From Promethearchaeota archaeon (GTDB taxonomy: Archaea > Asgardarchaeota > Lokiarchaeia > Sigyniarchaeales > SOKP01), in contig JBHLNS010000010.1 in assembly GCA_048941285.1 (NCBI GenBank), positions 20,177 through 84,176 of the forward strand: a stretch of 64,000 nt of DNA, in the 5' to 3' direction. This document shows, piece by piece, positions 1 to 64,000 of the stretch. The number at the start of each line of letters is the position of its first letter. The first letter of the stretch is position 1. The notes below the pieces were generated by a model. The model was not told the origin of the DNA, did no database searches, and saw only the letters and a list, made by a program, of their open reading frames with translations. A program made the translations under genes and the position numbers.

Positions 1-75
1 TGCTTCAACCTTACAACATTGTGAATCCATGGTCGATGGGGTACATGCACAATTTTGATTTTCTTGTCCGGACAT
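1..75 (-). CDS. partial CDS, N-terminus of an unassigned Cys-rich protein (continues past window start)
   Basis: Minus-strand ATG at 75..73, open to the window edge; reads MSGQENQNCACTPSTMDSQCCKVEA...; too short for family assignment. Confidence 0.3.
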   Translation of the reverse strand, partial: MSGQENQNCACTPSTMDSQCCKVEA

Positions 76-116
76 AATTTTTATAAGACTTTTCTTCTTT
101 ATAAACTTTTTCCCCA

Positions 117-147
117 TTTTCCTACTTTTCCTACTTTTCCCACTTTT
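117..147. repeat. short tandem repeat, 9-bp unit TTTTCC(T/C)AC x3 plus a partial copy, in a divergent intergenic region
   Basis: Read directly: ttttcctac ttttcctac ttttcccac tttt, between the minus-strand partial gene (start 75) and the plus-strand thioesterase (start 305). Confidence 0.6.
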
Positions 148-304
148 ATAATTAAAAAAATGAACTTTTCTTAAAAAAAAAACATAGTAATGAGGAAAGC
201 TTCGGAAGGCGAACTTTTTTATATCAAAAAAATCATGATCTTTGAGCTTTCTACAAATTTCACTAATTAATAAATATTATATTGAAATGTATTTTACATA
301 GATT

Positions 305-733
305 ATGTCTAAACCTAGTTCTCTTAAATCTAAAGGATTTCACCCATTTGGAGATTTAATTGGATTTGAATTCACAAATCTAAAAAAAGGATATTCACAA
401 TGTGTTTTAAAGATTAATAAAAATCATTTTAATCCACATAAAACTGTACACGGTGCTGTTATGTATTCAATGGCAGACACGGGTATGGGAGGTGCATTAT
501 ATTCATTATTAGAAAAAGATGAGTCGTGTGCAACTGTAGAAATTAAAATTACATATTTTAAACCCGTTAAAGAAGGAACACTTATCTGTGATACAAAGGT
601 AATTCATAGAGGCAAATCTTTTGGTGTCCTAGAGTCAGAGGTTATGAATGGAGAATTACTAGTTTCGAAGGCATATGGGACTTTTTCAATATTCAAAATT
701 AGAAAAAATAATAAGAAAATTAACCATGAATGA
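305..733 (+). CDS. PaaI-family (hotdog fold) acyl-CoA thioesterase
   Basis: 142 aa; HGAVMYSMADTGMGGALYS motif and size typical of PaaI/phenylacetate-degradation-type thioesterases. Confidence 0.8.
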   Translation: MSKPSSLKSKGFHPFGDLIGFEFTNLKKGYSQCVLKINKNHFNPHKTVHGAVMYSMADTGMGGALYSLLEKDESCATVEIKITYFKPVKEGTLICDTKVIHRGKSFGVLESEVMNGELLVSKAYGTFSIFKIRKNNKKINHE

Positions 734-1073
734 TAAAAAATGTAGAGTTATTAAAGATTATAATTCCCCTTATACAGATCCGTTATTCTTTAAGAAAGAT
801 GAGATAGTATCAATTGGTGAGAAAGATAGTGAATGGTCTGGATGGATTTGGTGTACTAATAAATTAGGTGAAAGCCGTTGGGTACCTGAAAATTATCTTA
901 AAATTCGGGGAGAAAAAGGCATAATAAAACGGGATTATAATGCTATAGAACTTAATGTGAAAATTGGAGAAGTATACAGTATTAAAGAAGAAGAAGCAGA
1001 ATGGTATTGGGTTATAAATAAAGAGGGTAAAAGTGGTTGGGTTCCCATTAAAAATGTTCAATTAATTGAATAA
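726..1073 (+). CDS. tandem SH3-domain protein
   Basis: Start chosen at ATG 726 (MNDKK...), which overlaps the upstream stop by 8 nt (ATGAATGA); the track ORF opens at 675 inside the thioesterase. Two SH3-like repeats: VIKDYNSPYTDPLFFKKDEIVSI..GWIWCTNKLGESRWVPENYLKI and IKRDYNAIELNVKIGEVYSI..EWYWVINKEGKSGWVPIKNVQLI. Confidence 0.65.
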   Translation: MNDKKCRVIKDYNSPYTDPLFFKKDEIVSIGEKDSEWSGWIWCTNKLGESRWVPENYLKIRGEKGIIKRDYNAIELNVKIGEVYSIKEEEAEWYWVINKEGKSGWVPIKNVQLIE

Positions 1074-1109
1074 TTATGAAATCTTAGATTTTATGAATGA
1101 AATATTAAA

Positions 1110-1931
1110 TTGATTACCCGAATCATGGTAAAACACTCCAACAGTAAAAATTGGTTTGAAATTATAAAGCAAAAAGAGTATCTTTATATAATCCGGGAGA
1201 GATTGGATGAAATTGATCCTCGGTTTTATACATTTTATATTAATTCATTCGTTATAGAGGGTTCTCATTCTGCGTTATTAATTGATACCGGCTCTGGATT
1301 ATTTCCAATTAAACCAATTATCAGTGACCTTATTTTAGATAAAAAATTGATTGTAATAAACACTCATTCTCATTTTGATCATATTGGTGGAAATCATGAG
1401 TTTAATGAGGTTCTAATTCACAAGAAAGAACGGAACGAAATTTCTAAACCGCATGACATTTCATTCTTTAAAAATTCATCTAAAGAAATGGCTAAACTTT
1501 ATGAGAAATTAAATTATACTCTTCCACCTACCAATAATATCCATTCAATAAAAGATGGCTTTACGTTAGATCTGGGTGAATTATCAGTGAAGATAATTCA
1601 TACCCCTGGACATTCAGCGGGTTCAATTTGCTTGCTAACCAGTAGAAATGAATTTTTCAGCGGAGACTCAGCTCATTATGGTACTATGTACCTCTATAAA
1701 AAGAATTTTTCAATTATGCTCTCTAACCTTTCAAAATTACTAGATTTATTTCAAGAAACTAAAATTGAAATTTACCCTTCACACGAAGAATTTGCTGTTG
1801 GTAAAGAATTATTAATTGACCTTAGTAAGGGAATAAAAAATATCGATAATATCTGGGATACAAAAGTTCGAGATGAATTTTTAGAAGCTTGGATATTAAA
1901 TGATGAAATTTTTAAATACGTAATATTCTAA
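1110..1931 (+). CDS. MBL-fold metallo-hydrolase
   Basis: HxHxDH zinc motif THSHFDHIGG and HTPGHSAGS; track ORF opens at TTG 1110, first ATG at 1125 (MVKHS...). Confidence 0.8.
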   Translation: MITRIMVKHSNSKNWFEIIKQKEYLYIIRERLDEIDPRFYTFYINSFVIEGSHSALLIDTGSGLFPIKPIISDLILDKKLIVINTHSHFDHIGGNHEFNEVLIHKKERNEISKPHDISFFKNSSKEMAKLYEKLNYTLPPTNNIHSIKDGFTLDLGELSVKIIHTPGHSAGSICLLTSRNEFFSGDSAHYGTMYLYKKNFSIMLSNLSKLLDLFQETKIEIYPSHEEFAVGKELLIDLSKGIKNIDNIWDTKVRDEFLEAWILNDEIFKYVIF

Positions 1932-2047
1932 TAATTCCTATTTCTCTCCAAAACAAAATATTTTGATTTATATAACATCAAGGAAGAAACTTTTTAAGTA
2001 TTTTCTAATAAACGAAGTTATAATATAACTGAAAAGGAGCATTTGGT

Positions 2048-2833
2048 ATGACTAAGACTCATAATGGATTAAATGAAACCTTAAAAACTATTTTTAGTTT
2101 AAGATCAACTCGAAATTATTCTGAAAAGCAGATATCCAAAGACGATTTAAATCTAATAATAAGGGCTTCAGTAAGAGCTGCTAATGCCTCAGGAAGGCAA
2201 AGTTATTCAATAATTGTTGTCGATGATAATTATCTTTTAAAAAAGTATTTCTATTCTGCTAACATAGGTTTACTGTTTTGTGTAGATTTTAATAGAATCA
2301 TTGATGCTGCTAAACATTTAAATCATACTTTTGCTTTGAATAATCTAAGATTTTTTATTACAGGATCGACTGACACTATTCTTGCTGCTCAAACAGCTGC
2401 TATTGCAGCAAAATCTCTAGCAATCGACTCATTATTTACTAATAGTGTTCATAGAGAAGAATTAAAAGTTGTTTATGAAGATTTCAAACTTCCTGATATG
2501 TTTTGCTTTCCTTTAATCGCCCTTTGCTTGGGTTATGCCTCCAAAGAACCAAAAATTTTGAAAGGGCGTTTAAATAGCTTGGGAGTTGTTCATCATAATA
2601 AATACCATCGATTATCAGAAGGGGAATTAGATAAAGTTATTCAAGAATATGATGATGAGGAAAAACATATAGCTCTTTCATGGGAAAATTGGAAAGAAAC
2701 AGGTTTTAAGCATTACCTAGATTGGTTTTATACCAAATGGTCACGAGAAATACCAAAAGAAAAATTACAGGAATTCCACTTAACATTAAAGAAAACTGGA
2801 TTTATAGATCCAAAATGGTACAATGATGTGTAG
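2048..2833 (+). CDS. nitroreductase family protein
   Basis: N-terminal LRSTRNYSEKQISKDDLNLIIRASVRAANASGRQSYSIIVVDD is the typical nitroreductase signature; GGAG upstream of the ATG. Confidence 0.75.
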   Translation: MTKTHNGLNETLKTIFSLRSTRNYSEKQISKDDLNLIIRASVRAANASGRQSYSIIVVDDNYLLKKYFYSANIGLLFCVDFNRIIDAAKHLNHTFALNNLRFFITGSTDTILAAQTAAIAAKSLAIDSLFTNSVHREELKVVYEDFKLPDMFCFPLIALCLGYASKEPKILKGRLNSLGVVHHNKYHRLSEGELDKVIQEYDDEEKHIALSWENWKETGFKHYLDWFYTKWSREIPKEKLQEFHLTLKKTGFIDPKWYNDV

Positions 2834-2856
2834 ATTTGGATAGTAAATGCATTTAA

Positions 2857-3414
2857 TTATTTTAATTTAATGTGAGTATATCCTTTTTGGTTAAGGATTT
2901 CCATTAATAAAACCCCAAATATAGTTTGTACATTTTCTCCTGTTTTTGATGAACATTCAATATAGCCATGAAGTTTATGTAATTCCATCAAATCCATTGC
3001 TTCTTCTTTATTACAGACTCTTTGTTCTTTAAGGTCGAGTTTACTACCAACCATTAAAATAGGAATATTTCTTGATATTTTTCGAACTTCTGGAAGCCAA
3101 TTAATCATATTAACGAGTGTTTCATAATTTGTAAGGTCAAATACGAAAATTCCTCCAGATGATCCTTGAGCATACGCAGGTAATAGGAATTTGAACTTAT
3201 CTTCACCACCAAAATCCCATACTTGGAGTGTTACTCTTCCATTTTCTATATCTAATAACTTAATATGGATAGCTGCTCCTAAAGTCGATTTAATATCATC
3301 AAAAAATTTATTAGTTAGATACCGACTTATGAGAGTAGTTTTCCCAACTCCACTATCCCCAAAAACACAAATTTTGTATGTAAGGTTTAATCCTTCCTCT
3401 TCATTCATGACCAT
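2857..3414 (-). CDS. Ras-superfamily small GTPase (Rab/Ras-like)
   Basis: 185 aa; G1 GDSGVGKT, switch-I Thr in KSTLGA, G3 WDFGGE (DxxG), G4 SKLD (NKxD variant), G5 CSSK (SAK-like). Confidence 0.85.
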   Translation of the reverse strand: MVMNEEEGLNLTYKICVFGDSGVGKTTLISRYLTNKFFDDIKSTLGAAIHIKLLDIENGRVTLQVWDFGGEDKFKFLLPAYAQGSSGGIFVFDLTNYETLVNMINWLPEVRKISRNIPILMVGSKLDLKEQRVCNKEEAMDLMELHKLHGYIECSSKTGENVQTIFGVLLMEILNQKGYTHIKLK

Positions 3415-3692
3415 TTCAAAATATCACTATATATATCTTCAAAGGTTGATGAGTTCTTCACATAAAATATTACTTTTTTATACCATTTTGTTTAGAACTA
3501 ATAATTTGTGGCAGAGTACTTTCTCCTTATTAAGATCTTTTTTAATAAATTTAAACATTTAGGTCTTAAATTTTATAAAAGATTTTTAGATGAACCTCAA
3601 ATAACTTTAAATAATAAATTCTCAATAAAACAATGATATCTAATAAATATATGGCTAGTGATGCGATTTTACGGTATAAAGGCTTTAAGATC

Positions 3693-4637
3693 TTAAGACT
3701 CTGCTCCTTTTTTAAATTCAAAGGAAATTATTGCCGTGTCTTTTATTCCTAATTTCGTGCTTAATTTTCTAATATAATTTATCCTCCTTTTTCTTATTAA
3801 ATCATTAAGGATTACAGATGGCACTAAAGAGATTATCAAATAAAGCGGCATTCCCAACCATAATATTAAGCTAGGAATATTAAAAATATTTCCAGGTAAT
3901 CCATAATTAGCAGTAAATCTGGTTATAAAATCATTTACTGTCAAGATGTACGTAAGAATAGCACCAATGCCTGCATAACTTCTAAGAATTGTTTGAAACC
4001 ATTCACCTATAGACTTTAGGACAATTGGTTCAGTAGAATTCTCAATTTTATCTTTGTTGGAGTATATTATTCCTGAGTCTCTCAAGAACCAAACAGAAGA
4101 GAAGAACATTGTTGCTAAACCAAAAGTTAACATTAATAATATGGTTTCCGCAAAAAATCTTGTTAGCATTGGGATTCTAGAAACATTATCAAAAATATTT
4201 GTTATATCTGCTGATAATATGAATTCAACTATATTAGGAGTAAAAAGAATAGAAGATAAATTAATTGCCATTAACACTGGAAAAAAACCTTGAGAAAACA
4301 GGAGTATTTTTTCGTTACGTTTTTCTAACTGTATTCCATAATGCATTCTTGAGCCAAAAAACTTTTTATGCAAGAATAAAATAATAGGACTTATAAGATA
4401 GCCTCCAATAAGTAGGCCTATTAAAGCAGAAAGAGGAAGTATAATAATGAATATAAATCCAAGTTCTAAAAGTACATCATCTAAAGGTATAAAACGAGAT
4501 AGATCAATTGGAATCGCTGGTCTAAAGAACATTTCTAAAATAATTATTATAATTATCCAAAAAACGAAATAAATACAATATAATATTATTAGCTTTTTAT
4601 ACTTGGAAATATTCATGAGAGTGAAAGTCTTGGACAA
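3693..4637 (-). CDS. polytopic membrane protein, function unknown
   Basis: 314 aa, multiple long hydrophobic segments; no recognisable catalytic motif. Confidence 0.55.
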   Translation of the reverse strand: MSKTFTLMNISKYKKLIILYCIYFVFWIIIIIILEMFFRPAIPIDLSRFIPLDDVLLELGFIFIIILPLSALIGLLIGGYLISPIILFLHKKFFGSRMHYGIQLEKRNEKILLFSQGFFPVLMAINLSSILFTPNIVEFILSADITNIFDNVSRIPMLTRFFAETILLMLTFGLATMFFSSVWFLRDSGIIYSNKDKIENSTEPIVLKSIGEWFQTILRSYAGIGAILTYILTVNDFITRFTANYGLPGNIFNIPSLILWLGMPLYLIISLVPSVILNDLIRKRRINYIRKLSTKLGIKDTAIISFEFKKGAES

Positions 4638-4688
4638 TTTTTAAGAGCTTCTTTGTAAATAATTAAGTTTTTGATAAATTTAATAATT

Positions 4689-5420
4689 TCACTTTGAGTT
4701 AAGCAACTTATTTTTTTTCCACCAATAAGGAATATCAAAAGGAGTTAATATTTTATCATTATAGAGTAATATTTTATCCTCTATAAAAGAAAATGCAAAA
4801 CCCCCAAGATAATTTATCCACTTTTTACTTGGAGGTATTCCAAACCAACCAAATCTCAATGCCAATAAATGTAAGTCATGGGTTACATGAATATCCAAAG
4901 TCTTTTCAGGAGCTTTTTCAACATTCTCCCACATTATATCTGCTGCTTTTTGAGAATATTCAATTAAAGGGGTCCAAAGTTTAGGGGAATAAAGACCTGC
5001 ACTCCAACGGTTGAAAATCTTAAATATATCGTATTTTTTGTTCTCTTCTAAAAAAAGTTCTAAATTAATACCTATATGATATAAAGGGAGTAAGTCTCCT
5101 TTCAAAACGACATCACCTCCAATTTCTTTAAAACCATTGAAAATGTCTTCAGCAGTATCCTTGCATCTACCAGCTTTACTGTGAAATAAGCGAATTCGTT
5201 TATCTTTTGGTAAATTTTTACCAAAAAAATTAGCTATTTTTCTTCCTTCAGGAGTTAAGCTTAAATCTGCGTCTACATCGAAAATCTCAGGTTCATTTCT
5301 TTGAGAATGTCTTAAAAGAAGAGTTATTTTTGAATCATTTGGAAATTTCTTAAGACCTTCAATTACTTGTTGTGCCTCTGATGACCACTCAGCTTCCTTC
5401 CAGATTTTATCGATATCCAT
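4689..5420 (-). CDS. histidine phosphatase family protein (phosphoglycerate-mutase-like)
   Basis: LLLRHSQR (RHG-type catalytic motif) near the N-terminus and a second His in HVTHDLHL. Confidence 0.7.
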   Translation of the reverse strand: MDIDKIWKEAEWSSEAQQVIEGLKKFPNDSKITLLLRHSQRNEPEIFDVDADLSLTPEGRKIANFFGKNLPKDKRIRLFHSKAGRCKDTAEDIFNGFKEIGGDVVLKGDLLPLYHIGINLELFLEENKKYDIFKIFNRWSAGLYSPKLWTPLIEYSQKAADIMWENVEKAPEKTLDIHVTHDLHLLALRFGWFGIPPSKKWINYLGGFAFSFIEDKILLYNDKILTPFDIPYWWKKNKLLNSK

Positions 5421-5504
5421 AGAATTTTAAATTTTGTATATCTTTAGAAAATTTTCTTTTTGTAAATTTAATATTCAATTGAAGCATGAAAAGAAATATC
5501 AAAA

Positions 5505-5840
5505 TTATTTATCGCTTAATCCAGTTAATACTTGTTCCATTTTTTTGCGATAAATATCAAAAGCCTCCCTGCCTTGTTTACTTAGTTTCAAGATAGTTTG
5601 AGGTTTTTTACCCTTAAACTTTTTCTCTACATTTACATAGCCTACTGATTCAAGCTTGTTTAAATGGGATGATAGATTTCCATCAGTTAGTCCTGTTTGG
5701 TTCCTTAAGAAGACGAAATCAGCACTCTCGACAACATATAAATATGACATAATCATCAACCTTGCTGGTTCATGAATAACTTTGTTAATATCAGTGAGAG
5801 GTTGGATAATATCATCTGACTCCGCCTTCTTCTTTGTCAT
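5505..5840 (-). CDS. winged-helix transcriptional regulator (HTH_34/ArsR-like)
   Basis: IHEPARLMIMSYLYVVESADFVFLRNQTGLTDGNLSSHLNKLESVGYVNVEKKFKGKKPQT..LSKQGREAF matches the HTH_34-type wHTH pattern; lies 10 nt downstream of the paralogue array. Confidence 0.75.
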   Translation of the reverse strand: MTKKKAESDDIIQPLTDINKVIHEPARLMIMSYLYVVESADFVFLRNQTGLTDGNLSSHLNKLESVGYVNVEKKFKGKKPQTILKLSKQGREAFDIYRKKMEQVLTGLSDK

Positions 5841-5850
5841 ATAATATCAC

Positions 5851-6486
5851 CTATTTTGGTATGGGAAATTTTTTTAAAAACCGAATAAAATTATATAAAC
5901 CGATAATAATAATTCCAGCACCAATTATACCAAACGTAAGAAGAGTATCTAAGGGAGACCCTACAAGGGGATGAATCAAATATGTTAAAAATAGTCCAAT
6001 TCCTGCAAAAAAAGCGTAATAATACAGTCTAGTGAAATCTAAAAAATAAGCAACGATACATAAAGGAAAAGTGAAAAATCCAATTCCTAATATCAGTGTT
6101 AAAAGAAGTGGTTCAAGTTGTATGTTTCTGAGTAAGCCTGTAAAAGGTAAAATGGCTAAAATTAAATTCACTATGGCGAATAAAGCTAAAAATATTTTGA
6201 GTTTTAGTTGTCTTGACTTGCGTTTTGGGCCAAATTTAACAAATCCGATACGTGGGATTGTGATGAACTTTTTACCTAAATAGAATATTAAAAATGCTAT
6301 GATATTTAACACTAAAGCAGGAATAATCATAATCCAAACTTCAGATAAATCAAAAAGTGAGCCTATTGACGTTCCAATCCCCAAACTTAAAATTATCATG
6401 CCCATAAACAAATCCCATAATCCATCATCAAACACAGACCTATAAGCTTTTTTTTCAAGTGATTTTAGATCAATTTTTTCTGCCAT
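5851..6486 (-). CDS. membrane protein, tandem paralogue 3 of 3 (unknown family)
   Basis: 211 aa; shares an N-terminal IDLKSLEKK...DGLWD motif, a central PRIGFVKFGPKRKSR loop and a C-terminal FIRFLKKFPIPK with the two upstream genes. Confidence 0.65.
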   Translation of the reverse strand: MAEKIDLKSLEKKAYRSVFDDGLWDLFMGMIILSLGIGTSIGSLFDLSEVWIMIIPALVLNIIAFLIFYLGKKFITIPRIGFVKFGPKRKSRQLKLKIFLALFAIVNLILAILPFTGLLRNIQLEPLLLTLILGIGFFTFPLCIVAYFLDFTRLYYYAFFAGIGLFLTYLIHPLVGSPLDTLLTFGIIGAGIIIIGLYNFIRFLKKFPIPK

Positions 6487-6489
6487 ATA

Positions 6490-7128
6490 CTAAGAAATCT
6501 CCTCTTTTGGTAATGGATATTTTTTAAGAAATCGAATAAAAATTACTAAGCCTATGATTAAAATTATACAGCCGATAATCCCATATGATAATAACCATCT
6601 AATTCTATAATCCATGAATGCGTGTAATAAGTCATTAATTAATACTGCTAACCATATAAGCATACCAATAAAATATAGTCGCGAAAACTTCATTAAATAA
6701 GCTATTATGGCGCAAATAGGTATGATAAATAAGCCAATAATTAATATAAAAACTATCCCTTGAACTTGTATTCCAGAACCATTTCCAACAACTAGTAAAG
6801 AAAGAAAGATTATCTGAATTACAAATTGAACCGAAATGACAACAATTAATTTTTTTCCTATTGATTTTAAAGAAGTTCCAGGTTTTGCAATTCCAGTTCG
6901 AGGCTGAATGACATATTTTATGATAAAGATAGGGACCACACATGCAATACTAACAATAATTAGTGGCCATAAAAAATAATTATAAGGTGTAGGTAAACCC
7001 TCACGAAAGATTGGCCCAAAAGACATTCCAGTAACAACAAAACCAAGTATTATATCAAAAAGACCATGTTGATGAGCCGTTTTGAGAACATTTTTCTCTA
7101 TAGTCTTTAAATCAATATTTTTATTCAT
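6490..7128 (-). CDS. membrane protein, tandem paralogue 2 of 3 (unknown family)
   Basis: 212 aa; IDLKTIEKN...HGLFD, PRTGIAKPG loop, FIRFLKKYPLPK; 3-nt gaps to both neighbours. Confidence 0.65.
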   Translation of the reverse strand: MNKNIDLKTIEKNVLKTAHQHGLFDIILGFVVTGMSFGPIFREGLPTPYNYFLWPLIIVSIACVVPIFIIKYVIQPRTGIAKPGTSLKSIGKKLIVVISVQFVIQIIFLSLLVVGNGSGIQVQGIVFILIIGLFIIPICAIIAYLMKFSRLYFIGMLIWLAVLINDLLHAFMDYRIRWLLSYGIIGCIILIIGLVIFIRFLKKYPLPKEEIS

Positions 7129-7131
7129 AAA

Positions 7132-7779
7132 TTAAGGTGTCTCCTGTTTTGATAATGGATATTTCCTGATAAATTTTACTAGAGATACAACCCCAATGAA
7201 GATAATGATACAGCTTACAATTCCGAATGCTGTCAAAGCATCGAATGGTTCTGGGATAATAAAAAAGAATAATTCTGATAGAAAGAAACTTAATCCCACC
7301 AAAATAGCTATAAAATACAATCTAGTATATTGAAGGAAATATGCTGCAAAAGATAATGGAGCTGTTATAAATAGTAATCCTATAATTAATCCCTCTATAT
7401 AACCCGGAAAAATTGATCTCAAGGCTGGATTTACTAATCGTAAAATAAAAAGAATTAAGAGAATAACCGAATTAATAGATAACACTATTATTATTTTTAA
7501 TTTCCGGGACTTTTGTCTAAATCCAAATTTTACAACTCCTAAACGGGGCTGTGTAATAAATTTTTTACCGAGTAAAAATAGAACTAACCCAATTATGATG
7601 AGAATTATTGGTAATAAGCTATCAAAAGGTTCAGGTAATAAATCCCCTAGGGTTATGCCTATACCAATACTTAGAACCAACATACCAAAGTAGATATCTA
7701 GGAGACCGTCCTCAAGGGTAGATTTCCATGTTTTCTTTTCAATTTCCTTTAAATCAATTTTATTTGTTATCTTTCTCAC
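7132..7779 (-). CDS. membrane protein, tandem paralogue 1 of 3 (unknown family)
   Basis: 215 aa; GTG start; IDLKEIEKK...DGLLD, PRLGVVKFGFRQKSRK loop, VKFIRKYPLSK. Confidence 0.6.
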   Translation of the reverse strand: MRKITNKIDLKEIEKKTWKSTLEDGLLDIYFGMLVLSIGIGITLGDLLPEPFDSLLPIILIIIGLVLFLLGKKFITQPRLGVVKFGFRQKSRKLKIIIVLSINSVILLILFILRLVNPALRSIFPGYIEGLIIGLLFITAPLSFAAYFLQYTRLYFIAILVGLSFFLSELFFFIIPEPFDALTAFGIVSCIIIFIGVVSLVKFIRKYPLSKQETP

Positions 7780-7793
7780 CTTGATGTTAAATC

Positions 7794-7889
7794 TTAAAAG
7801 ATACTATTTAAGTACATCATGAGAGCCACCACAAGTATAGAAAAAAATACAATAAATAGTATGATTCTTAAAAGTAATATCTTTTTCAT
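7794..7889 (-). CDS. 31-codon micro-ORF encoding a single-TM peptide (below the ORF-track cutoff)
   Basis: Hand translation: MKKILLLRIILFIVFFSILVVALMMYLNSIF*; GGAGGAG lies 6 nt upstream of the ATG; the stop is 14 nt upstream of the GTG of the first paralogue. Confidence 0.4.
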   Translation of the reverse strand: MKKILLLRIILFIVFFSILVVALMMYLNSIF

Positions 7890-7942
7890 TTATTTCTCCT
7901 CCTTTGATATATTTTTTTTTATTTTTCACTTGATAATTTGTT

Positions 7943-7960
7943 AAAAAAAAAAGAAAAAAA
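7943..7960 (-). terminator. oligo-T tract (T7-C-T10 on the minus strand) after the ABC permease
   Basis: The plus strand reads A10-G-A7, about 20 nt downstream of the permease stop (7982). Oligo-T is the known archaeal termination signal; the AT-rich background lowers specificity. Confidence 0.4.
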
Positions 7961-7981
7961 TGAGATTTATCAGTTATAATT

Positions 7982-9661
7982 TTATTCTAGTTTATTCAAT
8001 TTTTTCATGCCAAAATATAGTAGTGGAATGCTAACCCCCATATTGTAAAGAAATATAGGAACCTGTATTAATAATCTCATAAATTCAATACTCCCTGGTC
8101 CAATGAAGATTAATAATCCTATAGGAAGAAACATTAATGGTTGCATAAGTAACATTGAGGTCATTGCATTTCCACGCATACTTGAATCTTTTTCTCCAAA
8201 AGCGGGAGAAATGCATTGGAGCCCCATTGCTTGACACATCGATATCTGAGCAAATAATAAAAATTCGATAAAGAAAATAACTGTATTTACAATGTCTATA
8301 TTTGAGAATATTGTTAGCATTGTAGTTACAAATATTGCTAAAAATATATTGAAGATTAACATCATTAGCAAATAAGAGTATACTAATGCTTTTATTCCCC
8401 TTGGAGATCGCTTATAGACCCATATTAAATCCTTTGAATCAATAAAGGCAAGATGTCCTATGATTATGCTTCCTATCCCCCCTCCAATAGCGATTAATAG
8501 TGTAGAGACAAATACAATACCAAAGGCATCATCATCCATGCTCGACATAAACCAACTCATAAATCCTAGAAGACCTATAACATAAGCAATCCTCGCAATA
8601 TTGGCCTTTTTCCTGAAAAATCTCTTGCATTGTACAATAATTAAACCACCCCATTTACGACCAGATATTTTCCTTAGAAGCTTATAAAATGGTTTTTCAT
8701 GTTCGATAATTGTAATATTACTCCTTTCGATTCCTACTTCTAAAGTATAAAACGATTCAGCTTTTCTATATGAGAAGTAAATTGTAAGGACTGGGATCCC
8801 AACAGCTAATAGAATGCTTAACCATATATTCAGGATGAACGCACTGAGTAAAACCGGATCTATAGAGTAGAGTATGATATTTGAATACCAAAGAGAAGGA
8901 TAAAATGCTAACCAATTTTTTAATTCAGGATGTTCCAATAAGAAATTAAGGAAAAAAATAACTGCATACATTATGACAACCATTAATATTGTAAAGACCC
9001 ATATTAGGGCTTTTCCTAAATCCCTTGCTTTTTCATTTTTAGAAATTTTATGCTCAAACCAACTAGCAACAATAGACCCTATTAGATTAGCAAAATATAC
9101 ATGTCCAAAGACTGTTCCATATATTATTACATATTGAAACAAAGTTAAATTAATGATAGGATTTATCATTCCCACAATGATTGGAGCAAGTATTAAGATT
9201 GAAATTGAATAGATAGGAGATTTGCCTAAAAATTCGCCTAAGAATATATCCCTTGCTTTAATTGGGGTAGCAAGTAATGTCTCTTTAGAACCAACTTGAT
9301 CTTCTCTATATACATTGTTTAATGGATAAATTACAAGAACTAGGAATAATGTCATCATGAGAGATTCGATGACAAGGGCTACTACAGGTTTAAATACATC
9401 AGAAAATTGAGTCGCTAAAGTTGGCATAAACAAATCGAATAGATATGGAGCTATAATAATAGCCCATATACATAGAAGTGAATATACTCCAATAAAAAAT
9501 GCCCTACGATGATTTCTAACGCTACTTGTTCTTATCCTTATCTCATTCTTAGCCACTATTTTCCATAAATTTCTTTTTTGATTTAAGAACTTAATTAAAT
9601 CTCGCCTTTCAGTTTCAGCTACGGTTTTATCAATTAATTCTTCAGTCTCTAGAACCGTCAT
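7982..9661 (-). CDS. putative ABC transporter permease (large polytopic, ABC-2-like)
   Basis: Start placed at ATG 9661 (MTVLETEE...), 7 nt after the ATPase stop; the track ORF opens at 9760 inside the ATPase gene. It has many TM segments and is tightly linked to the ATPase. Confidence 0.6.
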   Translation of the reverse strand: MTVLETEELIDKTVAETERRDLIKFLNQKRNLWKIVAKNEIRIRTSSVRNHRRAFFIGVYSLLCIWAIIIAPYLFDLFMPTLATQFSDVFKPVVALVIESLMMTLFLVLVIYPLNNVYREDQVGSKETLLATPIKARDIFLGEFLGKSPIYSISILILAPIIVGMINPIINLTLFQYVIIYGTVFGHVYFANLIGSIVASWFEHKISKNEKARDLGKALIWVFTILMVVIMYAVIFFLNFLLEHPELKNWLAFYPSLWYSNIILYSIDPVLLSAFILNIWLSILLAVGIPVLTIYFSYRKAESFYTLEVGIERSNITIIEHEKPFYKLLRKISGRKWGGLIIVQCKRFFRKKANIARIAYVIGLLGFMSWFMSSMDDDAFGIVFVSTLLIAIGGGIGSIIIGHLAFIDSKDLIWVYKRSPRGIKALVYSYLLMMLIFNIFLAIFVTTMLTIFSNIDIVNTVIFFIEFLLFAQISMCQAMGLQCISPAFGEKDSSMRGNAMTSMLLMQPLMFLPIGLLIFIGPGSIEFMRLLIQVPIFLYNMGVSIPLLYFGMKKLNKLE

Positions 9662-9668
9662 TTTAAGA

Positions 9669-10502
9669 TTACCTCGATTTTTTACTTCTCCTTTTCTTTT
9701 TTTTCCTTTGGTCAATTTTCTGATTGATAGAAATATCCTCTCTCCAGCCCAGTAAATCATCTATATGAGAAGCTCCAGTAATTTTTAAATATGCTTCTTC
9801 TAAATCTTTTGCTCCGACAGACTGGATTATTTCTTTTGGAGTGCCTTCAATTTTTATCTGGCCATCAACTATGATTCCAATGATATCGCATAATTCTTCA
9901 GCTGTATCCAGAAGATGGGTGCAAATAAAAATAGTTTTATCTGCTTTCTTAGTGAGTTGAGAAATTAAATTTTTCACCATCCTAGCTGCAGCAGGATCTA
10001 GATTCGATGTAGGCTCATCTAGAAATATTATTTCAGGATCTTGAATCAATGCAGCACATAAACATACTTTTTGTTTCATCCCTCTTGAATAGCTCTCTAA
10101 AAGATCATTTTGTCGACCTTCTAAATTAAATAATTCTATAAGTTCATTAATTCTAGTGGAAATTACATCTCTTGGCAAATAGTATAACTCACCAATAAAT
10201 TCTAAAAATTCTTTTGCAGTGAGTTTAGAATATAAACCAGGAGATTCTGGCAAAAATCCACATATCATTTTGACTTTCTGACTTTCGGTAACAATATCAT
10301 ATCCTCCAACTGAAGCGTTTCCTGAAGTCTTAGATATAATGGCATTAAGAATTCTTACAGTTGTAGTTTTTCCAGCTCCATTTGGCCCTAATAGACCATA
10401 TGTTTTTCCATAAGGAATATTTAGATTTATCTTATTGACAGCAAGAATATTACCAAAGTTCTTAGTAAGATCTTGTGTTTTAATTGCCTGTGCTTTACTC
10501 AA
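9669..10502 (-). CDS. ABC transporter ATP-binding protein
   Basis: Walker A GPNGAGKTT, signature YSRGMKQKV, Walker B IIFLDEPTSNLD; TTG start with GGAGGT 7 nt upstream; unusual Lys/Arg-rich C-terminal tail (RKKKKRRSKKSR). Confidence 0.9.
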   Translation of the reverse strand: MSKAQAIKTQDLTKNFGNILAVNKINLNIPYGKTYGLLGPNGAGKTTTVRILNAIISKTSGNASVGGYDIVTESQKVKMICGFLPESPGLYSKLTAKEFLEFIGELYYLPRDVISTRINELIELFNLEGRQNDLLESYSRGMKQKVCLCAALIQDPEIIFLDEPTSNLDPAAARMVKNLISQLTKKADKTIFICTHLLDTAEELCDIIGIIVDGQIKIEGTPKEIIQSVGAKDLEEAYLKITGASHIDDLLGWREDISINQKIDQRKKKKRRSKKSR

Positions 10503-10734
10503 ATTTTTGTACCTCCATTTTTTTATTTTTATATTTATCTTGATAAGAGATAATAAATATAAGAAAAATAATGAAAAGAAAAGAATCGAGATCCATGTTA
10601 ATACTTATCCATCCTAGGTTTTCTCCTATAACTATCAAGAACTCTAACAGAGCGAAAATAATTCCAACTACGCATACACCAATTTGATTGTCATTTTCCA
10701 AGTTGCTCACCTTGCATGGTTCTGTTGTTTCCAT
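10495..10734 (-). CDS. possible small membrane protein
   Basis: 79-aa ORF with two hydrophobic segments; its 3' end overlaps the ATPase start and carries the ATPase SD; the true start is uncertain. Confidence 0.3.
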   Translation of the reverse strand: METTEPCKVSNLENDNQIGVCVVGIIFALLEFLIVIGENLGWISINMDLDSFLFIIFLIFIISYQDKYKNKKMEVQKFE

Positions 10735-10924
10735 TAGAATCTTTACTTTTTTCTAATCGATATTTAATTAAAAAACTAATATTCATAACTATAGAAATTC
10801 CAGTCAACATCCCCTTAAAAAAGCTGATAACAGATAAATCTGGTAGAAGGATACCCATTATCAGGGCGATTGTTAATGAGGTTGCACCAATTATAAACAT
10901 AGATTCTTTCTTCATATTTAACAT
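10691..10924 (-). CDS. possible small two-TM membrane protein
   Basis: 77 aa, MLNMKKESMFIIGATSLTIALIMGILLP...; first ORF of the minus-strand ABC unit; no family recognised. Confidence 0.4.
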   Translation of the reverse strand: MLNMKKESMFIIGATSLTIALIMGILLPDLSVISFFKGMLTGISIVMNISFLIKYRLEKSKDSNGNNRTMQGEQLGK

Positions 10925-11184
10925 AACCTAAATTGAACTAATTCATAAATTTTAAATTTTCTTAATTTTTTATCCTTAGAGACTTTCTGAAGCCTCAATA
11001 GATTTATATGAAATAAAATATATAAAGCTTTGTATCGCAAAGTAATGTTTACTATAAAGTGTAATTTGTAATAAAATATGCCTTCAGTCCTCTCCGATCT
11101 TAAGAAAAAAAATAGAGAAAATTATAAATAAATCTAAATTTAAAGTGTATAATATTAATAATCTACAAGTGGAAAAATGAAAAA

Positions 11185-12066
11185 ATGACAGCTATTAGAA
11201 AAGAAGGAAAAGTGAATGATGATACGACTCTCATTGACATTAATATGTTTGGAGTTCCTAAAATCACTGCTATTTATCTAATTGAGAGTGGAAAGAAATG
11301 TTTAATTGATGCAGGAACCCATACGGAAGCTCGAAAAATCCTTAGACAATTGAAAGAGTTGAATGCTTTTCCCCCAGATGTAATTGTAATAACTCATTCA
11401 CATTGGGATCATTGTCAAGCCATCCCTTTTTTAAGCCAAAGGGCAAAAAAAGAGGGAAAAGAAATTGAAATATATGCTTCAGCAGAAGCCATCCCAAACT
11501 TAAGGGACCAATCTTACAACGAAATTTTTGGAACAGGACCCTTTAATAATATTGAAGATGATATCATTTCTGTCAAAGAAGGTGATGTTGTAAATTTAGA
11601 TGGGATATCTCTAAAAATTTTTGAGACACCAGGTCATATATTTGATCATATTGCTATTTTAGATGAGAAAAACAAAAATCTCTTCATAGGGGATACGCTT
11701 GGTGATAAAGTCTCAGATATTGTATTTGTCCCTCCATTCATGCCTCCTTATTGGGATAATGAGTCATATCTTAGTACAATTAATAAAGTTAAAAAAATTG
11801 ATTATAAAACAATCAGTTTGGCACATTTTGGATATATTCAAGGAGATGAAGCCAAAACTATTTTAGATGAATCTGTTGATAATTATAGAAAATGGTGGAA
11901 TATTTTTGAAGAAAATACTGAGAAGATTGATGATATCCCATATATAATCGAAAATGTTATACCATCACTGATACCTAAATCATCAATTGATCGATTTCCT
12001 AATAGGCTTGTAGAAGCTATTAGTTTTTGGTTAAGTGAAGGTTTTAAAATCTCGAAAGGTATATGA
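11185..12066 (+). CDS. MBL-fold metallo-hydrolase
   Basis: THSHWDHCQA (HxHxDH), ETPGHIFDH, LAHFG. Confidence 0.8.
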   Translation: MTAIRKEGKVNDDTTLIDINMFGVPKITAIYLIESGKKCLIDAGTHTEARKILRQLKELNAFPPDVIVITHSHWDHCQAIPFLSQRAKKEGKEIEIYASAEAIPNLRDQSYNEIFGTGPFNNIEDDIISVKEGDVVNLDGISLKIFETPGHIFDHIAILDEKNKNLFIGDTLGDKVSDIVFVPPFMPPYWDNESYLSTINKVKKIDYKTISLAHFGYIQGDEAKTILDESVDNYRKWWNIFEENTEKIDDIPYIIENVIPSLIPKSSIDRFPNRLVEAISFWLSEGFKISKGI

Positions 12067-12075
12067 ATAAATACT

Positions 12076-12672
12076 TTAGATTTTCCTACATACTAATTCT
12101 CCTTTTTCGATGGGGACTATCAAAGCATCTACTCTCTTATCAGTTAATGCTTTATCTAACATAGGTTTTAAAGTTTCATAATGATTTATAGCATTATCAG
12201 CAACAAAAATACCACCTTTAACCATATTTGGAATCACTAGATCATAACACTCCTCATAAACCTCTTTTTCAGCATCTAAAAAGCAAAATGAGATATTCTT
12301 ATAATTAGGAATATAATATCTCGCATCGCCTTCTATTAAGTCAACTAGATCCACTACATTGGTTAATTCAAAGGTTTCTCTCGCTAACTTTGCTTTTTCT
12401 TTTAAAATTTCAAATGTAATTACTTTAGTCCCTATTAATTGGCATGCAAGAACAATCCATAAAGTAGAATATCCTGCACTAGTACCAATTTCTAAAAAAT
12501 CCCCTTTTGGGGCACAAGCAGCTAGAATTGAAATAAATTTACCTGTTTCACGGGGAATTTGGCGCAATCTTTCCATTCTAGAAGTTCCATCTGTTCTATC
12601 TTGAGCATCTAATTTCTCTAGATATTCCATTCTCTTGTTTATAGATTCAGGTATAGTATGAAACATTTTCAC
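12076..12672 (-). CDS. class I SAM-dependent O-methyltransferase (family 3, caffeoyl-CoA-OMT-like)
   Basis: [17 protein letters not shown]-binding motif, FLDAEKEVY and GGIFVADNA, typical of O-methyltransferase family 3. Confidence 0.8.
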
Positions 12673-12707
12673 TCAAATTTTGAACTTTAATTAAATTAAT
12701 TATAATT

Positions 12708-12724
12708 AAAAAAAGAAAAAAAAA
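12708..12724 (-). terminator. oligo-T tract (T9-C-T7 on the minus strand) after the SDR gene
   Basis: The plus strand reads A7-G-A9 immediately downstream (minus sense) of the SDR stop at 12741. Confidence 0.35.
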
Positions 12725-12740
12725 TTAATAAACAAATTTA

Positions 12741-13580
12741 TTACGATTTGAAGCCTGTTATTTCTTCGCAAATCTTCCATAATCGGTTAGCATATTCTTT
12801 GTTGTAAGATTCTTCTGAAGATTCTCTTGGTTCCTTATTTATAAAATACTTACCTGTTATTCCTTCTACGTCTGGAGAAGAGGCTAAATAAATTGATGTT
12901 TTAGCTCCTTCTTCTGGACTTTTGAAGAATTTTCTTGCAAACCATTGGCTAAACTTTGACTGATCTCGACCAAGATTAGTATTAACCACGCCAGGATGGA
13001 CTGCATTAACCGTTACTCCAGTTCCTTCTAATCTTCTACTTAATTCATAAGTGAATAATACAGTTCCTAACTTAGATATTCCATATACTCTAAATAAGCT
13101 ATATTTCTTGTTTTCACTCTGAAGATCATCGAAATCAATTTTAGCTTTTTTATGTGCTGCTGAGGCGACATTAATAATGCGACTTGGAGCACTTTTTTTT
13201 AGATCATCAAGTAATAAATTGGTTAATAAAAAGGGACCAATAAGATGTGTCGCAAAATTCATTTCAATTCCATCTATAGATAAAATTCGCTCTTTAAGCA
13301 TGATTCCAGCGTTATTTATTAATACGTGTAAACTCTTATATTTACTCTTAAAATCTGAAACGAACTTGCGAATTGAATCCTGAGATGATAAATCACATAA
13401 AAGTAAATCAACATTTCTGTTTCCTGTCTTCTCAATGATTTCTTTTTTTGCTTCTTCTCCACGTTCTTTACTAATACAGAGCATTACTACAGTTGCATTC
13501 ATACTTGCTAAAGCTTTTGCTGTTTCCTTTCCGATACCTGAATTAGCACCAGTTATTAAGCATACTTTTCCTTCCATCAT
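12741..13580 (-). CDS. SDR family oxidoreductase (retinol-dehydrogenase-like)
   Basis: TGANSGIGKETA cofactor motif, NNAG, catalytic YGISK (YxxxK). Confidence 0.9.
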   Translation of the reverse strand: MMEGKVCLITGANSGIGKETAKALASMNATVVMLCISKERGEEAKKEIIEKTGNRNVDLLLCDLSSQDSIRKFVSDFKSKYKSLHVLINNAGIMLKERILSIDGIEMNFATHLIGPFLLTNLLLDDLKKSAPSRIINVASAAHKKAKIDFDDLQSENKKYSLFRVYGISKLGTVLFTYELSRRLEGTGVTVNAVHPGVVNTNLGRDQSKFSQWFARKFFKSPEEGAKTSIYLASSPDVEGITGKYFINKEPRESSEESYNKEYANRLWKICEEITGFKS

Positions 13581-13635
13581 AAGTCTAAACTCTTCTTTAT
13601 AGATTACATTGCTAGTAATATTTTGAATGATAAAA

Positions 13636-15321
13636 TTATAATAAATATGTTGTCAATATACCATAAGTCGAAATTACTGAAATTAGAATTATCAAAATGA
13701 TTACAGTTATCCTAAAAATAAAGGTTTTTTTTAATTTTTTTGAAAGAACTTCTTTTGGAAAATTCATAAAATTATAAATATATTTATTAAAAATACTCTT
13801 TCCTTCACGTTTACGAGTAATTTCAATTCTATAGACAGCGTGGAGTGTTATTATTTCAATTTGATCAATTGGGAAGCAAACATAAAGAAATATAAAGGCA
13901 AATTCAATAATTAAGAAAATAGTGCTAATTATGTTACTTAATAGAAATACATGGGCATCAAGTACAATCCATTCTTCAATCTGATATGCGATGGTTAAAA
14001 TTAAAATCCATCCTATCAGAGAGATATCTAATAGTTCTAATTTACGAAACTGTTTTTTAACTGAAACGGATCCCACCTTATTATGTGTTATATATTGGAA
14101 TTTAAATTTAAATTTTCTTTGAAATCTAAAAATCTTGCTATTATCATCGTAATGGAAAGTATCGCCTCCTCGATTACTAAAATTATAATTTAATGCTTTA
14201 GCTAATAATATGATCCCATAGAGAAGGGTTATCCAAAATAGTAATGGCCCCAGTAAGAATAATTCAGTATTTATAAAAGTTGTTCTTATTATTAGAAACA
14301 ATCCAAAGATTAAAGCAAACATTTGAAAATGTCGATTACTTACCTTTGAAAATAGAGTATCGTCTTTTTCATATTTCTTTAATTCACAACCTAAAAATTC
14401 ACTAAAATTTTTGGTAAATTGGAATCGTTTTTTGCCTTGTATTGGAGAAAACCACATATAGTACAACAAATCTGCTGTGATAATTTCATAAAAGTCTTGA
14501 GTAAAAAATATAAGTAAAATTAAACCAAAAATTTCTAAAATTGAACATATGATGAGAAACCACGAAATGTAAAGTTCGGAAACATTAATTGGATCAATAA
14601 ATATTGAAATTGCAGTTATTAGTTGAAATCCAATTAGAGGTACTAAAAGCAGGATCCAAGATAATTTACGTCCGAGATAATTATTTTGATATTTTATAGT
14701 ATCAATCTGATTTTTAGGAATTTCATGGATCCAAGGAAATAGAGGGCGATATTCTAAAAAAAAGTAGGAATTTTGAGATTGAGTGAATATTCCTCTGAAA
14801 GGACTCAATATTAAATAAATAAAAAGACTAATTCCAATACCGAATGCTGGGAGTCCAATAGCATAGAAAAAAGTATTTTCTCCGAGAATAAAGAACCCTG
14901 CATAATTAATTTGATTTATAGTATTTTGAGTAGAAATTATAATAGAAATTATACCAACTGATATAAATGTTAGAGCTGCGATCAATCGGCTTATTGAGAA
15001 TGAGTTGAATTTAATAGAATTTTCCAATGATTCTCTAAAATTACTCGAATCTATGCGAATCGATGATTCTCTACGTAAATAATAGGGTGGAAAAATAAAT
15101 TTCCAAGTAATTACCATACCAATTACTATAATCAATATGTAAATCATAAGCGAGAGATTAATACCGTTTATTCGTATTCCAAAATCGATTTGAGATGTTG
15201 TAAATAAAATCCCTAATAAAATTAAAGATGAACCAAAAATCAAATAGATTAAGCGAAATAACCATCTTTTTAGAGATGAAATTTTTAACTTCTCGAGTTC
15301 ATCCTCGCTTAAAACACTCAT
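13636..15321 (-). CDS. large polytopic membrane protein, function unknown
   Basis: 561 aa, more than 10 hydrophobic segments, no recognisable motif; divergent from the PL11-like gene. Confidence 0.55.
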   Translation of the reverse strand: MSVLSEDELEKLKISSLKRWLFRLIYLIFGSSLILLGILFTTSQIDFGIRINGINLSLMIYILIIVIGMVITWKFIFPPYYLRRESSIRIDSSNFRESLENSIKFNSFSISRLIAALTFISVGIISIIISTQNTINQINYAGFFILGENTFFYAIGLPAFGIGISLFIYLILSPFRGIFTQSQNSYFFLEYRPLFPWIHEIPKNQIDTIKYQNNYLGRKLSWILLLVPLIGFQLITAISIFIDPINVSELYISWFLIICSILEIFGLILLIFFTQDFYEIITADLLYYMWFSPIQGKKRFQFTKNFSEFLGCELKKYEKDDTLFSKVSNRHFQMFALIFGLFLIIRTTFINTELFLLGPLLFWITLLYGIILLAKALNYNFSNRGGDTFHYDDNSKIFRFQRKFKFKFQYITHNKVGSVSVKKQFRKLELLDISLIGWILILTIAYQIEEWIVLDAHVFLLSNIISTIFLIIEFAFIFLYVCFPIDQIEIITLHAVYRIEITRKREGKSIFNKYIYNFMNFPKEVLSKKLKKTFIFRITVIILIILISVISTYGILTTYLL

Positions 15322-15431
15322 AATAATATAAAATCTTTAATCAAATCAATTTATATTTCTTTGATCATTAAATCTTATAAATTTTTTAATTCATTAGGTT
15401 TAACTCTTTACAATTTATTATTGGATTTTTA

Positions 15432-17432
15432 ATGAAAATTAAAAAAAACACAACTGTTCGAAGACGTAAAATCCCACGTTTAAGTCTTATAAGTTCTGTC
15501 ATATTTTTTTACATAATCTTTTTTAATCTGTGTTTTAATCCTTTTCCTTTATATAAGAAGGATATTGATAATCTTGTTGATGGACGTCTCTCGGAAAACT
15601 TGGATCGAGGTATTATTGCGATCTACATCAATAGTAGCCATGTATATGTAGGTTGGAGATTACTTGAAGATGATCCTATCAATATTTCATTCAATCTTTA
15701 CAGAGATAGCTTAGAAAGTTTGCCTATCAAATTAAATAAAGAATTAATCAGTCAAACTACCAATTTCATCGATCAACCTCCTAGTAATGAGACTAATTTT
15801 CGTTATTGGGTAAGACCAGTAGTCAATAGCTCTGAGCTAAGCCCTTCTAGAGGAACTTCAATATTAAATAATTTGGGAGAAGATTATATATCAATTGGTC
15901 TTAATGGAAATTATACATTTCAGAAAATAGGAATTGCAGATCTCAACGGTGATGGAAGCTATGATTATATCATAAAACAACCAAATTATAATATTGACCC
16001 TTTAGAACCGTATTTGGATGGGAATTGGGAGCCAAGCCAGGATACATATAAAATAGAGGCTTATTTATCTAATGGAACCTTTCTATGGAGTAAAGATTTA
16101 GGATGGGATATAGAACAAGGAATTTGGTATTCTCCCTATGTTGTTTATGATTTCGATGGAGATGGAAGAGCGGAAATTGCTTTAAAAACAGGTATTGGAG
16201 ATCATCGGGACTTGCTTGGTCGAGTTCAGACAGGTCCTGAATATCTTTCAATCTGGGATGGTATGACTGGCACCGAAATAACACGTTATCCATGGCCTCG
16301 ACGAATACCTCAGTTTTATAGCTGGAACTCTCGTAATCAGCTTGGTATTGCTTTTTTGGATGGCTATAATCCAAGTATTATTATAGCTCGAGGAACCTAT
16401 GGAATTATGAGACTTGAAGCAGTTCAATTTACTAATAATACTATTAAAAATTTATGGAAATGGGATACTAGTCAAGAATATTTTTTTAAATACTTTGGGC
16501 AAGGGGCTCATTTCATGCATTGTGCTGATGTAGATTCAGATGGGTTCGATGAAGTTTTGCTAGGATCATGTGTTATAGATCAAAATGGTAAGGGTCTCTG
16601 GTCTACTGGATTACAACATCCAGATCATTTTTATATTGGTGATATCGACCCGGGTCATCCCGGACTAGAAATATATTATGGTTTAGAAGGAATTCTTGCA
16701 GGAGTTGTAAGACACGAAAATGATATTTGCCTTGTTGATGCTGCAACAGGTAAGATTTTATGGGGAATAAAAGAGAAGACTTATCATGTTCATAGTCGAG
16801 GTTTAGTCTCTGATATTGACCCAGCTTATCCCGGAATGGAATGTTATAGTGGAGAATCTGATCTTCCTAAAAGATGGTTACATTCTGCTAATGGAACTTT
16901 CATAGCAAATGAAATTACATTTGATATTGGTTTAAACCCTGCAGCTGTATATTGGGATGCAGATCTTCAACGTGAATTATTATATAGTGGAAGAATCGAA
17001 GATTATAGTTCCAGTGAAATTCATTTATCGGGTATTAGTGGATATCAAGTGGCTTGGACAGATATATTGGGTGATTGGAGAGAGGAAGTCATAGTTTCAG
17101 TCGAAGGTGAAATAAGAATTTATACAACAACAATCCCAGCTGAAGATAGAAGGGTTTGCTTAATGCAAGATCCAATATATAGGCTTGATGTAGCACACAA
17201 TTCTATGGGATACTCTCAAGTACCTATGACCTCATATTGTCTTGATACCACTGGAGTAGTACCCTCAAGATATTCTGAACCAGAAGATAATTTTTATAAC
17301 TTTATGTTATTAATTATTATTTTGATTATTATTGCTATAGCTATCACTACAGTTATTGTTATAGCATTTTGGTTGTCAAAAAGAGACCAATTAGTCATTA
17401 TATTATCTCATTTATATAAAAAGGATAAGTAA
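15432..17432 (+). CDS. rhamnogalacturonan lyase family 11 (PL11, YesW/YesX-like) beta-propeller protein, membrane-anchored
   Basis: Collinear with PL11 landmarks: LDRGIIAI..VYVGWRLL, IADLNGDGSYDYIIK, YDFDGDGRAEIALKT, GPEYLSIWDG, ADVDSDGFDEVLLGS, GDIDPGHPGLEIY, VDAATGKILWG, DILGDWREEVIV..IRIYTTTIP, LMQDPIYR; N-terminal hydrophobic signal/anchor and C-terminal TM. Confidence 0.85.
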   Translation: MKIKKNTTVRRRKIPRLSLISSVIFFYIIFFNLCFNPFPLYKKDIDNLVDGRLSENLDRGIIAIYINSSHVYVGWRLLEDDPINISFNLYRDSLESLPIKLNKELISQTTNFIDQPPSNETNFRYWVRPVVNSSELSPSRGTSILNNLGEDYISIGLNGNYTFQKIGIADLNGDGSYDYIIKQPNYNIDPLEPYLDGNWEPSQDTYKIEAYLSNGTFLWSKDLGWDIEQGIWYSPYVVYDFDGDGRAEIALKTGIGDHRDLLGRVQTGPEYLSIWDGMTGTEITRYPWPRRIPQFYSWNSRNQLGIAFLDGYNPSIIIARGTYGIMRLEAVQFTNNTIKNLWKWDTSQEYFFKYFGQGAHFMHCADVDSDGFDEVLLGSCVIDQNGKGLWSTGLQHPDHFYIGDIDPGHPGLEIYYGLEGILAGVVRHENDICLVDAATGKILWGIKEKTYHVHSRGLVSDIDPAYPGMECYSGESDLPKRWLHSANGTFIANEITFDIGLNPAAVYWDADLQRELLYSGRIEDYSSSEIHLSGISGYQVAWTDILGDWREEVIVSVEGEIRIYTTTIPAEDRRVCLMQDPIYRLDVAHNSMGYSQVPMTSYCLDTTGVVPSRYSEPEDNFYNFMLLIIILIIIAIAITTVIVIAFWLSKRDQLVIILSHLYKKDK

Positions 17433-17443
17433 ATAATTAAGTC

Positions 17444-19474
17444 TTAATTAAAATTTTCTCTTTTCATAAATGAGGTCCATACATTTTCAAACCAACCGAA
17501 ATTACTTGGAATCTCTCTTATATCCTCCCAATCAATAATAATTTCTCCATTTTTCCATTGAAGGGTTTGGATTTTTTTTGATAAATCTAAATTATTATGA
17601 ATAAATTTATGCTCTTTAAGATAACCAGGAGGTACTATATACATTTCTGATAATGCGGATTTTAGATTTTCTCGTAAAATTAAGTAGGACCCTCTACTTC
17701 TTCCATATGTGATATGATAATTCAAAATAGCTTTTAAAAAGAATAAATGTGTAAGGAGAGCATTTTTAACATGGAAGTAATCGATTATTTCTGTGTTATT
17801 ATTTAATTTTATCAATTTAAGTATGTCTTTCAACTGATTCTCAACCTTTTTTACTTCAGGCTCAAGACCTTTTAAAGGGCGAGTAATGGTTGCGTATTTA
17901 GCCATTCTTTTTTGAATTTGGCCCAAAAGCTCGTTTGGAAATAGAAATTTCTCCTTGGAATTTTTAAAAATGGAAGAGATTTCTTTCTTAATATCAATAA
18001 TATCACTTCTTGCAATATTCTTAAATTGTTCATCATTTTTCAAAAGAATTCTATATTTAGAATGAGCTATTCTTTGGGCAACTCTTAAGCCCCCTACTTG
18101 CCCTGCATTTAATGCTGCCCCTCCAGGTCTATGAATGCCATGGTTTCCATTGATTTCACCTATGGCAAAGAGATTATTAACAGTACTTGACTCCCACCAA
18201 TTATCACATGATAATCCACCGTTGAGATGTTGATTGCATAAAGCTATTTCTAATGGTTCTGATGCAATATCAATTCCTTGATTGATATATACTTTTACTG
18301 CCTCTTTATTCAATTTATCTAGTCTCTCAATCGGAGATTCTCCTAGCGCATTAGATTTGATTAGGTAATCTTTTGCTATTGTGTGTAAATCCTCAAAATT
18401 AAAATTGTCTGGGTTTTTTGTATAATCTAAAAATACTCGTCTATTTAAGATTGTAGATTCGTGAAAAACTGCAAGATCAATTAAAGAAGAGCCAAAACCC
18501 TCTATTAAAGTCGAATTGAAAGGCCATTGATATCCTTTCAAAAAAATAGCTTTTGAAAGATCTGCAAAAGATGGAAAAACTTCGTTAAGAAATTCATTTT
18601 CATTACCATTATCCTCAATAGAAAAATATCTAGGAATTACTTGTTGATAGGACCCAGATAGATTCCATCGATATTTAGTGGATGCTAACCCGAATTGAGA
18701 TTCAGTTAAATTCTGTAATTTACACCCCGCTTGAATAGCTAAACTCATTGTACCTCTTTGAGATTTAGGGTAAACAGAATGTTTATATAAAATTGCTGGA
18801 CCCCCAGTTGCAAGGATGATGTTTCTCGCTTTAAAAATACTTAAAGAACCAAGAAAACCATCAATATTCTTTTCTTTAAATAATTTTTCAATATTAACAC
18901 AAATTAAACCAACAGCTTCAGGTTTTTCACTGTTGTCATTTATAACTGCTTTCAGAGCATAATGATTGTTATAAATCCTTATGTTTTTCTCTTGGACAGC
19001 TTTTAATAAACATTGTCCCATTTTTTGGGAAGTAAAAGGTCCTATTGAAGTAGCCCTTTGTCTTGGGTCGTTGTCTGTTTTGTATCCAACAAAACCTCCA
19101 AATTCATCGTAAGGAAAAGGAACACCAAGTTGGACTAAATGAAAAAATTCTCTTATAGAATTGGTTGCTTCAATTAAGGCAATATCTCCGTGCATAGCAC
19201 CTCCTGCACAGAGATCCTTTGCTAATTCGTAAGGGGAATCAGCTTGATCTCCATAAATAGACATTTTATAATAAGTTTGCTTATCAGATCCTGCATTAAA
19301 AGAAGTTCCTCCACCTAAATTCTCGGTTACAATAGCGATTTCATTTGAAGAAATACCTTCCAATACTAAATGAAGAGCACAATTTAATCCTGCAACTCCA
19401 GAGCCAACGATTATTGAATTATATTGTTTTATTTCAAATCGATCTATATCAAATTCTTCCATGATTATCCTCAT
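17444..19474 (-). CDS. FAD-dependent oxidoreductase (fumarate reductase/succinate dehydrogenase flavoprotein-like)
   Basis: N-terminal dinucleotide fold IVGSGVAGLNCALHL, and C-terminal FAIGEINGNHGIHRPGGAALNAGQVGG typical of the FAD_binding_2 family. Confidence 0.7.
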   Translation of the reverse strand: MRIIMEEFDIDRFEIKQYNSIIVGSGVAGLNCALHLVLEGISSNEIAIVTENLGGGTSFNAGSDKQTYYKMSIYGDQADSPYELAKDLCAGGAMHGDIALIEATNSIREFFHLVQLGVPFPYDEFGGFVGYKTDNDPRQRATSIGPFTSQKMGQCLLKAVQEKNIRIYNNHYALKAVINDNSEKPEAVGLICVNIEKLFKEKNIDGFLGSLSIFKARNIILATGGPAILYKHSVYPKSQRGTMSLAIQAGCKLQNLTESQFGLASTKYRWNLSGSYQQVIPRYFSIEDNGNENEFLNEVFPSFADLSKAIFLKGYQWPFNSTLIEGFGSSLIDLAVFHESTILNRRVFLDYTKNPDNFNFEDLHTIAKDYLIKSNALGESPIERLDKLNKEAVKVYINQGIDIASEPLEIALCNQHLNGGLSCDNWWESSTVNNLFAIGEINGNHGIHRPGGAALNAGQVGGLRVAQRIAHSKYRILLKNDEQFKNIARSDIIDIKKEISSIFKNSKEKFLFPNELLGQIQKRMAKYATITRPLKGLEPEVKKVENQLKDILKLIKLNNNTEIIDYFHVKNALLTHLFFLKAILNYHITYGRSRGSYLILRENLKSALSEMYIVPPGYLKEHKFIHNNLDLSKKIQTLQWKNGEIIIDWEDIREIPSNFGWFENVWTSFMKRENFN

Positions 19475-19478
19475 CTAA

Positions 19479-20279
19479 TTATAGGCGATGTATGTGAAAT
19501 CCGCCATCAATATCTAAAATTGTTCCCGTAGAAAAGGGAATTAAACCGCTTACAATTGCGATTATAGGTTTAGCAATATCAATGGGTTTACCCCATCTTT
19601 TAATTGGGGTAACGCCCTCGTTGATTAGTTTATTATAACTTTCAAATCTCGGTTTTGTTAAAGGGGTATCTATTATTCCTGGTGATATCTCAAATACGGG
19701 AATTTCATGTTCAGCTAATCTTACGGCAAAAAGTTTAGTCATCATGCTCATCCCTGCTTTTGAAATACAGTACTCCCCTCTGTTAAGTGAAGCTGTATAT
19801 CTATTTATAGAAGAAATATTAATGATATATGGTTGATAATCGTCTTTTATGGTTTGCTTTAGCTCAATCATCCATTTAGCAATAGCTTGAGTTAAGAAGA
19901 AGGGACCTTTAAGATTGATTCCCATTACTCTATCATAGGATTCTTCTGTCATTTCTAACATTTCTCCTCGTTTAATAGGACCAACGCCTGCGTTGTTCAC
20001 TAGGACATCTATTCGATTGAATTTCTTCTTAATTTCTTCTATTATTTTTTGTCGATCTTCTCTTTTTCCCACATTTGCTTGAATGTAAACATATTTATCT
20101 TTTAAATCCTCATTATAGATTTCTCTTAATCTTTTTGTATAGTCAGCCGAAAGCACCTTAGTTAAAGCACCATTAATAGCAACTGAAAAGCCAATTTTGG
20201 CTAGTTCCAAGATAATTTGTTCACCTATACCATGACTACTTCCAGTCACTAATGCTACTTTTTTATTTTCACGGCTCAT
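19479..20279 (-). CDS. SDR family oxidoreductase (3-oxoacyl-ACP-reductase-like)
   Basis: TGSSHGIGEQI, NNAG, YCISK; 4-nt gap to the downstream FAD gene. Confidence 0.85.
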   Translation of the reverse strand: MSRENKKVALVTGSSHGIGEQIILELAKIGFSVAINGALTKVLSADYTKRLREIYNEDLKDKYVYIQANVGKREDRQKIIEEIKKKFNRIDVLVNNAGVGPIKRGEMLEMTEESYDRVMGINLKGPFFLTQAIAKWMIELKQTIKDDYQPYIINISSINRYTASLNRGEYCISKAGMSMMTKLFAVRLAEHEIPVFEISPGIIDTPLTKPRFESYNKLINEGVTPIKRWGKPIDIAKPIIAIVSGLIPFSTGTILDIDGGFHIHRL

Positions 20280-20420
20280 AAAATACTATTTATTTGATTT
20301 TATTAAAAATATTATCAAATAGATCTCGTAAATCTAAATTTAAAAGAATAAATATAACATCATCTCTATCTAACAATAACACTTTAATTGAATAAAATAA
20401 AAATTATAAAATGATTCAGA

Positions 20421-22127
20421 ATGAGAAGATTTGCTAGTATTGATTTCTTGCGTGGTATCGCTATTGTATTGATGATATTTTTGCATGTCATTACACATGT
20501 TTTAGATGTTTCTGGAATGCTCGCTCAAATAAATAATATTCCTATGGTAAATATTGTAGCATTTGTTATGTTACCCTTCTTGGGAGGTTTGGCAGGCTTT
20601 TTCCTAATGGTATCAGCGATAGGTAATATGATTAGCATGTACAGACACCTGCAAGCAGGGAGAAGTGTGAAGGATTTAATCATTCGGCAAATTATGGGAG
20701 GTGTTCTATTACTGATTTTTGCTTGGATTTCGGAGAGCATACTTGGAATTCACGGTGTAATCCCAAATCTAATGAGATCTTTAGATGATTTATCCACATG
20801 GAATTGGCAGGTTATTCTTTACCGTGGTTATCATTTTGAAACTATCCATACAATTGCGTGGTGTATTATCCTTAACGGAATAGTCCAAGGCATTCTTTCT
20901 AGAAAAAATGGATGGAAAAATCCTAAAAAGCTTGTTAAAATATATTTAATATTAATTGTAGCAATTGTAGCCATAACTCCTCTCATGTGGTGGTTGGTGG
21001 ATTTGGCGATCCCCGGATATCCATGGGCTAATGATCCAGCTACAGGAGTGGATGTTCAATATCCTTATCTAGGGATTTCAGAATGGTGGAAATTTATAAC
21101 TCATTTCTTTTTTACTGCTATAGCAGGGAAAGAGGAACCATTATTTCCTTATCTCGCAGTATCCTTTATGGGAAGTATCATTGGTGTTATTTTAGCTCAA
21201 CCTAGAGAAGAAGTTCGAGAAAAATGGTTAAGTTTTCCAAAGAGAACAATGAAGATTGGTTTTATTATGTTTGTTATAGGCTCTATTGGTCTTGCTATAA
21301 ATCTAGTTCTTTTAATGATAGAAGTGAATATAGATGCTGCGTTGAATCTTTATATTGGACTTCCATTCCATCGAAACTGGGTTCCCGAAAATCCAGATAT
21401 CCCTAGTTCGGTATTACCCGTTTTAGGGTGGTTATTCCAATTTTTAAGTCTAAATGGAGCTGCTATTTGTCTCATAATGGTAGTAGTTCGTGTAGTCGAA
21501 TTTCGAGGACGTGGTAAAAAATTTGCTGATAAAACTCGTTTTTTCCGCCGATTTGGATTTGTTGCTTTCACTATGTATAATATTCAGTGGCTATATTTGT
21601 TCATCTGGTTTTTAGTTTCAGCATTAATATATAATCAACCATACTTACCACTTGATTGGGTTGGTACATTTCTAGTAATGGCTATAACATTTTTAATCTT
21701 TCAGGGTATATTGCTACTTTGGGAGAAAGCGAAGTATACTGGAAGCTTAGAATGGACAATGGGCACTATTGCGGCTCAGATCATTCCAACGAGGAAAGTA
21801 GAAGGTAAATGGTGGAGATCTGGACAATTAAATGTTGAAGATGCTTTTTATAATGCTGAATGGTTAAATATCATAGAGGAAAATGAGATAGCGCATGATT
21901 TGCAAAGAGATTCAAAATTTGCTTATAAAATGTCATTTTTTGGATTTCTTTTCTTCCCAATATCATTTATTACATTTATAATCGCACGAGGATCTGTACG
22001 TACTGAACAAAAAAATAAATATAATAAGTGGGGAAAAATTGTTTCATTAATAGGCATTATCTTTTTCTTAACATGGCTAGTTATTTCAATAATTTTCAGT
22101 TTATCGGATCTTGGAATATCTCTCTAG
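20421..22127 (+). CDS. HGSNAT/DUF1624-like transmembrane acyltransferase
   Basis: N-terminal RFASIDFLRGIAIVLMIFLH (R..S[IL]D..RG......H signature) followed by many TM helices. Confidence 0.6.
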   Translation: MRRFASIDFLRGIAIVLMIFLHVITHVLDVSGMLAQINNIPMVNIVAFVMLPFLGGLAGFFLMVSAIGNMISMYRHLQAGRSVKDLIIRQIMGGVLLLIFAWISESILGIHGVIPNLMRSLDDLSTWNWQVILYRGYHFETIHTIAWCIILNGIVQGILSRKNGWKNPKKLVKIYLILIVAIVAITPLMWWLVDLAIPGYPWANDPATGVDVQYPYLGISEWWKFITHFFFTAIAGKEEPLFPYLAVSFMGSIIGVILAQPREEVREKWLSFPKRTMKIGFIMFVIGSIGLAINLVLLMIEVNIDAALNLYIGLPFHRNWVPENPDIPSSVLPVLGWLFQFLSLNGAAICLIMVVVRVVEFRGRGKKFADKTRFFRRFGFVAFTMYNIQWLYLFIWFLVSALIYNQPYLPLDWVGTFLVMAITFLIFQGILLLWEKAKYTGSLEWTMGTIAAQIIPTRKVEGKWWRSGQLNVEDAFYNAEWLNIIEENEIAHDLQRDSKFAYKMSFFGFLFFPISFITFIIARGSVRTEQKNKYNKWGKIVSLIGIIFFLTWLVISIIFSLSDLGISL

Positions 22128-22161
22128 ATACCTAAAAGAGTAAAATTTACTTTAAATCCAA

Positions 22162-22171
22162 TTTTTTTTTT
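22162..22171 (+). terminator. oligo-T tract (T10) after the acyltransferase gene
   Basis: T10 lies 35 nt after the stop at 22127. Confidence 0.35.
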
Positions 22172-22211
22172 ATTAAATTTAAAATTACCATTTTAATTAG
22201 GGGTTTTTTGA

Positions 22212-24248
22212 ATGAATCATATTAAGAAAAATATGAGTGAAACAGAGATTGAAGTTTATGTAAGAAGTGTTCTTAATAGAATGACTTTAGAACAAAAAGT
22301 TCAACAAATGACTGGGAATGGATTATATCTTAAGGTGTTAAAAGATGGAGGATTTGGTAAGCGGGTATATGATGCAGCTGGTTCAGATGAATTTAATATT
22401 CCTCCCTTTAAATTTACTGATGGTCCTCGCGGAGTAATAATACCAGATTCTACATGTTTTCCCGTTTCAATGGCTCGTGGAGCATCCTGGGATATAGAAT
22501 TAGAACAACGAATTGGTGATGTGATCGGAAAAGAAGTTCGTGCACATGGAGGTAATCTTTTTGGAGGTGTTTGCATTAATAATTTACGACACCCCTCTTG
22601 GGGCAGAGCTCAAGAAACTTATGGTGAAGATTCTTATCTAATAGGAGAATTTGGTGCTGCATTAACTCGTGGGGTACAAAAACACAATGTCATGGCAACT
22701 GCAAAACATTTTGCAGCAAACAGTATTGAAAATGCACGTTTTAAGGTCAATGTGAAAATGGACGAACGAACACTACGTGAGGTATATTTACCACATTTTA
22801 AAAGATGTGTAGAGGAGGGATGTGCAACAATAATGAGTGCTTATAACAAAGTTCGAGGAAAATATTGTGGTCATAACAATTATCTGTTACGTGAAATTTT
22901 AAAAAAAGAATGGAATTTTGATGGATTTGTACATTCTGATTGGATTTACGGTTTAAAAAATACTGTAGGCGGAATTACAGGTGGTTTAGATGTTGAAATG
23001 CCTCGAAAAAAATACTATAGACTTCGGAGAATACAAAATTTTCTCCAAAAAGGCAAAATATCAGAAGATATGATTGATGAAGCTGCTCGAAGAGTCATGA
23101 AAACAATCCTTCGTTATACTACCAAAGAAGATCCCCAAATATATGAACAAGATTTAATCGGATGTGAAGAGCATCTTAATGTAGCATTAGAAGCTGCAGA
23201 AAAGAGTATGGTACTCTTAAAAAATGAAAATAATATTCTACCCTTGAAAAAAGCTAAATTAAACAAATTAGGAATCTTTGGAAGATTAGCCAGATTAAGA
23301 AATACAGGTGACCATGGCAGTAGTAATGTAAATAACAAAAAAATTATTACTCCTTTAAAAGGTATAAAAAATTATTTGGGAGATTCCATTGAACTGCTTT
23401 ACAATGATGGACAAGATGAAGATAGTGTGAGAAAAATGGCTAAGGAGGTGGATATTGCTATTATAGTTGTTGGATTAACCTATAAGGATGAGGGAGAATA
23501 TATTCGTGAATTCAGAACTGGCGGAGATCGAGAGAATTTATCATTAAATGATAAGCATATCAAATTGATAGAGAATGTTGCATCTCAAAATGCAAAATCT
23601 ATTGTTATTTTAGTTGGAGGGAGTGCTATTACTATGGAAGAATGGAAAAATAAAGTTCCAGCAATACTAATGGCATGGTATTCAGGCATGGAGGGAGGGA
23701 AAGCTTTAGCAAGAATTATTTTTGGTGAGGTTAACCCAGGTGGAAAACTTCCCTTTACTATTCCTAAAGATCCAAACGATTTACCATTTTTTGATAAGAA
23801 CGCTGATGAAATTGAATATGGGTATTATCATGGATATACTCTTTTTGACAAAACAGGATTGGAACCAGCATTTCCTTTTGGTTTTGGATTAAGCTATACC
23901 GCTTTTGAATATAGTAATTTAAACGTTGATGTTAAAAATGATTCTATTCTTGCTTCTGTAGAAGTTAAAAATACCGGAAAGATAACTGGAGATGAGGTAG
24001 TTCAATTATACATAGGATTTGAAAATTCTAACATTGATCGTCCAGTAAAATTATTAAAAGGCTTTTCGCGAGTTCACATAAAACCAAATGAAGTTAAAGA
24101 TGTAAATATTGAAGTTCACATAAAGAATCTTGCATGGTATAATCCAACTTCTAAAACTTGGGAGATTGAAAAAATACAATATACACTTTATGTAGGTCCA
24201 TCATCTAAAGAAGATGAACTGTTATCTGTTCAATTTAAATTGAACTAA
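22212..24248 (+). CDS. glycoside hydrolase family 3 (beta-glucosidase / beta-hexosaminidase-type)
   Basis: KHFAANSIE, nucleophile motif GFVHSDW, and a C-terminal Fn3-like region (GKITGDEVVQLYI); no signal peptide, so probably cytoplasmic. Confidence 0.9.
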   Translation: MNHIKKNMSETEIEVYVRSVLNRMTLEQKVQQMTGNGLYLKVLKDGGFGKRVYDAAGSDEFNIPPFKFTDGPRGVIIPDSTCFPVSMARGASWDIELEQRIGDVIGKEVRAHGGNLFGGVCINNLRHPSWGRAQETYGEDSYLIGEFGAALTRGVQKHNVMATAKHFAANSIENARFKVNVKMDERTLREVYLPHFKRCVEEGCATIMSAYNKVRGKYCGHNNYLLREILKKEWNFDGFVHSDWIYGLKNTVGGITGGLDVEMPRKKYYRLRRIQNFLQKGKISEDMIDEAARRVMKTILRYTTKEDPQIYEQDLIGCEEHLNVALEAAEKSMVLLKNENNILPLKKAKLNKLGIFGRLARLRNTGDHGSSNVNNKKIITPLKGIKNYLGDSIELLYNDGQDEDSVRKMAKEVDIAIIVVGLTYKDEGEYIREFRTGGDRENLSLNDKHIKLIENVASQNAKSIVILVGGSAITMEEWKNKVPAILMAWYSGMEGGKALARIIFGEVNPGGKLPFTIPKDPNDLPFFDKNADEIEYGYYHGYTLFDKTGLEPAFPFGFGLSYTAFEYSNLNVDVKNDSILASVEVKNTGKITGDEVVQLYIGFENSNIDRPVKLLKGFSRVHIKPNEVKDVNIEVHIKNLAWYNPTSKTWEIEKIQYTLYVGPSSKEDELLSVQFKLN

Positions 24249-24264
24249 ATATGAAAAATTTTAA

Positions 24265-25284
24265 TCAAAATTTTTCAATATTTTCTTTTTTCCCAGTTTC
24301 AGAAGATTTATATAAAGCAGATATTAAACTTAGAACTTTAGAGCTTTCTTCTATTGTATTGAAATAAGGTTTATCGTGAAGTACCCATTCCCCAAATGCT
24401 TTTACTGATCGCCCAAAATGAGAAAACCCTTTTATTTCTTTTTTGGTTTTGAATTTTTTGACCCCTTTCCAAGTTAAAGATGATTTTGGCCAAGGACCTT
24501 TATAGAAACATCTTCCTTTTTTACCAAAAACTTCCAATTCAACCTTTTCTTTAAATATTCCGTAAGGGGGGTTAATAAATGTTGAATCATTAATTTGGGC
24601 ATAGATTCCGTTTTCAAATTCAATAATTCCTAAACCAAAATCTTCTACTTCGATATTCTTGAATCTGAGATTATCAGTCTTTCCCATTATTGTTTTTGGT
24701 GCGCCAAAAGCCCATATCATAATATCAAGTATATGTGAACCATGAATTAAAAGAGTTCCCCCTCCTGCAGTCTCTTTTTTAGTCCGCCAGGGACCTTTTT
24801 CAAAATATGTTTCATTTCTACTGAAGTATACATTACAATTAGCGTAATATACTTCACCTAAATGATTATTCTGTAAAGCATTAACCAAACGATAGCAATT
24901 ATGGTCATATCGATAATTATAATTAAAACCTAACTTCAAATCTTGGTATTGATTATCTAAATTCTGTATCTCCCGAGCGTCGCCTAATGATATAGAAACA
25001 GGTTTTTCACAGAGAACATGCTTTCCATTTTCAAAAGCTTGTTTTATCATTGGTTTATGAAGGTGATGAGGTGTGGCAATATATACAGCATCAAAATCCT
25101 CATTCTCATACATCTCCTCAGGATCTGTACAAGCATATCCTCCAATTTTAATAGCTTTATTTATATCTAAATCAACGGCTGCAACAATTTTTGTATTTTT
25201 TATTATTTTTGTTACAAGTTTATACATCTTAGTTATCCCACCACAGCCGATAACCCCAACTTGCAATAGATTTTTATTAGTCAT
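24265..25284 (-). CDS. Gfo/Idh/MocA family oxidoreductase
   Basis: N-terminal Rossmann VGVIGCGGI and the conserved EKP motif (HVLCEKPVS). Confidence 0.85.
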   Translation of the reverse strand: MTNKNLLQVGVIGCGGITKMYKLVTKIIKNTKIVAAVDLDINKAIKIGGYACTDPEEMYENEDFDAVYIATPHHLHKPMIKQAFENGKHVLCEKPVSISLGDAREIQNLDNQYQDLKLGFNYNYRYDHNCYRLVNALQNNHLGEVYYANCNVYFSRNETYFEKGPWRTKKETAGGGTLLIHGSHILDIMIWAFGAPKTIMGKTDNLRFKNIEVEDFGLGIIEFENGIYAQINDSTFINPPYGIFKEKVELEVFGKKGRCFYKGPWPKSSLTWKGVKKFKTKKEIKGFSHFGRSVKAFGEWVLHDKPYFNTIEESSKVLSLISALYKSSETGKKENIEKF

Positions 25285-25302
25285 TGTGCTCCACCATTAT
25301 TG

Positions 25303-25935
25303 CTATTCTTTTAGAACCCATCTAACCATATCTCTTATAAGTGTACGATAGATCTTATTCTTTAAAGATTTTGCTTGATGTCCTAATGCACAAAAAGCAA
25401 CTCTTCCCTCTCCATACGTCTTAACCCAGATTATAGGTTCAGGATTAGGATCTTTCTCATCATGATAATATCCTTCTGCTAATACTTTCATATCACCTTT
25501 CATAGAGAAATCGTGTCTATATGGTTCATCAAAGAAAGTAAAGTCTTCTAGATTAGCAATTATTGGATGAGATTTATCAAGTATTTTGATATCTATGTTG
25601 GTTTTCTTTTTATGCTTTAAAAATCTCCCTCCAATCATTTCATAATATTTAGGATGCTTCTTAAAAGAAGCTGAGGCTCCATGTAATCCAACAAATCCTT
25701 TTCCACCAGCAATAAAATCCAGTAAATTTTTTTCTTGCTTTTCAGTAAATTCACCAAATTGAGTAAAAAAGACAGTTGTGTCATAATCAAAGAAGTCTCT
25801 ATTATTGAAGATTTCTACATCTTCGTAAATATCAACAATATAATCATTTAAAACTTCCTTAAAATAAGAGGAGGTTTTTTTCTTCTTAAAATGCCTACCC
25901 CTTTGACATATCAAAATTTTCTTTTTCACAGCCAT
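25303..25935 (-). CDS. ThuA-domain protein (trehalose-utilisation-like)
   Basis: GGKGFVGLHGASASF, IGGRFLKH, GRVAFCALGH; 18 nt upstream of the Gfo/Idh/MocA gene. Confidence 0.75.
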   Translation of the reverse strand: MAVKKKILICQRGRHFKKKKTSSYFKEVLNDYIVDIYEDVEIFNNRDFFDYDTTVFFTQFGEFTEKQEKNLLDFIAGGKGFVGLHGASASFKKHPKYYEMIGGRFLKHKKKTNIDIKILDKSHPIIANLEDFTFFDEPYRHDFSMKGDMKVLAEGYYHDEKDPNPEPIIWVKTYGEGRVAFCALGHQAKSLKNKIYRTLIRDMVRWVLKE

Positions 25936-25994
25936 AAACCATCATAAAAAAAAAATGAAAAGTTCTTTATTAAGGGATCTCTAGTTATAATGTA

Positions 25995-27368
25995 ATGAGT
26001 CTAAATCCTTCCCTCTCCCAATTTGAAACATTTGCTTATAAAACGTTAAATGAATTAGAAATAAATATTAAAAAATTGGGATTGGATATTCCAATATATC
26101 CAAGAGTAGAAATTCTACAACAAAGAGTACATGTTCATAATTTATTTTTACCTAACAGATTAGCAATTCAACCAATGGAAGGATTCGATGCTAATTCTGA
26201 TGGATCTCCTGGAAAATTAACTTATAGACGATATGAAAGATATGCAAAGGGTGGGGCTGGTTTAATTTGGTTCGAGGCTACAGCAATTAACTATGATTGT
26301 CGATCAAATCCTCATCAATTAGTCTTATCAGAAGAAAATTGTGAAAAGTTTGAAAAATTTGTTTCATTTACAAGAGAGGTTTCTAATAAAGCTCTTAAAG
26401 AGTTAGGTTTTGTGAATAAAAGTATATTAATTCTCCAATTAAACCATTCTGGAAGATATTGTGTAAGGGATGGTAGGAATTATCCTTTAAGAGGTTATCA
26501 TAATCCTGATTTAGATAAAGCTAAAAAACTCTCAAAATTGGAAGGTACTATTTTATCGGATAAGGAATTAAAAGAATTAGAGGATGTTTGGGTTCAGAAA
26601 GCGATTTTGGCAAAAAAGGTCGGTTTTGATGGGGTAGACATTAAATCTTGTCATGGTTATTTAATTCATGAATTACTTAGTTCAAGACTTCGAGAAGACT
26701 CTAAATATGGTGGGAAATCTCTAGAAGGTAGGTCAAAATTTCTTCTAAATATCATAAAAAAATTAAATAATAAACTCAAAAATGAGAGAAATTTTATAAT
26801 TACAACTCGAATGAGCGTTTACGATGGAATTCCTTTCCCTAATGGTTTTGGAGTTAAAATGGATGAAACTGAGAGTTTTCCCGCTTCAATAGACCTTTCT
26901 GAGCCTTTAGAGGTTATTAATAAGCTCTATAAACAAGGTTTAAGGTTAATAAATATATCAGCGGGAAATCCTCATTATAAACCTCAAATCACTCGCCCGT
27001 TTGATAAACCAATAAAAGGAGGGCTTTTACCGAATGAACATCCTTTATATGGTGTAAATAGGCTTTTAAACTTGGCAACCTTAATTAAAAATCATCTACC
27101 AGATGACATGATAGTTGTGGGATCTGGTTATTCCTATTTACGCCAATTTGCAGGATACGTTGCAGCGGGTATGGCACATGAAAAGCGAGTAGATATTTGC
27201 GCATTTGGAAGGATGGCATTAGCAAATCCTAATTTTCCAAAACAAATTTTTCAAGAGGGAAAAATGGATAAAAAACAGGTATGTATCACCTGTTCAAAAT
27301 GTTCTGAATTGATGAAACTAGGCCAAAATGTAGGATGTGCTACTAGAGATCCTGAATATCAGAAGTAA
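25995..27368 (+). CDS. Old Yellow Enzyme-type NADH:flavin oxidoreductase with a C-terminal Fe-S motif
   Basis: LPNRLAIQPMEG, CHGYLIHELLSSRLR; the C-terminus reads CITCSKCSELMKLGQNVGC (CxxCxxCx11C). Confidence 0.8.
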   Translation: MSLNPSLSQFETFAYKTLNELEINIKKLGLDIPIYPRVEILQQRVHVHNLFLPNRLAIQPMEGFDANSDGSPGKLTYRRYERYAKGGAGLIWFEATAINYDCRSNPHQLVLSEENCEKFEKFVSFTREVSNKALKELGFVNKSILILQLNHSGRYCVRDGRNYPLRGYHNPDLDKAKKLSKLEGTILSDKELKELEDVWVQKAILAKKVGFDGVDIKSCHGYLIHELLSSRLREDSKYGGKSLEGRSKFLLNIIKKLNNKLKNERNFIITTRMSVYDGIPFPNGFGVKMDETESFPASIDLSEPLEVINKLYKQGLRLINISAGNPHYKPQITRPFDKPIKGGLLPNEHPLYGVNRLLNLATLIKNHLPDDMIVVGSGYSYLRQFAGYVAAGMAHEKRVDICAFGRMALANPNFPKQIFQEGKMDKKQVCITCSKCSELMKLGQNVGCATRDPEYQK

Positions 27369-27447
27369 AAATTAATAGAGAAACTTATTTTAATCATTAG
27401 ATTGAATTTATAATATTAGAAAATTAAAAATCTCTGTTCTTGATATA

Positions 27448-29787
27448 ATGGAAAAATTTCGAAATCAGAAGAAATACATTAGATATATTCTTTTTTTAGG
27501 ATTGTTTCTCATTATGTCTATTCCTCTTTGGAAAATTATAATTTCAATTAATATTGGTGGACCATTGATATTTCTAGCATTTGTACTGTATTATGTGAGC
27601 TCTAATACAATTTTTAATAATATTATTATAATTTTTTTTCTAATTTATTTAACTTTTATAATCTATCGGATAAAAGCAGCAAATAGAAGCAAAACCAAGA
27701 AATCTCCAAAATTAATTTTATTATTTGTAATTTTAGTTTTACCACAATTTTTCATTTTTGAGCAAGATTATCCCAAACCTAAAATAAGCCAAGAACAATG
27801 GGAGTTCTCAATGAGAACTAGTTTCAACCGTAATTTTGATTTATTTGATACATTTAACGCAACTGAGGGTTATAGAGAACGTCAGAGTGTATATTTGAAT
27901 GATAGTAAAAACAGTAACCATGTATACGCTCAAGTATCTCGAATTTATTTAGGTTTGAATGTGAGTGAAGCCAGTATTGAAGCCTCACTTTATAAAATTT
28001 ACAACCTGAAAGATACTTTGGATTTTACTTTGAATAATCTTATACGTTTGATATACATCGACATAAATAGAAGTATTTTGAGTCCAACAATACGGAAAAA
28101 AGTTATTGATGCTTTTGGTAAAACAAAGTATTGGTACACGGAACCTGTTAGAGATAATATGATATATTATACAGAGAATCATCAAATTCTTTTTCATACC
28201 GCAGAATTACTCATAGGGCAACTTTTTCCTAATGATACGTTCGTTATCTCAAATATGACTGGGCTTGAACATGTAAATCATGCTCTTCCTCTAGTAAAAA
28301 GATGGCTTGATTGGAGAGCTCAATTTGGTTTTGCGGAATGGCACTCAAATACATACTATACTGAAGATATAGCGGCTCTTGTTAACCTTGTTGATTTTTC
28401 AGAAGATCCTGAAGTTGTTTATAAAGCAGCGATGGTTTTAGATATAATAGCTTTTGATTTTGCTAATAATTATTATAAGGGTAGATATGCCACCACGCAT
28501 GGTCGTTGCTATGATAGAACTAAATTAGGCCCTAGTATAATATCTCCCGCATCTCGAGACAGTACCTCTGAATCTGCTTGGATAATGCTAGGTCTTGGAT
28601 ATCATAATCCTTCAGATAATAGTAATCTTGCTGCAGTCGCTTTAGCTACCAGTGATTATTATGCCCCCCCTCCTATTTTGGAGGATATCGCCAATAACGC
28701 AACCTTATATAACGAACATAAGGAAAGAAACAGTATTGACATGAATGACGGCGAAATGTACAATATAAATTATAACGAAGATGATCTAATGTTTTGGTTA
28801 GGTATGTCTGCGGTTCTACCACCTCAAACAATAAAAGGGGTCTTTGAATTAGTAGAAAAATATAATATAGATTCAAATAATATGTATGGTCCAACATTAA
28901 TCTCTGACTTTTTTCGAATATCAGCATTTCTGCATGGAATTTCACTTAGTCAATATTCTGAGAAAATGAAGCTCATAACCCAGGGGATATGCTTAGAAAC
29001 TTCAAATACTTATACATATAGAACACCCTACTATCAGCTTTCCGGTTCTCAAGATCATCAGAAAGGAATGAATAGTTATCAAGAACACATTTGGCAAGCT
29101 AGTTTAGACGATGATGCTTTTATTTATACAAATTCACCCGGAGGGTTAACTAAAGATTTTGAACAAGAATATGTTGGTGGTTGGAATCCAAGAGCTACGT
29201 TATATAAAAATGTAGGGGTAATCCAATATGACCGTGAAACTTTACCATTAGAAGGAGAATTACTATTATATTTCCTCAATCTTTTTACAGGTAATAAATT
29301 CTATCAACATGCTTATTTTCCCCAATGGGCTTTTGATGAGATAGAAGAGCGAGGAAAATGGATATTTGGTGCTAGAGGAGGAGGATATATTGCACTTTAT
29401 TCTTTCTATAACACTAGATGGGCTTCTGATTATGAATTAAGGGTTGATGGGTTCAAAAATTTATGGATCGTTGAATTGGGAAGTGTTGATGAATATGGTT
29501 CATTTAATCAATTTATTTCTGATATCCAACAATCTCAAATACAAGTTGTACCACAAGCATTAGGTTTTAATGTCCAGTATTCATCTCCTTCTCAAGGACT
29601 AGTAAGGGTTTCATGGAATGGGCCAATGATTGTAGATGGAAGTGAGGTCGACTTAGGTCCTTATGCTCGTTTTGATAATGATTATTGTTATCAAAATTTT
29701 GATACAAAATCGACTTTAATTCAATTTGGGAATCAGAGTTTAGAGTTGGATTTTATTAATGCTTCAAGAATTTATCAAATTAATTAA
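27448..29787 (+). CDS. membrane-anchored large extracytoplasmic protein, possibly alpha/alpha-toroid (heparinase II/III-like) glycan-active enzyme
   Basis: 779 aa; about 100 aa of N-terminal TM segments. YYTENHQILFHTAELLIGQLF and FGFAEWHSNTYYTED resemble the NH...W / E-x-S-x-x-YH elements of heparinase II/III-type lyases, but the functional call is weak. Confidence 0.4.
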   Translation: MEKFRNQKKYIRYILFLGLFLIMSIPLWKIIISINIGGPLIFLAFVLYYVSSNTIFNNIIIIFFLIYLTFIIYRIKAANRSKTKKSPKLILLFVILVLPQFFIFEQDYPKPKISQEQWEFSMRTSFNRNFDLFDTFNATEGYRERQSVYLNDSKNSNHVYAQVSRIYLGLNVSEASIEASLYKIYNLKDTLDFTLNNLIRLIYIDINRSILSPTIRKKVIDAFGKTKYWYTEPVRDNMIYYTENHQILFHTAELLIGQLFPNDTFVISNMTGLEHVNHALPLVKRWLDWRAQFGFAEWHSNTYYTEDIAALVNLVDFSEDPEVVYKAAMVLDIIAFDFANNYYKGRYATTHGRCYDRTKLGPSIISPASRDSTSESAWIMLGLGYHNPSDNSNLAAVALATSDYYAPPPILEDIANNATLYNEHKERNSIDMNDGEMYNINYNEDDLMFWLGMSAVLPPQTIKGVFELVEKYNIDSNNMYGPTLISDFFRISAFLHGISLSQYSEKMKLITQGICLETSNTYTYRTPYYQLSGSQDHQKGMNSYQEHIWQASLDDDAFIYTNSPGGLTKDFEQEYVGGWNPRATLYKNVGVIQYDRETLPLEGELLLYFLNLFTGNKFYQHAYFPQWAFDEIEERGKWIFGARGGGYIALYSFYNTRWASDYELRVDGFKNLWIVELGSVDEYGSFNQFISDIQQSQIQVVPQALGFNVQYSSPSQGLVRVSWNGPMIVDGSEVDLGPYARFDNDYCYQNFDTKSTLIQFGNQSLELDFINASRIYQIN

Positions 29788-29807
29788 TCAACCATAATAA
29801 AGAAAAA

Positions 29808-30671
29808 GTGATAGTAAAAAAATTATTAAGAATTGGGAAACCTGCCGTAAAGGGTAGTATTTTAGTCATTTTTGGAATTTTAAATTCTCGTATTGGTATT
29901 GGAGTAGAGATTTTTACAAACAATCTTATTTATGGCCCTCTTGCATATCTTTTCCTCGCTCTTTCAGGAATAATCATTATCAAACTCCTTCATATACTAA
30001 ATAATCCCTATGATAGAGGTAAATTAAATAAAAATAGAGTTTTACTTGTTTTGGGAATTTTAAGTATTATTAGTTTAATTTTAATTATCTGTAATATATT
30101 TGAGAATTTAACAATTTATTATCTTAATATTCCTATTATTCTTTTTACAGCATTTATTATCGCCTTTTGGATTGCTTTAGGCTATTTTGGTGCTAAGAAT
30201 ATAATAGAAAAGATATCTGTAAAGATACTTGTTTTTACGTTCTCCTTCTCTCTTGGATTATTCTACGGTGTTTTCTTAAATACTTATATAATTCCTACTC
30301 AAATCTATTTTTTTTTTTTGTCATTGTCATTTTTACAATTGTCTAGAGAATTCTCAAAGAGATTAAATGAAAAAGAAAAAATTAAGGAGTATTTGCGATT
30401 TCCTTATAAAATTGATGAGAGAAACCTACTTAAGTTTTCATTGTTCTTTCAATTTGCTGCGATAATTTTCCTTATTATTCCAGTATTCCTTGAAATATAT
30501 AATAATTTCATACTTCTTTTTTTTATGGTTTTTAATTTAATAGCTATAGGTATTGCTTCTATTCTGACTTTAGCAAGCTTAATAGAAAAAGAGATTTACA
30601 ACAGTATAAGTTTGATATTAAAAATTGGAATATTATTGGAATTAATTATGTTTTTAGTTTTAGGAATATAG
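29808..30671 (+). CDS. polytopic membrane protein, function unknown
   Basis: 287 aa, GTG start, about 8 hydrophobic segments. Confidence 0.5.
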   Translation: MIVKKLLRIGKPAVKGSILVIFGILNSRIGIGVEIFTNNLIYGPLAYLFLALSGIIIIKLLHILNNPYDRGKLNKNRVLLVLGILSIISLILIICNIFENLTIYYLNIPIILFTAFIIAFWIALGYFGAKNIIEKISVKILVFTFSFSLGLFYGVFLNTYIIPTQIYFFFLSLSFLQLSREFSKRLNEKEKIKEYLRFPYKIDERNLLKFSLFFQFAAIIFLIIPVFLEIYNNFILLFFMVFNLIAIGIASILTLASLIEKEIYNSISLILKIGILLELIMFLVLGI

Positions 30672-30699
30672 TTTTTTCTTAATAAGAGTTGAAATTTAT

Positions 30700-31596
30700 A
30701 TGAAATTATTACGAACTCCTGATGAATTGTTTGAAAACCTCCCGGATTATCCATTCAAGCCTAATTATTTAAATGTTGAAGGAATAAGAATTCACTATAT
30801 AGATGAGGGACTTAAAGATGCTGAGGCTATACTTCTTATGCATGGAGAACCATCATGGTCCTACTTATATAGACATATGATTCCAATTTTATTAGAAGCA
30901 GGATTTAGAACTATAGCACCAGATTTAGTTGGGTTTGGAAGATCTGATAAACCAACTGAAAAAAGTGACCATACATTCCGTAAACATGTAGAATGGATAT
31001 CTAGTTTTGTTAATATGCTCGATCTCAAAAATATTACCTTATTTTGCCAAGATTGGGGCTCATTAATAGGTTTAAGAGTTGCTATTGAAAATCAAGAACG
31101 TTTTAGCAGGATTGTACTATCGAATGGAGGATTACCTACGGGAGTAAGAAAACCAACTGAGGCATTTTTAGAATGGCAACATTTTTCGAGAACTGCTACT
31201 AAATTTAATGTTGGAAGGATTATCCAGGGAGCTACAATTACTAAATTGCCAAGAAATGTGATAAAAGCGTACGATGCCCCGTTTCCGGATGATACTTTTA
31301 AGGCGGGACCTAAAATTATGCCTTCATTAGTTCCAACTTCAATAGAAGATCCAGAGCATGAGGCAAATAAAGAAGCGTGGGAGCAGTTTTCACAATGGAA
31401 AAAACCCTTTTTAACAGCTTTCTCTGATAAAGACCCCATTACAAGAGGGGGTTACAGAAAATGGCAAGAAAAAGTTCCAGGTGCTCAAGGACAAAAACAT
31501 GTTACAATAAAAGATGGCGGACATTTTGTCCAAGAAGATAAAGGTCCTGAGTTAGCGAACCTCATAATAGAATTTATTAAAAGCAATCCTTTATAA
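30700..31596 (+). CDS. haloalkane dehalogenase (alpha/beta hydrolase)
   Basis: N-terminus LRTPDELFENLPDYPFKPNYLNV..IHYIDEG, oxyanion HGEPSWSYLYR, nucleophile elbow CQDWGS. Confidence 0.85.
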   Translation: MKLLRTPDELFENLPDYPFKPNYLNVEGIRIHYIDEGLKDAEAILLMHGEPSWSYLYRHMIPILLEAGFRTIAPDLVGFGRSDKPTEKSDHTFRKHVEWISSFVNMLDLKNITLFCQDWGSLIGLRVAIENQERFSRIVLSNGGLPTGVRKPTEAFLEWQHFSRTATKFNVGRIIQGATITKLPRNVIKAYDAPFPDDTFKAGPKIMPSLVPTSIEDPEHEANKEAWEQFSQWKKPFLTAFSDKDPITRGGYRKWQEKVPGAQGQKHVTIKDGGHFVQEDKGPELANLIIEFIKSNPL

Positions 31597-31706
31597 TTAT
31601 TTGAGTATGATTTAATTCTAAATAAGTATGAAAATTGGACTATACAAGAATTATATAATATGGTTTGAATCTAAAATATAATAATTAACTTAATTGTTAT
31701 TATCCT

Positions 31707-32216
31707 ATGAATATAAAAAGACATGAAGGTCATGAAAGGGAAGCTCCAAATTCCCATATATATCAAAGTGTATTACCTATAGTATTTATACTAATTTGGT
31801 TTTTGGATTCACAAATCTTTAGATTTTCTACTTTCTTGAATATTTTTATTCCTTTTCTGATTAGACTAATCTTATTTATTATCGTATTCGCAATATCTAT
31901 TGCTTTCATAATGCTTTCACATCGTACTCTCTTTAAATCTCATCAGCCACCTAATAAATTAATTACTGTTGGAATTCTTCGGTATATGAGGAATCCTATG
32001 TACTTCGGAATTTTACTGATATATGTCGCATTTTTGTTTTTATCCATTTCATTAATAGGAATTGGAATGTTTATCATCGTGTTCTTGGTATATAATTGGA
32101 TGGTTAACTATGAAGAGAGGATTCTTGAAGATTTATTTGGTGAAGATTACAAGGAATATAAAAGAAATGTGTCAAAATGGATTCCAAATCCATTTAAAAG
32201 AAAATTAAAGTTTTAA
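31707..32216 (+). CDS. ICMT/PEMT-family membrane methyltransferase
   Basis: RYMRNPMYFGILLIY and C-terminal YEERILEDLFGEDYKEYKRNVSKWIP. Confidence 0.75.
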   Translation: MNIKRHEGHEREAPNSHIYQSVLPIVFILIWFLDSQIFRFSTFLNIFIPFLIRLILFIIVFAISIAFIMLSHRTLFKSHQPPNKLITVGILRYMRNPMYFGILLIYVAFLFLSISLIGIGMFIIVFLVYNWMVNYEERILEDLFGEDYKEYKRNVSKWIPNPFKRKLKF

Positions 32217-32220
32217 CTAA

Positions 32221-32230
32221 TTTTTTTTTT
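32221..32230 (+). terminator. oligo-T tract (T10) after the ICMT-like gene
   Basis: T10 begins 5 nt after the stop at 32216. Confidence 0.4.
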
Positions 32231-32481
32231 CTATTAATTTAAGTCTAAAAGGGAAAAAAAAAGTAGTCCCTAAGAAGGATTTTGGGGAAGAGGAATTCGA
32301 ATCTCACGTATTTAGAAAACTTACCAAGAAAAACGCTATTTGGGATGGTTCTGAAACTTAAAACACTTGAAAAATATAGAAAAATTACAGGGAAACTTTG
32401 GCTATATAAAAAGGAGTTAGCTTAAAATTTTGAAAAGTACCTTAAAAACCTTAGAAAGGGCAAATAAAAATTACAAATAAA

Positions 32482-33117
32482 TTATAATTGATTTAACGCT
32501 TTTATCAAAAGTTTTTTATTAGAATCTGGATAATACTCAGAGTAATCAAGTATCCTTTCTTTAGAAATACCATCCAATAATTTAGAGATATCAATAACAA
32601 TACGATTTTCATTTATATGATTATATTCCCATAAATAAATCAAATCTAAAATCGTTTTCTCATGATCTGAATATCTGACTTTATTTTCTACAATTCCAAA
32701 ACCAAATAAGGCATTCTTGAATCTTAAAAATCTAAAATTCTTTCCAAAAATGTTTATGGGTTCATTTTTTATCAGTTGATCATTAATTACATAAAAAAAT
32801 TCATCTTGATGATCATGTTCCACTTGAATTAGATTTAATGCAGTATAAAGCCCATAATACCAATTATTAACTCTCTTAACCGTTAAACCCTTCGCAACAA
32901 GCTCTAAAAGGGAATGCTTAATCTTTTTTCTTCTCAATTCCTCAACTGACTTCAAATAATAAATATCTTCAAAAATATTTACTAAATAACCCCGAGATAT
33001 TAAATAATCACTACTAGTTTTGTAATTAAGGTATAATTTATCACAATACTCTTTTATTTCCTCAGAAGTTATAAATTTTATATCATCTTTCCTGATTTCT
33101 TTTAGGACACGATTCAT
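32482..33117 (-). CDS. AbiEi-like (COG5340-type) putative antitoxin/transcriptional regulator
   Basis: N-terminal wHTH-like FITSEEIKEY...YLISRGYLVNIFEDIYYL and C-terminal YSDHEKTILDLIY resemble AbiEi family proteins; the assignment is by eye only. Confidence 0.45.
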   Translation of the reverse strand: MNRVLKEIRKDDIKFITSEEIKEYCDKLYLNYKTSSDYLISRGYLVNIFEDIYYLKSVEELRRKKIKHSLLELVAKGLTVKRVNNWYYGLYTALNLIQVEHDHQDEFFYVINDQLIKNEPINIFGKNFRFLRFKNALFGFGIVENKVRYSDHEKTILDLIYLWEYNHINENRIVIDISKLLDGISKERILDYSEYYPDSNKKLLIKALNQL

Positions 33118-33301
33118 AAATCAAATTTCGAAATATAATTAAATTTTATAAAAAAGGAATAAAATTTCATCTATTGTTATATATAAGATAGCTAAATTTT
33201 TATGTCTTTTAGATTTAGAATATAAAAATTTTAAAAAAAAGAAAAAATTATCATCAATTTTGTTATTTATTACATAAATATCGAATTATCTGGTTTTAGG
33301 T

Positions 33302-33565
33302 ATGAATGAGAAAAATATTATAAGATTTAACACAGCAGAAAAAGTAATTTTTTTTACAGGAATACTGTTGATTGTATTATCAATTATTAGTGAATTAAAT
33401 TTCCATTACATTCAAGGTTTCAAACCTGAATTAATGGCCCCTAACATTTTTTGGAAAGCAGAAGCAGCAGAAGTTTTTAATTCTATGAGTTTTCTTATCT
33501 TAGGTATTTTATTAATATTTATTGCTTTTAGAATTTCAAAGAGAAGAATATCTATGGAAAATTAG
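33302..33565 (+). CDS. small two-TM membrane protein
   Basis: 87 aa with two hydrophobic helices. Confidence 0.4.
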   Translation: MNEKNIIRFNTAEKVIFFTGILLIVLSIISELNFHYIQGFKPELMAPNIFWKAEAAEVFNSMSFLILGILLIFIAFRISKRRISMEN

Positions 33566-33623
33566 ATAATTCTGTTCTCTATTTACCTTAGAATGCTTTA
33601 TTAAATAAAATTAAAAGAATAAA

Positions 33624-34679
33624 TTAAAGAGGCCACATATTGATTCCAACCATTATTACAATTAATGAACAAACTAAAGTTAAACAAATTATTATTTGGA
33701 TTGCTCTTCTATATTTAAGTGCACTTGATCCTTTGAAAAGTACATAAAAAAGCGGGATTAGCATCCATGAAGTAAAACCTAAGAATAACCCTATAACAGG
33801 GATCAATACTAAAAAGGGATACATAAATATCAACATTCCTATTATGATAAAAATCCATGGAAATGTAAGTGGACCTAGGTTTAGATCTTTTATTTTAGAT
33901 ATTTTCCTGAGTAATTTTTTCTTACTATCCCAATTCGAAGATCTACCTTTTAATCTACGAATTGTAAAGAACGCTGCGATAGAAAATGATATAATGATAA
34001 GTATTATTCCAATAATTAATATAATATTATCAGTAATTCCGATCATGGCACATATACTTGCATTCGGGTATCCTGTATATAACCAAATCGTAGGAGGTAG
34101 AAGTTCTTTATAACTTTTGGGAATAGTAAATGTGTAAAATGCCATTATTCCTCCCAAGATTGCCCATAATAAGAACATCCACATCGGAGGGTGAGGTATA
34201 ACTATTGGAGATCCAAATCCACTTGTCCAAAAACTATCTAAATTAACTGTACCCATCCCAATTCTAAGAGCCCACCACGACCAATCATAAATTAACCAAT
34301 GGGCACACCAAAAACCAGAGATTAATGCAATTGTTTGATATCCATTGATTTTATTGGATTGGACAACTAATACTATGACTATAACATAGAGAGTAAGAAT
34401 ACTAAAATACGCAATGTCGGTATGAAAAAAGAATGAAGGTATACCTGTCTCTTCCGAAATACCTATTTTTGCTATTCCTAAAAGATATACTATACTTGAT
34501 ATAAAAGCAAAACCAAGAGTCATAAAAATTGTCCATCTCCAATTGAAATCTCCTAGATTTCTTGCAGGTAATTGTCCTGTTTTTTTCATATATTCTTTTC
34601 TCAATTCTAGTAAATTTCTTTCAAGAATTTTAATTTGTTTTTCTAATTCATCTTTTGAAAATTCTTTTGTTTTAGACAA
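33624..34679 (-). CDS. polytopic membrane protein with an N-terminal coiled-coil segment
   Basis: 351 aa; KDELEKQIKILERNLLELRKEYMKK followed by about 9 hydrophobic segments. Confidence 0.55.
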   Translation of the reverse strand: MSKTKEFSKDELEKQIKILERNLLELRKEYMKKTGQLPARNLGDFNWRWTIFMTLGFAFISSIVYLLGIAKIGISEETGIPSFFFHTDIAYFSILTLYVIVIVLVVQSNKINGYQTIALISGFWCAHWLIYDWSWWALRIGMGTVNLDSFWTSGFGSPIVIPHPPMWMFLLWAILGGIMAFYTFTIPKSYKELLPPTIWLYTGYPNASICAMIGITDNIILIIGIILIIISFSIAAFFTIRRLKGRSSNWDSKKKLLRKISKIKDLNLGPLTFPWIFIIIGMLIFMYPFLVLIPVIGLFLGFTSWMLIPLFYVLFKGSSALKYRRAIQIIICLTLVCSLIVIMVGINMWPL

Positions 34680-34894
34680 GAAAAATCACTTAACTTTTGA
34701 ATTTATATATTGTAAATTCTACAATTCTCTTTTTAAATATTATTAATCTGGAGTAAATAGTTAGCTCTAAACACATAAAATTCATCTTATCTTGTATTTT
34801 TAGAAAATTTCTCTCCAACAACATTTATATACTAAACCAAACTAATTTCTATAGAAAGAAGCGACATAAATGTTAAGAAGGAGGAACAGGATTA

Positions 34895-35374
34895 ATGATA
34901 TATAACAACCCAGATGAATCTATCTCAGAATATGAAGAAACGATTAACAAATTAACGACCCAAATTACAGATTTATTTTCCAAAATTCATTTTTACCAAG
35001 CTCTTATTGCTGAAAAGGATCTTAAGATAACCCAATTAATTAATGAGAATAATACTCTAAAAATGCAGATTCGAAAATTATCAAATGAATTAAAAACACC
35101 TCCTCCACCTAGTCAAAAATCATATACACCTCCTCAACAACCTTTACCAACACTTCCACCAGAAACGCCCTCTAAAACAACTTCAGTTGAAAAAACAACT
35201 CCCAGTTTCACAACTGGCACAGATTCTAGAATTAATAAACGACAATGTCCAAATTGTGGTGCAATGGGTTTTGCTATACGAGAAATCGACGACAAATCAA
35301 ATATAATAAGTTATGTTCCAAGACGTATCTATGCAAAAAAGAAATCTTGCACTAAATGCAGGTATGAATGGTAA
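34895..35374 (+). CDS. coiled-coil / Pro-Thr-rich linker / C-terminal zinc-ribbon protein
   Basis: GGAGG lies 10 nt upstream of the ATG; N-terminal heptad-like region, then TPPPPSQKSYTPPQQPLPTLPPETP, then CPNCG...CTKC. Confidence 0.6.
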   Translation: MIYNNPDESISEYEETINKLTTQITDLFSKIHFYQALIAEKDLKITQLINENNTLKMQIRKLSNELKTPPPPSQKSYTPPQQPLPTLPPETPSKTTSVEKTTPSFTTGTDSRINKRQCPNCGAMGFAIREIDDKSNIISYVPRRIYAKKKSCTKCRYEW

Positions 35375-35379
35375 TTAAC

Positions 35380-36321
35380 TTAAATTTTAAAAAATGGGGT
35401 TAAATTACGCGGTAAAACATCGAAATAATTAACGAGATCATACCTTTCTATTTTTTCTTTGGTTTCCTTATCAAGATCATTAAAACTTATCCTGTCAAAT
35501 ATTTGTTTAGTTTCTTCTTCACTAAACTCAGGCCCTCTTTCAATCCAATTCTTGACCTTCTTATTTGCAGGACATACTTTTTGGCAATGAAGACATCCCA
35601 CTAAACAATTATGCCAAGATGAATCTATCCAATCTGGAAAAGGAACTTCTGGGGGTTGTTCGTTATGATATGTTAAACAACGCTCAACTCTCAATAGAAT
35701 TCTATCTGTTGGAATGGCTCCTGTTGGACATTTAAGTGTACATGCAGAACATTCCTTACACATATCCATAAGTTTCAAATCATGCCAATTATCCTCATCA
35801 GTGGGATAATCTGAATACAGGGTTGTTAAACGGTGAAAACTCCCCATTTCAGGCACATAAGTAATATTGTTTCTGCCATATTCAGCCAGTCCACAACGAA
35901 CTGCAAGTGTTTTTTGAGGAAGACGAGCATATGCTACTTTATATCCACTTGGTTCTAAAAGCTCACTTACAAATTCTATCAGATCGTTAATAATTTTGAG
36001 ACCATACAAATAAGTGGGAGGTATAAGTAATGAGATTTCTTTATTATTCCATTGAAAAACTGCTTCAAATTGGGGTACAGGAACTGAAATTATAAAAAGA
36101 GATCTGATTTGAGGCAGATCAACCTCTTGTTCAATTTCAAAATAAGACTTATATTCTTCATAGAACTTAGGATCTAAGAGATTTTGTTCACGAAATTTTT
36201 GAACGTCTCTAAACAACTCAGGAATGTGTTTTGCCGATATTATTTTTCCTCTATATCCTTTCAATTCTAAACTTTTATAAAAATTCTGATTAACTTTATT
36301 TTCGCTTTTCATAAATATCAC
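35380..36321 (-). CDS. QueG-like (epoxyqueuosine-reductase fold) 4Fe-4S double-cluster protein
   Basis: LPQKTLAVRCGLAEYGRNNI, CKECSACTLKCPTGAI, ERCLTYHNE, CLVGCLHCQKVCPANK. Confidence 0.65.
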   Translation of the reverse strand: MIFMKSENKVNQNFYKSLELKGYRGKIISAKHIPELFRDVQKFREQNLLDPKFYEEYKSYFEIEQEVDLPQIRSLFIISVPVPQFEAVFQWNNKEISLLIPPTYLYGLKIINDLIEFVSELLEPSGYKVAYARLPQKTLAVRCGLAEYGRNNITYVPEMGSFHRLTTLYSDYPTDEDNWHDLKLMDMCKECSACTLKCPTGAIPTDRILLRVERCLTYHNEQPPEVPFPDWIDSSWHNCLVGCLHCQKVCPANKKVKNWIERGPEFSEEETKQIFDRISFNDLDKETKEKIERYDLVNYFDVLPRNLTPFFKI

Positions 36322-36398
36322 TCTGTTAAATTAGTTTAAAATTTCTTTTTAATTTAAATAATACTTAATTGGTGAAACTAAATATCTTGAATCATAGA

Positions 36399-36845
36399 TT
36401 ATAAACTAATCCTGGGGTCCTCTTTTATCGTCTTAAAGGCAATGAGAGATTGCATATCTTTAATACCAGGTAACTTACTGATTTCTTTGGTTAGATCATG
36501 TAAAGATAGGTTATCTTTTACTTTTACTTTTAATAATATATCCCAATCACCAGTTATTTCATGAACCTCCATAACATTGTTATTCTTCGCTATTTCCTCT
36601 GCAAAATCACAACAATCCGTTTTAATATCAAGATTTATTTTAATCCAAGCTGTTGTAGGTTTACCTACCGCCATAGGAGATACTAAGGGAACTATTCCTG
36701 TTATAACTCCAGAATCTTTCATCTGCTTAATTCTTGAGAAGACTGTTGAAGCGGGTTCTCCAATTTTTTTTGCTAATGTTCTATAGGCTATACTAGCATC
36801 TTTTTGATACTCTTCTAAGATAACTTTATTAAGTGGATCTATCAT
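36399..36845 (-). CDS. Lrp/AsnC family transcriptional regulator
   Basis: 148 aa; an N-terminal HTH (DASIAYRTLAKKIGEPASTVFSRIKQMKDSGVI) plus a C-terminal RAM/AsnC_trans_reg region. Confidence 0.85.
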   Translation of the reverse strand: MIDPLNKVILEEYQKDASIAYRTLAKKIGEPASTVFSRIKQMKDSGVITGIVPLVSPMAVGKPTTAWIKINLDIKTDCCDFAEEIAKNNNVMEVHEITGDWDILLKVKVKDNLSLHDLTKEISKLPGIKDMQSLIAFKTIKEDPRISL

Positions 36846-37038
36846 TTTTTTTGATTATTTTTTTTATTAATTACTAGATATCGTACAGTGTATTTAAATT
36901 TTTCTAGGCAACATGCAAAAGATTTAAATGTTTATGAACAATATATAAAATTATTCCAAAAAAAATCAAAAAATTTCTCTCAAATTAAAATAAATGTTAG
37001 AAAATTATTTTACATCAACATATAAGAGTATTTTTAAA

Positions 37039-37506
37039 ATGAGTGATGTTAAAAAAGAACTTTTGGCGCCTTGTGGTTTATATTGTGGAGTATGTAGAAT
37101 TTATAAAGCATATAAAAATAATGATTTAGACTTCAAAAAAAATATCTTACCAACACTTAATGAATATGGTGCAAAAACTATAGACGATGTTGCTTGTACA
37201 GGGTGTTTATCCGATGGGATTGTATTTCATTTCTGTAAAAACTGTCCTATTAAAGAGTGCATAAAGAATAAAAAAATAGAAGGATGTCATCTATGTGATG
37301 ATTTTCCGTGTACAATTGTAACAGATTGGCCGGATTCTTTAGATAAGAAAATTATGCTTCGTTCTATTCCTGTTCGGCGTGAAATTGGAAGTGAAAAATG
37401 GGTTGAAGAAGAAGAAAAAAGATATAAATGTCCCAAATGCGGAAACTCATTGTTTTATGGGGCAAAAAAGTGTTACAGATGTAATATTAAGGTAGATTTA
37501 GATTGA
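37039..37506 (+). CDS. DUF3795-type Cys-rich protein
   Basis: APCGLYCGVCRIYKAY, CTGC, FCKNCPIKEC, CHLCDDFPC, C-terminal CPKCG..CYRC; start placed at ATG 37039 (track ORF opens at 36994). Confidence 0.6.
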   Translation: MSDVKKELLAPCGLYCGVCRIYKAYKNNDLDFKKNILPTLNEYGAKTIDDVACTGCLSDGIVFHFCKNCPIKECIKNKKIEGCHLCDDFPCTIVTDWPDSLDKKIMLRSIPVRREIGSEKWVEEEEKRYKCPKCGNSLFYGAKKCYRCNIKVDLD

Positions 37507-37518
37507 AAATACGTGATT

Positions 37519-38043
37519 CTATTCCCTACTTAAATCATATGTGGATTTTATCTTGTATCCATCAGGTATCCTATCTTCCTTATATGGAATTTCTTGTAAT
37601 TCAAACCTAAAACCTACAATATCTTCACCTTCTAACATATAAACAGGGGGAATATTTGGGCGTAAATCTTCGGGATCTAAAAATTGAGTCCTATCCACTC
37701 GTAATTTAAATAAGGTTTTGAGTCCTTCTTGCTTAAAGGTCTTTGCTGCTTCTTTTACATTTTTAACATGAAAATTAAGATTGTGAACTCCTGGACCTTT
37801 CTTTTTCAAATGATCTGCCCATAGATTTCCTTCGGTTAAAGGTTCAACAAATTGTAGAATAACATTTCCAAGTTGTACATGCACAATCTTCACTGCAGGG
37901 CTACGAGATAGATAATTTGCTAAATCTTCTTCAACTTTTTTTGCTCCAAATACTCTATGTAAAAATTTATAAGCTTTTTCAGCATCTGAAACTACAATTT
38001 CTATATGTACCAATGGTGAAATTTCTATAACCATACTCGTCAC
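37519..38043 (-). CDS. VOC (glyoxalase/bleomycin-resistance/epimerase) family protein
   Basis: VHIEIVVSDAEKAYKFLHRVFG and GPGVHNLNFHVKNVKEAAKTF, paired beta-alpha-beta-beta-beta modules. Confidence 0.7.
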   Translation of the reverse strand: MTSMVIEISPLVHIEIVVSDAEKAYKFLHRVFGAKKVEEDLANYLSRSPAVKIVHVQLGNVILQFVEPLTEGNLWADHLKKKGPGVHNLNFHVKNVKEAAKTFKQEGLKTLFKLRVDRTQFLDPEDLRPNIPPVYMLEGEDIVGFRFELQEIPYKEDRIPDGYKIKSTYDLSRE

Positions 38044-38436
38044 TTAAATTATTTCTTTTATTATAATCGTTTCTAAGCATCCATTTTTATAAGAATCTTT
38101 TTCAATTTTATTCTATAAAATATTACCTAAAATTAAAATTTATGGAGCAAAGGCTATATATGAGTTTGTTTGTATACGATATTTATCAGACGGCGTTTAA
38201 ATTTACTTCTTTCGAATATATCAAATAAAAACTTGTATAAATATTAAATAAGCTTTAGAATATTATCACGTTGATGATTTTCATTGTCTTTTCATAAACA
38301 TATTTAATTAACAAGCATAATATTTGATTCTAGGTTATAATTGTAGATGGACAATATTGCTAACTTTAAATATTAGAGAATTTTATACTACTATACTACT
38401 AATCCCAAAAAAAATAAATAAGGAGTATGTTATAAA

Positions 38437-38763
38437 ATGGTTTTACTTGTAGCGACAGTTATGTTTCCGCATGCCAAATCAAGCAAAGTAGCAAAAAAAA
38501 ATATTGAAATGCTTAAAAAGTACCCTGCTGATCCTTCTATTGGAGAAGGAATCGCACTAGGCGTCAAATCAACAACAGAAGGAATGCAAGTACTGTTCGT
38601 AGCAGATGTTAAAAAAGGGAAAGTTGAGGAGTACATGTCAAGAATGGCAAAGCAATATCAAGAATATGCCTTGGAGATAGATGGTTTTAAATATCAAATA
38701 GAAACTTATTTTGATGTTGCAGAAGCTTATAAAATTTTAGGTATGGAACCTCCTCCAGATTAA
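38437..38763 (+). CDS. hypothetical small soluble protein
   Basis: 108 aa; AAGGAG upstream of the ATG; preferred over the antisense 68-aa ORF. Confidence 0.5.
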   Translation: MVLLVATVMFPHAKSSKVAKKNIEMLKKYPADPSIGEGIALGVKSTTEGMQVLFVADVKKGKVEEYMSRMAKQYQEYALEIDGFKYQIETYFDVAEAYKILGMEPPPD

Positions 38764-38778
38764 AAAAAGAAACCTAAA

Positions 38779-38790
38779 TTTTTTTTTTTT
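38779..38790 (+). terminator. oligo-T tract (T12) between convergent genes
   Basis: T12 lies 16 nt after the stop at 38763. Confidence 0.4.
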
Positions 38791-38802
38791 AGTTTTTAAA
38801 AG

Positions 38803-39186
38803 TTATACCGTAGAGAAATTGTAGATTTTCTTAATTTTTTGGCATAATTTTTTAATATTAGTAGATTTTTGATAAAAATCGATGATTCCATTTGATAATG
38901 CCTCTTCTCGTATGGAAGGATCACCACTTACCATCAAAATTTTAAAAGATTTATCTATGTTTAAAAGTTGTTTTGAAGCCTCAATGCCATTAATATAGGG
39001 TAAATGATAATCCATAAGTATTACATCAGGTTTAGGAATAGAATTTGACAATTTTTCGACAGCCTCTATCCCATTATTCGCTTTCCCTACTACTTTTAGT
39101 CCATTTAATTTAAAGATTAATGAATATAATCGTGATATACTCTTATCATCATCTACTATAAAAATCTTAATCTGTTGCCTTTCCAT
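38803..39186 (-). CDS. stand-alone response-regulator receiver (CheY-like) protein
   Basis: IFIVDDD, phospho-acceptor context VILMDYHLP, LMVSGDP, no output domain. Confidence 0.85.
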   Translation of the reverse strand: MERQQIKIFIVDDDKSISRLYSLIFKLNGLKVVGKANNGIEAVEKLSNSIPKPDVILMDYHLPYINGIEASKQLLNIDKSFKILMVSGDPSIREEALSNGIIDFYQKSTNIKKLCQKIKKIYNFSTV

Positions 39187-39310
39187 AGTTAATTAATTAC
39201 ACTTTTTCTTGGTTAAATACTCAAAATATAACTCTGGCATTGTAAGTGCTCCGAATCTCACAATATTTTGAGAATAATTGTAATTTTTAATTACATTTTG
39301 TGTATTGTTT

Positions 39311-39325
39311 TTAGACATAGTGTCT
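39311..39325. promoter_or_regulatory. perfect 6-3-6 palindrome TAGACAtagTGTCTA, candidate TetR operator
   Basis: Read directly in the divergent intergenic region; a further TAGACAC half-site lies at 39380..39386, about 36 nt upstream of the TetR start. Confidence 0.3.
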
Positions 39326-39421
39326 ATTTTTATTAAAATAAATAAAAATATTTAAATTTTTGGACGCGATATATAATAATTAGACACATCGTATAATGAT
39401 TTTTAAAAATTTAAAAATACC

Positions 39422-40156
39422 ATGAATGACCAAAAAACCACAAATTCTGAGGATTTAACTAGAAAAGAGCGTAAAGTATTAAGAACTAAAACTATCATTT
39501 TGGAGGCGGCAAGAGAATTATTTTCTGAAAAAGGTTTTGATTTCATTACAATGGAAGAAATCGCCGATTTAGCTGCTTTAAGTAGGGCAACTTTATATAA
39601 TTATTTTAATACAAAAGAAGAGATTTACTTTAACATTGGTTTGTCAAAGATAGAAGATTGGATTGAACAATATAATGCATTAAACTCTACTAATTATTCA
39701 GGTAAAAAACTAGTGATATTCTTGGCTGAAAATTTAGTAAAAGATATTTTAGAATTCCCTTTTTATTCTAAATTGTTAAGGAGATTTTTTTATAGAAGCA
39801 TAGAATTGAATCTTCCTATTCAAGATATATTTTATAGTAGCATGATTGAAAAAAAAGAAATTCAGGAGAATTCAAAATTTGATGCTCAAAATAAAATATT
39901 TCTTGATTTATTGGATGCTTATATTAATTATAGACAGTTGTGGAAAAATTCTATTGAAATTGGAGTAAAGGACGGATCTATTTTATCAACTTCAAATCTC
40001 ATACACCTTAATTTCTTTTTAATTATGAGTATTTTTGGCCTTTTGGATCAAATAGATTTCAGGCGCTCTTTAATGAAAATGGTTAATTTATCTAATAAAG
40101 AAATAACTAATTTCATTCTACGTCTAACTTCAAAATTTCTTGAAGGCGAAATTTAA
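39422..40156 (+). CDS. TetR/AcrR family transcriptional regulator
   Basis: ILEAARELFSEKGFDFITMEEIADLAALSRATLYNYFNTKEEIYF. Confidence 0.85.
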   Translation: MNDQKTTNSEDLTRKERKVLRTKTIILEAARELFSEKGFDFITMEEIADLAALSRATLYNYFNTKEEIYFNIGLSKIEDWIEQYNALNSTNYSGKKLVIFLAENLVKDILEFPFYSKLLRRFFYRSIELNLPIQDIFYSSMIEKKEIQENSKFDAQNKIFLDLLDAYINYRQLWKNSIEIGVKDGSILSTSNLIHLNFFLIMSIFGLLDQIDFRRSLMKMVNLSNKEITNFILRLTSKFLEGEI

Positions 40157-40193
40157 TTGCCAAATTATTATAAAATTAATAATAATTATATTT

Positions 40194-41354
40194 CTACTTC
40201 TTCATTTTTGGAGCAATGACTGAATCAGATTTGACTACTTTCTGAAGCATTTTGAAAGCCTTTTTAGATGTTGAAAACGTTCTAGCATTGTACTTCTTTA
40301 TTATATCCCTGAGTTCCTCATCAAAAATTCTTACAAACACTTCAATATGAGGATATCGCAAATTTAACTTAGAAGTAAGATAAATTGATTCGTCAAATTC
40401 AGATTCTCGCTTCCAACATATAAAAACTTGAGTAACTTCCTCTAACTTCACATGAGCTCTTAAATCACTTAAAAAACAAGCGAATTCATGGCATATATGT
40501 AACTGATTATTCACGACAAATTCAATACCATCATGAACATCATCAAAAAGATAAACTTCCCTGCTTGGTTGTTGAGAAATATGATATGCAATGCGATGGG
40601 TCAAACTGTCTCGACCAATAACAATTGCCCCACCGGTCTTGTCTTTAGTCCATTGAATGATATTATCCATAGCCCATTTAGATGTTGAGAAAGAAAATGC
40701 GTTCAATGGAGGGTTTTTAAGATATTCTTGTACATGATCTTCAAAAGCTCGAACATAGATATGACAATCTGGATTCATCTTACGGATTTTTTCAGTACAA
40801 ATTATTGCAATTCTTACATCATTGATATTAATAAAAACCTCCTTTGCACGTTTTACATTTGCTAATTCAAGATTGGTTGTCTCAGTGGCGTCACCAATTA
40901 CGACTGGCTGTCCTGCATTAATTAAATCTTCTACAGCTTCTTCGCTATCTTCAATAAGAGAAAAGGGTTTTTTGTTTTCAACACAATATTCTATTATTCT
41001 CTCAGAAAGATGGTGATATCCGATAATTACCGCATGATTTCGTTTATGAGAAGCGAGAATTCTACTTGTAATAACAGGATTATATTTTTCAAATAATTCT
41101 CCCATAATAAAACCAAAAAAAATTACTTCTAGTAAAATTGGCCATACTATGGCATAAAATTGACCAAAATCTCCAGCATCAGATGGAATGTTTACAATTA
41201 TTGAAAATAAAAATATCTGAGCTAAACTATATTCAGGTTCAGTGATAAGAAAGAAGAGAAAACCAGCAAACCAAAAAAGAAAGAAAAATATAAACTGCAA
41301 TTTATATTGTTTAAGCTTAAGATGGATTATAATGAATGAATTAAGGATGTTCAT
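40194..41354 (-). CDS. 2-TM channel-like protein with cytoplasmic RCK/TrkA-N domains
   Basis: Two N-terminal TM helices flank a pore-loop-like segment, followed by AVIIGYHHLSERIIEYCVENKKPFSLIED..VVIGDATE (TrkA-N) and a second GAIVIGRDSLTHRIAYHI module. Confidence 0.6.
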   Translation of the reverse strand: MNILNSFIIIHLKLKQYKLQFIFFFLFWFAGFLFFLITEPEYSLAQIFLFSIIVNIPSDAGDFGQFYAIVWPILLEVIFFGFIMGELFEKYNPVITSRILASHKRNHAVIIGYHHLSERIIEYCVENKKPFSLIEDSEEAVEDLINAGQPVVIGDATETTNLELANVKRAKEVFININDVRIAIICTEKIRKMNPDCHIYVRAFEDHVQEYLKNPPLNAFSFSTSKWAMDNIIQWTKDKTGGAIVIGRDSLTHRIAYHISQQPSREVYLFDDVHDGIEFVVNNQLHICHEFACFLSDLRAHVKLEEVTQVFICWKRESEFDESIYLTSKLNLRYPHIEVFVRIFDEELRDIIKKYNARTFSTSKKAFKMLQKVVKSDSVIAPKMKK

Positions 41355-41507
41355 AACTTAAGATAAAACACCAGAATATAAAAAAAATATGATCTAATTG
41401 AATATCATTTCGTTTAATTTTTTGTCAGTTTTGGCAATTGGGAATAATTATACCTTATTTCTTTTTATGTCAATCGCATTTTGTTTAAACACAAACTTTT
41501 ATGAGGT

Positions 41508-43841
41508 TTGAAATTAATGAGAAAAAAACAAATTATAGGATTATTACTAATCCTGAGTATCGTAAATATTGCTGGCTTCTCAATGGCTATATTTACGATT
41601 AATAAAACTGTAAGTGATATTAATAATGATTTATTAAATTCACTTAAAATCAAGGATTACAAACCATTCGATGCTACTGCTCGTTTTGAAGATAAGACTA
41701 TTGATGATTCACAAAGTCTTAAATTTATCGCTTTAAAAGGCGAAATTCTTGATATCGAAAACACTTGGACAGTGCCGCTCATAGATGATTATACAGGAGA
41801 GGTATATGACCAGGATTTTGAATGTGTATTAGAAGGAGTACATTGCAATATTTGGATTGGATTAAGCCCTGATATTTGGGAGGGTGGATTCCAAGATGAA
41901 TACGATGCTCAAGGCGAAGGCTTTGAAGATGATATCTGGTATTTTGCATACCCTTGGAGTTCTATAGGTATTGACGCGATAGAAGCTGAAGCTCCTGATC
42001 CTGATAATGATGGCTATTATTTACCACCTGAATATCGGGATTGGGTAACTGGAGCGAATCTATTAGACATAAGAGATGAATTCGATGATAATATCCATGA
42101 TAGTGTTATTGACCATTTTGGTCAATATGCTGCCCGACCAGGCCCCTTAGAAGACTATAAAATTCAAGTATTGATATTCAATATCCGAGATGGACTATTC
42201 TATGATCCAATAAATGCACCATGGTTTACAATAGGTTATTTCTGGTCATATGCAAGTGAACTTAATGATGCAAATATATTTCACATGGATACATATCAAT
42301 GGTGGAGACGACAAGGTGAACCAACTAACATTTATTATGGTCTTGGACCGCTTCCACTTCAATATGAAGGTACTTTCGCTCATGAATTTCAACACTTGGT
42401 ACATCACGATGTTGATGGGGATGAATTATCTTGGGTTAATGAAGGATGTTCGGTATTAGCAGAGTGGATTTGTGGATATGGATTCCCAGCAGGACATATT
42501 TCTGAGTATTTGCTCTATTGGTGGGATGTTTCTTTAGTAATCTGGCAAGGTACACTGGCAGATTATGGTGTATGTTTTCTGTGGACTTTCTATATGTGGG
42601 AACACTATGGTGGAGATCCATTAATATGGGATATTGTTCATGAACAAACCAATGGAATAGAAGGTTGGAATAATGTTCTTACGGCTCATGGTGTAGAGAA
42701 ATCATTTGATGAGATTTTCCAAGATTGGGCTATAGCAAACTATCTTGATGGTGAAGGAATCTATGGTTATGAAGCTTTAGATATCCCTTCAGCAGATACT
42801 GAAGGGTGGGATATAGCTCAAACTTTATACTTATGGGAACATAATAATCCAACTCTATTTGATACAGAAGTTCAAACTTATCCTAATTATGGATACAATT
42901 ATCCATATGGATCTTCATTGCCTTATGTTGTCAATTACGTTAATTTCTATAAAGTGGGAGCCCCACATATACTCACGGTGAATTTTGATGGTGATGATTT
43001 ATGTGGTATCCCCTCCCATGAAGGAGATTATAAGTGGCATTCAGGTGGAGATGCTTGGGCTTGGTTTAGATTAGAACAAACATTTTCCATACCAGAAGGC
43101 GGAGCAACGTTAAACTTTTGGAACAATTTTGAAATTGAAGAAGAATGGGACTTTGGCTATGTAGAAGTTCATGATCTTACTACTGATGAGTGGTACACAT
43201 TACCAGGAATAATGACTGTTGATGATTGTGGTTTCAATTACCAAACAGACAACGAAAATTGCCCTGATGGTTTTGAACCAACTGATTATTATGATGCAGG
43301 GCGATGGCATGCATTCACAGGCTCTAGTGGTGGTTGGTATCAGGAAGAGATGGACCTCTCATTGTTTGCTGGGCATGAAATAGAATTGTATTTTACTTAT
43401 TGGACGGATCCATATACTCTTGAGGCGGGTTGGTATATTGATGAAATAGAGATCCCCGAAATTGGGTTCAGTGATACTGTTGAAAATGAAGAACATGGTT
43501 GGACAGTATATGATGGATGGTATCGAAGCAATATACTTTACGACAATAGTTTTACAGTAAGTTTCATCGATTTTGTCAACATCTACTCTAATAGTGGAAA
43601 CTTATTAGCGTCTTCATATGAGTTAGAATTTATGAATCTTGATCCAGAAACTGAAACTGGTCAAAAGATTTCTGCTTTAATAGATAATGGTGGACTTCAA
43701 ACATACACAATAATGGTAGCTGCTAACCAACCAGGCTTTGAACATACTTTTGGAACAGCCTATTCCTTTACCGCTGAAGCTGATAAAGTAGAAGATTATA
43801 ACTGGCTTTGGCGTTGGTTGTTTGGCCCTGTGGTTGAGTAA
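41508..43841 (+). CDS. secreted/anchored gluzincin-type zinc metallopeptidase (HEFQH...NEG)
   Basis: HEFQH at 42381..42395 with a downstream WVNEG Glu; N-terminal hydrophobic anchor; very acidic and Trp/Tyr-rich; track start TTG 41508, first ATG 41517. Confidence 0.65.
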   Translation: MKLMRKKQIIGLLLILSIVNIAGFSMAIFTINKTVSDINNDLLNSLKIKDYKPFDATARFEDKTIDDSQSLKFIALKGEILDIENTWTVPLIDDYTGEVYDQDFECVLEGVHCNIWIGLSPDIWEGGFQDEYDAQGEGFEDDIWYFAYPWSSIGIDAIEAEAPDPDNDGYYLPPEYRDWVTGANLLDIRDEFDDNIHDSVIDHFGQYAARPGPLEDYKIQVLIFNIRDGLFYDPINAPWFTIGYFWSYASELNDANIFHMDTYQWWRRQGEPTNIYYGLGPLPLQYEGTFAHEFQHLVHHDVDGDELSWVNEGCSVLAEWICGYGFPAGHISEYLLYWWDVSLVIWQGTLADYGVCFLWTFYMWEHYGGDPLIWDIVHEQTNGIEGWNNVLTAHGVEKSFDEIFQDWAIANYLDGEGIYGYEALDIPSADTEGWDIAQTLYLWEHNNPTLFDTEVQTYPNYGYNYPYGSSLPYVVNYVNFYKVGAPHILTVNFDGDDLCGIPSHEGDYKWHSGGDAWAWFRLEQTFSIPEGGATLNFWNNFEIEEEWDFGYVEVHDLTTDEWYTLPGIMTVDDCGFNYQTDNENCPDGFEPTDYYDAGRWHAFTGSSGGWYQEEMDLSLFAGHEIELYFTYWTDPYTLEAGWYIDEIEIPEIGFSDTVENEEHGWTVYDGWYRSNILYDNSFTVSFIDFVNIYSNSGNLLASSYELEFMNLDPETETGQKISALIDNGGLQTYTIMVAANQPGFEHTFGTAYSFTAEADKVEDYNWLWRWLFGPVVE

Positions 43842-43864
43842 TCTTTATTTTTAAAAATTAAATC

Positions 43865-43884
43865 TTTTTTTTTTATTTTTTTTT
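43865..43884 (+). terminator. oligo-T tract (T10-A-T9) after the metallopeptidase gene
   Basis: It starts 24 nt after the stop at 43841. Confidence 0.45.
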
Positions 43885-44104
43885 CTCAGCTTTAAACCCA
43901 TGTATCTTAATTTAGACAAAAAATTAACTAATTTATATCAATAGGGAAAGATTATACCATAGTTCTTTTTATAGTAATTGTATTTTTTTAATTACTTATT
44001 AAAATCATCTCATTTTTTTTATCTTGGGTAGTCAAAACCCAAGAATAAAAATTCCTTCAATTTTTTAATTTATAATGGAGTAGCTATAGATTTCAAGTTT
44101 GTAC

Positions 44105-44548
44105 TCAAGGTTTTTCTAACCAATTAGGAACGCTATAATCCTCAACTGTAATACATTTCCCGTGCTCCCAATCAGGAAAAGGTTTAATATCTAAAACCGG
44201 AGTCTTATCATAAGCATCAAGGCCTTTTACGCATAGAACATTATCATCACGATTTATTAGTTCTACTAGTGTCAACCCAATAGGATTTGGATGAATTGGA
44301 GCTCTTGTCGCAAATATTCCTAATGGTGCAGATTTTTGATTCTTACTTGGATGGTGTAAGTAAGTAGTATTTTTTACTCTATCCATCCAAAAGATTACAT
44401 AGATATGAGAAAAATCTGTAATACCATCCAAAGCTTTGGTGAGGTTCTTATTAATTATAATCTTTGAAATAAGACTTCTATCTTTATCATCTTCATTGAT
44501 CGATTTCCTTTCTATAAAACCTATGGACTTAATTTGGATTTTCTTCAT
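44105..44548 (-). CDS. tsaA: TsaA/TrmO-family SAM-dependent tRNA methyltransferase
   Basis: GIFATRAPIHPNPIGLTLVELI and GLDAYDKTPVLDIKPF are the family signatures. Confidence 0.8.
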   Translation of the reverse strand: MKKIQIKSIGFIERKSINEDDKDRSLISKIIINKNLTKALDGITDFSHIYVIFWMDRVKNTTYLHHPSKNQKSAPLGIFATRAPIHPNPIGLTLVELINRDDNVLCVKGLDAYDKTPVLDIKPFPDWEHGKCITVEDYSVPNWLEKP

Positions 44549-44660
44549 AAACTAAGATATGTTCCTCCAATATTTAAAAGATATGATCTGATTCTTTAAA
44601 TTATGCCTTCTAAATATAAATAATAAACATTTGAATAAAACAAAAATATAAATTTAATTA

Positions 44661-45605
44661 ATGATGTTTTTTGAAGAAAAAAGAGCTGCTGATATTTCAA
44701 AAGCCGAAGTAGTTGAATCTTTATATGGTTTTTTCCCTGATATAAGAGAAAGTGATATTAGATTTTTTTATCATGGAACTTATAATGTTTATGAGGTGAA
44801 GCATCATTATATCTTTCGTATTCCTGATAAAACTTTCAGAAACATTAAAGGGATTAGACTTATTCAAAATGAGCTTAAAATGTTATACCATATCCAAAAA
44901 TATGTATCTGTACCCATCCCCGAACCAATATATATCTCCCTAGACTCAGATTGCCCACTTATGGGATATGAGAAAATTGAAGGAATTCCTTTGTCAAGAT
45001 GTTTTTGTAAAGCATCTCAAAATGAAAAATTAAGAACAGCAAGAGAAATAGGTGAATTCCTCTCTGATCTCCACTCAGATGATCTATATCAATCAGCTTT
45101 AAGAAATCAAATAGTTGATGATATTTTTTCATGTGAGAAATATAAGGCTGAATGGGAAAACTATTTCGAGAGAGCTAAAAACAAGATTTTTCGATTGTTA
45201 AATCCAAACCAAAAAAATTGGATAAAAAATCTTTTTAATACTTTTTTAAATAAGGAAGCCAATTTTGATTTCAGATATTCAATAATTCATGGTGATTTTG
45301 ATATAACAAATATTCTTGTTGATCCTCATACTTTTAAAATTACTGGAATAGTTGACTTTGAAGAATCACGAATTTATGATCCTGCTTATGATTTTCTATT
45401 TTATGATGAAGGAGATAACTTTCTAAAAGAGATCTTTTTATCTTATAGGAGAAAAATTGATTCTGAATTCCAAGAACGTATGAGATTCTTATATGGATGG
45501 TCTTGCTTAGCTTACCTTGAATTTGGTATTGATAATGCCCTCCCTGATCTGATAGAAGCAGGATTTCAATTACTCAAACATAAAATGAATAGATTTCCTT
45601 TTTAG
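44661..45605 (+). CDS. aminoglycoside/choline-kinase-type phosphotransferase (APH family)
   Basis: Brenner motif IIHGDFDITNILVD and GIVDFEESRIYDPAYDF. Confidence 0.75.
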   Translation: MMFFEEKRAADISKAEVVESLYGFFPDIRESDIRFFYHGTYNVYEVKHHYIFRIPDKTFRNIKGIRLIQNELKMLYHIQKYVSVPIPEPIYISLDSDCPLMGYEKIEGIPLSRCFCKASQNEKLRTAREIGEFLSDLHSDDLYQSALRNQIVDDIFSCEKYKAEWENYFERAKNKIFRLLNPNQKNWIKNLFNTFLNKEANFDFRYSIIHGDFDITNILVDPHTFKITGIVDFEESRIYDPAYDFLFYDEGDNFLKEIFLSYRRKIDSEFQERMRFLYGWSCLAYLEFGIDNALPDLIEAGFQLLKHKMNRFPF

Positions 45606-45625
45606 AATTTAAAGAGAGTATGATA

Positions 45626-46252
45626 TCATTTCTTTTGGACGATATAATCAAAATATGCATCTTTCATGATGCGATCTTCAAGCTTTTTATGTAATATTCT
45701 CTTTTCTTTAAATAAAATTTCAATCTCTAGGTTGTTAAAAAATCCATCAGATTCTTCATCTGTAAAAAAAGTATGCAAAATTTTTTCCTCACGTTCAATT
45801 TGGATGAATTCACCAACATTTTGTTTTTCACCTTGGCTATAAAATTCTGAATCAACTGAGAGGAAATTAACAAAACAGAGACCTCGTGGTTTTAAAATTC
45901 GAATCATTTCACCTATAGCTTTTTTAATATCTATTTTATTCATATGAAATATCGTATTCCATGAATAAACATATCCAAAATGATTAGATTCAAACTCAAT
46001 TGAACGCATATCACCCAATTGCATCGGTAATTTTAAATTATGCTGTTTTGCATACTCCTGTGCCATTTCCAGTCTTTTTTCAGAAAATTCAATTCCAATT
46101 GTATCAAACCCTAGTTTTACAAAAAGCTCTTGTTTGGGAAAAGGTCCACCCGAGCCACAATCGAGAATTGGCCCACTAACATCAGATTTAGCTATATATG
46201 AAAGAAAATTATAAAAGGGAGCAGGATATAAGATATCTTTTGTTATATTCAT
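45626..46252 (-). CDS. class I SAM-dependent methyltransferase
   Basis: ILDCGSGGP motif I, and a GLCFVNF post-motif region. Confidence 0.75.
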   Translation of the reverse strand: MNITKDILYPAPFYNFLSYIAKSDVSGPILDCGSGGPFPKQELFVKLGFDTIGIEFSEKRLEMAQEYAKQHNLKLPMQLGDMRSIEFESNHFGYVYSWNTIFHMNKIDIKKAIGEMIRILKPRGLCFVNFLSVDSEFYSQGEKQNVGEFIQIEREEKILHTFFTDEESDGFFNNLEIEILFKEKRILHKKLEDRIMKDAYFDYIVQKK

Positions 46253-46367
46253 ATATTTATTAAAAACTTATTATTAAAAAACGAATCTAATTTTGCTTTT
46301 TTATTTAAAATACTGTATGTTAAATAAAGGGTAATTTTAAATACAAATAAGTAGTTAATTAATGTGA

Positions 46368-47222
46368 ATGAAAGGAATAGAAAAATTTAGGGAGAAGTTA
46401 CCAGATTATCAAGGAAAAAGAATAATTAAATTTTTAGTTGTTGTTCCAATTGTTTTTCTAATCTCCATAGTCTTTCAGTTAGTAATAGATTCACTACCAC
46501 GTATCCTCAGAGAATCCCCTATTTTGCAAATTCTGGAACCATTGACTCCCATTTTTGGTTCATTGATAATCCTAGTCATTGGCTTCTCATTGGTCTATTC
46601 ATTCTGGCATATGAGAGATAAATATTTGAAGATTAATCACAAATTAGCCTATCAAAAAGCCTTTAAATTTGTTGTGACTGGTATCCCACTAGTAATTTCA
46701 ATTGTAATCCATAGCTATTTCCCTACTGATTTAATTATGCCATACCAAGATAATAAATCTATTAGTTGGTATTTAGCGTTACCTATTTCTAATATTTTCT
46801 TCAATTATTCAATTATTTTGTTTTTTATTAGAATAACCTTATGTATTGTATTTTTTGGATTAGCATTAAGCGTAATTAGAAAGACTTTTGAAGTATTTGG
46901 CATTGATTATATGGGTTTAATCTATATCTATTACCCAGAAGATTCTAAAATTCAAAACCACGAAATTTATTCTGTATTACGTCATCCAACTTATCATTGC
47001 CTTTTACTATTTAATTTTGCGAGTTTTTTTTTAAGATTCTCTGTTTATTCTATTATCTATTTTGTAATATTTTTGATAGGGATAAATATTCATATTAGAT
47101 TGGTAGAAGAGAAAGAATTAATTCGGAGATTCGGAGAAGATTACATTAAGTATAGAAAAAGTGTACCCGCACTCTTTGTAAGAATGAAAGATTTAAAAAA
47201 GTATTTCGCTCTCATATTTTAA
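46368..47222 (+). CDS. ICMT/PEMT-family membrane methyltransferase (N-terminally extended)
   Basis: YSVLRHPTYHCLLLF and VEEKELIRRFGEDYIKYRKSVP. Confidence 0.7.
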   Translation: MKGIEKFREKLPDYQGKRIIKFLVVVPIVFLISIVFQLVIDSLPRILRESPILQILEPLTPIFGSLIILVIGFSLVYSFWHMRDKYLKINHKLAYQKAFKFVVTGIPLVISIVIHSYFPTDLIMPYQDNKSISWYLALPISNIFFNYSIILFFIRITLCIVFFGLALSVIRKTFEVFGIDYMGLIYIYYPEDSKIQNHEIYSVLRHPTYHCLLLFNFASFFLRFSVYSIIYFVIFLIGINIHIRLVEEKELIRRFGEDYIKYRKSVPALFVRMKDLKKYFALIF

Positions 47223-47234
47223 AACGTTGTTTTA

Positions 47235-47828
47235 CTATTTTTTCTTAAATCGGGGAAAGATAGCACCAGTTTTTTTTTGATATTCCCTATATTTTTCACC
47301 AAAACGTTTTATAAGGTCTTGCTCCTCATAGTAAATCATAATTGGAACATATAATATTATATAAATACTCATTAGGACAATAAGAAACCATGAATTCACC
47401 ATAAAAGCTATTGCAATAAATAATGGGAATTCTCCAAGCGATTGAGGATGCCTTATATAATTATATATCCCCCCATACATCTGTGTATCTTGAGATGGTT
47501 GGATAGTTTCTTGACCTGCATCTCTTACTCCTTTTATAAGTATAATTAAACAGGGAATGGTAATTAATACCCCAATTACAATACCAATTATATAATTTGT
47601 GTGTACTTGCCAACTAACTAAAGAAATCGGAAACATGCTCCATAGTGTCAAATTTATCACAATTATAAACTCAAAAAAACTCGCAAAAATTCGTAATTTC
47701 ATACATTCTCTCCAAGCACGATCGCCCTTTGTTTGTTCTCTCTTTATTGGTTGAATACTTAAAATATAAAGGAAACTAAAAAGAAAGAGGCTTAATAATA
47801 ATGATCCAAAATTTATCCAATCAAACAT
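47235..47828 (-). CDS. ICMT/PEMT-family membrane methyltransferase
   Basis: GIYNYIRHPQSLGEFPLF and YEEQDLIKRFGEKYREYQKKTGAIFP; convergent with the previous paralogue, 12-nt gap. Confidence 0.7.
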   Translation of the reverse strand: MFDWINFGSLLLSLFLFSFLYILSIQPIKREQTKGDRAWRECMKLRIFASFFEFIIVINLTLWSMFPISLVSWQVHTNYIIGIVIGVLITIPCLIILIKGVRDAGQETIQPSQDTQMYGGIYNYIRHPQSLGEFPLFIAIAFMVNSWFLIVLMSIYIILYVPIMIYYEEQDLIKRFGEKYREYQKKTGAIFPRFKKK

Positions 47829-48102
47829 AATTTATTTTTTGAATTAATATATATCCATTATGCCATGTAATATCTTCAGGAAAATCAAAAATATTTTTTA
47901 TTCTCCATTCCATAAGGAATCCTTAGAAAATTATTTTTAATATATTCTTTTCAATTAATCAAGAAATTTAAATAAATTCAAAACACTTCCATCAAGATTT
48001 AGCATCTTCTAAATAATAAATAAGTGTAAAATTTTAATTCTCATAGAACTTAAATAAAATTTGGAATTAAGTATTTTAAATGTTATCTAAAAGAGGTTAG
48101 TT

Positions 48103-49281
48103 ATGCTTTTAAATGATTTATCGAATATAATAGGAGAAACGGCAGAAGATTGCATAATTTATAAGAAGTTGTGTAAAGAAGTTGAATATGATTTTGATAA
48201 TACTTTAAAAGAATCAACTTTAGGAGAAATTCCATTTGTTCCATGGAGTTTTTTTAAACTTTCGAATAATAGATTTAAAGATTTATTGCGAGGTAATACT
48301 TTTGAAAATCTAAAATATTGGATGGAATCTTCTTCAACTTGTGGAGACCCTAGTATCGTGGGAAGATTGGATAATGACATTGAAGTCTTAAAAGCTAATT
48401 ATAATGAGGTTTTTAATTCATTTTCCCAAAAAGATAAAGTGAATAATTTAATCTTATTTGCACCAGGAATGAGAATCATTAATAAAATACGACACAATTT
48501 TTACGGTATAAATGCTTTTCTTCTTTATAAAAGCATTGTAGACATATGGGAAGGAAAAAATATTAATTATTTACTACAATTCTTTTTGGGTAAAACTATA
48601 GGAAAAATGTTAACCACATTTAAAGCTCGAGCAGTAATTGGGATTAATGGAAAATTACTCAAATATGAACTTGATCGAGTTGAACAAAAAAAAATTCCTA
48701 CCATAATGGCTAATTCTCCACTATGGATGCATAAAGTGTTAAATGATTATTATCTTAAGGAGAAAAAAACTTTTGATCTAGGTGATCATTTTTATATTAT
48801 TACGGGGGGTGGGGGATGGGACGGAACAAAAGGGCGTGTTAAATTAGGATATAGTGTAAAAAAACCTGAATTTGTTGAACAAATGTGTAATATGTTCAAC
48901 ATTACCCCCGATAATTTTTGTGATAATTTTGCAGCTACTGAAAGTCCAATGGCATGTGGTGGTCATTGGTCAAACCACTATAACGATTTTATACTCCACG
49001 TTAATAATGCCCAGGGTCGAATAGTAATTCGTGATATTCAAACTTCAGAACCTATAAGAAAAACAGGAGAGCCTGGTCTTTTGGAATTAATAACTCCATA
49101 TGGAGTGGAGGGCTATGCAGGATTAGCTGTTTTACTAGATGATATTGTTCAAGTAGAAAATTGGGAAAGATGCCCAGAATGTAATCGAGAAGGCCCAATT
49201 TTTCGAGTATTGGGACGATTAACACCTTCTATCGGAAAAGGATGCAGTTCATTATTTACTCTAGATGCATATAATTTGTAA
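48103..49281 (+). CDS. LuxE-family acyl-protein synthetase / adenylate-forming enzyme
   Basis: Collinear with LuxE landmarks: IPFVPWSFFK, SSSTCGDPS (SSGT-like), YIITGGGGW, EPGLLELITP, KGCSSLFT. Confidence 0.6.
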   Translation: MLLNDLSNIIGETAEDCIIYKKLCKEVEYDFDNTLKESTLGEIPFVPWSFFKLSNNRFKDLLRGNTFENLKYWMESSSTCGDPSIVGRLDNDIEVLKANYNEVFNSFSQKDKVNNLILFAPGMRIINKIRHNFYGINAFLLYKSIVDIWEGKNINYLLQFFLGKTIGKMLTTFKARAVIGINGKLLKYELDRVEQKKIPTIMANSPLWMHKVLNDYYLKEKKTFDLGDHFYIITGGGGWDGTKGRVKLGYSVKKPEFVEQMCNMFNITPDNFCDNFAATESPMACGGHWSNHYNDFILHVNNAQGRIVIRDIQTSEPIRKTGEPGLLELITPYGVEGYAGLAVLLDDIVQVENWERCPECNREGPIFRVLGRLTPSIGKGCSSLFTLDAYNL

Positions 49282-49607
49282 AATTAATTATAAAATTCAT
49301 ATGTGATAATTAAACTTCTTATAAACTTTGGTTTTAAATCTATTAAATTATAACATCCACTGTTTAATACAATCGATATATTAAACTATTTGAATATTAT
49401 CTATTTTTTGCCAATCTTATTAAACTTAATTTAAATTTTGATATATTTAGTTTTGAAATCAGGTGTTCAGTTAAAATTGAAGAAGATTATATTATTTGAA
49501 GAAAAATGTAACTCACTCTTATACCATCTACATATTAATAACCAGTCAATACTCCGATTATATGGGAATATTATTTTATATATCAAAAAAACAATAGAGT
49601 TGATTTT

Positions 49608-50636
49608 ATGAGAAGTAATAATTTAAAAATATTAGCTTTGGTTTTCTTAGGATTTATGTTTTTAAGTGTTAGTCTAGGAACTGTTGTAGCTACTACTGAT
49701 GACGATTCAGATGGAGTAGAAGATCAATTCGAAGAAGAACATGAGAGGACCATAAATACAGAAATAGAAGATAACATTATTAGTATAGAGTCGGTGTTGC
49801 GTACTGAAACAGGAAAAAACAAAATAGAATTTGAGATTAGCAATGAATCGGAAGGTTTAAGTTTTAAAGTTGAATTTACACCAAATTACAACCCTGCTTC
49901 AAATAATTCGCAAATTCAGTTAGAATTTGAAGTTACCTTTAAACAAATTGTTGAATATGTAGATGTTGATGCAGATGGTATATTTACTGAATCAGTTGAT
50001 GAAGAGATTAGCGTTACCAGTTTGGATGACTTTAAAGCACCCATTTATACTATAAGTGATATTTCTTTAGACACTAAAATGCATTACATTGTTTTAACGA
50101 CTACAGATGATGTATTTACAGCTCATGTCTATTTTGTAGAAGAATTTGAAATTATCAATGAAACTTTGATCACACCAACTGAAACGAAAATCGATATTGA
50201 AATCAATAATTACAATTACGTTAATGATTCATCTCAATTAGCCTTATACACAAAGTTGGAATCTGAAGTAAATTACAAGATGGATGATAAAACTGAAGAT
50301 GAAACTTCAGGGTATGCAGAGGATGAGAGTAGCGCCTTTACTATGCAAAACTCTTTTATTGGATTTTTTAGCTGGAAAGAAAATGCTACAATTGATGGTG
50401 TTTCTAAGAATGTGTTAGTTAGTCAAATCGAAGATGATGATTTTGAGCCCAATGAACAAAAGATTTATCTCAATTATCCCAGAGGGACTTTAATTTATCA
50501 TGACCCGAAAATCGGTATTGGTCTACCATTAGCATCTCAGATGATTCCTGGCTATACAATTTTAATCATAGCGTTAGTAAGTGTCCTTGGAATTACCGGA
50601 ATTATTTATGCCATTAAGAAGAAGCAAAGAATGTAA
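49608..50636 (+). CDS. acidic secreted surface protein, paralogue A (unknown family), C-terminal TM anchor
   Basis: Signal-like N-terminus; DDDSDGVEDQFE and VDVDADG motifs; shared blocks SKIDIEINNYNY, SSQLALYTKLESE, NYPRGTLIYHDPKIG; C-terminal PGY-TM-KKKQRM. Confidence 0.6.
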   Translation: MRSNNLKILALVFLGFMFLSVSLGTVVATTDDDSDGVEDQFEEEHERTINTEIEDNIISIESVLRTETGKNKIEFEISNESEGLSFKVEFTPNYNPASNNSQIQLEFEVTFKQIVEYVDVDADGIFTESVDEEISVTSLDDFKAPIYTISDISLDTKMHYIVLTTTDDVFTAHVYFVEEFEIINETLITPTETKIDIEINNYNYVNDSSQLALYTKLESEVNYKMDDKTEDETSGYAEDESSAFTMQNSFIGFFSWKENATIDGVSKNVLVSQIEDDDFEPNEQKIYLNYPRGTLIYHDPKIGIGLPLASQMIPGYTILIIALVSVLGITGIIYAIKKKQRM

Positions 50637-50648
50637 ATTTAAAAATAA

Positions 50649-50658
50649 TTTTTTTTTT
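50649..50658 (+). terminator. oligo-T tract (T10) after paralogue A
   Basis: T10 lies 13 nt after the stop at 50636. Confidence 0.4.
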
Positions 50659-50783
50659 ATTTTATAAGTATTATGTTTAATTTTTTAACCGACATTAGCA
50701 AAAAACCATAAAAATTTATTGGCAAATAAAATATAAAAACAATTTTTAAAAAAAAACAAAAATGCTATTATGTGAGTTCTGTT

Positions 50784-52073
50784 ATGAAAAAAAGAAGCCT
50801 TTTCTTTAGCATCCTAATTATAGGAACTATCTTATTCAATTTAAGTATCGCAACTGTAATAGCTTCAGATGATGATTTTGATGGAATTGATGATGAATTT
50901 GAAACTGTGAATAATAGAAACATAGCAATTAGTTTTTCAAGCGATGAGTTTGAAGTAAATTCAATTTTAAGAACTGGAATACATAGAGATATTATAAAAT
51001 TTGACATAAGGTATAATAGCGACGGAATCGAAATAAATCTCCGATATAATTCTGAATTTGAAGGCGAAAATCAAAGTAATTTCAAACTAGAATTCTCAGT
51101 TTCTTTTCGTAGATTAATAGAATTTGTTGATATGGATAGTAATGGAATTTATGATGATTCAATCGATCAAACAATTCAAGAAGTAGAAATAAAAGATTTT
51201 AACCCGATTAATTATTCTCAAATTGAGTTATCATCAAATACTACTTTGCATTATATCAAACTAAGTACTGAAGATGGAATTTTCACAACCCACTTTTACT
51301 TTTCTGAAGAATTCACAAGCATAAATAACAGTTTAATCTCACCATCCGAATCAAAAATAGATATTGAGATTAATAATTTCAATTATACCCATGGATCGTC
51401 CCAACTTGCTCTCTATGTTAAATTGGAATCTGAATCTGATTATGAAGAGAATGAGGAAACGGAAGATGAAGATTTAGGTTTTGCTCATAATGAAACTTCA
51501 GTTATTACAGCAAATCAGAGTCGAATTGGGTTTTTGTCGTGGAAAAAATCTGCCATTATTGATGGCAGCGAGCACCAAATTAAAATTTCTCCCATTGAAG
51601 TTGATGACGACGACGCAATGGAGCAAAAAGTCTATATCAATTATCCAAGGGGCCAAAAAATCTATCACGACCCAAAATTAGGAGTTGAAGGTATATTAAG
51701 ATCGATTCTTCAACCGCCTTTTCCATTTGGCTTAACAACAATAATAATTATTGTATTTGTATTTAGCATTAGCATTGCTTACGCTGCATATCACTATAGA
51801 GAGAATTTACTTCCTAGTATTTTCCTAGCAAATGGGAAAAAAAAAGAAACTGAACAAATACCTAAAAAGAAATTTTTAACTACTAGCCATAAGATTGAGG
51901 AAATCCTATCTAATACTAAATTAACAGCCATTTCACCAGACTTTTTTAAACTTGTGGAGCAATTCGAATTTGATGGTGATGAGAAAGATGAATTTATTAA
52001 AGAAATGTTAGCTTTGAATCCATTTGAAAGGAACTTGATAATTAAGGAAATGATTAAAAAGCATAAATTGTAA
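50784..52073 (+). CDS. acidic secreted surface protein, paralogue B, with TM and about 90-aa cytoplasmic tail
   Basis: Start placed at ATG 50784 (track opens at GTG 50772); DDDFDGIDDEFE and VDMDSNG motifs; SKIDIEINNFNY, SSQLALYVKLESE, NYPRGQKIYHDPKLG. Confidence 0.6.
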   Translation: MKKRSLFFSILIIGTILFNLSIATVIASDDDFDGIDDEFETVNNRNIAISFSSDEFEVNSILRTGIHRDIIKFDIRYNSDGIEINLRYNSEFEGENQSNFKLEFSVSFRRLIEFVDMDSNGIYDDSIDQTIQEVEIKDFNPINYSQIELSSNTTLHYIKLSTEDGIFTTHFYFSEEFTSINNSLISPSESKIDIEINNFNYTHGSSQLALYVKLESESDYEENEETEDEDLGFAHNETSVITANQSRIGFLSWKKSAIIDGSEHQIKISPIEVDDDDAMEQKVYINYPRGQKIYHDPKLGVEGILRSILQPPFPFGLTTIIIIVFVFSISIAYAAYHYRENLLPSIFLANGKKKETEQIPKKKFLTTSHKIEEILSNTKLTAISPDFFKLVEQFEFDGDEKDEFIKEMLALNPFERNLIIKEMIKKHKL

Positions 52074-52106
52074 GTAAATTGTTGATATAACTCCTGGTCT
52101 ATTAAA

Positions 52107-52775
52107 ATGTCGGTTGAGCTAGTTGCACAAGAAAGAGTAGTATTTGATATTGTACAAGATTATTTAAGTAAAAACCGGCAATTTAATATTGATGATATTA
52201 TTCCATATATTAGTTTCCATCTTAGACGATCTTCAAATAATCTTAATTATGAAGGAATAAAATCGGTTTTAAAATCTTTGGTTAAGAAAAAATTCCTAAT
52301 TGAAGGCTCTAAATTGACACATGCTGATATTTTAAAAAACCATAAACGTAAAAAGATATATAATCATATTATAAAAAACCCTGGAATTTATTTTACTAAG
52401 ATTATTAGTGATTTAGGCTTTAGCAATCATGTAGCAGTATGGCATCTGAATATATTAATTAAATTTAATTATATAAAAAAAAGAATTTACAATAAGCATG
52501 AAGTCTTTTTTGATTCAAAGGTTGACCCAAATGAGGCTAAATTTGAATTTTATATTTCCCTTGATAAATCTAAAACTATAATTCAGTATCTTGAAAAAAA
52601 CAATATAGGCATCACAAAAACTGGCCTTTCAAAAGCTCTTAATATGCATGTAAACACTCTCTCAAAATATCTTGATATCCTGGAAAAATTAAAAGTAATT
52701 TTAAAAGAAAAAATAGATAATACAAAATTGATTTTTATAAATGAAGATCTCTTAGCACAGATTAATTATTTTTAA
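52107..52775 (+). CDS. multi-winged-helix DNA-binding protein (ArsR-like)
   Basis: Central RKKIYNHIIKNPGIYFTKIISDLGFSNHVAVWHLNILIKFNYIKK is a classical archaeal wHTH; flanking segments (..GIKSVLKSLVKKKFLIEG.. and ..ITKTGLSKALNMHVNTLSKYLDILEKL..) look like further wHTH units. Confidence 0.55.
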   Translation: MSVELVAQERVVFDIVQDYLSKNRQFNIDDIIPYISFHLRRSSNNLNYEGIKSVLKSLVKKKFLIEGSKLTHADILKNHKRKKIYNHIIKNPGIYFTKIISDLGFSNHVAVWHLNILIKFNYIKKRIYNKHEVFFDSKVDPNEAKFEFYISLDKSKTIIQYLEKNNIGITKTGLSKALNMHVNTLSKYLDILEKLKVILKEKIDNTKLIFINEDLLAQINYF

Positions 52776-52903
52776 CATTTAAAGTATTGATGGGAAGTAG
52801 AAAAGCTTTGAAACACTTTTCAATAATTTTACGTTATTAAATGATTTTATAAGTATGCCATAATTCAATATTATGAATTTAATCACACATGAAACTGATT
52901 TAA

Positions 52904-53554
52904 ATGATTATAAATAGAATTAAGAAATTGATCGCTGTTTTATTTTTAATCCTATTTATTAATATAGGTTTTATCTTATCTGCTATTGAAGTATATTTTA
53001 ATTTGGGTACTTTAATCATAATAATCAGTTTTACATTGATATTAAGCCTTGATATTAGTATTAGGCCAATAACTCAGAAAAGAGATCAGTTTAAATATGC
53101 CACGCTTTCAGTATTGTTATTTTTACTACTTCCATTGTTATCTATTATTCCGTATTTAGAATTCTACTTTCTAACACAGCGATATTTCATAATATGGAAT
53201 AATTTTTTATTATATTTTGTTGGAATGGTTTTATTATTACTTGGTGGGATAATTTTGATTTATAGCAGACTTATCCTAGGAAAGCTTGCATCTAGTAAAA
53301 TTGTTATTGAACAAAATCATATTTTAATAAACAAAGGAATTTATAAATATATTAGACATCCGATATATTTAGGGATGCTTCTTATTTTTTTTGGTTATGC
53401 GTTATCTTTCAAATCTGTTTTTAGTCCTTTTTCTTTTCTAATTTTATTCTTCCTTATTTTTAATAATCGCATGAATTTGGAGAGGAATATGAATCTTATA
53501 TTAATAAAACTAAGAGACTTATTCCTTATATATATTGAAATTTTAAATGAGTAA
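52904..53554 (+). pseudogene. ICMT/PEMT-family methyltransferase with a frame-disrupted C-terminus
   Basis: KGIYKYIRHPIYLGMLLIFFGYAL is intact. The canonical C-terminal block EFGEEYESYINKTKRLIPYIY* is encoded in a different frame (53473..53538), and the EE..L element expected before it is missing. Confidence 0.55.
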
Positions 53555-53725
53555 ATAATTTTGGATAAAAGAGGGAATAAAATTATTTATCTAAGTCGAT
53601 GTTTAATCTTTAAAAATTTAAGATTCATAATTTTTTCCCTTCAAATTTTTTTACTTAATCAATAAAGGTTATAGAGAATAGTTAATAATTAAATATTATT
53701 TTCTAAACACTATTTTATAAGTTAT

Positions 53726-54706
53726 TTGATGAAGAGTTATCATTTATTTTTAAAAATCTTATTATTAACTAGCTTAGTTGTCCTATGCACCTTCATACTA
53801 TATAATTTTTTTTATATCAACCAAAAATATTCTTCAGATTCGATAGAAGTTTCGATTAATTGGATGTCTACAATTAGTTTTTTTATCTTGGTTTTCTATA
53901 TCGCTTTTTTCCTTGTTAATATAAAGTTATACCTTATTATTTTTATCTTTATTTCCATATTTGGAGGCTTAACTTGGATAATAATCTATATTCTAGAGAC
54001 TTTTTTTGGGGGATGGTGGTTTCCTATTTTAACAATATTGAGACATCTTTCTGCTATTTTATGTTTTTCTGTATTATCACCAGGTTTAATATTAAGTTTA
54101 ATGCATTATATCAAAAATAATTCGAATAAGAAAGAATCAAGAAAGATCTTTCATAATTATCGGATTCATGAGGGATTTGTCGGGATTATCTTTATAATAA
54201 TAGCTTTTGTTCTTCTGATCTTACGATATAATCTTGTTAAATATGAGATTTTTCGAACAAGTTTAAGAATATATTTAGCAATCGATATGATTCTTCTTTA
54301 TCTATTTTTATTTTTTGGAAGCTTTTTAGTTTTAAGAGATAGGAGAGATATTATCACGCTTAAACTTATCGAGAAACGTGAAATTCCAAGCAATAATTAT
54401 AATTCTGGGATATTCAATCCAGTTACCTCTGATTCTCTCAAATTCTTCAAATCTCCTAAAGTTCTATTATATCCCATGGGAATTCTACTCAATAGTATTG
54501 CTGCAAATCTTTTTATACATGGAACTGATTTCTTACCAGAAGAAATATTCTCTCTAAATCATGAAACGCTCGTTATGATTGGTATTATTCTAAATTTTAT
54601 AGCAGGAGGAATGCTTGGCTTAGACTGGTACAGATTGTTTGGCAGAATATATCCTGAGCTATATCAGGAATTTGAGCACATTTTAGATAATTTAAGAAAA
54701 AATTAG
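53726..54706 (+). CDS. polytopic membrane protein, function unknown
   Basis: 326 aa; track start TTG 53726, adjacent ATG 53729; multiple hydrophobic segments. Confidence 0.5.
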   Translation: MMKSYHLFLKILLLTSLVVLCTFILYNFFYINQKYSSDSIEVSINWMSTISFFILVFYIAFFLVNIKLYLIIFIFISIFGGLTWIIIYILETFFGGWWFPILTILRHLSAILCFSVLSPGLILSLMHYIKNNSNKKESRKIFHNYRIHEGFVGIIFIIIAFVLLILRYNLVKYEIFRTSLRIYLAIDMILLYLFLFFGSFLVLRDRRDIITLKLIEKREIPSNNYNSGIFNPVTSDSLKFFKSPKVLLYPMGILLNSIAANLFIHGTDFLPEEIFSLNHETLVMIGIILNFIAGGMLGLDWYRLFGRIYPELYQEFEHILDNLRKN

Positions 54707-54849
54707 TATTAATTTTATAATTCTGGATATTTAAAATTTTAATTCTATACTTGTTAATTATAAAAAAAGTCCTTCATTTTATTATTTAATAGTACAATTC
54801 CTGTGTTATTACCTATAAAAAAATTATTTACTTTTAATCATAGTGCGAA

Positions 54850-55938
54850 ATGTCCAGGTTAGGTAAAATAACGATTAAAAAAATAGCAGTTCCCCTTTTA
54901 ATTTTTACTCTTGGAACTGCGGGGATCCTCCCTGGAGCACTTCTTATATTTAGATTATATTCAAATGAGTATTGGACTAACATATATCCAGAACTTGTAC
55001 GTATGGACTCAAATGTTCTGGATCAGATGATATATGAGGTTGAACATGAATATTATGGAGTTTATAGTATAATAATAATACGAAATGGCTTTATTGTAAA
55101 AGAATGGTATGACTCATTTGCTAATAAAGATTTTCTCTTTCGGTTATACTCAGTTTCCAAGAGTGTTACTTCCGCTTTAATTGGAATCGCAATCGACAAA
55201 GGTTATATCTCTAGTTTAGATGAATTAGTTTTAGATTACTTTCCCGATAGAGATATAGCTAATCTTGACCCTCAAAAGGAATCTATGACCATTGAACATT
55301 TGTTAACAATGACAACAGGCTTACATTGGCCTGAGTATTATCCTTATGATGATCCGAGAAATCCTTATAATGATTGGAAAGCAAGTGAGGATCATGTGGA
55401 ATTCGTTCTTAATAGAACAATGGTTTCACCTCCCGGTCAAACCTTTAACTATAATACAGGAGCAACTCACTTGCTGACAGCAATATTGCAAAGAGCAACA
55501 AGTATGTCAACTATAGATTTTGCAAATAAATATTTATTTAGACCATTAAAAATTCAACATATTAATTGGCTTTTAGATCCTCAGGGTGTAGCATGTGGTG
55601 GGGATGGTTTATATTTAAGAACTCGAGATATGGCTAAGATCGGTTATCTTTTCCTTAAAGGTGGCAAATGGGATGGAAAGCAGATTATTTCTGAAACTTG
55701 GGTTAGAACCTCGACTAGTCAATTAATTTCTCTTGGATTAAATATTGGATATGGATATCAATGGTGGGTTTACCCTCTAGATAGATGTTTTCGAGCATTA
55801 GGTTACGGTGGGCAGCAGATTAATGTCTTTTATCAAAATAATTTATTAGTAATTTTCACAGGTATGAATTTATCCTATGATTTTGCTTCATTTCTTATTA
55901 ATAATTATATATTACCATCAATAATAGGAAGTACTTAA
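54850..55938 (+). CDS. beta-lactamase-family serine hydrolase, N-terminally anchored
   Basis: SxxK motif in LYSVSKSVTSALIG, FNYNTGATHLL (YxN-like), N-terminal TM. Confidence 0.8.
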   Translation: MSRLGKITIKKIAVPLLIFTLGTAGILPGALLIFRLYSNEYWTNIYPELVRMDSNVLDQMIYEVEHEYYGVYSIIIIRNGFIVKEWYDSFANKDFLFRLYSVSKSVTSALIGIAIDKGYISSLDELVLDYFPDRDIANLDPQKESMTIEHLLTMTTGLHWPEYYPYDDPRNPYNDWKASEDHVEFVLNRTMVSPPGQTFNYNTGATHLLTAILQRATSMSTIDFANKYLFRPLKIQHINWLLDPQGVACGGDGLYLRTRDMAKIGYLFLKGGKWDGKQIISETWVRTSTSQLISLGLNIGYGYQWWVYPLDRCFRALGYGGQQINVFYQNNLLVIFTGMNLSYDFASFLINNYILPSIIGST

Positions 55939-55964
55939 AAATTGATACTACAAGATGATATAAA

Positions 55965-56357
55965 ATGGAAAATTTAACTAAAAACTTAAAAATCTTATTA
56001 ATTATTAATGCCATTATTGGTCTGGGTTTTGCTGTGCTCTACTTAGCAGTTTCACATTTATATTTATCTCTAATTCACTGGCCATTTTATGACCCATATT
56101 ATTCTTGGGCATTTGGTGGAATTTTTTTAATTCTTTCAATATTCATACTTATAACGCTAAAAAAGAACCAATGGGGAAAATGTAAAACCGTTTTTGAAAT
56201 TAATATAGCTTGGCAGATAATGTTTTTAATTCTAAATATTACATCTTTAATTTTCATCCAAGCACCGATAAATTCTATAATAACTACGTGGATCTATAAT
56301 ATTATATTTATCATACTGATTGTCATCAATATTAAATTTTATAATAAATATCGATAA
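55965..56357 (+). CDS. small four-TM membrane protein
   Basis: 130 aa, hydrophobic throughout. Confidence 0.45.
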   Translation: MENLTKNLKILLIINAIIGLGFAVLYLAVSHLYLSLIHWPFYDPYYSWAFGGIFLILSIFILITLKKNQWGKCKTVFEINIAWQIMFLILNITSLIFIQAPINSIITTWIYNIIFIILIVINIKFYNKYR

Positions 56358-56656
56358 AATAAATTAGAACTAGTTTATTAACAAGATTAAAATAAAATAT
56401 TTTTAAAAAAAACAATGTTAATGAGATATATAATCCAAGCCCCTCAAGGTGATGAGAATTTCACTTTTTTGAGCTTCTAAATTTTCTATTCTCTTTTTAA
56501 AAATATCAAATTTTGTTATTTCATATAATTCCTTGGTAGAAGCAATTTGTTTATTAATTTCGTGAATAAAAGTTTGTATCATAATAGAATTTTTGATATA
56601 ATAAATTTAAAGGAAAAGGTACAATCTTACCCAATAGACATTTAAGGTAATTTTTT

Positions 56657-57478
56657 CTAAAGAAAAAAATCTTGATAAAGTTCAGCCTTGAGATCAACTG
56701 AAAATTTTTGTAAATCAGTTATACCATGTTCGATAAGAATTTCTTCATCAATAAAGAAATTTCCCGTGTAATGTTCACTTGGTTTTGTAAAAATAATATA
56801 AGCTGCATCAGCTACGATTTCTGGAGTCCTTGAATGCTTAATTGTGGATTCCCCACCTAACAAATTTTTCACAGCTGCAGTTGCTATAGGAGTGCGAGGC
56901 CATAAAGCATTAACAGCAATCCTATCTTTCTTAAATTCTTCAGCCATTCCTAAAACACACATACTCATTCCATATTTAGAAATTGTATATGCTACGTTAT
57001 TTTTAAACCATTTTGAGTCTAAATTTAAAGGAGGTGATAAATTTAATATATGAGGGTTTTCTGCTTTTTGCAAGTAAGGGATACATAACTTTGAGCATAA
57101 AAAAGTTCCTCTAACATTAACTGAAAACATTAGATCAAATCGTTTCATCTCAAGCTCTAAGGTGGGTGATAGATTTATGGCACTTGCGTTATTTACAAGA
57201 ATATCAATACCCCCAAATTCTTTTACGGTAGCTTCAATGGCAATTTGAACCTGATCTTCATATCTGATATCTGTTATACAAGGGAGAGCATTACCTCCCG
57301 CTGAGATTATATCTTCAACGGCGCTATATACTGTTCCTGGCAATTTTGGATGAGGATCTTTCGTTTTCGCAACTACTGCTATATTTGCTCCATCACGAGC
57401 TGCTCTTAAGGCAATAGCTTTGCCAATTCCCCTACTGGCACCAGTAATGAAGAGAGTTTTCCCTTTTAAAGATTTCAT
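56657..57478 (-). CDS. SDR family oxidoreductase (HSDL2-like)
   Basis: TGASRGIGKAIA, NNAS, YTISK, PHPKLPGTVYS loop. Confidence 0.85.
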   Translation of the reverse strand: MKSLKGKTLFITGASRGIGKAIALRAARDGANIAVVAKTKDPHPKLPGTVYSAVEDIISAGGNALPCITDIRYEDQVQIAIEATVKEFGGIDILVNNASAINLSPTLELEMKRFDLMFSVNVRGTFLCSKLCIPYLQKAENPHILNLSPPLNLDSKWFKNNVAYTISKYGMSMCVLGMAEEFKKDRIAVNALWPRTPIATAAVKNLLGGESTIKHSRTPEIVADAAYIIFTKPSEHYTGNFFIDEEILIEHGITDLQKFSVDLKAELYQDFFL

Positions 57479-57615
57479 TTAAATCAAGCAAATTTTCTTA
57501 TAATTAATTTTAGTTAACTTTGTTATTTTCTATTTTAACTAATCTTTTATATTTTATAGTAATAATTCATAAGAAAAAGGTTTAAACACATTTTTAACAT
57601 ATTTTACTCATAATA

Positions 57616-58104
57616 ATGGCAGATTTGAATCCCGAAAAATTGCATGTTGTTTATAAAGATTCGGTTGATGCTGATAGATTAGTTTTGCCTCGTAAATATA
57701 CATTAACACATTCTGATTCAACTGGAGAGCTTTTCCTTACAATAGGAATTGAATATGATTATGAACAAATTTCAAGTTTTTATACTCGATTTATGAGAGA
57801 CGAGGTATTAGCTGAATGGCAAAAGAAGGAAAAAGATTTTGAACTCCATTTCTACTTACATGTGAGTGGTGGTTTTTGCTTCGGATGGCCAAGATTACGA
57901 GATAGAATCTTTCGATATCACCTACCCCTTGTTTTTGAAGCAGTTAGATATGGAGATAAGAAATTATTTGAAGAAATGCCAGAAATCAAGGATTCACAAA
58001 TTATTGTACATTTTCAATCGAATAGAAAGAAATATAATCTTATTGAAAATTTCGGACAATTTTGCGAGATCCCCGTTAAGAATTATAGAATATTCACTCA
58101 ATAG
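57616..58104 (+). CDS. Staygreen (SGR) family protein, Mg-dechelatase homologue
   Basis: Collinear with plant SGR landmarks: LPRKYTLTHSDSTGELFLTIG, RDEVLAEW, LHFYLHVSGG, RDRIFRYHLPLVFEAVRYGDKKLFEEMPEI, IIVHFQSN..YNLIENFG. Confidence 0.8.
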   Translation: MADLNPEKLHVVYKDSVDADRLVLPRKYTLTHSDSTGELFLTIGIEYDYEQISSFYTRFMRDEVLAEWQKKEKDFELHFYLHVSGGFCFGWPRLRDRIFRYHLPLVFEAVRYGDKKLFEEMPEIKDSQIIVHFQSNRKKYNLIENFGQFCEIPVKNYRIFTQ

Positions 58105-58190
58105 GTTTAAGATTTATAATTGTTTAACCTAACCTGATTAATAAATTATTAACATTGCCTACTTAAGATTCAATTTTCATATCTAGTAAT

Positions 58191-58796
58191 ATGAATGAAA
58201 TAAGTAAATTAGTTGAACAAGGATATAATAAAATTGCTGATGAATATTATACTTATAGAGATATTAACAAATTTGATAACGAGCTAAGAAAATTTGCGTC
58301 TCTCCTTCCACATAATGCTCATATATTAGATGTAGGATGTGGAGCCGGTATTCCTACTGCCAAATTCTTAGTAGAAAAAGGGATTCAAGTTACAGGAATT
58401 GATCTATCTCAAACAATGTTGAACCTAGCTCGAGAGAATGTACCTAATGCTCAATTTATTAAAATGGATATGAATGAACTTGAATTTAAAGAAAATACGT
58501 TTAATGGAATTATAAGTGTATATACTTTATTCCATGTTCCTAAGAAGAATCATTTCGAAATATTCAAAAGATTTCATAAAATATTGAAGCCTGGCGGTAT
58601 TTTGTTAATGAACACCGGTATCTTAGAATCAGAAGGAACCAGCATTTTTTTCGGTGTTCCAATGTTTTGGAGTAATCTCAATCCAAAAACAACTCTCGAT
58701 CTCGTAAAAAGTGCAGGATTCTCTATAATTTCTGAAGCGATTTTAGAAAGAGGTGGAGAATATCAATATTGGATTTTTGGAAAAAAAATTAAATGA
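58191..58796 (+). CDS. class I SAM-dependent methyltransferase
   Basis: ILDVGCGAGIPTAKF motif I, and LKPGGILLMN. Confidence 0.8.
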   Translation: MNEISKLVEQGYNKIADEYYTYRDINKFDNELRKFASLLPHNAHILDVGCGAGIPTAKFLVEKGIQVTGIDLSQTMLNLARENVPNAQFIKMDMNELEFKENTFNGIISVYTLFHVPKKNHFEIFKRFHKILKPGGILLMNTGILESEGTSIFFGVPMFWSNLNPKTTLDLVKSAGFSIISEAILERGGEYQYWIFGKKIK

Positions 58797-58894
58797 TAAT
58801 TTTTCTTTTACGATTTTTATCTTTTTAGATATTTATTCTATAAATTAAAGAAAGAATTTTTTTTAATAACTATAACTTCTATTTATCCAGAATT

Positions 58895-60130
58895 ATGATA
58901 TTATTTAGTATTAGAAATGCATTTAGGAAAAAATTAATCGCGATACTTGCTGCTATTGGTGTCGGATTTGGATTAATGTTAGTTTTTGTGATTGGTGCAT
59001 TCACAGCAGGCGTTACTGCTCAGTTTCAAGATAGTCTTACAAGAACTTTGGGTATTGTAAGTGTTACTGAGAAATTTCAACAAGGAGCAGAGAGTCATCT
59101 TCCATTAAGCCTTCCTCAAGAGATTCAAGATACTCCAAATGTTGGGGAATATATATTAAGCTATAATGTTGAAACTCAAACTCCAGATTATTTTACTTCA
59201 GAATATTGGGGTAATTTAAGTACTTTTGGAGATAGACTCATTTTAAAAGGACTTAATTCTACAATAGATAGTAATTGGGAAGGTGTTACAACAAAAATTA
59301 TCGAAGGAAGAACTTTTGATCCTAAGAAAAATGAAACTATAATAGATTCCCGATTATTAGATATTGCAGATTTTCCAGTATCAATAGGCAGTAATATTAC
59401 ACTCAGTTTGGATTTAAGTGGAAATAAAACTTCAATTCTAACAATAGTAGGGATATATGAACAGGAAGACACAGGAGCTCCCTCATTTGTTCCCAGAGAT
59501 TATTATATTTATACAGATATGCAGACTACGTGGAATTTTCTCAATATAGCAGGTGAAACAAGTAATAAATACACTTTGATATATCTTAGATTTAATGTTA
59601 AAGGGCATAAAGATACAGATGAGTTGGTAAAAAGGATTAATGATTATTCAGAAGATGATGGATATGCGCCGTTATATGTGACAGCATTTTCACTTGCTAC
59701 TTTTCTTCAGGAAATAGAGGATACATTTAGGATCTTTGACTCATTCACAGCAGTTTTAGGCTTTATTGTTGTTCTTTCAGGAGGAATGGCAATAATTGTA
59801 ACTCAATTGATGTCGGTTTCATCTCGTATGAAAGAATTTGCTATTCTTAAAGCAACAGGATGGAAAAATCGTCACATTTTCAAGGATGTAATTTATGAAT
59901 CTCTAACACTAGGCATCTTGGGAGCCGTTATTGGATTATCGATCGGTATTTTGCTTATTTTCCTCTTAGGTGGAGGTTTATTGCCATTTGGAGGTGTTTC
60001 AGCTATGGTTACATGGAGAGGTGTTATAGAAATAATTGTCTATGCTCTCGGCTTAGGTATTGTTGGAGGATTATATCCAGGCATAAAAGCATCCAGAGTA
60101 AGACCCGTAGTGGTCTTAAAAGGAGAATAG
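58895..60130 (+). CDS. ABC transporter permease, FtsX/MacB type
   Basis: N-terminal TM, a large periplasmic-type domain, and a C-terminal FtsX-like 3-TM bundle ending GLYPGIKASRVRPVVVLK. Confidence 0.8.
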   Translation: MILFSIRNAFRKKLIAILAAIGVGFGLMLVFVIGAFTAGVTAQFQDSLTRTLGIVSVTEKFQQGAESHLPLSLPQEIQDTPNVGEYILSYNVETQTPDYFTSEYWGNLSTFGDRLILKGLNSTIDSNWEGVTTKIIEGRTFDPKKNETIIDSRLLDIADFPVSIGSNITLSLDLSGNKTSILTIVGIYEQEDTGAPSFVPRDYYIYTDMQTTWNFLNIAGETSNKYTLIYLRFNVKGHKDTDELVKRINDYSEDDGYAPLYVTAFSLATFLQEIEDTFRIFDSFTAVLGFIVVLSGGMAIIVTQLMSVSSRMKEFAILKATGWKNRHIFKDVIYESLTLGILGAVIGLSIGILLIFLLGGGLLPFGGVSAMVTWRGVIEIIVYALGLGIVGGLYPGIKASRVRPVVVLKGE

Positions 60131-60134
60131 TGAG

Positions 60135-60851
60135 GTGTTAATGATTGAACTTATAAAGTTAAAAGATGTTAGTAAAATTTATGGTGAAGAAAGAACTACA
60201 ATTAAAGCATTGGATCGTATTAACCTAGAAATTGAAGAGGGAAATATTATTACGGTAATGGGACCTTCGGGAAGCGGGAAAAGTACTTTATTAAATATAC
60301 TTGGAGCTATGGATAAACCCACATCTGGAGAAGTTTTGGTTAATAACATTGAGATAGGAGGATTGCCTGAAAGAAAATTGTCCAATTATCGCAAATCCCA
60401 AGTAGGGTTTATTTTTCAGAATTTTTATTTATTGCCAAATCTGAATGTCATAGAAAACGTTCTTGTCCCTATAGTCCCCTTTGGGATTAAAGAAAAAGAC
60501 CGTAAAAAAGCGCAAGAATTATTAGAAATCGTTGGATTAGGTGAAAGAGCGAATAGTAAAGTAAGTAAGCTCTCGGGCGGGGAATCTCAAAGAGTTGCTG
60601 TTGCTCGTGCATTAATTAATAATCCCAAGGTAATATTAGCTGACGAACCAACGGGAAATTTAGATACTGAAACCGGAAAATCAATAGTAGAGCTCTTAAT
60701 AAAATTAGCTGAAAGTGGAAAAACTTTGATTATTGTTACGCATGATCCCAGAGTTGTATCATTAGTTGCTAACCATCCACTCGGTAAAAACATTTGGATA
60801 AAGGATGGGCAATTAAGCGATCAACCTACCTACGATCTAAATTGCTGGTAA
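60135..60851 (+). CDS. ABC transporter ATP-binding protein (MacB/LolD-like)
   Basis: GPSGSGKST, LSGGESQRVAVARAL, ILADEPTGNLD; 4-nt gap after the permease. Confidence 0.9.
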   Translation: MLMIELIKLKDVSKIYGEERTTIKALDRINLEIEEGNIITVMGPSGSGKSTLLNILGAMDKPTSGEVLVNNIEIGGLPERKLSNYRKSQVGFIFQNFYLLPNLNVIENVLVPIVPFGIKEKDRKKAQELLEIVGLGERANSKVSKLSGGESQRVAVARALINNPKVILADEPTGNLDTETGKSIVELLIKLAESGKTLIIVTHDPRVVSLVANHPLGKNIWIKDGQLSDQPTYDLNCW

Positions 60852-61041
60852 GATATCAATAGTTTTGAAAAACTCATTTTTTTGATGAATTTTAAATTTT
60901 CCTTATTTATTTTAATATTTTACATTTTCACATAAGGTAAATTTTCATTTAAAAACCTTGAATTAATAAATTATGTTGAAAATAATTTTATGATAAAATG
61001 TCTGAATAAAAAATAAATAAAATTAAAAAAATGTGATATAA

Positions 61042-61839
61042 ATGGAAGGAAGACTAGATTCTGACATAACATTTCCTTATTTGCGAAAATTTAATTTAAT
61101 AATGGGTTTTTTACACCTTATCCAAGCTAGTTTAATGTTAACCTTAGCCCTGGTTGTTCCTCAAATAAGGGATTTTGAGCTCCCAATTACCACTGCATTT
61201 TTAGAATACGATCCTATGTTAGAGATATTGATCCCAAATTATACTCAGTTGACTACAATACCAATAGGACCTATTGTATCCTCATTTCTTTTCATATCGT
61301 CAATAGCTCATTTTTTAATCGTATTACCACGAGTTAATGATTTCTATAATGAAAAATTGAAACTAGGAATCAATTATTTTCGATGGTTTGAATATGCTTT
61401 AAGTTCATCCGTAATGATTGTCCTTATTTCGATGTTTTTTGGAGTTTATGACTTAGGAAGCTTAATTGTTATTTTCTCAATTAATGCTACGATGAATTTA
61501 TTGGGATTGATGATGGAATTGCATAATCAAACAACCGAGAAAACTAGATGGACAGCTTTCTACATCGGGGTTTTTGCAGGAATTATCCCATGGGTCATAA
61601 TTTTAATCTATTTGTTTGGAAATGGTAATATTGGTGAAATTCCGTGGTTTGTCTGGGCTATTTTTGGTTCGTATTTCTTTTTCTTTAATACCTTTCCAAT
61701 CAATATGATTTTACAGTATAAGAAAACCGGTAAATGGAGAGATTATTTGTATGGGGAAAGAGGATATATACTTCTGAGCTTAATTTCTAAAAGTTTGTTA
61801 GCATGGCTAGTGTTTGCAGGTGTCTTACAACCAGCATAA
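61042..61839 (+). CDS. heliorhodopsin
   Basis: 265 aa, 7 TM. It carries FLHLIQ (His25), IAHFLIV (His90), FRWFEYALSSSVMIVLI (Glu117), IIPWVIILIY, LQYKKTGKWRDYLYGERGYILLSLISKSLLAW (Lys250), and ends ...GVLQPA. It is collinear with HeR-48C12 as I recall it. Confidence 0.85.
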   Translation: MEGRLDSDITFPYLRKFNLIMGFLHLIQASLMLTLALVVPQIRDFELPITTAFLEYDPMLEILIPNYTQLTTIPIGPIVSSFLFISSIAHFLIVLPRVNDFYNEKLKLGINYFRWFEYALSSSVMIVLISMFFGVYDLGSLIVIFSINATMNLLGLMMELHNQTTEKTRWTAFYIGVFAGIIPWVIILIYLFGNGNIGEIPWFVWAIFGSYFFFFNTFPINMILQYKKTGKWRDYLYGERGYILLSLISKSLLAWLVFAGVLQPA

Positions 61840-61963
61840 TTCAAATTAACTAAACGAATTTTTTTCTAATTTATTTTCTATAATAATAAGTTTTTTCATG
61901 TCTTAAAAATAATAATCATTAATTACAAAGTATTCAGATTCAATAGATTTCAGATTTTCTAAA

Positions 61964-62815
61964 ATGGAAAAAGAAGAACTATTACATTGTTTAAATTGTG
62001 GCAGAAAATTAAGTGCTGAGAATAAAGTTAGCAATAATTTTTGCGCTGAATGCGTTCTAGGTTTAGATTTTCGAATAACTGATTTAAATCATAAAGAAAT
62101 TGATATTTATCTTCAGAAGATATTAGATTTTTTCATTTCAGATGTAAATGTCGCTTTTAACAAAGATCCTGCAGCAAAGTCTCTTATCGAGGTATTAACA
62201 AGTTATCCAGGAATTAAAGCTGTTCTATTATACCGTATAGCACACTTTTTTTGGAAAATGGGAATGCCCTTTATTCCAAGGTATATATCTGAGATCGCAA
62301 GAGAGTTAACAGGCATAGAAATTCATCCAGGTGCAGAAATAGGAAAAGATTTCTTTATAGATCATGGAACTGGTTGTGTTATTGGTGAAACTACTGTTAT
62401 AGGAAATAATGTTACAATATTTTCAGGTGTAGTTTTAGGAGGCACAAATATTGATCCTGTAAAAAGGCATCCTACTTTAGGTAATAATGTAGTTGTAGGG
62501 ACTGGAGCTAAAATTCTTGGACCTGTTAATGTTGGAGATAATGTAAAAATTGGTGCAAATTCTGTTGTAGTAACTGATGTACCACCAAATTCAGTAGTAG
62601 TGGGTGTACCCGGGAAAATTATTTCGAGAGAAGGTGAAAAAATAGAAAAAATAGATTTACGGCACGGTGATTTACCTGATCCCCTAACACTCACAATAAA
62701 AACTTTGGATAAAAGAATAAAAGAATTGGAGAACAGAGTTCTTGATCAAACGGAAAAGGAAAAGAAGAAAGATGATATTGAAATTTACTATGGAGAATAT
62801 GGTCATGGAATTTAG
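61964..62815 (+). CDS. cysE: serine O-acetyltransferase with an N-terminal zinc ribbon
   Basis: DPAAKSLIEVLTSYPGIKAVLLYRIAH, TGIEIHPGAEIG..FFIDHGTGCVIGET, and the hexapeptide-repeat region KRHPTLGNNVVVGTGAKILG; N-terminal CLNCG..CAEC; C-terminal ...YGHGI. Confidence 0.85.
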   Translation: MEKEELLHCLNCGRKLSAENKVSNNFCAECVLGLDFRITDLNHKEIDIYLQKILDFFISDVNVAFNKDPAAKSLIEVLTSYPGIKAVLLYRIAHFFWKMGMPFIPRYISEIARELTGIEIHPGAEIGKDFFIDHGTGCVIGETTVIGNNVTIFSGVVLGGTNIDPVKRHPTLGNNVVVGTGAKILGPVNVGDNVKIGANSVVVTDVPPNSVVVGVPGKIISREGEKIEKIDLRHGDLPDPLTLTIKTLDKRIKELENRVLDQTEKEKKKDDIEIYYGEYGHGI

Positions 62816-62855
62816 AAACTATTAATAAAATTATAAAAAAAAAAGTGTTAGATAT

Positions 62856-63782
62856 ATGGGAATATATAATAATATAATTGAGACCATTGGCAAAACTCCG
62901 CTAGTGAAATTGAATAAAATTGCTGAGAATATTAAACCTTCAATATATGCAAAATTAGAATATTTCAATCCAGGAGGCAGTGTGAAGGATAGAATAGCAA
63001 TGTCAATGATTGAAAGAGCGGAGGAAGAAGGATTGATATCTCAAGATACTGTTATAGTAGAACCCACTTCAGGTAATACAGGAATTGGATTAGCCCTTGT
63101 TTGTGCAGCTAAGGGATATAGATTAATCCTTACAATGCCAGATAGCATGTCTATAGAAAGACGGCAGATTTTAAAAGCATTTGGGGCAGAATTAGAATTA
63201 ACTCCTGCTTCGGGAGGCATGAAAGGTGCTATCGAAAAAGCAGAAGAGCTGTCAAAAGAAAGAGGGAAAGTTTTTATTCCACAACAATTTAAAAATTTGG
63301 CTAACCCTGAAATTCATAGAAGAACTACTGCTAAAGAGATATTTAATGATTTAGCGGGACAAATTGATGGGTTTGTAGCGGGTGTAGGAACAGGTGGAAC
63401 AATTACTGGAGTTGGCGAGATTCTAAAGGATAGAGTAGGAGCAAGATTAAAAGTATATGCCGTAGAACCCAAAGATTCGCCTGTATTGTCTGGAGGTAGT
63501 CCTGGCCCCCATAAAATTCAAGGAATTGGAGCGGGATTTATTCCAGAAGTGTTAAACACAATGATATACGATAAAGTAATAACAGTAGATTATGAAGATG
63601 CTTTAGCTACAGCTAGAAAACTTGCACGCTTGGAAGGGATTTTTGTTGGAATATCCTCTGGAGCGAATGCGTGGGCTACTTTATATGAAGTTTCAAAGGA
63701 TTTCGGAAAAGGAGAAAATATAGTAGTAATTTTACCTGATACAGGAGAAAGATATCTTACGACTGATGTATTTAAATTCTAA
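62856..63782 (+). CDS. cysK: cysteine synthase A (O-acetylserine sulfhydrylase)
   Basis: GGSVKDR PLP-lysine motif, [22 protein letters not shown]. Confidence 0.9.
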
Positions 63783-63851
63783 TAAAGCAAAAATTAAATT
63801 ACAAGCTTTAACATTACTTCTTATAAATATTTGATTTTTACTTAAATAATT

Positions 63852-64000
63852 ATGCCAGAACTACCAGAAGTAGAAACATTCAAGCATTATTTTGATGAGA
63901 CTTCTTTAAACCAAACAATTAGTTCATTGAAAATAATAGATAATAGAATTTTGAATGCTAACGAGTCAGAACTGAGAAAGTTAGTAATAAATAATAAATT
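63852..64000 (+). CDS. Fpg/Nei-family DNA glycosylase, N-terminal fragment (runs off the window end)
   Basis: Begins MPELPEVETFKHYF..., the invariant PELPEVE catalytic N-terminus of the Fpg/Nei family. Confidence 0.75.
   Translation, partial: MPELPEVETFKHYFDETSLNQTISSLKIIDNRILNANESELRKLVINNK

Follow-up and report, generated by a model that had tools for sequence, protein, structure and literature searches.

Three tandem genes for related membrane proteins, encoded next to a putative DNA-binding regulator in an Asgard genome, raise the question of what such an arrangement does and which genes it controls. We analyzed a 64-kb stretch of DNA (referred to as the window) from an Asgard (Promethearchaeota/Lokiarchaeia) MAG. 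A preliminary description of the locus listed five densely packed genes on the minus strand, the first of them a 31-codon micro-ORF with GGAGGAG in front, and the ORF listing together with the sequence confirmed their coordinates and the intergenic gaps of 14, 3, 3, and 10 nt. The micro-ORF (7794-7889, minus strand) encodes 31 aa with one transmembrane (TM) segment, MKKILLLRIILFIVFFSILVVALMMYLNSIF. It is followed on the same strand by M1 (7132-7779; 215 aa, GTG start, ACFFA4_05830), M2 (6490-7128; 212 aa, the most divergent paralogue), and M3 (5851-6486; 211 aa, adjoining the regulator), members of a six-TM family without a name. The last gene is H (5505-5840; 111 aa, MFX1378590.1), a winged-helix regulator of the HTH_34 type that we presume to be an autorepressor and predict to bind a palindrome.

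The alignment of M1 to M3 revealed 37 to 43% mutual identity and 48 invariant columns, which supports the view that they are true paralogues. The N-terminal motifs IDLK..EK[KN] and [DH]GLxD and the basic-loop motif PRxGx[VA]KxG were found in all three proteins, as previously described; the C-terminal motif was also kept, except that its proposed first position failed in the 215-aa M1, which carries L there. M1, M2, and M3 each form a positional orthologue group, and the triplication represents three anciently separated subunits. In the AlphaFold model of M3 (pLDDT 79.5), six long helices are accompanied by an N-terminal helix. The cytoplasmic segments were best conserved (2.3-2.8 bits) and the TM helices less so (1.5-2.2), whereas the external loops, 4-9 residues long, showed the weakest conservation (0.9-1.1). 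Because these loops are so poorly conserved, they offer no apparent ligand site, and the conservation profile contained no conserved mid-membrane charge.

The family comprises 1572 clusters at 50% identity. Searches of Pfam, NCBIfam, PADLOC, PDB sequences, and PDB/viral folds returned no match, supporting the earlier statement that the M proteins lie outside every named family. At a threshold of E ≤ 1, Pfam SdpI matched neither M1 to M3 of the window nor any of the 66 M members compared. DUF2070 reached 10.6 bits against a cut-off of 30, with sub-threshold matches in just 5 of the 66 members, and three members resembled a holin family very weakly (E about 0.07). An ECF S-component was considered and rejected, as Foldseek against PDB (best E 0.48, TM < 0.35) matched no S-component; the same search revealed no resemblance to any ABC membrane domain. 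A sensor-protease of the BlaR1/MecR1 kind was likewise rejected, given that M1 to M3 lack HExxH and their external loops are short. PADLOC models gave zero matches for M1 to M3, the neighboring permease, and the small membrane proteins described below, and we rejected a defense system. Neither a tblastn search of 72,556 plasmids with M nor a comparison with viral folds detected a relative.

The assignment of H to the HTH_34 type was borne out by a Pfam match (PF13601) of 103.4 bits against a cut-off of 27 (E 7e-30, residues 27-104). H also passed the HTH_5 (ArsR) profile marginally, at 23.8 bits against 22, which reflects clan membership only. We rejected a metal-sensing ArsR/SmtB protein, as the NCBIfam model NF033788 scored 29.3 bits against a cut-off of 55 and H has no metal motif; its 111 residues include two His and no Cys, and there is no extra domain. 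The recognition-helix residues GNLSxH are invariant and match an invariant operator (see below). The nearest solved structure was 1UB9, PH1061 of Pyrococcus horikoshii (E 4.5e-7), and our literature search on HTH_34 (PF13601, IPR027395) and PH1061 found nothing relevant.

Linkage of the membrane proteins to HTH_34 genes was strong: in 76 of 80 loci, H came directly after M in the same orientation, with one to four M genes per locus. These loci span at least nine phyla of both domains, including Asgard, Thermoplasmatota, Methanocellales, Micrarchaeota, Chloroflexota, and Fidelibacterota. The preliminary description pointed to archaea and Firmicutes as the place to search; the relatives belong instead to archaea, Asgard among them, and to Chloroflexota, Fidelibacterota, Zixibacteria, Sumerlaeota, and Bacteroidota-type systems. 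Gene order was strongly conserved and no characterized family was matched, and thus none of the testable objections named in the preliminary description held. The M+H pair is very widespread in archaea and bacteria and apparently undescribed. ABC genes were missing from all Thermoplasmatota, Methanocellales, and bacterial loci and from the complete Asgard genome CP070831. At the evolutionary core stands the M+H pair, to which particular lineages have added the triplication, the micro-ORF, and the link to ABC genes. Distances of M1, M2, and M3 correlated with those of H at 0.92, 0.93, and 0.84 (mirror-tree), which reflects shared phylogeny, separates no models, and is silent on contact.

Which DNA might H bind? 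The candidate operator is a 17-bp palindrome at 11027-11043 (minus strand) that reads ACTTTGCGATACAAAGC, with one mismatch to ACTTTG-N5-CAAAGT; it is the sole site in the 64-kb window with at most one mismatch to this consensus. Directly 3' of it lies an archaeal TATA-box-like sequence, TTTATATA (11019-11026, minus strand), which would be the promoter of the cluster; the same juxtaposition was found in L052, L054, L059, and L060. In 840 kb, ACTTTG-N5-CAAAGT occurred at 61 sites as compared to 3.4 expected. The palindrome stands at the 5' end of the M+H unit in archaea and bacteria alike: in loci without an ABC transporter, 40-100 nt separate it from the first M gene downstream, whereas in ABC-linked loci it is found 3.2-4.7 kb upstream, ahead of the gene that opens the extended cluster. 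It had the same position as in the window in all ABC-linked Asgard loci with sufficient upstream DNA. In the bacterial loci L068, L072, L075, and L202, the palindrome overlaps or directly follows a TTGACA-N17-TATAAT promoter, and this placement suggests a repressor. Archaeal activators can also act from sites immediately 5' of the TATA box. We consider the M+H module and its operator well supported.

The position of the palindrome changes the extent of the system. The preliminary description proposed a self-contained five-gene operon with its promoter at 7890-7980. However, because the only copy of the palindrome lies upstream of the small membrane genes and the ABC exporter, and not of M, the five genes probably make up only the 3' portion of a regulated cluster of nine: two small membrane proteins, an ABC-2 exporter pair, the micro-ORF, M1 to M3, and H. 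All four additional genes are on the minus strand. The first after the operator (10691-10924, a 77-aa ORF; 74 aa with a start at 10915 in GenBank, ACFFA4_05850) encodes a small two-TM membrane protein without a Pfam match, and its neighbor cluster (c7) comprises 13 loci. The second (10495-10734, a 79-aa ORF; 68 aa in GenBank, ACFFA4_05845; neighbor cluster c18) also encodes a small membrane protein. Next comes an ABC transporter ATPase of the DrrA/ABC-2 exporter type (9669-10502; Pfam ABC_tran, 93.4 bits), whose best NCBIfam match was drrA (E 5.6e-73, below the cut-off) and which is kept upstream of M in at least 31 Asgard loci. The putative ABC-2-type permease (7982-9661, 559 aa, locus tag 05835) matched ABC2_membrane_3 weakly, with 17.6 bits against a cut-off of 31.6 (E 0.0021), and its neighbor cluster (c1) was directly upstream of M in each of 42 loci. 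Its open frame reaches 9760; judging from orthologues and the GenBank annotation, the start is most likely at 9661.

Between the permease and the micro-ORF, two further elements are conserved in an alignment of 19 loci. An oligo-T run, TTTTTTTCTTTTTTTTTT (7943-7960, minus strand), lies 3' of the permease stop and could possibly act as an archaeal terminator or attenuator. It is followed by a highly conserved spacer (7890-7942, minus strand) with the pattern …TTATCAA[GT]T[AG]A…AAATAAAAAAAAATA[TA]ATCAAAGGAGGAG…, which holds the Shine-Dalgarno sequence GGAGGAG (7902-7896), contains no palindrome, and may represent an internal promoter plus 5' UTR. Because a conserved oligo-T run and a palindrome-free spacer separate the ABC genes from the micro-ORF, M, and H, M and H may have their own unregulated promoter, and autoregulation in the window would then be uncertain.

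The micro-ORF has no GenBank annotation, as the locus tags run from ACFFA4_05830 (the 215-aa M1) to 05835 (the permease), and its peptide was not found in the protein collection. Its Shine-Dalgarno sequence, 31-codon length, and 14-nt gap are kept in about 19 related Lokiarchaeial loci. Pairwise differences numbered 738, 348, and 798 at codon positions 1, 2, and 3; of the codon differences, 301 were synonymous and 1116 non-synonymous. As judged by this comparison, the micro-ORF is conserved in length and hydrophobicity only and not in residue identity.

In bacteria, the operator also occurs with two other membrane partners. Among 120 metagenome loci with an exact operator, 58 had H or M nearby, and in 33 the slot of M was held by a different membrane family of ~200 aa, which we call X. 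The hhalign probability for M versus X was 0.3%, and based on this profile comparison we treat them as unrelated families; in Thermomicrobium, a third membrane family occupies the slot. Fusions were detected as well, including X-H (P0339), a full M-H (L073), a partial M-H with only part of M (P0337), and a single HTH_34-ABC ATPase fusion (P0338); P0340 appeared frameshifted. A search with the L073 fusion found no further full-length M-H fusion. Since the close relatives of its M part are all unfused 208-aa proteins, we give the fusions low weight, and these rare cases could be assembly or frameshift artifacts.

The genes found behind further copies of the operator, or immediately behind H, are envelope-related. 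CreD occurred there in 11 loci and in Bacteroides finegoldii, and LytB/IspH in 10 loci; PAP2 and HMG-CoA synthase were also present, and in Thermomicrobium roseum (locus TRD_RS10025/10020/10015/10010) an ABC-2 exporter pair follows H. A CPBP protease was found in 13 Asgard clusters. The 64-kb window itself contains no creD, and the literature on CreD with a winged helix yielded no description of an M/X-H module.

Our best reading, to which we assign a probability just short of even, is that M and H form a membrane sensor and autorepressor for envelope defense, in analogy to SdpI/SdpR. DNA binding and repression by H, its contact with M, and the nature of the signal are steps that we infer. A dimer of H would most likely bind ACTTTG-N5-CAAAGT at 11027-11043, in overlap with the BRE/TATA region, and would keep the nine-gene cluster repressed, H itself included. 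As H has no ligand-binding domain, we propose that the signal enters via M, which would sense a perturbation of the membrane or envelope, or a membrane-active compound, and capture H at the membrane. Four strongly conserved cytoplasmic elements would make up the capturing face of M, namely the N-terminal helix, the loops with PRxGxVKFG and with R153, and the RFLKKYP tail. The conservation of this face and the rare fusions lend such a capture indirect support. Once H is captured, the exporter would be derepressed and the levels of M would rise.

An alternative that we regard as somewhat unlikely is a conventional local repressor, in which H itself senses a cytoplasmic ligand or condition and M is regulated cargo (such as a channel, transporter, or protein that protects the membrane) that neither signals nor contacts H. 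Small ArsR/MarR-like repressors beside membrane cargo are common, the marginal HTH_5 match of H is in line with such a protein, and the operator geometry suits any autorepressor. However, H is a bare winged helix without Cys, metal motif, or extra domain, and M lacks the conserved intramembrane polar residues expected of a transporter. Arbitrary cargo would also hardly explain why three unrelated membrane families occupy the identical slot before a conserved H and operator, and fusions between membrane partners and H point in the same direction.

The close association with the exporter raises another possibility, namely that the adjacent ABC transporter uses the M proteins as accessory membrane subunits, for instance of a substrate-capture or S-component-like kind, and that H merely regulates this transporter. 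ABC genes are directly upstream of M in the 42 Asgard loci, an ABC pair stands behind H in T. roseum, and P0338 joins HTH_34 to an ABC ATPase. This reading is nonetheless improbable, considering that M+H stands without ABC genes in Thermoplasmatota, Methanocellales, bacteria, and CP070831, that Foldseek showed no likeness to ECF S-components or ABC membrane domains, and that the ATPase belongs with the DrrA-type exporters. We consider it very improbable that the pair is a toxin/antitoxin-like or abortive-infection module with M as a membrane-damaging, holin-like toxin restrained by H. The two-gene autoregulated architecture and the very weak holin matches would fit such a module, but the PADLOC, viral-fold, and plasmid searches with M were all empty. 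The genes are, moreover, stable and chromosomal, their positionally orthologous triplication has been retained over deep Lokiarchaeial divergence, and the neighbors are housekeeping envelope genes.

A role of M+H in envelope sensing or immunity, as put forward in the preliminary description, remains the most reasonable; its claim that such a system had not been described holds for the proteins, which are no members of the SdpI/SdpR families, but not for the functional paradigm, which is already known from SdpI/SdpR. A wider proposal, which we hold with more doubt than confidence, is that a membrane partner and HTH_34 protein with a near-universal operator constitute a previously unrecognized, ancient class of one-step transmembrane signaling in Archaea and Bacteria. 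Interchangeable partners (M, X, and at least one more) would titrate a common repressor of envelope-maintenance genes (CreD, IspH/isoprenoid, PAP2, and ABC-2 exporters), and in Lokiarchaeia a fixed three-subunit sensor would be wired to an exporter/CPBP immunity-like cluster. If the sensor-autorepressor model is true, it would give a role to a nameless membrane family of more than 1500 clusters and to a large HTH_34 branch, and supply a precise, testable operator. It would also offer one of the few concrete ways into transcriptional regulation and envelope homeostasis of Asgard archaea and link them to the experimentally tractable Bacteroides (X-H-creD) and Thermomicrobium (partner-H-ABC) systems.

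Several known systems share parts of this architecture. PH1061 (1UB9), the nearest solved HTH_34 relative of H, is named 'hypothetical protein' in its PDB record, without an assigned function. ArsR/SmtB proteins belong to the same winged-helix clan and are, as H is presumed to be, small dimeric repressors with a palindromic operator near the promoter; the partner of H, however, is a membrane protein of the nameless family and not a metal pump. In BlaR1/BlaI and MecR1/MecI, a membrane sensor is encoded beside a winged-helix repressor that the sensor inactivates. In contrast to BlaR1/MecR1, M has neither the HExxH protease motif nor an extracellular sensor domain, and thus inactivation by proteolysis is unlikely. 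CreD, an inner-membrane envelope-integrity protein of the CreBC-CreD regulon, is encoded repeatedly behind the operator of H in the X-type sister systems, as a presumed target; however, CreBC-CreD is under two-component control (PMC4689548), and in the present systems control would lie with a membrane partner and H.

The closest parallel is SdpI/SdpR of Bacillus subtilis, the precedent for immunity signaling (PMC2910880; Ellermeier et al. 2006 cited there). It too pairs a ~200-aa six-TM protein with a small winged-helix autorepressor in one short autoregulated operon, the repressor is proposed to be held by a conserved region of the membrane protein that faces the cytoplasm, and an ABC exporter is tied to the same defense (compare yknWXYZ for SdpC). 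The loci analyzed here have this type of architecture, with a polytopic membrane protein and a winged-helix gene adjacent in 76 of 80 loci and a palindrome at the promoter, and by analogy M may sequester H. The proteins, however, are not homologous: M lies outside Pfam SdpI (0 of 66 members), and H belongs to HTH_34, unlike typical ArsR/HTH_5 proteins. The membrane gene also comes first, in the reverse of the order for SdpI/SdpR, and no toxin gene is known. In further contrast to SdpI/SdpR, M+H occurs in archaea and in many bacterial phyla.

The five-gene minus-strand array of the preliminary description was borne out, in coordinates and gaps, by the ORF list and the minus-strand sequence. A hydrophobic micro-ORF of 31 codons (7889-7794), with GGAGGAG before its start, is followed after gaps of 14, 3, 3, and 10 nt by the membrane protein genes M1 (215 aa; 7779-7132), M2 (212 aa; 7128-6490), and M3 (211 aa; 6486-5851) and by H, the gene of a 111-aa winged-helix protein (5840-5505), in an AT-rich window (GC ~29-33%). 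M1-M3 align end to end with 37-43% identity and 48 invariant columns, which include the motifs quoted for the paralogues, namely the N-terminal IDLK/EK and GLxD, the PRxGxxKxG loop, and the C-terminal F..K.P tail. The assignment of H to HTH_34 also held, as it scored 103 bits against a Pfam cut-off of 27 and is a clear member. Locus tags ACFFA4_05820-05850 cover the cluster, with M1-M3 each annotated as "hypothetical protein"; an exact-sequence look-up found no GenBank annotation for the micro-ORF. Immediately downstream of H, also on the minus strand, lie genes for a histidine-phosphatase-family protein (4689-5420), a 314-aa membrane protein without a Pfam match (3693-4637), and a small GTPase of the Ras/Arf type (2857-3414; Pfam Ras, E 8e-39). 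Members of all three families are also found behind H in related Lokiarchaeial loci, and in L013 and L014 the membrane protein gene is flanked by two GTPase genes, which could reflect lineage synteny or a pairing of GTPase and membrane protein.

As had been claimed, the paralogues fit no named family. No Pfam, NCBIfam, or PADLOC model reached threshold with M1-M3, a profile search of PDB sequences with M found nothing, and 66 diverse members gave only scattered sub-threshold matches to Pfam. The commonest of these, DUF2070 (5 of 66), was rejected as an assignment. An AlphaFold model of M3 (39-sequence alignment, pLDDT 79.5, pTM 0.71) predicted six long helices after a short N-terminal one, and Foldseek returned no significant match to it in the PDB (best E 0.48, TM < 0.35) or among viral structures. 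M is not a member of the SdpI, ECF S component, or BlaR1 families. The family is large, with 687 matches in a 90% clustered protein collection; a three-sequence profile retrieved 1572 cluster representatives (50% clustering) at E<=1e-3, 775 of them at E<=1e-10. One protein, P0237 (419 aa), is a tandem fusion of two M domains.

When one genome per species was scanned, 79 M loci were identified, most of them from Asgard archaea (Promethearchaeota and 'Hod-', 'Hermod-', 'Odin-', 'Thor-', and Heimdall-labelled MAGs). The others came from Thermoplasmatota, Methanocellales, and Micrarchaeota and, among bacteria, from Chloroflexota/Anaerolineae, Fidelibacterota, Zixibacteria, Sumerlaeota, and one Pseudomonadales MAG. 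We searched six-frame ORFs of 80 loci (the window and L001-L080, L001 and L013 being the same CP070831 region) with an M profile and an iterated H search, and found one to four tandem M genes followed directly by H on the same strand in 76 of them, showing that the gene order is conserved in relatives. The conserved core is the M+H pair, which occurs in both domains of life. Conservation is much stronger in H (mean pairwise distance 0.34) than in M (0.52-0.56). M is usually present in one to three copies in bacteria and in three in Lokiarchaeia. Average-linkage clustering of 155 full-length copies placed M1, M2, and M3 of the window in three separate groups, each drawn almost entirely from one array position. 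Thus, the triplication is ancient, and the identity of each subunit has been maintained. In L026, a normal M-M-M-H array is followed by a truncated extra M fragment and a second H gene (5632-6181), which may have been left by an earlier tandem duplication of the entire module.

A 17-bp palindrome, ACTTTG-N5-CAAAGT, noticed by eye and then scanned for, lies 40-100 nt upstream of the first M gene in archaea (Thermoplasmatota, Methanocellales, Micrarchaeota, and one Asgard locus without ABC genes) and bacteria (Anaerolineae, Chloroflexia, Fidelibacterota, Zixibacteria, and the Pseudomonadales MAG). Allowing one mismatch, the window and the 79 loci (840,667 nt) contain 61 sites, as compared to a mean of 3.4 and a maximum of 7 in shuffled sequences, and nearly all of them sit at the 5' end of a gene cluster. 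In seven loci the palindrome occurs twice, with a spacing of 50-51 nt, or about five helical turns. The bacterial palindrome, as judged by eye, overlaps or directly follows a TTGACA-N17-TATAAT-like promoter (L068, L072, L075, and Thermomicrobium), and such a position is the usual geometry of a repressor site. The archaeal one lies against the upstream side of a TATA-like box (L052, L054, L059, and L060). The recognition-helix residues G-N-L-S-x-H of H are invariant in an alignment of 33 pairs, consistent with an invariant operator.

Across its 64 kb, the window holds a single site within one mismatch of the consensus, at 11027-11043; two-mismatch sites number four against 4.3 expected by chance. 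The surrounding minus-strand sequence reads ...ATTACTTTGCGATACAAAGCTTTATATATTTT..., and TTTATATA follows the palindrome directly, 103 nt upstream of the ATG at 10924. Downstream of this promoter-like stretch, all on the minus strand, are two small membrane protein genes (10924-10691 and 10734-10495), an ABC ATPase (10502-9669), a permease (9661-7982), the micro-ORF, M1-M3, and H; the position of the candidate operator would let it govern all nine genes of this cluster (11043-5505). The palindrome keeps this place in all ABC-linked Asgard loci whose upstream sequence is long enough: it lies 3.2-4.7 kb upstream of M1 and precedes the first small membrane gene or the CPBP protease gene. A metallo-beta-lactamase-fold gene (11185-12066, plus strand) diverges from the 260-nt intergenic region that contains the operator and a TATA box, and it might share this regulation; its neighbourhood is not conserved in other loci.

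Clustering of Asgard neighbours revealed a recurrent order of small membrane proteins (70-95 aa, four sequence clusters), sometimes a CPBP protease, then ABC ATPase, permease, two to four M genes, and H. The ~380-aa Rce1-like/CPBP intramembrane protease (Pfam E 6e-19) was present in 13 Asgard loci, the ATPase in 31, and the ~559-aa permease in 42. Because the complete Asgard genome CP070831 carries M-M-M-H without ABC genes, and no non-Asgard locus has them in the position upstream of M, the ABC link is a lineage-specific insertion between the operator and the sensor genes and does not belong to the core. In the CP070831.1 locus (L001), a masked run of N (6480-6590) lies just upstream of the micro-ORF. 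One Asgard subclade (L043, L047, L048, L055, and L069) has a gene for a longin-domain protein, a eukaryote-like trafficking domain (Pfam Fuz_longin_1, E 2e-7), just upstream of the extended cluster and ~4-5 kb upstream of M.

In 19 loci, the permease stop codon is separated from the micro-ORF by an oligo-T run and then a nearly invariant ~45-nt spacer that ends in a Shine-Dalgarno sequence; this region contains no palindrome. It may comprise a terminator and an internal promoter, and the sequence is compatible with autoregulated, constitutive, or read-through expression of M and H in the window. The micro-ORF itself recurs upstream of M1 in ~19 Lokiarchaeial loci with a length of 31 (rarely 32-37) codons. 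It begins with MKK or MDK, has a hydrophobic core and a GGAGG site, and usually ends 14 nt before M1; among these loci are some whose M proteins are only ~56-60% identical to those of the window. Pairwise codon differences number 738, 348, and 798 at positions 1, 2, and 3, with 301 synonymous versus 1116 non-synonymous, and residue identity is little constrained. By a composition estimate assuming ~8% stop codons, a 31-codon frame would be open by chance in ~7% of cases per locus. Retention in many loci together with a ribosome-binding site argues that it is a real single-transmembrane peptide gene in this clade. It is absent from the compared loci outside the clade, and one subclade has a 140-aa two-transmembrane zinc-ribbon protein in its place; thus, it is accessory.

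H consists of little more than the winged helix, lacking cysteine and any further domain. It scored 29 bits with the ArsR/SmtB metalloregulator model, below the cut-off of 55, and its nearest solved relative is PH1061 (1UB9), which the PDB lists as a hypothetical protein. Scanning metagenome contigs for the exact operator variant ACTTTGYAATRCAAAGT yielded 120 loci, 58 of which had H or M nearby (50 H only, 5 both, and 3 M only); this enrichment is strong for a pattern that specifies 15 bases and must often match by chance. Among the loci with H only, 33 have, between operator and H, a gene for a different ~200-aa membrane family, X, with an N-terminal amphipathic helix (L..I..IR..MeRs..F), four or five transmembrane segments, and no Pfam match (among L082-L193, for example, L087 5580-6194 and L101 5099-5728; also L201 2401-3000). 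X was rejected as a homologue of M (hhalign probability 0.3%). Three annotated genomes of cultured bacteria provide examples. Bacteroides finegoldii has a perfect operator followed by X, H, and creD, and Chloroflexota ZRK35 has M and H behind a variant palindrome. Thermomicrobium roseum DSM 5159 (L202, NC_011961.1, 2389-5015) has a perfect operator that overlaps a TTGACA promoter and precedes a 188-aa membrane protein, H, an ABC ATPase, and an ABC-2 permease. The 188-aa protein matches neither the M nor the X profile and represents a third family of partners; the locus also shows that ABC linkage occurs in bacteria. Thus, at least three unrelated small polytopic membrane proteins share the slot that goes with one conserved regulator and operator. 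Fusions occur: P0339 joins X (E 3e-28) to H (E 2e-29), L073 a full M to H, and P0337 part of M to H; as they are rare and close relatives of the L073 M part are unfused, they provide supporting but not strong evidence. P0338 (380 aa) fuses an HTH_34 domain to an ABC ATPase.

About 20 X-type loci carry a second operator just after the H stop codon. Counting any same-strand gene within 1.5 kb of H, with or without this second site, we found CreD at 11 loci and LytB/IspH at 10, the latter directly behind H or the second operator in L092, L124, L125, L142, L151, L169, L192, L193, and others. A PAP2 phosphatase, an HMG-CoA synthase, and a B12-radical-SAM enzyme each occurred at a single locus. Together with LytB/IspH, these neighbours suggest a link to isoprenoid/lipid metabolism. 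With the Asgard ABC-2 exporter and CPBP protease included, the predicted outputs of the module are envelope, lipid/isoprenoid, and export functions.

The best-supported reading is that the window array belongs to a widespread type of module that combines an operator, a membrane partner, and an HTH_34 regulator, and we hold the statements on module, operator, and regulon jointly with high confidence. Of the self-contained envelope sensing, immunity, or transport system proposed in the preliminary description, the uncharacterised, conserved, and probably envelope-related character stands; the five-gene unit does not, the actual unit being larger and the M+H core smaller, and a known paradigm fits. 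H probably acts as a repressor. In the SdpI/SdpR system, the membrane protein protects the cell and, on signal, holds the autorepressor at the membrane, thereby inducing the operon (PMC2910880). A mechanism of this type appears the most economical for M and H: on meeting its signal, M would hold H at the membrane, and the operon would be induced. Such a model would explain the minimal bacterial versions with M and H only, why H needs no ligand domain, and how unrelated membrane partners can be swapped before the same H. The main rival, in which H is a conventional repressor that senses its signal itself and M is passive cargo, is held to be less likely.

The conservation of M bears on its role as well. 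Information content is highest in four segments that the positive-inside rule predicts to face the cytoplasm, namely the N-terminal helix (2.79 bits), the R153 loop (2.69), the PRxG loop (2.49), and the C-tail (2.33), as compared to 1.5-2.2 bits in the transmembrane helices and 0.9-1.1 in the external loops; the alignment has no conserved charged residue in mid-membrane. Such a distribution is more in keeping with a docking surface on the cytoplasmic side than with a route for a substrate. That the M proteins are ABC transporter subunits is poorly supported and improbable, and a toxin-like module, likewise poorly supported, is very improbable indeed. Sequestration of H by M is a tentative proposal, and a function in envelope stress or immunity is put forward with similar reserve. 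The SdpI/SdpR-like reading as a whole is our best explanation, to which we give slightly less than even confidence.

A survey of open-access literature on the family names, the PDB relative, and the CreD/winged-helix link, with subscription journals and supplements outside its scope, returned no description of the module. With a defined operator and tractable bacterial counterparts, it offers a testable lead that does not conflict with current understanding. M and H would resemble SdpI/SdpR in their proposed mode of action, but they are different proteins, encoded in the reverse order, and found in both domains of life.

Follow-up and report, generated by a model that had tools for sequence, protein, structure and literature searches.

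A putative utilisation island for acidic polysaccharide, shared by Asgard archaea and bacteria and centred on a lyase-like protein

Introduction

In the textbook uronate route, as outlined in three papers (PMC4306948, PMC5334617, PMC8778563), a lyase yields DEH, and this is followed by an SDR reductase, KDG kinase and KDPG aldolase. For the oxidation of glycosides, ThuAB has been described as a disaccharide 3-dehydrogenase (PMC8121099).

The locus that we describe lies in a Promethearchaeota (Asgard) MAG; proteins identical to its own carry the name Promethearchaeota archaeon. The original prediction, that an archaeon here carries a glycan-utilisation gene set of bacterial style, has been borne out. 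We believe, with moderate confidence, that the region is a utilisation island for an acidic (uronate-containing) polysaccharide that bacteria and Asgards share, and that it is organised by a 779-aa protein, unk779, and not by the PL11 homologue at its edge. We infer that the module is shared horizontally, and likewise its glycan substrate and chemistry.

Layout of the locus

Positions 15432-29787 of the window (the whole 64,000-nt stretch of DNA that we analysed) hold nine genes at the coordinates originally given, and not the ten adjacent genes that had been counted. The unit also does not stop at 29787 but runs one gene further, through unk287, to 30671. The genes are as follows.

PL11 homologue, 15432..17432, + strand: 666 aa, beta-propeller lyase family (Pfam RGL11_C 5.8e-92, RGI_lyase 2.8e-17)
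FAD676, 17444..19474, - strand: 676 aa, core member (Pfam FAD_binding_2 1.9e-17)
SDR266, 19479..20279, - strand: 266 aa, core member (Pfam adh_short 3.6e-42)
TM568, 20421..22127, + strand: 568 aa, polytopic, divergent member of the HGSNAT/DUF1624 transmembrane acetyltransferase superfamily
GH3, 22212..24248, + strand: 678 aa (Pfam Glyco_hydro_3, Glyco_hydro_3_C and Fn3-like)
Gfo, 24265..25284, - strand: 339 aa, NAD(P) oxidoreductase, core member (three Pfam Gfo/Idh/MocA domains)
ThuA, 25303..25935, - strand: 210 aa, partner of Gfo, core member (Pfam ThuA 5.6e-36)
OYE, 25995..27368, + strand: 457 aa, FMN oxidoreductase of the Old-Yellow-Enzyme family (Pfam Oxidored_FMN 1e-26)
unk779, 27448..29787, + strand: 779 aa, membrane-anchored, alpha-helical toroid plus beta-sandwich in the AF2 model
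unk287, 29808..30671, + strand: polytopic membrane protein with about 8 TM helices by hydropathy

Pfam agrees with all of the family calls that had been made for PL11, GH3, ThuA/Gfo, FAD/SDR and OYE, and the predicted 4-nt gap in the FAD/SDR pair is the spacer at 19475-19478. The genes fall into five transcription units, spread over the two strands. Two proteins had been described as outward-facing, and both have the anchors for it: the PL11 homologue has a hydrophobic anchor at each end (an N-terminal signal-anchor and a C-terminal TM), and unk779 has N-terminal TM helices. Our topology check found no signal sequence in Gfo, ThuA, OYE, FAD676, SDR266 or GH3, the last of which is cytoplasmic, as proposed. 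The window also carries a 561-aa membrane gene that is unique to it, a sign of a variable region.

We could detect no importer, GH105 or KduI within 15432-29787; as had been claimed, the cluster lacks the classical GH105/KduI route. Likewise, no importer, KDG kinase or aldolase was found among the ORFs scanned in the window. The claim that there is no importer is correct for this genome's version of the locus, but it does not extend to the relatives, as the Asgard locus L071 has an MFS and the bacterial operons have an MFS_2 or an SBP.

A candidate lyase as the probable organiser of the module

Even with profile searches, unk779 has no sequence match in Pfam, NCBIfam or the PDB, and its family of 3,125 clusters is without a Pfam model. 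The structure prediction that had been suggested for this gene gave an AF2 model (pLDDT 87.2) with a heparinase-III-like lyase fold. Heparinase III was the best Foldseek match (E 1.2e-4, prob 1.0) and was followed by polysaccharide lyases only (GAGase VII, chondroitin AC lyase and alginate lyase Atu3025), with a modest likeness throughout (TM 0.30-0.34). The toroid lyase fold is also used by epimerases and some hydrolases. Residues E243, N244, H245, Y303 and H621 of unk779 are invariant, and in two distant members of the family the protein is joined to a GH88 domain. The gene had been listed as a large unknown exo-protein; we regard it as the key component, lyase-like by its heparinase-III fold. 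We consider unk779 a candidate polysaccharide lyase whose family is unclassified, and the gene around which the module is organised.

The same family occurs outside the Asgards. On three GC-richer contigs (L087, L092 and L094, GC 43-55%), SDR-FAD-ThuA-Gfo-MFS_2-unk779b-unk779a lie on a single strand, with partner proteins (SDR, FAD, ThuA and Gfo) that are 31-48% identical. Of the two paralogues in each operon, a carries a lipoprotein signal, whereas b lacks a signal and is cytoplasmic. A PfkB kinase gene lies between the two paralogues in L092, and LacI opens the operon in L094, the sole one of the three that covers the upstream flank. We assigned one of the three, L094, to Thermodesulfobacteriota from the names of proteins with an identity of 90% or higher. 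L139 has the order SBP-unk779-Gfo-PfkB-KDPG aldolase, and L127 and L136 are similar. In bacteria the unk779 family is also linked to sugar transporters, PfkB kinase, KDPG aldolase, a LacI regulator and the GH88 fusions, and across domains the SDR-FAD pair and the ThuA-Gfo/Idh/MocA pair are tied to it in differing gene orders.

An oxidoreductase quartet

FAD676 is a divergent flavoprotein of the fumarate-reductase / L-aspartate-oxidase superfamily; in the PDB it scores highest, with 36 bits, against L-aspartate oxidase, and its NCBIfam matches are all far under the cut-offs. Its homologues in L087, L092 and L094 (39-48% identity) adjoin SDR, and the two families are neighbours in both Asgard and bacterial loci. 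SDR266 scores over the cut-off for PRK12745 (302 bits), whereas its 139 bits against KduD models are far under theirs, and we consider it a candidate keto-uronate/keto-sugar reductase. The best PDB matches of Gfo are DgpA1 (5e-25), DgpA (4e-22) and glucuronide-3-dehydrogenase (8e-19), which makes it a candidate glycoside 3-dehydrogenase by sequence. It adjoins unk779 homologues in 14 metagenome loci, and its pairing with ThuA is kept in the Asgard block and in the operons of L087, L092 and L094. OYE matches OYE/ene-reductases in the PDB (1.5e-19) and is a candidate ene-reductase on that likeness. It occurs in 8 unk779 loci, all Asgard-type, and is confined to the Asgard version of the block.

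SDR-FAD-ThuA-Gfo is an uncharacterised oxidoreductase quartet that, with unk779, makes up the conserved centre of the cluster and is shared with bacterial sugar-acid operons. Because the quartet travels with the unk779 family, and because the nearest solved relatives of Gfo are glycoside 3-dehydrogenases, the idea of an oxidative branch gains support. The original idea of an undescribed oxidative pathway survives, but its PL11/rhamnogalacturonan framing does not.

Membrane partners and a possible role in envelope remodelling

The most constant neighbour of unk779 homologues in Asgard genomes is unk287, which adjoins them in 43 of 78 loci. One unk287 homologue has a faint UbiA match (E=0.008, under the cut-off). 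In most Asgard genomes the pair stands alone amid unrelated neighbours, and such retention would be explained equally well, or better, by a surface role outside catabolism.

TM568 alone matches HGSNAT_cat with only E=0.15, but 22 of 47 members of its family match that model (best 5.8e-8). Its AF2 model (pLDDT 88.4) has human HGSNAT for all of its top 10 Foldseek matches in the PDB (prob 1.0, TM 0.38-0.49), so the HGSNAT-like call holds by fold and by the Pfam matches of its family. The spread of the family over Asgard lineages does not depend on the block. GH3 is an exo-glycosidase of the beta-glucosidase/xylosidase/arabinopyranosidase-like kind with the SDW motif, and its best NCBIfam matches are all under equivalog cut-offs. 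It is kept on its own in relatives without the rest of the block and is truncated in L141. Outside the close Asgard clade we found no linkage of GH3, TM568 or OYE to unk779.

It could be that unk779, with a lyase or C5-epimerase-type fold, acts together with unk287 and TM568 to remodel or mature the cell's own surface or extracellular polysaccharide, while the oxidoreductases make or modify sugar precursors. This would agree with the membrane-embedded nature of unk779 and unk287, with the pair mostly lacking a catabolic neighbour, with the epimerases among lyase-fold proteins, with the wide spread of TM568 and with a window that has no importer, kinase or aldolase among its scanned ORFs. However, the bacterial homologues sit in operons with LacI, MFS_2 or SBP importers, PfkB and KDPG aldolase, with a cytoplasmic unk779 paralogue among their genes. 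The GH88 fusions also argue against remodelling, as do the cytoplasmic GH3 and the MFS sugar transporter inside Asgard versions of a block that has no glycosyltransferase or flippase. We consider this explanation rather unlikely.

PL11 at the block edge

In a reading along the lines of the original prediction, a surface PL11 would be the key depolymerase for rhamnogalacturonan, ulvan or a similar glycan, and the rest of the genes would process its products by a novel oxidative route. The homology is strong (4CAG 8e-90 and YesW 5e-89, over residues 51-606), the protein is surface-anchored, and its Ca-site H/H/D/E and Tyr are invariant. The gene is also at the same spot beside the block in L019, L027 and L141. 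The first two of these are, however, the only ones of the 12 block-bearing species-representative loci that have it; the other 10 lack it, and L002 and L003, the closest relatives of all, are among these 10. It was not found in any bacterial version of the module, and distant Asgard homologues are solitary, in unrelated gene contexts. In place of the catalytic Lys535 of YesW there is a Gln, and the Lys is not conserved in its clade, which leaves rhamnogalacturonan specificity unproven. PL11 is an accessory at the block's edge, not its organising enzyme, and we think a PL11-initiated locus improbable.

Conservation in Asgard genomes

Synteny across Asgard MAGs had been proposed as a check. We found the order FAD-SDR-TM568-GH3-Gfo-ThuA-OYE-unk779-unk287 again in 12 related Asgard species genomes and on about 8 metagenome contigs. 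Between the same flanks, FAD, SDR, TM568, Gfo, ThuA, unk779 and unk287 are jointly present or jointly missing. None of them occurs in L004, L005, L009 or L011, the last of which is a closed Asgard chromosome (CP070831.1) that carries the locus flanks. Rearranged Asgard versions are L108 (unk779-unk287-SDR-FAD-Gfo-ThuA-OYE) and L071 (TM568-MFS-Gfo-unk779-unk287), and L141 has extra radical-SAM and PEMT-like genes at the locus. The unrelated flanking genes OMT, SDR0, abH, PEMT and unk211 are as syntenic as the block, so the close-clade synteny could partly stem from shared descent.

That these are unrelated, horizontally acquired genes lying side by side, syntenic through recent ancestry only, would suit the equally syntenic flanks, the variable region (the 561-aa gene and the extras in L141) and the five transcription units on two strands, but we judge it very improbable, as the quartet and unk779 are linked in another order and on one strand in L087, L092 and L094 at 31-48% identity, further rearranged Asgard versions exist, and the core genes come and go as a set. 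The synteny in the 12 species genomes and the partial, rearranged recurrence in bacteria argue that the block is more than chance.

Proposed route and comparison with known systems

If the region is an island for acidic polysaccharide, unk779, anchored in the membrane on the archaeal surface, would cut the polymer by beta-elimination, and PL11 would contribute to the cutting in those genomes that carry it. The role of TM568 may be to transfer acetyl groups from cytoplasmic acetyl-CoA to an exposed amino sugar. The fragments would be imported by a transporter encoded outside this copy of the locus, GH3 would remove a neutral beta-linked sugar, and ThuA/Gfo would oxidise the glycoside at C3. To our knowledge, no enzyme activity has been reported for unk779, FAD676 or ThuA family members in such a context. 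FAD676, OYE and SDR266 would then reduce the resulting enone/keto-uronate products towards KDG-type intermediates, and the oxidoreductases would thereby stand in for the missing GH88/GH105 and KduI steps.

Gene content of the cluster

Between 15432 and 29787 we counted nine long ORFs, not the ten genes of the original prediction, and the ORF coordinates that it implied match ours exactly. Seven of the nine proteins are above curated Pfam thresholds: PL11, FAD676 (a 676-aa flavoprotein), SDR266 (a 266-aa SDR, its gene 4 nt from that of FAD676, as had been claimed), GH3, Gfo, ThuA and OYE. The other two, TM568 and unk779, gave no significant family match when each protein itself was scanned with Pfam and NCBIfam. 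NCBIfam gave no equivalog-level assignment for any catabolic step in the cluster, and the KduD, glycoside 3-dehydrogenase and GH3 models were all far under their cut-offs. The features that we refer to by position are:

13636-15321, minus strand: 561-aa low-complexity polytopic membrane ORF between the flanking SDR (SDR0) and PL11, no Pfam match
15432-29787: the gene cluster
27448-29787, plus strand: unk779, 779-aa membrane-anchored protein
29808-30671, plus strand: unk287, 287-aa polytopic membrane protein

By hydropathy, TM568 (568 aa) and unk287 are polytopic, unk779 has TM helices at its N-terminus, PL11 carries a signal-anchor at its N-terminus and a second anchor at its C-terminus, and all other cluster proteins are soluble and signal-less. 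We weighed whether the 561-aa gene upstream of PL11 belongs to the system and decided against it: no relative has this gene, which appears to be an insertion particular to this genome.

The window has a GC content of about 30%. The genes flanking the block are unrelated to it (ABC-2 exporter, metallo-beta-lactamase-fold, O-methyltransferase, a second SDR, alpha/beta hydrolase and PEMT-like), and there were no carbohydrate genes among the larger ORFs scanned downstream (33.6-56 kb). We found no TonB-dependent receptor or SusD among 19 ORFs at 7982-33117 and 10 larger ORFs at 33624-55938. Scans of the window for tRNAs and Rfam families found nothing. Further downstream, we observed a 777-aa ORF (41508-43841, plus strand) that has a MAM domain of InhA-like type (Pfam 6.5e-17) and may encode a secreted, protease-like protein, and a homologue of LuxE-type acyl-protein synthetase (48103-49281, plus strand; Pfam 1.6e-18) on this Asgard contig.

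Conservation of the block in Asgard archaea

Proteins 100% identical to PL11 and unk779 of the window are on deposit under the name Promethearchaeota archaeon. Scanning GTDB species genomes with the GH3 protein gave 19 Asgard loci at 62-82% identity, followed by bacteria at 52% or less. The names on the 19 loci are Promethearchaeota, Hermodarchaeota, Thorarchaeota and "uncultured archaeon". The proposed synteny across Asgard MAGs holds: the block FAD676-SDR266-TM568-GH3-Gfo-ThuA-OYE-unk779-unk287 is found in the window's order and orientation in 12 species-level genomes (L002, L003, L006, L007, L008, L012, L013, L014, L015, L016, L019 and L027), with some of these twelve loci ending early at contig ends. 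Four other loci (L004, L005, L009 and L011, the last a closed 3.34-Mb Asgard chromosome) have the same flanking genes and keep only GH3 of the block, with or without OYE, so FAD, SDR, TM568, Gfo, ThuA, unk779 and unk287 come and go as a set. We rejected contamination or a misbinned bacterial contig as an explanation because the flanks and block recur in over 15 independent Asgard MAGs as well as a closed Asgard chromosome.

There are also rearranged Asgard versions, with the order unk779-unk287-SDR-FAD-Gfo-ThuA-OYE at L108 and TM568-MFS transporter-Gfo-unk779-unk287 at L071. In MAG GCA_044240345.1 (L141), radical-SAM/SPASM and PEMT-like genes (12074-14257) lie between PL11 and FAD676. All that is left of the GH3 gene at this locus (19044-19610) is a 188-aa Fn3-like remnant, and the block therefore seems able to do without GH3.

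Neighborhoods of unk779 in other genomes

A metagenome scan gave 79 unk779 loci, which we analyzed together with L001 by tblastn and clustering of neighbor ORFs. The most frequent neighbor was unk287, followed by members of the window's block.

Table. Neighbors of unk779 (loci with the neighbor / loci)
Neighbor: Loci
unk287: 43/78
Gfo: 14/78
SDR: 13/78
ThuA: 11/78
FAD676: 8/78
OYE: 8/78
TM568: 6/78
GH3: 6/78
MFS_2: 4/78
PfkB: 4/78

At three loci outside the Asgards with 43-55% GC (L087, L092 and L094), a single-strand operon has the order SDR-FAD-ThuA-Gfo-MFS_2-unk779b-unk779a. The partner proteins are 31-48% identical to those of the window and unk779a is 52-53% identical. At L092 a PfkB kinase gene lies between the two unk779 paralogues, and the operon at L094, the only one of the three for which the upstream flank was covered, starts with a LacI regulator. 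We judged L094 to be from Thermodesulfobacteriota, going by the names of proteins that are at least 90% identical. In the bacterial operons paralogue a carries a lipoprotein signal and paralogue b does not. An arrangement with an endo-acting enzyme outside and an oligomer-acting enzyme inside is typical of lyase systems, and, as far as signal prediction goes, the difference between the paralogues is this arrangement. Another locus, L139, has the order SBP-unk779-Gfo-PfkB-KDPG aldolase, and L127 and L136 are similar.

The module of unk779, SDR-FAD and ThuA-Gfo is thus retained in different gene orders and on both sides of the archaea-bacteria divide, and it lies in operons that otherwise hold standard parts of uronate-oligosaccharide catabolism: an importer, PfkB, KDPG aldolase and LacI. 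We infer that GH3, OYE, TM568 and PL11 are clade-specific additions to it. On balance we lean towards a catabolic reading of the module, in which unk779 would yield unsaturated or keto products and the oxidoreductases would handle them in place of GH88/GH105 and KduI.

The main competing explanation is that the Asgard unk779-unk287 pair, with TM568, remodels the cell's own surface glycan. Many other Asgard contigs keep unk779-unk287 alone, beside unrelated genes, and both this widespread stand-alone pair and the lack of importer, kinase and aldolase genes among the window ORFs scanned speak for remodeling. The bacterial operons place the same family among catabolic genes, and we consider remodeling unlikely.

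In another Asgard clade (L077, L083, L084, L089, L093, L097, L107, L125 and others), unk779 lies near genes for lysine 5,6-aminomutase (alpha and B12-binding), lysine 2,3-aminomutase and gamma-glutamyltranspeptidase. We set aside a functional tie to lysine fermentation and read these cases as lineage synteny with a lysine-fermentation cluster. As for unk287, a homologue at L130 (1293-2288) has a faint UbiA prenyltransferase match that is under the cut-off (E=0.008), and the window copy contains an N-x-x-Y-D-like stretch.

The unk779 family

A word-indexed search found more than 250 relatives of unk779, and the organism-named ones among the 120 listed are all Asgard or unclassified archaea. When we searched by profile and did without a word index, the family came to 3,125 representative clusters, of which 873 had E<=1e-30; judged by these searches, the family is large and spans domains. 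Pfam gave no match for the unk779 region in 68 diverse members, the only matches being two GH88 fusions. Profiles built from 42 (A1) and 68 (A2) sequences had no meaningful match among PDB sequences at E<=10, and these Pfam and PDB searches did not place unk779 in Hepar_II_III or a related sequence family. Long members of the family carry a C-terminal GH88 domain (P0372 and P0387), SLH repeats, a tachylectin domain or InlB B-repeats. Fusions of these types are hallmarks of extracellular carbohydrate-active proteins, and GH88 is specific to lyase products.

The AF2 model of unk779 (pLDDT 87.2) has an alpha-helical domain at about 140-510 and a beta-sandwich at 519-779, a predicted alpha/alpha toroid plus beta-sandwich fold as in PL12 and its relatives. 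The best Foldseek match in the PDB was heparinase III (4FNV, E 1.2e-4, prob 1.0), and the other top matches were GAGase VII, chondroitin AC lyase, alginate lyase Atu3025, heparinase III BT4657 and chondroitinase ABC. We read this likeness to lyases as evidence of fold class only because the TM-scores are low (0.2-0.34).

Residues that are invariant or near-invariant across the family are E243-N244-H245, E297/W298/S300/Y303, R353, Y405, Q545 and H621. E243, H245 and E297 are invariant, N244, Y303 and H621 are near-invariant, and they are suitably spaced in sequence. The catalytic set of PL5, PL12, PL15 and PL17 is an Asn-His, a Tyr about 55 residues on and a His from the sandwich domain. In unk779 there is an Asn-His on a toroid helix, a Tyr about 58 residues later and a sandwich His, which we take to be a lyase-like pattern and treat as a lead. 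We infer that unk779 is a beta-eliminating depolymerase, anchored at the surface in the archaeon.

Tandem duplicates of unk779 also occur in low-GC contigs of Asgard type (L074 684-4847, L078 and L109 7710-11908). These duplicates differ from the paired secreted and cytoplasmic paralogues seen in the bacterial operons.

TM568

The original prediction called TM568 HGSNAT-like, and AF2/Foldseek together with HGSNAT_cat matches in its family bear this out at the fold and superfamily level. TM568 itself scored E=0.15 and 12 bits against HGSNAT_cat (cut-off 22), and 22 of 47 family members matched at E<=1e-3 (best 5.8e-8). The family is spread over Loki-, Heimdall-, Hod- and Sigyn-type Asgards, and an N-terminal R-x-x-S-I-D-x-x-R-G...H motif is invariant in it. 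For the AF2 model (pLDDT 88.4), the ten best PDB matches were all human HGSNAT (prob 1.0, TM 0.38-0.49) and the next match had prob 0.25. The TM568 profile had no HGSNAT match among PDB sequences, so the link to these structures comes from the fold search only.

PL11

Membership of the window protein (15432-17432) in the PL11 family is secure by fold and HMM. It scored 309 bits against RGL11_C (cut-off 27, 5.8e-92) and 63 bits against the RGI_lyase N-terminal domain (cut-off 27.8), and it aligns to YesW, YesX and 4CAG across the whole eight-bladed propeller (E about 1e-89). We aligned the 120 nearest homologues to 4CAG for the active-site columns. The window protein and 119-120 of the 120 homologues share the Ca-site His/His/Asp/Glu and the Tyr. 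The window protein also has the equivalent of YesW Arg452, which together with Lys535 is a carboxylate-stabilizing/catalytic residue. The YesW Lys535 column has Gln in the window protein and Lys in none of the 120, with indels in the loop that make the alignment there uncertain. The roles of these residues are Ca2+ ligands, sugar-stacking Tyr and catalytic/carboxylate-binding Lys535 (PMC8787155). The family assignment of the original prediction therefore stands, by Pfam and full-length alignment, and specificity for rhamnogalacturonan is not secure given the Lys535 to Gln change.

Among the block-bearing loci PL11 occurs only at L019 and L027, and it is also at L141; in each case its gene marks the left edge, between FAD676 and the flanking SDR. 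It is missing from L002 and L003, the two relatives closest to the window, and PL11 is dispensable for the block. A reading of the locus centered on PL11, as first proposed, would account for the secure lyase homology, and with this distribution we regard it as quite improbable.

More distant Asgard homologues of PL11 stand alone among unrelated genes. Within a few kb of two stand-alone homologues there are genes for Arf/Ras/Roc-type small GTPases (L142 4469-5434 and L143 5707-6270), which are a hallmark of Asgards. The nearest relatives outside Asgards, at about 60% identity, are from Armatimonadota, Hydrogenedentes, Planctomycetota and Poribacteria. Some bacterial proteins of the same clade (P0139, P0158, P0164, P0177 and others) are fused to an LmbE/PIG-L deacetylase (PF02585) or CBM4_9, which hints that the clade may act on N-acetylated amino-sugar glycans rather than pectin. 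Many NCBI records for the clade (Asgard, Planctomycetota, Hydrogenedentes and Poribacteria; P0121-P0240) carry the name "silent information regulator protein Sir2". Given the clear PL11 domains of these proteins, the name looks like an error passed on from record to record, and the records call for an annotation correction.

Oxidoreductases and GH3

The ThuA and Gfo genes share a strand and are separated by 18 nt. Pfam supports ThuA (125 bits) and the Gfo domains, and Asgard and bacterial loci alike keep the two genes together. The nearest solved relatives of Gfo are the C-glycoside 3-dehydrogenases DgpA1 and DgpA and glucuronide-3-dehydrogenase. From this likeness, Gfo and ThuA are a candidate pair for C3 oxidation of glycosides. 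ThuAB is a disaccharide 3-dehydrogenase whose oxidation step precedes bond cleavage (PMC8121099). According to PMC10628242 and PMC7676230, a sequence of oxidation, elimination, hydration and reduction is an established way of cleaving such bonds other than by hydrolysis.

Within the fumarate-reductase / aspartate-oxidase superfamily FAD676 is highly divergent, and OYE matches ene-reductases. We found no KduI in the cluster, and SDR266 scored 139 bits against NCBIfam KduD cut-offs of 339-369. GH3 has the three Pfam domains of its family (136, 183 and 78 bits) and the nucleophile-Asp SDW motif in ...FVHSDW..., with all of the NCBIfam specificity equivalogs under their cut-offs.

Proposed role

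In our proposal, unk779 would found a very widespread PL family (more than 3,000 clusters in Asgards, Thermodesulfobacteriota and other bacteria). SDR-FAD-ThuA-Gfo, plus OYE in Asgards, would be an undescribed oxidative/reductive route for unsaturated uronate-containing products, in which the oxidoreductases process the unsaturated/keto products of unk779 in place of GH88/GH105 and KduI. In Asgards, unk779, unk287 and the HGSNAT-like transmembrane acetyltransferase would act together at the surface on a glucosamine/uronate (heparosan-like) glycan. We put this combined proposal forward tentatively and hold it to be less likely than not. That the genes form no functional unit is very improbable in our view, with the module kept across gene orders and domains.

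Lyase-based acidic-glycan loci and bacterial gene transfer into Asgards are already well known. The literature we searched has no account of this locus, of heparinase/HGSNAT-like Asgard proteins or of a ThuA-linked lyase pathway. Within it the SDR-FAD-ThuA-Gfo quartet is undescribed, and neither Pfam nor PDB sequence search classifies the candidate lyase family. What was a "hypothetical protein" family with thousands of members becomes a testable candidate carbohydrate-active family with named partners and predicted catalytic residues. Asgards are usually described as peptide/amino-acid fermenters, and here a whole catabolic module would be common to them and bacteria. Lyase products may have a second route through the four-oxidoreductase module, which matters for carbon-cycle models of anoxic sediments, where Asgard archaea and sulfate reducers co-occur.

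Comparison with known systems

The window PL11 shares the whole propeller, the Ca-binding His/His/Asp/Glu and the Tyr with B. subtilis YesW and YesX. It differs from YesW at Lys535, which is unconserved throughout the Asgard and Armatimonadota/Planctomycetota/Hydrogenedentes clade. Compared with the yes/RG-I cluster, the window locus has no GH105, RG-specific ABC importer, or rhamnose or galacturonate catabolic genes.

With the ThuAB, DgpA, glucuronide 3-dehydrogenase, BT2158/9 and LgdA pathways, the window shares an adjacent pair of ThuA and Gfo/Idh/MocA genes. Unlike these pathways, it lacks both a xylose-isomerase-type beta-eliminase and a DUF1080 3-keto-glycoside hydrolase, and the partners of its ThuA-Gfo pair are a divergent FAD_binding_2 flavoprotein and an SDR, with OYE as a third partner in Asgards.

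The canonical uronate route runs from PL through GH88/GH105 or an exolyase, KduI/DhuI and KduD/DEH reductase to KdgK and KdgA. Its downstream part, from DEH through an SDR reductase and KDG kinase to KDPG aldolase, is given as canonical in PMC4306948, PMC5334617 and PMC8778563. The bacterial relatives of the module likewise hold a transporter, an SDR, a PfkB kinase and a KDPG aldolase, and, as in many alginate and GAG systems, their operons have extracellular and cytoplasmic lyase-like paralogues. However, GH88/GH105 are present only as rare fusions, there is no KduI/DhuI, the Asgard copy has no local kinase or aldolase, and nothing in the canonical route corresponds to the conserved FAD-ThuA-Gfo trio.

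The unk779 model shares the toroid-then-sandwich architecture of PL12/PL8/PL15/PL35 lyases (4FNV, 5JMD, 8KHW, 2X03 and 3AFL), and its significant structural matches, from the best down, are all toroid-plus-sandwich lyases. Like those lyases, members of the unk779 family adjoin genes for GH88, KDG kinase and KDPG aldolase. Unlike them, unk779 has no sequence relation to a Pfam family or solved structure, even with the 68-sequence profile, and the Asgard proteins are anchored by N-terminal helices and paired with the polytopic unk287.

TM568 has about 14% identity to human HGSNAT and the window protein is under the Pfam threshold, although its model matches the human cryo-EM structures of this lysosomal enzyme and its family members match HGSNAT_cat. 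Its place beside a heparinase-fold protein recalls, by analogy, heparan-type degradation, and if the proposal is true, the Asgard surface system would be a prokaryotic parallel to the eukaryotic degradation of heparan.

Follow-up and report, generated by a model that had tools for sequence, protein, structure and literature searches.

Within a 64-kb stretch of a Promethearchaeota (Loki-type Asgard) MAG, referred to below as the window, three consecutive forward-strand genes encode paralog A (49608–50636), paralog B (50784–52073) and a three-winged-helix protein (52107–52775). The best reading, to which as a whole we assign a probability of about 0.55, is that the three form one conserved Asgard module in which A and B would be an extracytoplasmic receptor tethering or sequestering a winged-helix regulator. 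Two surface-exposed proteins with a GLMP-like outer domain, conserved together with a DNA-binding-type protein that some relatives fuse to one of them, point to a novel route by which external signals may reach the genes of the closest archaeal relatives of eukaryotes. A large unannotated Asgard family (>1000 clusters at 50% identity) gains a fold and a genomic logic, and the trio is one of few concrete candidates for Asgard transmembrane signaling to gene expression.

Distribution and transcriptional layout of the trio

Close relatives of the two paralogs are almost all from Asgard archaea (335 matches), and a profile search recovered 1062 cluster representatives at E ≤ 1e-3. MAGs of Prometh-, Hermod-, Hod-, Heimdall- and Thorarchaeota contain the family, as does the cultured strain MK-D1, which makes the system testable. 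A, tailed B and the three-winged-helix gene occur together at 12 Asgard loci, one of which (L013) carries two tandem trios. The tail of B and the three-winged-helix protein accompany each other at 12/12 of these, and neither is found in Heimdall-type pairs or beside lone genes. Since pair and trio recur across many independent Asgard genomes, a chance origin is excluded. Membership of the winged-helix (wHTH) gene in the module is the best supported of the claims in the initial annotation, its linkage being kept at 12 loci and accompanied by natural fusions. The ectodomain proteins can work with no regulator nearby, as lone A-type genes (in L001 and L007) and wHTH-less Heimdall pairs show. Genes flanking the trio are not conserved among trio loci, and the flanking LuxE-like, PEMT/ICMT-like, beta-lactamase-like and SDR genes were left out of the module for this reason.

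The A–B spacers are AT-rich and 76–254 nt long, and at 12/12 trio loci a run of 8–17 T follows the stop codon of the A-type gene. In the window this is T10 (50649–50658, +), just 3′ of the A stop codon, which would likely act as an archaeal terminator parting A from a B-wHTH unit. B and the wHTH gene, separated by 33 nt in the window and by 18–50 nt across all trios, are probably co-transcribed. An upstream element, ATACCA-N6-TATTAATA (49521–49540, +; WTACCA, 6 nt and a TATA-like box), lies ~68–87 nt before the A start codon, and the same architecture is common to the A-type genes of L002, L006, L008, L013 and L014 and the B gene of L008. The pattern, derived post hoc, has nine matches in 309 kb (2.0 ± 1.5 expected), 7/9 of them before family genes, and is a candidate promoter plus upstream factor site. 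In the preferred reading A would be transcribed separately, from its own promoter to the oligo-T terminator, and, with its conserved upstream element, is a candidate for control by the regulator, an arrangement that would amount to autoregulation. A scan for bacterial-type promoters and terminators is uninformative here, the host being archaeal.

Surface features and anchoring of A and B

Aligned over 316 residues, A and B are 41% identical with 65% positives (E = 5e-77), confirming their paralogy. The sequence blocks described as common to both are present, except that A has TKIDIEINNYNY in place of SKIDIE. Both start, as annotated, with a signal-like hydrophobic segment ending in V-x-A and followed directly by DDDSDGVEDQFE / DDDFDGIDDEFE. 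A, a type-I membrane protein of 342 aa, comprises a signal peptide (residues 1–28, nt 49608–49691), an N-terminal DxDxDG loop (residues 31–42, nt 49698–49733), a GLMP-like beta-sandwich ectodomain (residues ~45–305), an internal D-x-D-x-D-G loop (residues 119–131, nt 49962–50000) and the previously noted C-terminus of PGY, TM helix and KKKQRM (residues 314–342, nt 50547–50633). B is 429 aa long from ATG 50784 or 433 aa from an alternative GTG at 50772, the form to which B residue numbers refer. Its N-terminal part (signal peptide, DDDFDG loop and GLMP-like ectodomain) is followed by a TM (residues 311–342, nt 51702–51797), a juxtamembrane YHYRE motif and a cytoplasmic tail of ~90 aa (residues 343–433, nt 51798–52070), so that the internal helix and long tail claimed for B are confirmed. 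The tail contains a C-terminal helical motif (...S.DFFK....F.W...E...FI.EM..L.P.ER..I..EM; ~nt 51924–52061) that occurs in each of the 12 trios, always in the second gene, and is absent elsewhere; searches of the tail against Pfam and PDB gave no relative. The exposed, acidic type-I topology is upheld by sequence and hydropathy, and both proteins would be secreted and then anchored, each presenting a ~280-residue GLMP/NCU-G1-like beta-sandwich.

The DxDxDG loops, originally likened to EF-hand or thrombospondin type-3 (TSP3) loops, proved to be conserved features. Among 69 homologs, D33, D35, D39 and E42 of the N-terminal loop never vary, and D31 and G36 are kept in at least 90%; across 255 members the mature N-terminus reads D-x-D-x-D-G-[IV]-x-[DE]-x-x-E in 170 and has the DxDxDG core in 185. 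An internal D-x-[DN]-x-[DN]-G-x-[YF], modeled confidently as a hairpin loop, is found in 148/255. In common with EF-hand-like, thrombospondin type-3 and dockerin loops, they have a D-x-[DN]-x-[DN]-G core and a downstream acidic ligand, conserved across homologs, but they are without flanking EF helices and without TSP3 cysteines, and the canonical EF-hand pattern failed because position 8, as read from the sequence, is acidic rather than hydrophobic. Each ectodomain has two DxDxDG-type loops that possibly bind Ca2+. The 'many' N-glycosylation sequons are only mildly borne out for the pair itself (5 in A and 7 in B within the ectodomain; ~3.3 ± 1.6 expected), and across the family they are twofold enriched (5.8 vs 2.8), with several sites position-conserved (N184 in 65/69 members). 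A and B are probably N-glycosylated, and conserved sequons and loops together support an exposed, possibly Ca-binding glycoprotein.

The C-terminus of A had been compared with the PGF-CTERM archaeosortase signal. Its tripartite layout, PGY-TILIIALVSVLGITGIIYAI-KKKQRM, stands, but Loki-CTERM is the better fit: residues 313–340 match NCBIfam Loki-CTERM NF033507 at a sub-threshold 16.4 bits (E = 0.0085; cutoff 19.9), while the PGF-CTERM model PF18204 does not match A and reaches only E = 1.1 in one ortholog. NF033507 matches 10/69 family members at E ≤ 0.1 (best 1e-4), and one ortholog carries the NCBI name Loki-CTERM protein. A shares the P-G-[YF] motif, hydrophobic helix and KKK-rich tail of both signals; the layout is kept in one subclade of A-type proteins only, most A-type orthologs differing in having just LP, TM and RRRR. 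The B-type helix, unlike a Loki-CTERM end, is followed by a long cytoplasmic tail and is for that reason a true TM anchor. No exosortase/archaeosortase Pfam domain was found in the 12 neighboring ORFs scanned (41.5–58.1 kb of the window), and Loki-CTERM is not known to have a processing enzyme.

An envelope or adhesion role would also fit the acidic ectodomains, the conserved sequons, the DxDxDG loops and the tripartite end of A with its weak Loki-CTERM match. A and B would in that case simply be structural glycoproteins, forming a surface coat that Loki-CTERM processing may leave anchored to lipid, and the wHTH gene would encode an ordinary local transcription factor physically unconnected with them. 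Weak LPXTG-like matches at Heimdall-type C-termini, as well as the existence of lone copies and wHTH-less pairs, point the same way. This is essentially the interpretation given in the initial annotation. It is rather unlikely, however, given that the B-type ectodomain and TM are recurrently fused covalently to wH2–wH3, including in a complete cultured genome, that the conserved B tail strictly co-occurs with the three-winged-helix protein, and that the Loki-CTERM-like motif is confined to one subclade.

Ectodomain fold and similarity to GLMP/NCU-G1

The ectodomain of A and B belongs to no Pfam family, and searching PDB sequences by phmmer and hmmsearch with A, P0018 and the A1 profile returned nothing useful. 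The initial annotation could not assign it to a known family, but structure and, faintly, sequence place it as GLMP/NCU-G1-like. An AF2 model of the A ectodomain (pLDDT 83.7, pTM 0.76) has GLMP as its best Foldseek match in PDB (6nyq_C, E = 4.5e-9, TM 0.54/0.57; also 8r8q_B, E = 4.9e-9); every non-GLMP match has a query-normalized TM ≤ 0.37 (~0.33 for the next ones), so that among solved structures GLMP alone exceeds TM 0.5 against the model. The ectodomain is therefore predicted, from this model, to share the exoplasmic-domain fold of GLMP/NCU-G1.

At sequence level, PF15065 (NCU-G1) is the commonest recurring weak Pfam match, hitting 14/69 members in a constant, co-linear register (family residues ~98–247 to profile positions 58–215). 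Scores of these orthologs (10–17 bits, best E 0.0023) fall below the gathering cutoff of 27 bits; A and B of the window have no match at E ≤ 10, and the Heimdall and MK-D1 members have none either. Comparison by hhalign of the family with mammal-only GLMP profiles was non-significant (P = 0.17–0.22), and a family HMM against mouse GLMP gave P ~0.02 by shuffling, in the same register as Pfam. Low-stringency hhalign pairs LEFxVxFxxxxEFVD with FSSALVFTRLLEFD, TEDE..GY with DDEYAP, GFFSW..A with GFxQWRPVA, and TM with TM. A 12-residue match to GLMP in the first hhalign run was out of register and is regarded as spurious, and DUF7400 (weak, E = 0.014), found in 1/69 members only, was dropped.

GLMP (PF15065; PDB 6NYQ, 8R8Q) and the Asgard proteins have in common a signal peptide, a ~300-aa beta-sandwich exoplasmic domain with multiple conserved N-glycosylation sequons, and one TM. 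The short basic tail of GLMP is matched by A-type proteins, B deviating with its 90-aa tail. Identity is ~12%, however, the Asgard proteins contain no cysteines, mouse GLMP reads EFDSTNAS at the place of the DxDxDG loops, and, unlike GLMP, the Asgard proteins occur as adjacent paralog pairs coupled to winged-helix domains. We propose, tentatively and as something that may well prove wrong, that the Asgard family is a true homolog, possibly even the evolutionary source, of GLMP/NCU-G1, the ancestral context being a paired surface receptor wired to a winged-helix DNA-binding module. An archaeal surface protein would then be tied to an animal lysosomal membrane glycoprotein: an endomembrane-associated protein would join the Asgard inventory of eukaryote-like proteins, and GLMP would be a previously unrecognized eukaryotic signature protein. 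Literature searches (Asgard with GLMP; NCU-G1 in archaea) found no Asgard-GLMP connection.

GLMP is a single-pass accessory subunit of the MFS transporter MFSD1 (PMC11252000). By analogy, and considering that GLMP is alone among solved structures in matching the overall fold and is alike in type-I topology and size, A and B could be glycosylated single-pass accessory subunits that stabilize or protect a polytopic transporter, the wH module acting as a cytoplasmic scaffold. MFS genes do adjoin family members in L001, L004 and L011, but 3/~22 loci is roughly chance level, and on this neighborhood evidence an MFS partnership of the GLMP kind was discarded as a conserved trait. The window trio has no MFS gene nearby, trio loci share no transporter neighbor, and fusions of HTH_24 type would be left unexplained, making this reading improbable.

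The winged-helix protein and its relation to B

The third gene (52107–52775, +) encodes a basic protein of 222 aa without TM. The three winged helices described initially are seen in the AF2 model (pLDDT 91.3) as three helix-bundle-plus-hairpin units: wH1 (residues 7–71, nt 52125–52319), wH2, HTH_HVO_0163_N-like (residues 79–136, nt 52341–52514), and wH3, HTH_24 (residues 153–211, nt 52563–52739). In Pfam, HTH_24 (PF13412) scores above its cutoff (25.4 vs 21.9) and HTH_HVO_0163_N (PF24266) below (26.3 vs 31); both are listed in the precomputed annotation of the identical NCBI protein (P0274). Foldseek places the wH domains close to DNA-binding units of the ArsR/MarR/SmtB type (TM to target ~0.7), and other matches include ESCRT-II, ScpB, RPC6, SelB wH arrays and Pyrococcus furiosus PF0095. 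Since winged helices in tandem can also mediate contacts between proteins, as in the matched ESCRT-II, ScpB and RPC6, DNA binding is a candidate function. wH2, at its sub-threshold score, and wH3 match the two domains of HVO_0163-type tandem wHTH proteins (PF24266 plus PF13412), and the extra N-terminal wH1 sets the split form apart from HVO_0163-type and PF0095 double-wH factors.

In at least 10–11 sequences, including one from Promethearchaeum syntrophicum MK-D1 (L016), a B-type ectodomain and TM form one fused polypeptide with the last two winged helices. The order ectodomain, TM, HTH_HVO_0163_N, HTH_24 is found in P0254, P0236, P0227, P0224, P0200 and P0181, with further fusions in L020 and L004 and in P0240 and P0253, named wHTH regulators by NCBI. 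The fused part aligns with wH2–wH3 of the window protein, WHL motif included, and fused relatives pass both Pfam cutoffs. Sensor, TM and wHTH thus form one chain in relatives and are divided between B and the next gene in the window. The wHTH protein had been proposed as the module's own regulator, which linkage and fusions favor; as judged from fusions and synteny only, however, it is probably more than a regulator that happens to lie next door, being coupled physically to B. Coupling of an HVO_0163-type wHTH to a membrane protein, genetic or physical, was not described in the literature searched, and searches on HVO_0163, Loki-CTERM and Asgard membrane-bound transcription factors returned nothing relevant.

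That wH2–wH3 would serve as a membrane tether for DNA (chromosomal, plasmid or incoming) or some other nucleic acid in a non-regulatory role (segregation, uptake, defense), with A and B as the outer part, is compatible with tandem wH domains fused to membrane proteins and with the ScpB and SelB arrays among the fold matches, but is very improbable, as the strongest matches of the single domains are to classical ArsR/MarR/SmtB repressors and segregation, uptake or defense partner genes are not conserved nearby.

In the preferred receptor-regulator reading, A and B would most likely form a heteromeric cell-surface receptor, perhaps a heterodimer. B would convey information inward, its conserved cytoplasmic tail docking the three-winged-helix protein, probably via the extra wH1, and the wH2–wH3 unit would therefore stay at the membrane or be set free depending on what the ectodomains bind (possibly a glycan or Ca2+). 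In MK-D1-type relatives, with wH2–wH3 covalently behind the B-type TM helix, the same unit would be a single-chain membrane-tethered regulator. If true, this would be a single-pass membrane-to-genome signaling route in archaeal relatives of eukaryotes.

ToxR/CadC one-component regulators and anti-sigma/ECF sigma pairs are single-pass membrane-tethered regulators or sequestration systems, and the Asgard proteins resemble them in combining an extracytoplasmic sensor, one TM helix and a cytoplasmic winged-helix module of DNA-binding type. Both styles seen in these systems recur here, the one-chain form in the MK-D1-type fusions and a membrane protein with a soluble partner from the same operon in the window. 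Compared with these systems, the sensor fold and wH family (here HTH_HVO_0163_N plus HTH_24) are unrelated, the basal transcription machinery is archaeal, and the mechanism is a putative one. The polarity is also opposite to that of ToxR/CadC, with the sensor N-terminal and outside and the wH module C-terminal, and, in contrast to both ToxR/CadC and anti-sigma systems, a regulator-less paralog, A, is an obligatory neighbor.

Two acidic membrane proteins and their relatives

The window (G+C ~30%) carries, at the positions given in the initial annotation, three forward-strand ORFs: A (49608–50636, 342 aa), B (50784–52073; a GTG further upstream, at 50772, would make 433 aa) and a protein with three winged-helix (wH) units (52107–52775, 222 aa). 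A and B had been called paralogues by eye, and pairwise alignment agrees (41% identity across 316 residues, E=5e-77), with the shared sequence blocks found in both. As had also been described, each starts with a signal-like helix (V-x-A end), followed immediately by a calcium-loop-like motif, D-D-D-x-D-G-[IV]-[ED]-D-x-F-E. D33, D35, D39, E42 and R47 are invariant across 69 homologues, and D31 and G36 are kept in at least 90%. The ectodomains (exposed parts) are strongly acidic (net charge −46 in A and −36 in B) and contain no cysteines. The membrane layout stands as annotated: a single C-terminal transmembrane segment (TM) followed by KKKQRM in A, and a TM at residues ~311–342 followed by ~90 cytoplasmic residues in B. 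A Pfam scan assigned no family to either protein, and a database entry 100% identical to A (Promethearchaeota MAG, Loki-type Asgard) is labelled “hypothetical protein”.

A word-indexed search returned 335 relatives, and all source names among the matches listed are Asgard lineages. These relatives fall into two length classes (~342 aa and ~433 aa), and members often sit next to each other in locus-tag order on one contig. When 1.84 billion representatives were searched with a profile, 1062 clusters scored E≤1e-3 or better and 237 reached E≤1e-30. Scanning one genome per GTDB species gave 21 loci, from Asgard MAGs (Prometh-, Hermod-, Hod-, Heimdall- and Thorarchaeota), unclassified-archaeon MAGs and the cultured Promethearchaeum syntrophicum MK-D1. 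The sole named non-Asgard member found (P0255, MFQ5710701.1; 704 aa) is from a Geothermarchaeales MAG; its family domain (residues ~391–686) comes after a lengthy acidic stretch and a weak match to PepSY.

Sequons are twofold enriched across the family (5.8 observed vs 2.8 expected) and conserved in position (A numbering: N184 in 65/69, N259 in 55/69, N99 in 47/63 members), supporting the prediction that the exposed domain is N-glycosylated. An N-terminal DxDxDG core is present in 185/255 full-length members and an internal loop, D-x-[DN]-x-[DN]-G-x-[YF], in 148/255, placed by the AF2 model between two confidently predicted strands. At the C-terminus of A, NCBIfam Loki-CTERM scores 16.4 bits, below the 19.9 threshold; it matches 10/69 members at E≤0.1, the PG[YF] motif is limited to one subclade, and a literature search found no paper describing Loki-CTERM. 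Weak LPXTG-anchor-like Pfam matches (best E=0.0025) were seen at the C-terminal ends of the proteins encoded first in the pairs of L022 (4809–5891), L018 (4824–5891) and L019 (4791–5879), loci from other archaeal genomes, and the same ectodomain may carry differing sorting or anchor motifs by lineage.

Fold of the ectodomain and comparison with GLMP

The AF2 model of the ectodomain (69 homologues; pLDDT 83.7, pTM 0.76) is all-beta (residues ~47–305). The top Foldseek matches in the PDB are two structures of the animal lysosomal membrane glycoprotein GLMP, the luminal-domain crystal structure (6nyq_C, E=4.5e-9, TM 0.54/0.57) and GLMP within the MFSD1 complex (8r8q_B, E=4.9e-9), far ahead of the YidC P1 domain and the N-terminal super-sandwich domains of GH65/GH94/GH38/PL enzymes (E ~1e-3, TM 0.19–0.37). 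The wider fold class agrees, since the paper on GLMP likens its luminal domain to the dimerisation domain of a cellodextrin phosphorylase (PMC11252000). The ectodomain, left unplaced in the initial annotation, is GLMP-like in its modelled fold and no formal Pfam member of PF15065 (NCU-G1 = GLMP).

When all 69 members were scanned against Pfam (E≤10), PF15065 was the most recurrent family (14 members, best E 0.0023; runner-up, 5 members). Its matches are co-linear and in a single register, with P0020 102–245, P0017 99–247 and P0018 98–221 corresponding to profile positions 61–213, 59–215 and 58–189, respectively, and P0037, P0067, P0095 and P0116 matching on the same block. In a mouse-like GLMP (P0403; 94% identical to the mouse sequence, taken from PDB alignment output), residues 54–396 correspond to profile positions 1–352, and mapping through the profile pairs Asgard ...LEFEVTFKQIVEYVD... 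with GLMP ...FSSALVFTRLLEFD.... An HMM of 253 ectodomains picks out the same PF15065 block in mouse GLMP (37/2000 shuffles as good, P ~0.02). Comparison by hhalign with mammal-only GLMP sequences (Neff ~2) was not significant (P=0.17–0.22), and a low-stringency full-length hhalign pairs the invariant blocks of each family (TEDE..GY/DDEYAP, GFFSW..A/GFxQWRPVA, TM/TM). On this sequence evidence, true homology with GLMP is likely but not proven. A literature search found no paper connecting Asgard archaea with GLMP/NCU-G1. PF15065 is still titled ‘Lysosomal transcription factor, NCU-G1’ in Pfam, and the Asgard relatives have winged-helix domains of the DNA-binding type fused or linked to them; the agreement with the name is probably coincidental.

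Linkage to winged-helix proteins

The protein encoded downstream of B, annotated as a triple winged helix, does contain three helix-bundle-plus-hairpin units (residues 7–71, 79–136 and 153–211) in its AF2 model (56 homologues; pLDDT 91.3). It is basic (net +13) and lacks a TM. Foldseek returned generic tandem-wH matches for the whole protein (RPC6, SarS, TFIIIC, ESCRT-II, ScpB, SelB, PF0095) and ArsR/SmtB/MarR/CadC repressors for single domains (TM to target ~0.7). In six distant representatives (520–585 aa) and the MK-D1 protein, ectodomain and TM are followed by HTH_HVO_0163_N and HTH_24, all above Pfam cutoffs; two more clusters carry the NCBI name ‘winged helix-turn-helix transcriptional regulator [Promethearchaeota]’. 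wH2–wH3 of the window protein align residue for residue with the fused cytoplasmic part (e.g. fused ...PGIHYSELLR...SNLAWHLDILE..., window ...PGIYFTKIIS...SNHVAVWHLNILI...), and a juxtamembrane [YH]YR[EA] motif is common to B-type and fused proteins. The B tail and wH1 occur in the split form only, from which we infer that together they are a non-covalent stand-in for the covalent link.

ORFs were called in every fetched locus and queried with the family HMM, the window wH protein and the B tail, revealing four arrangements. Twelve trios (A, tailed B, three-wH protein) were found, in the window, L002/L003, L006, L008–L012, L014, L015 and, twice in tandem, L013, so the linkage holds in related MAGs. 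A is followed by a winged-helix-fused B-type protein in MK-D1 (L016) and L020, and L004 encodes a fused protein that has no A gene beside it. Adjacent short-tail pairs without the wH gene occur in L017, L019 and L022 (Heimdall-labelled) and L018 (unclassified archaeon), and lone genes in L001, L007, L021, L024 and L025. In 12/12 trios the three-wH protein accompanies the conserved B tail, and neither occurs in any other fetched locus; none of the other genes flanking the window trio is conserved across the compared loci. The two complete tandem copies in L013 (7.4-kb contig; 2–3218 and 3473–6668) indicate that the trio duplicates as a unit. In all trios an oligo-T run (T8–T17) lies 3′ of the A stop codon, and spacers are 76–254 nt (A–B) and just 18–50 nt (B–wH), so that A is probably transcribed separately and B–wH as a bicistronic unit. 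In a crude neighbour-joining tree of ectodomains, most first genes of trio lineages cluster apart from most second genes and Heimdall-type loci form separate pairings, a pattern that fits old, retained duplications; window A groups with the lone L001/L007 genes.

The best-supported reading is that the two GLMP-like paralogues form a surface receptor coupled to a tandem winged-helix module, which is probably DNA-binding. Less well supported are a membrane–DNA tether as the role of the module, GLMP-like transporter accessory subunits as that of A and B, and purely structural glycoproteins. A receptor of the kind preferred here would be coupled to the module by a peptide bond in MK-D1-type genomes and, where the proteins are split, via the B tail. 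It would work much as the single-pass tethered or sequestered regulators of ToxR/CadC-like and anti-sigma-like systems do, but with an unrelated sensor fold, reversed polarity and a second paralogue that is obligatory. A literature search found no paper describing an Asgard membrane-bound winged-helix regulator.

Upstream elements and neighbouring genes

A WTACCA-N6-TATA-like arrangement precedes A genes in six loci, and B in L008 (window copy, 49521–49540). It has 9 matches in 309 kb vs 2 expected, 7/9 in front of family genes, and is no more than a lead, because these are the sequences on which the pattern was built. Another block, GGGWWATTATTTTAT, is conserved ~30–45 nt ahead of the A start (window 49560–49607; equivalents in L002 and L006), is followed by a GGAG/GGGG Shine-Dalgarno-like site, and may be a conserved element of the 5′ UTR.

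Three paralogues of a PEMT/ICMT-like multi-pass membrane methyltransferase surround the window trio (46368–47222, +; 47235–47828, −; 52904–53554, +). A homologue of the last lies directly upstream of the lone A-type gene of L007, a linkage seen in close relatives only. A LuxE-like acyl-protein synthetase (48103–49281, +; E=1.6e-18) immediately upstream of A and a protein of 777 aa (41508–43841, +) that carries an InhA-like MAM domain (E=6.5e-17) are not conserved beside the trio elsewhere. TPR_MalT-type proteins (~650–690 aa; mutual E ~1e-136) adjoin the lone A-type gene of L001 (9438–11378; complete genome CP070831) and the fused ectodomain–wH gene of L004 (7725–9794), and may be an alternative partner in these lineages. 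In L002 (Hodarchaeota-labelled MAG), the gene just before the trio encodes a gelsolin-domain protein (6697–7713), and a protein weakly resembling EMC3/TMCO1 (13461–14060) is encoded nearby, both of eukaryote-like families. Staygreen proteins are a Mg-dechelatase family of chlorophyll breakdown, and a 162-aa ORF of the window (57616–58104, +) is a strong Pfam Staygreen match (PF12638, E=1.8e-48) in a non-photosynthetic Asgard archaeon.
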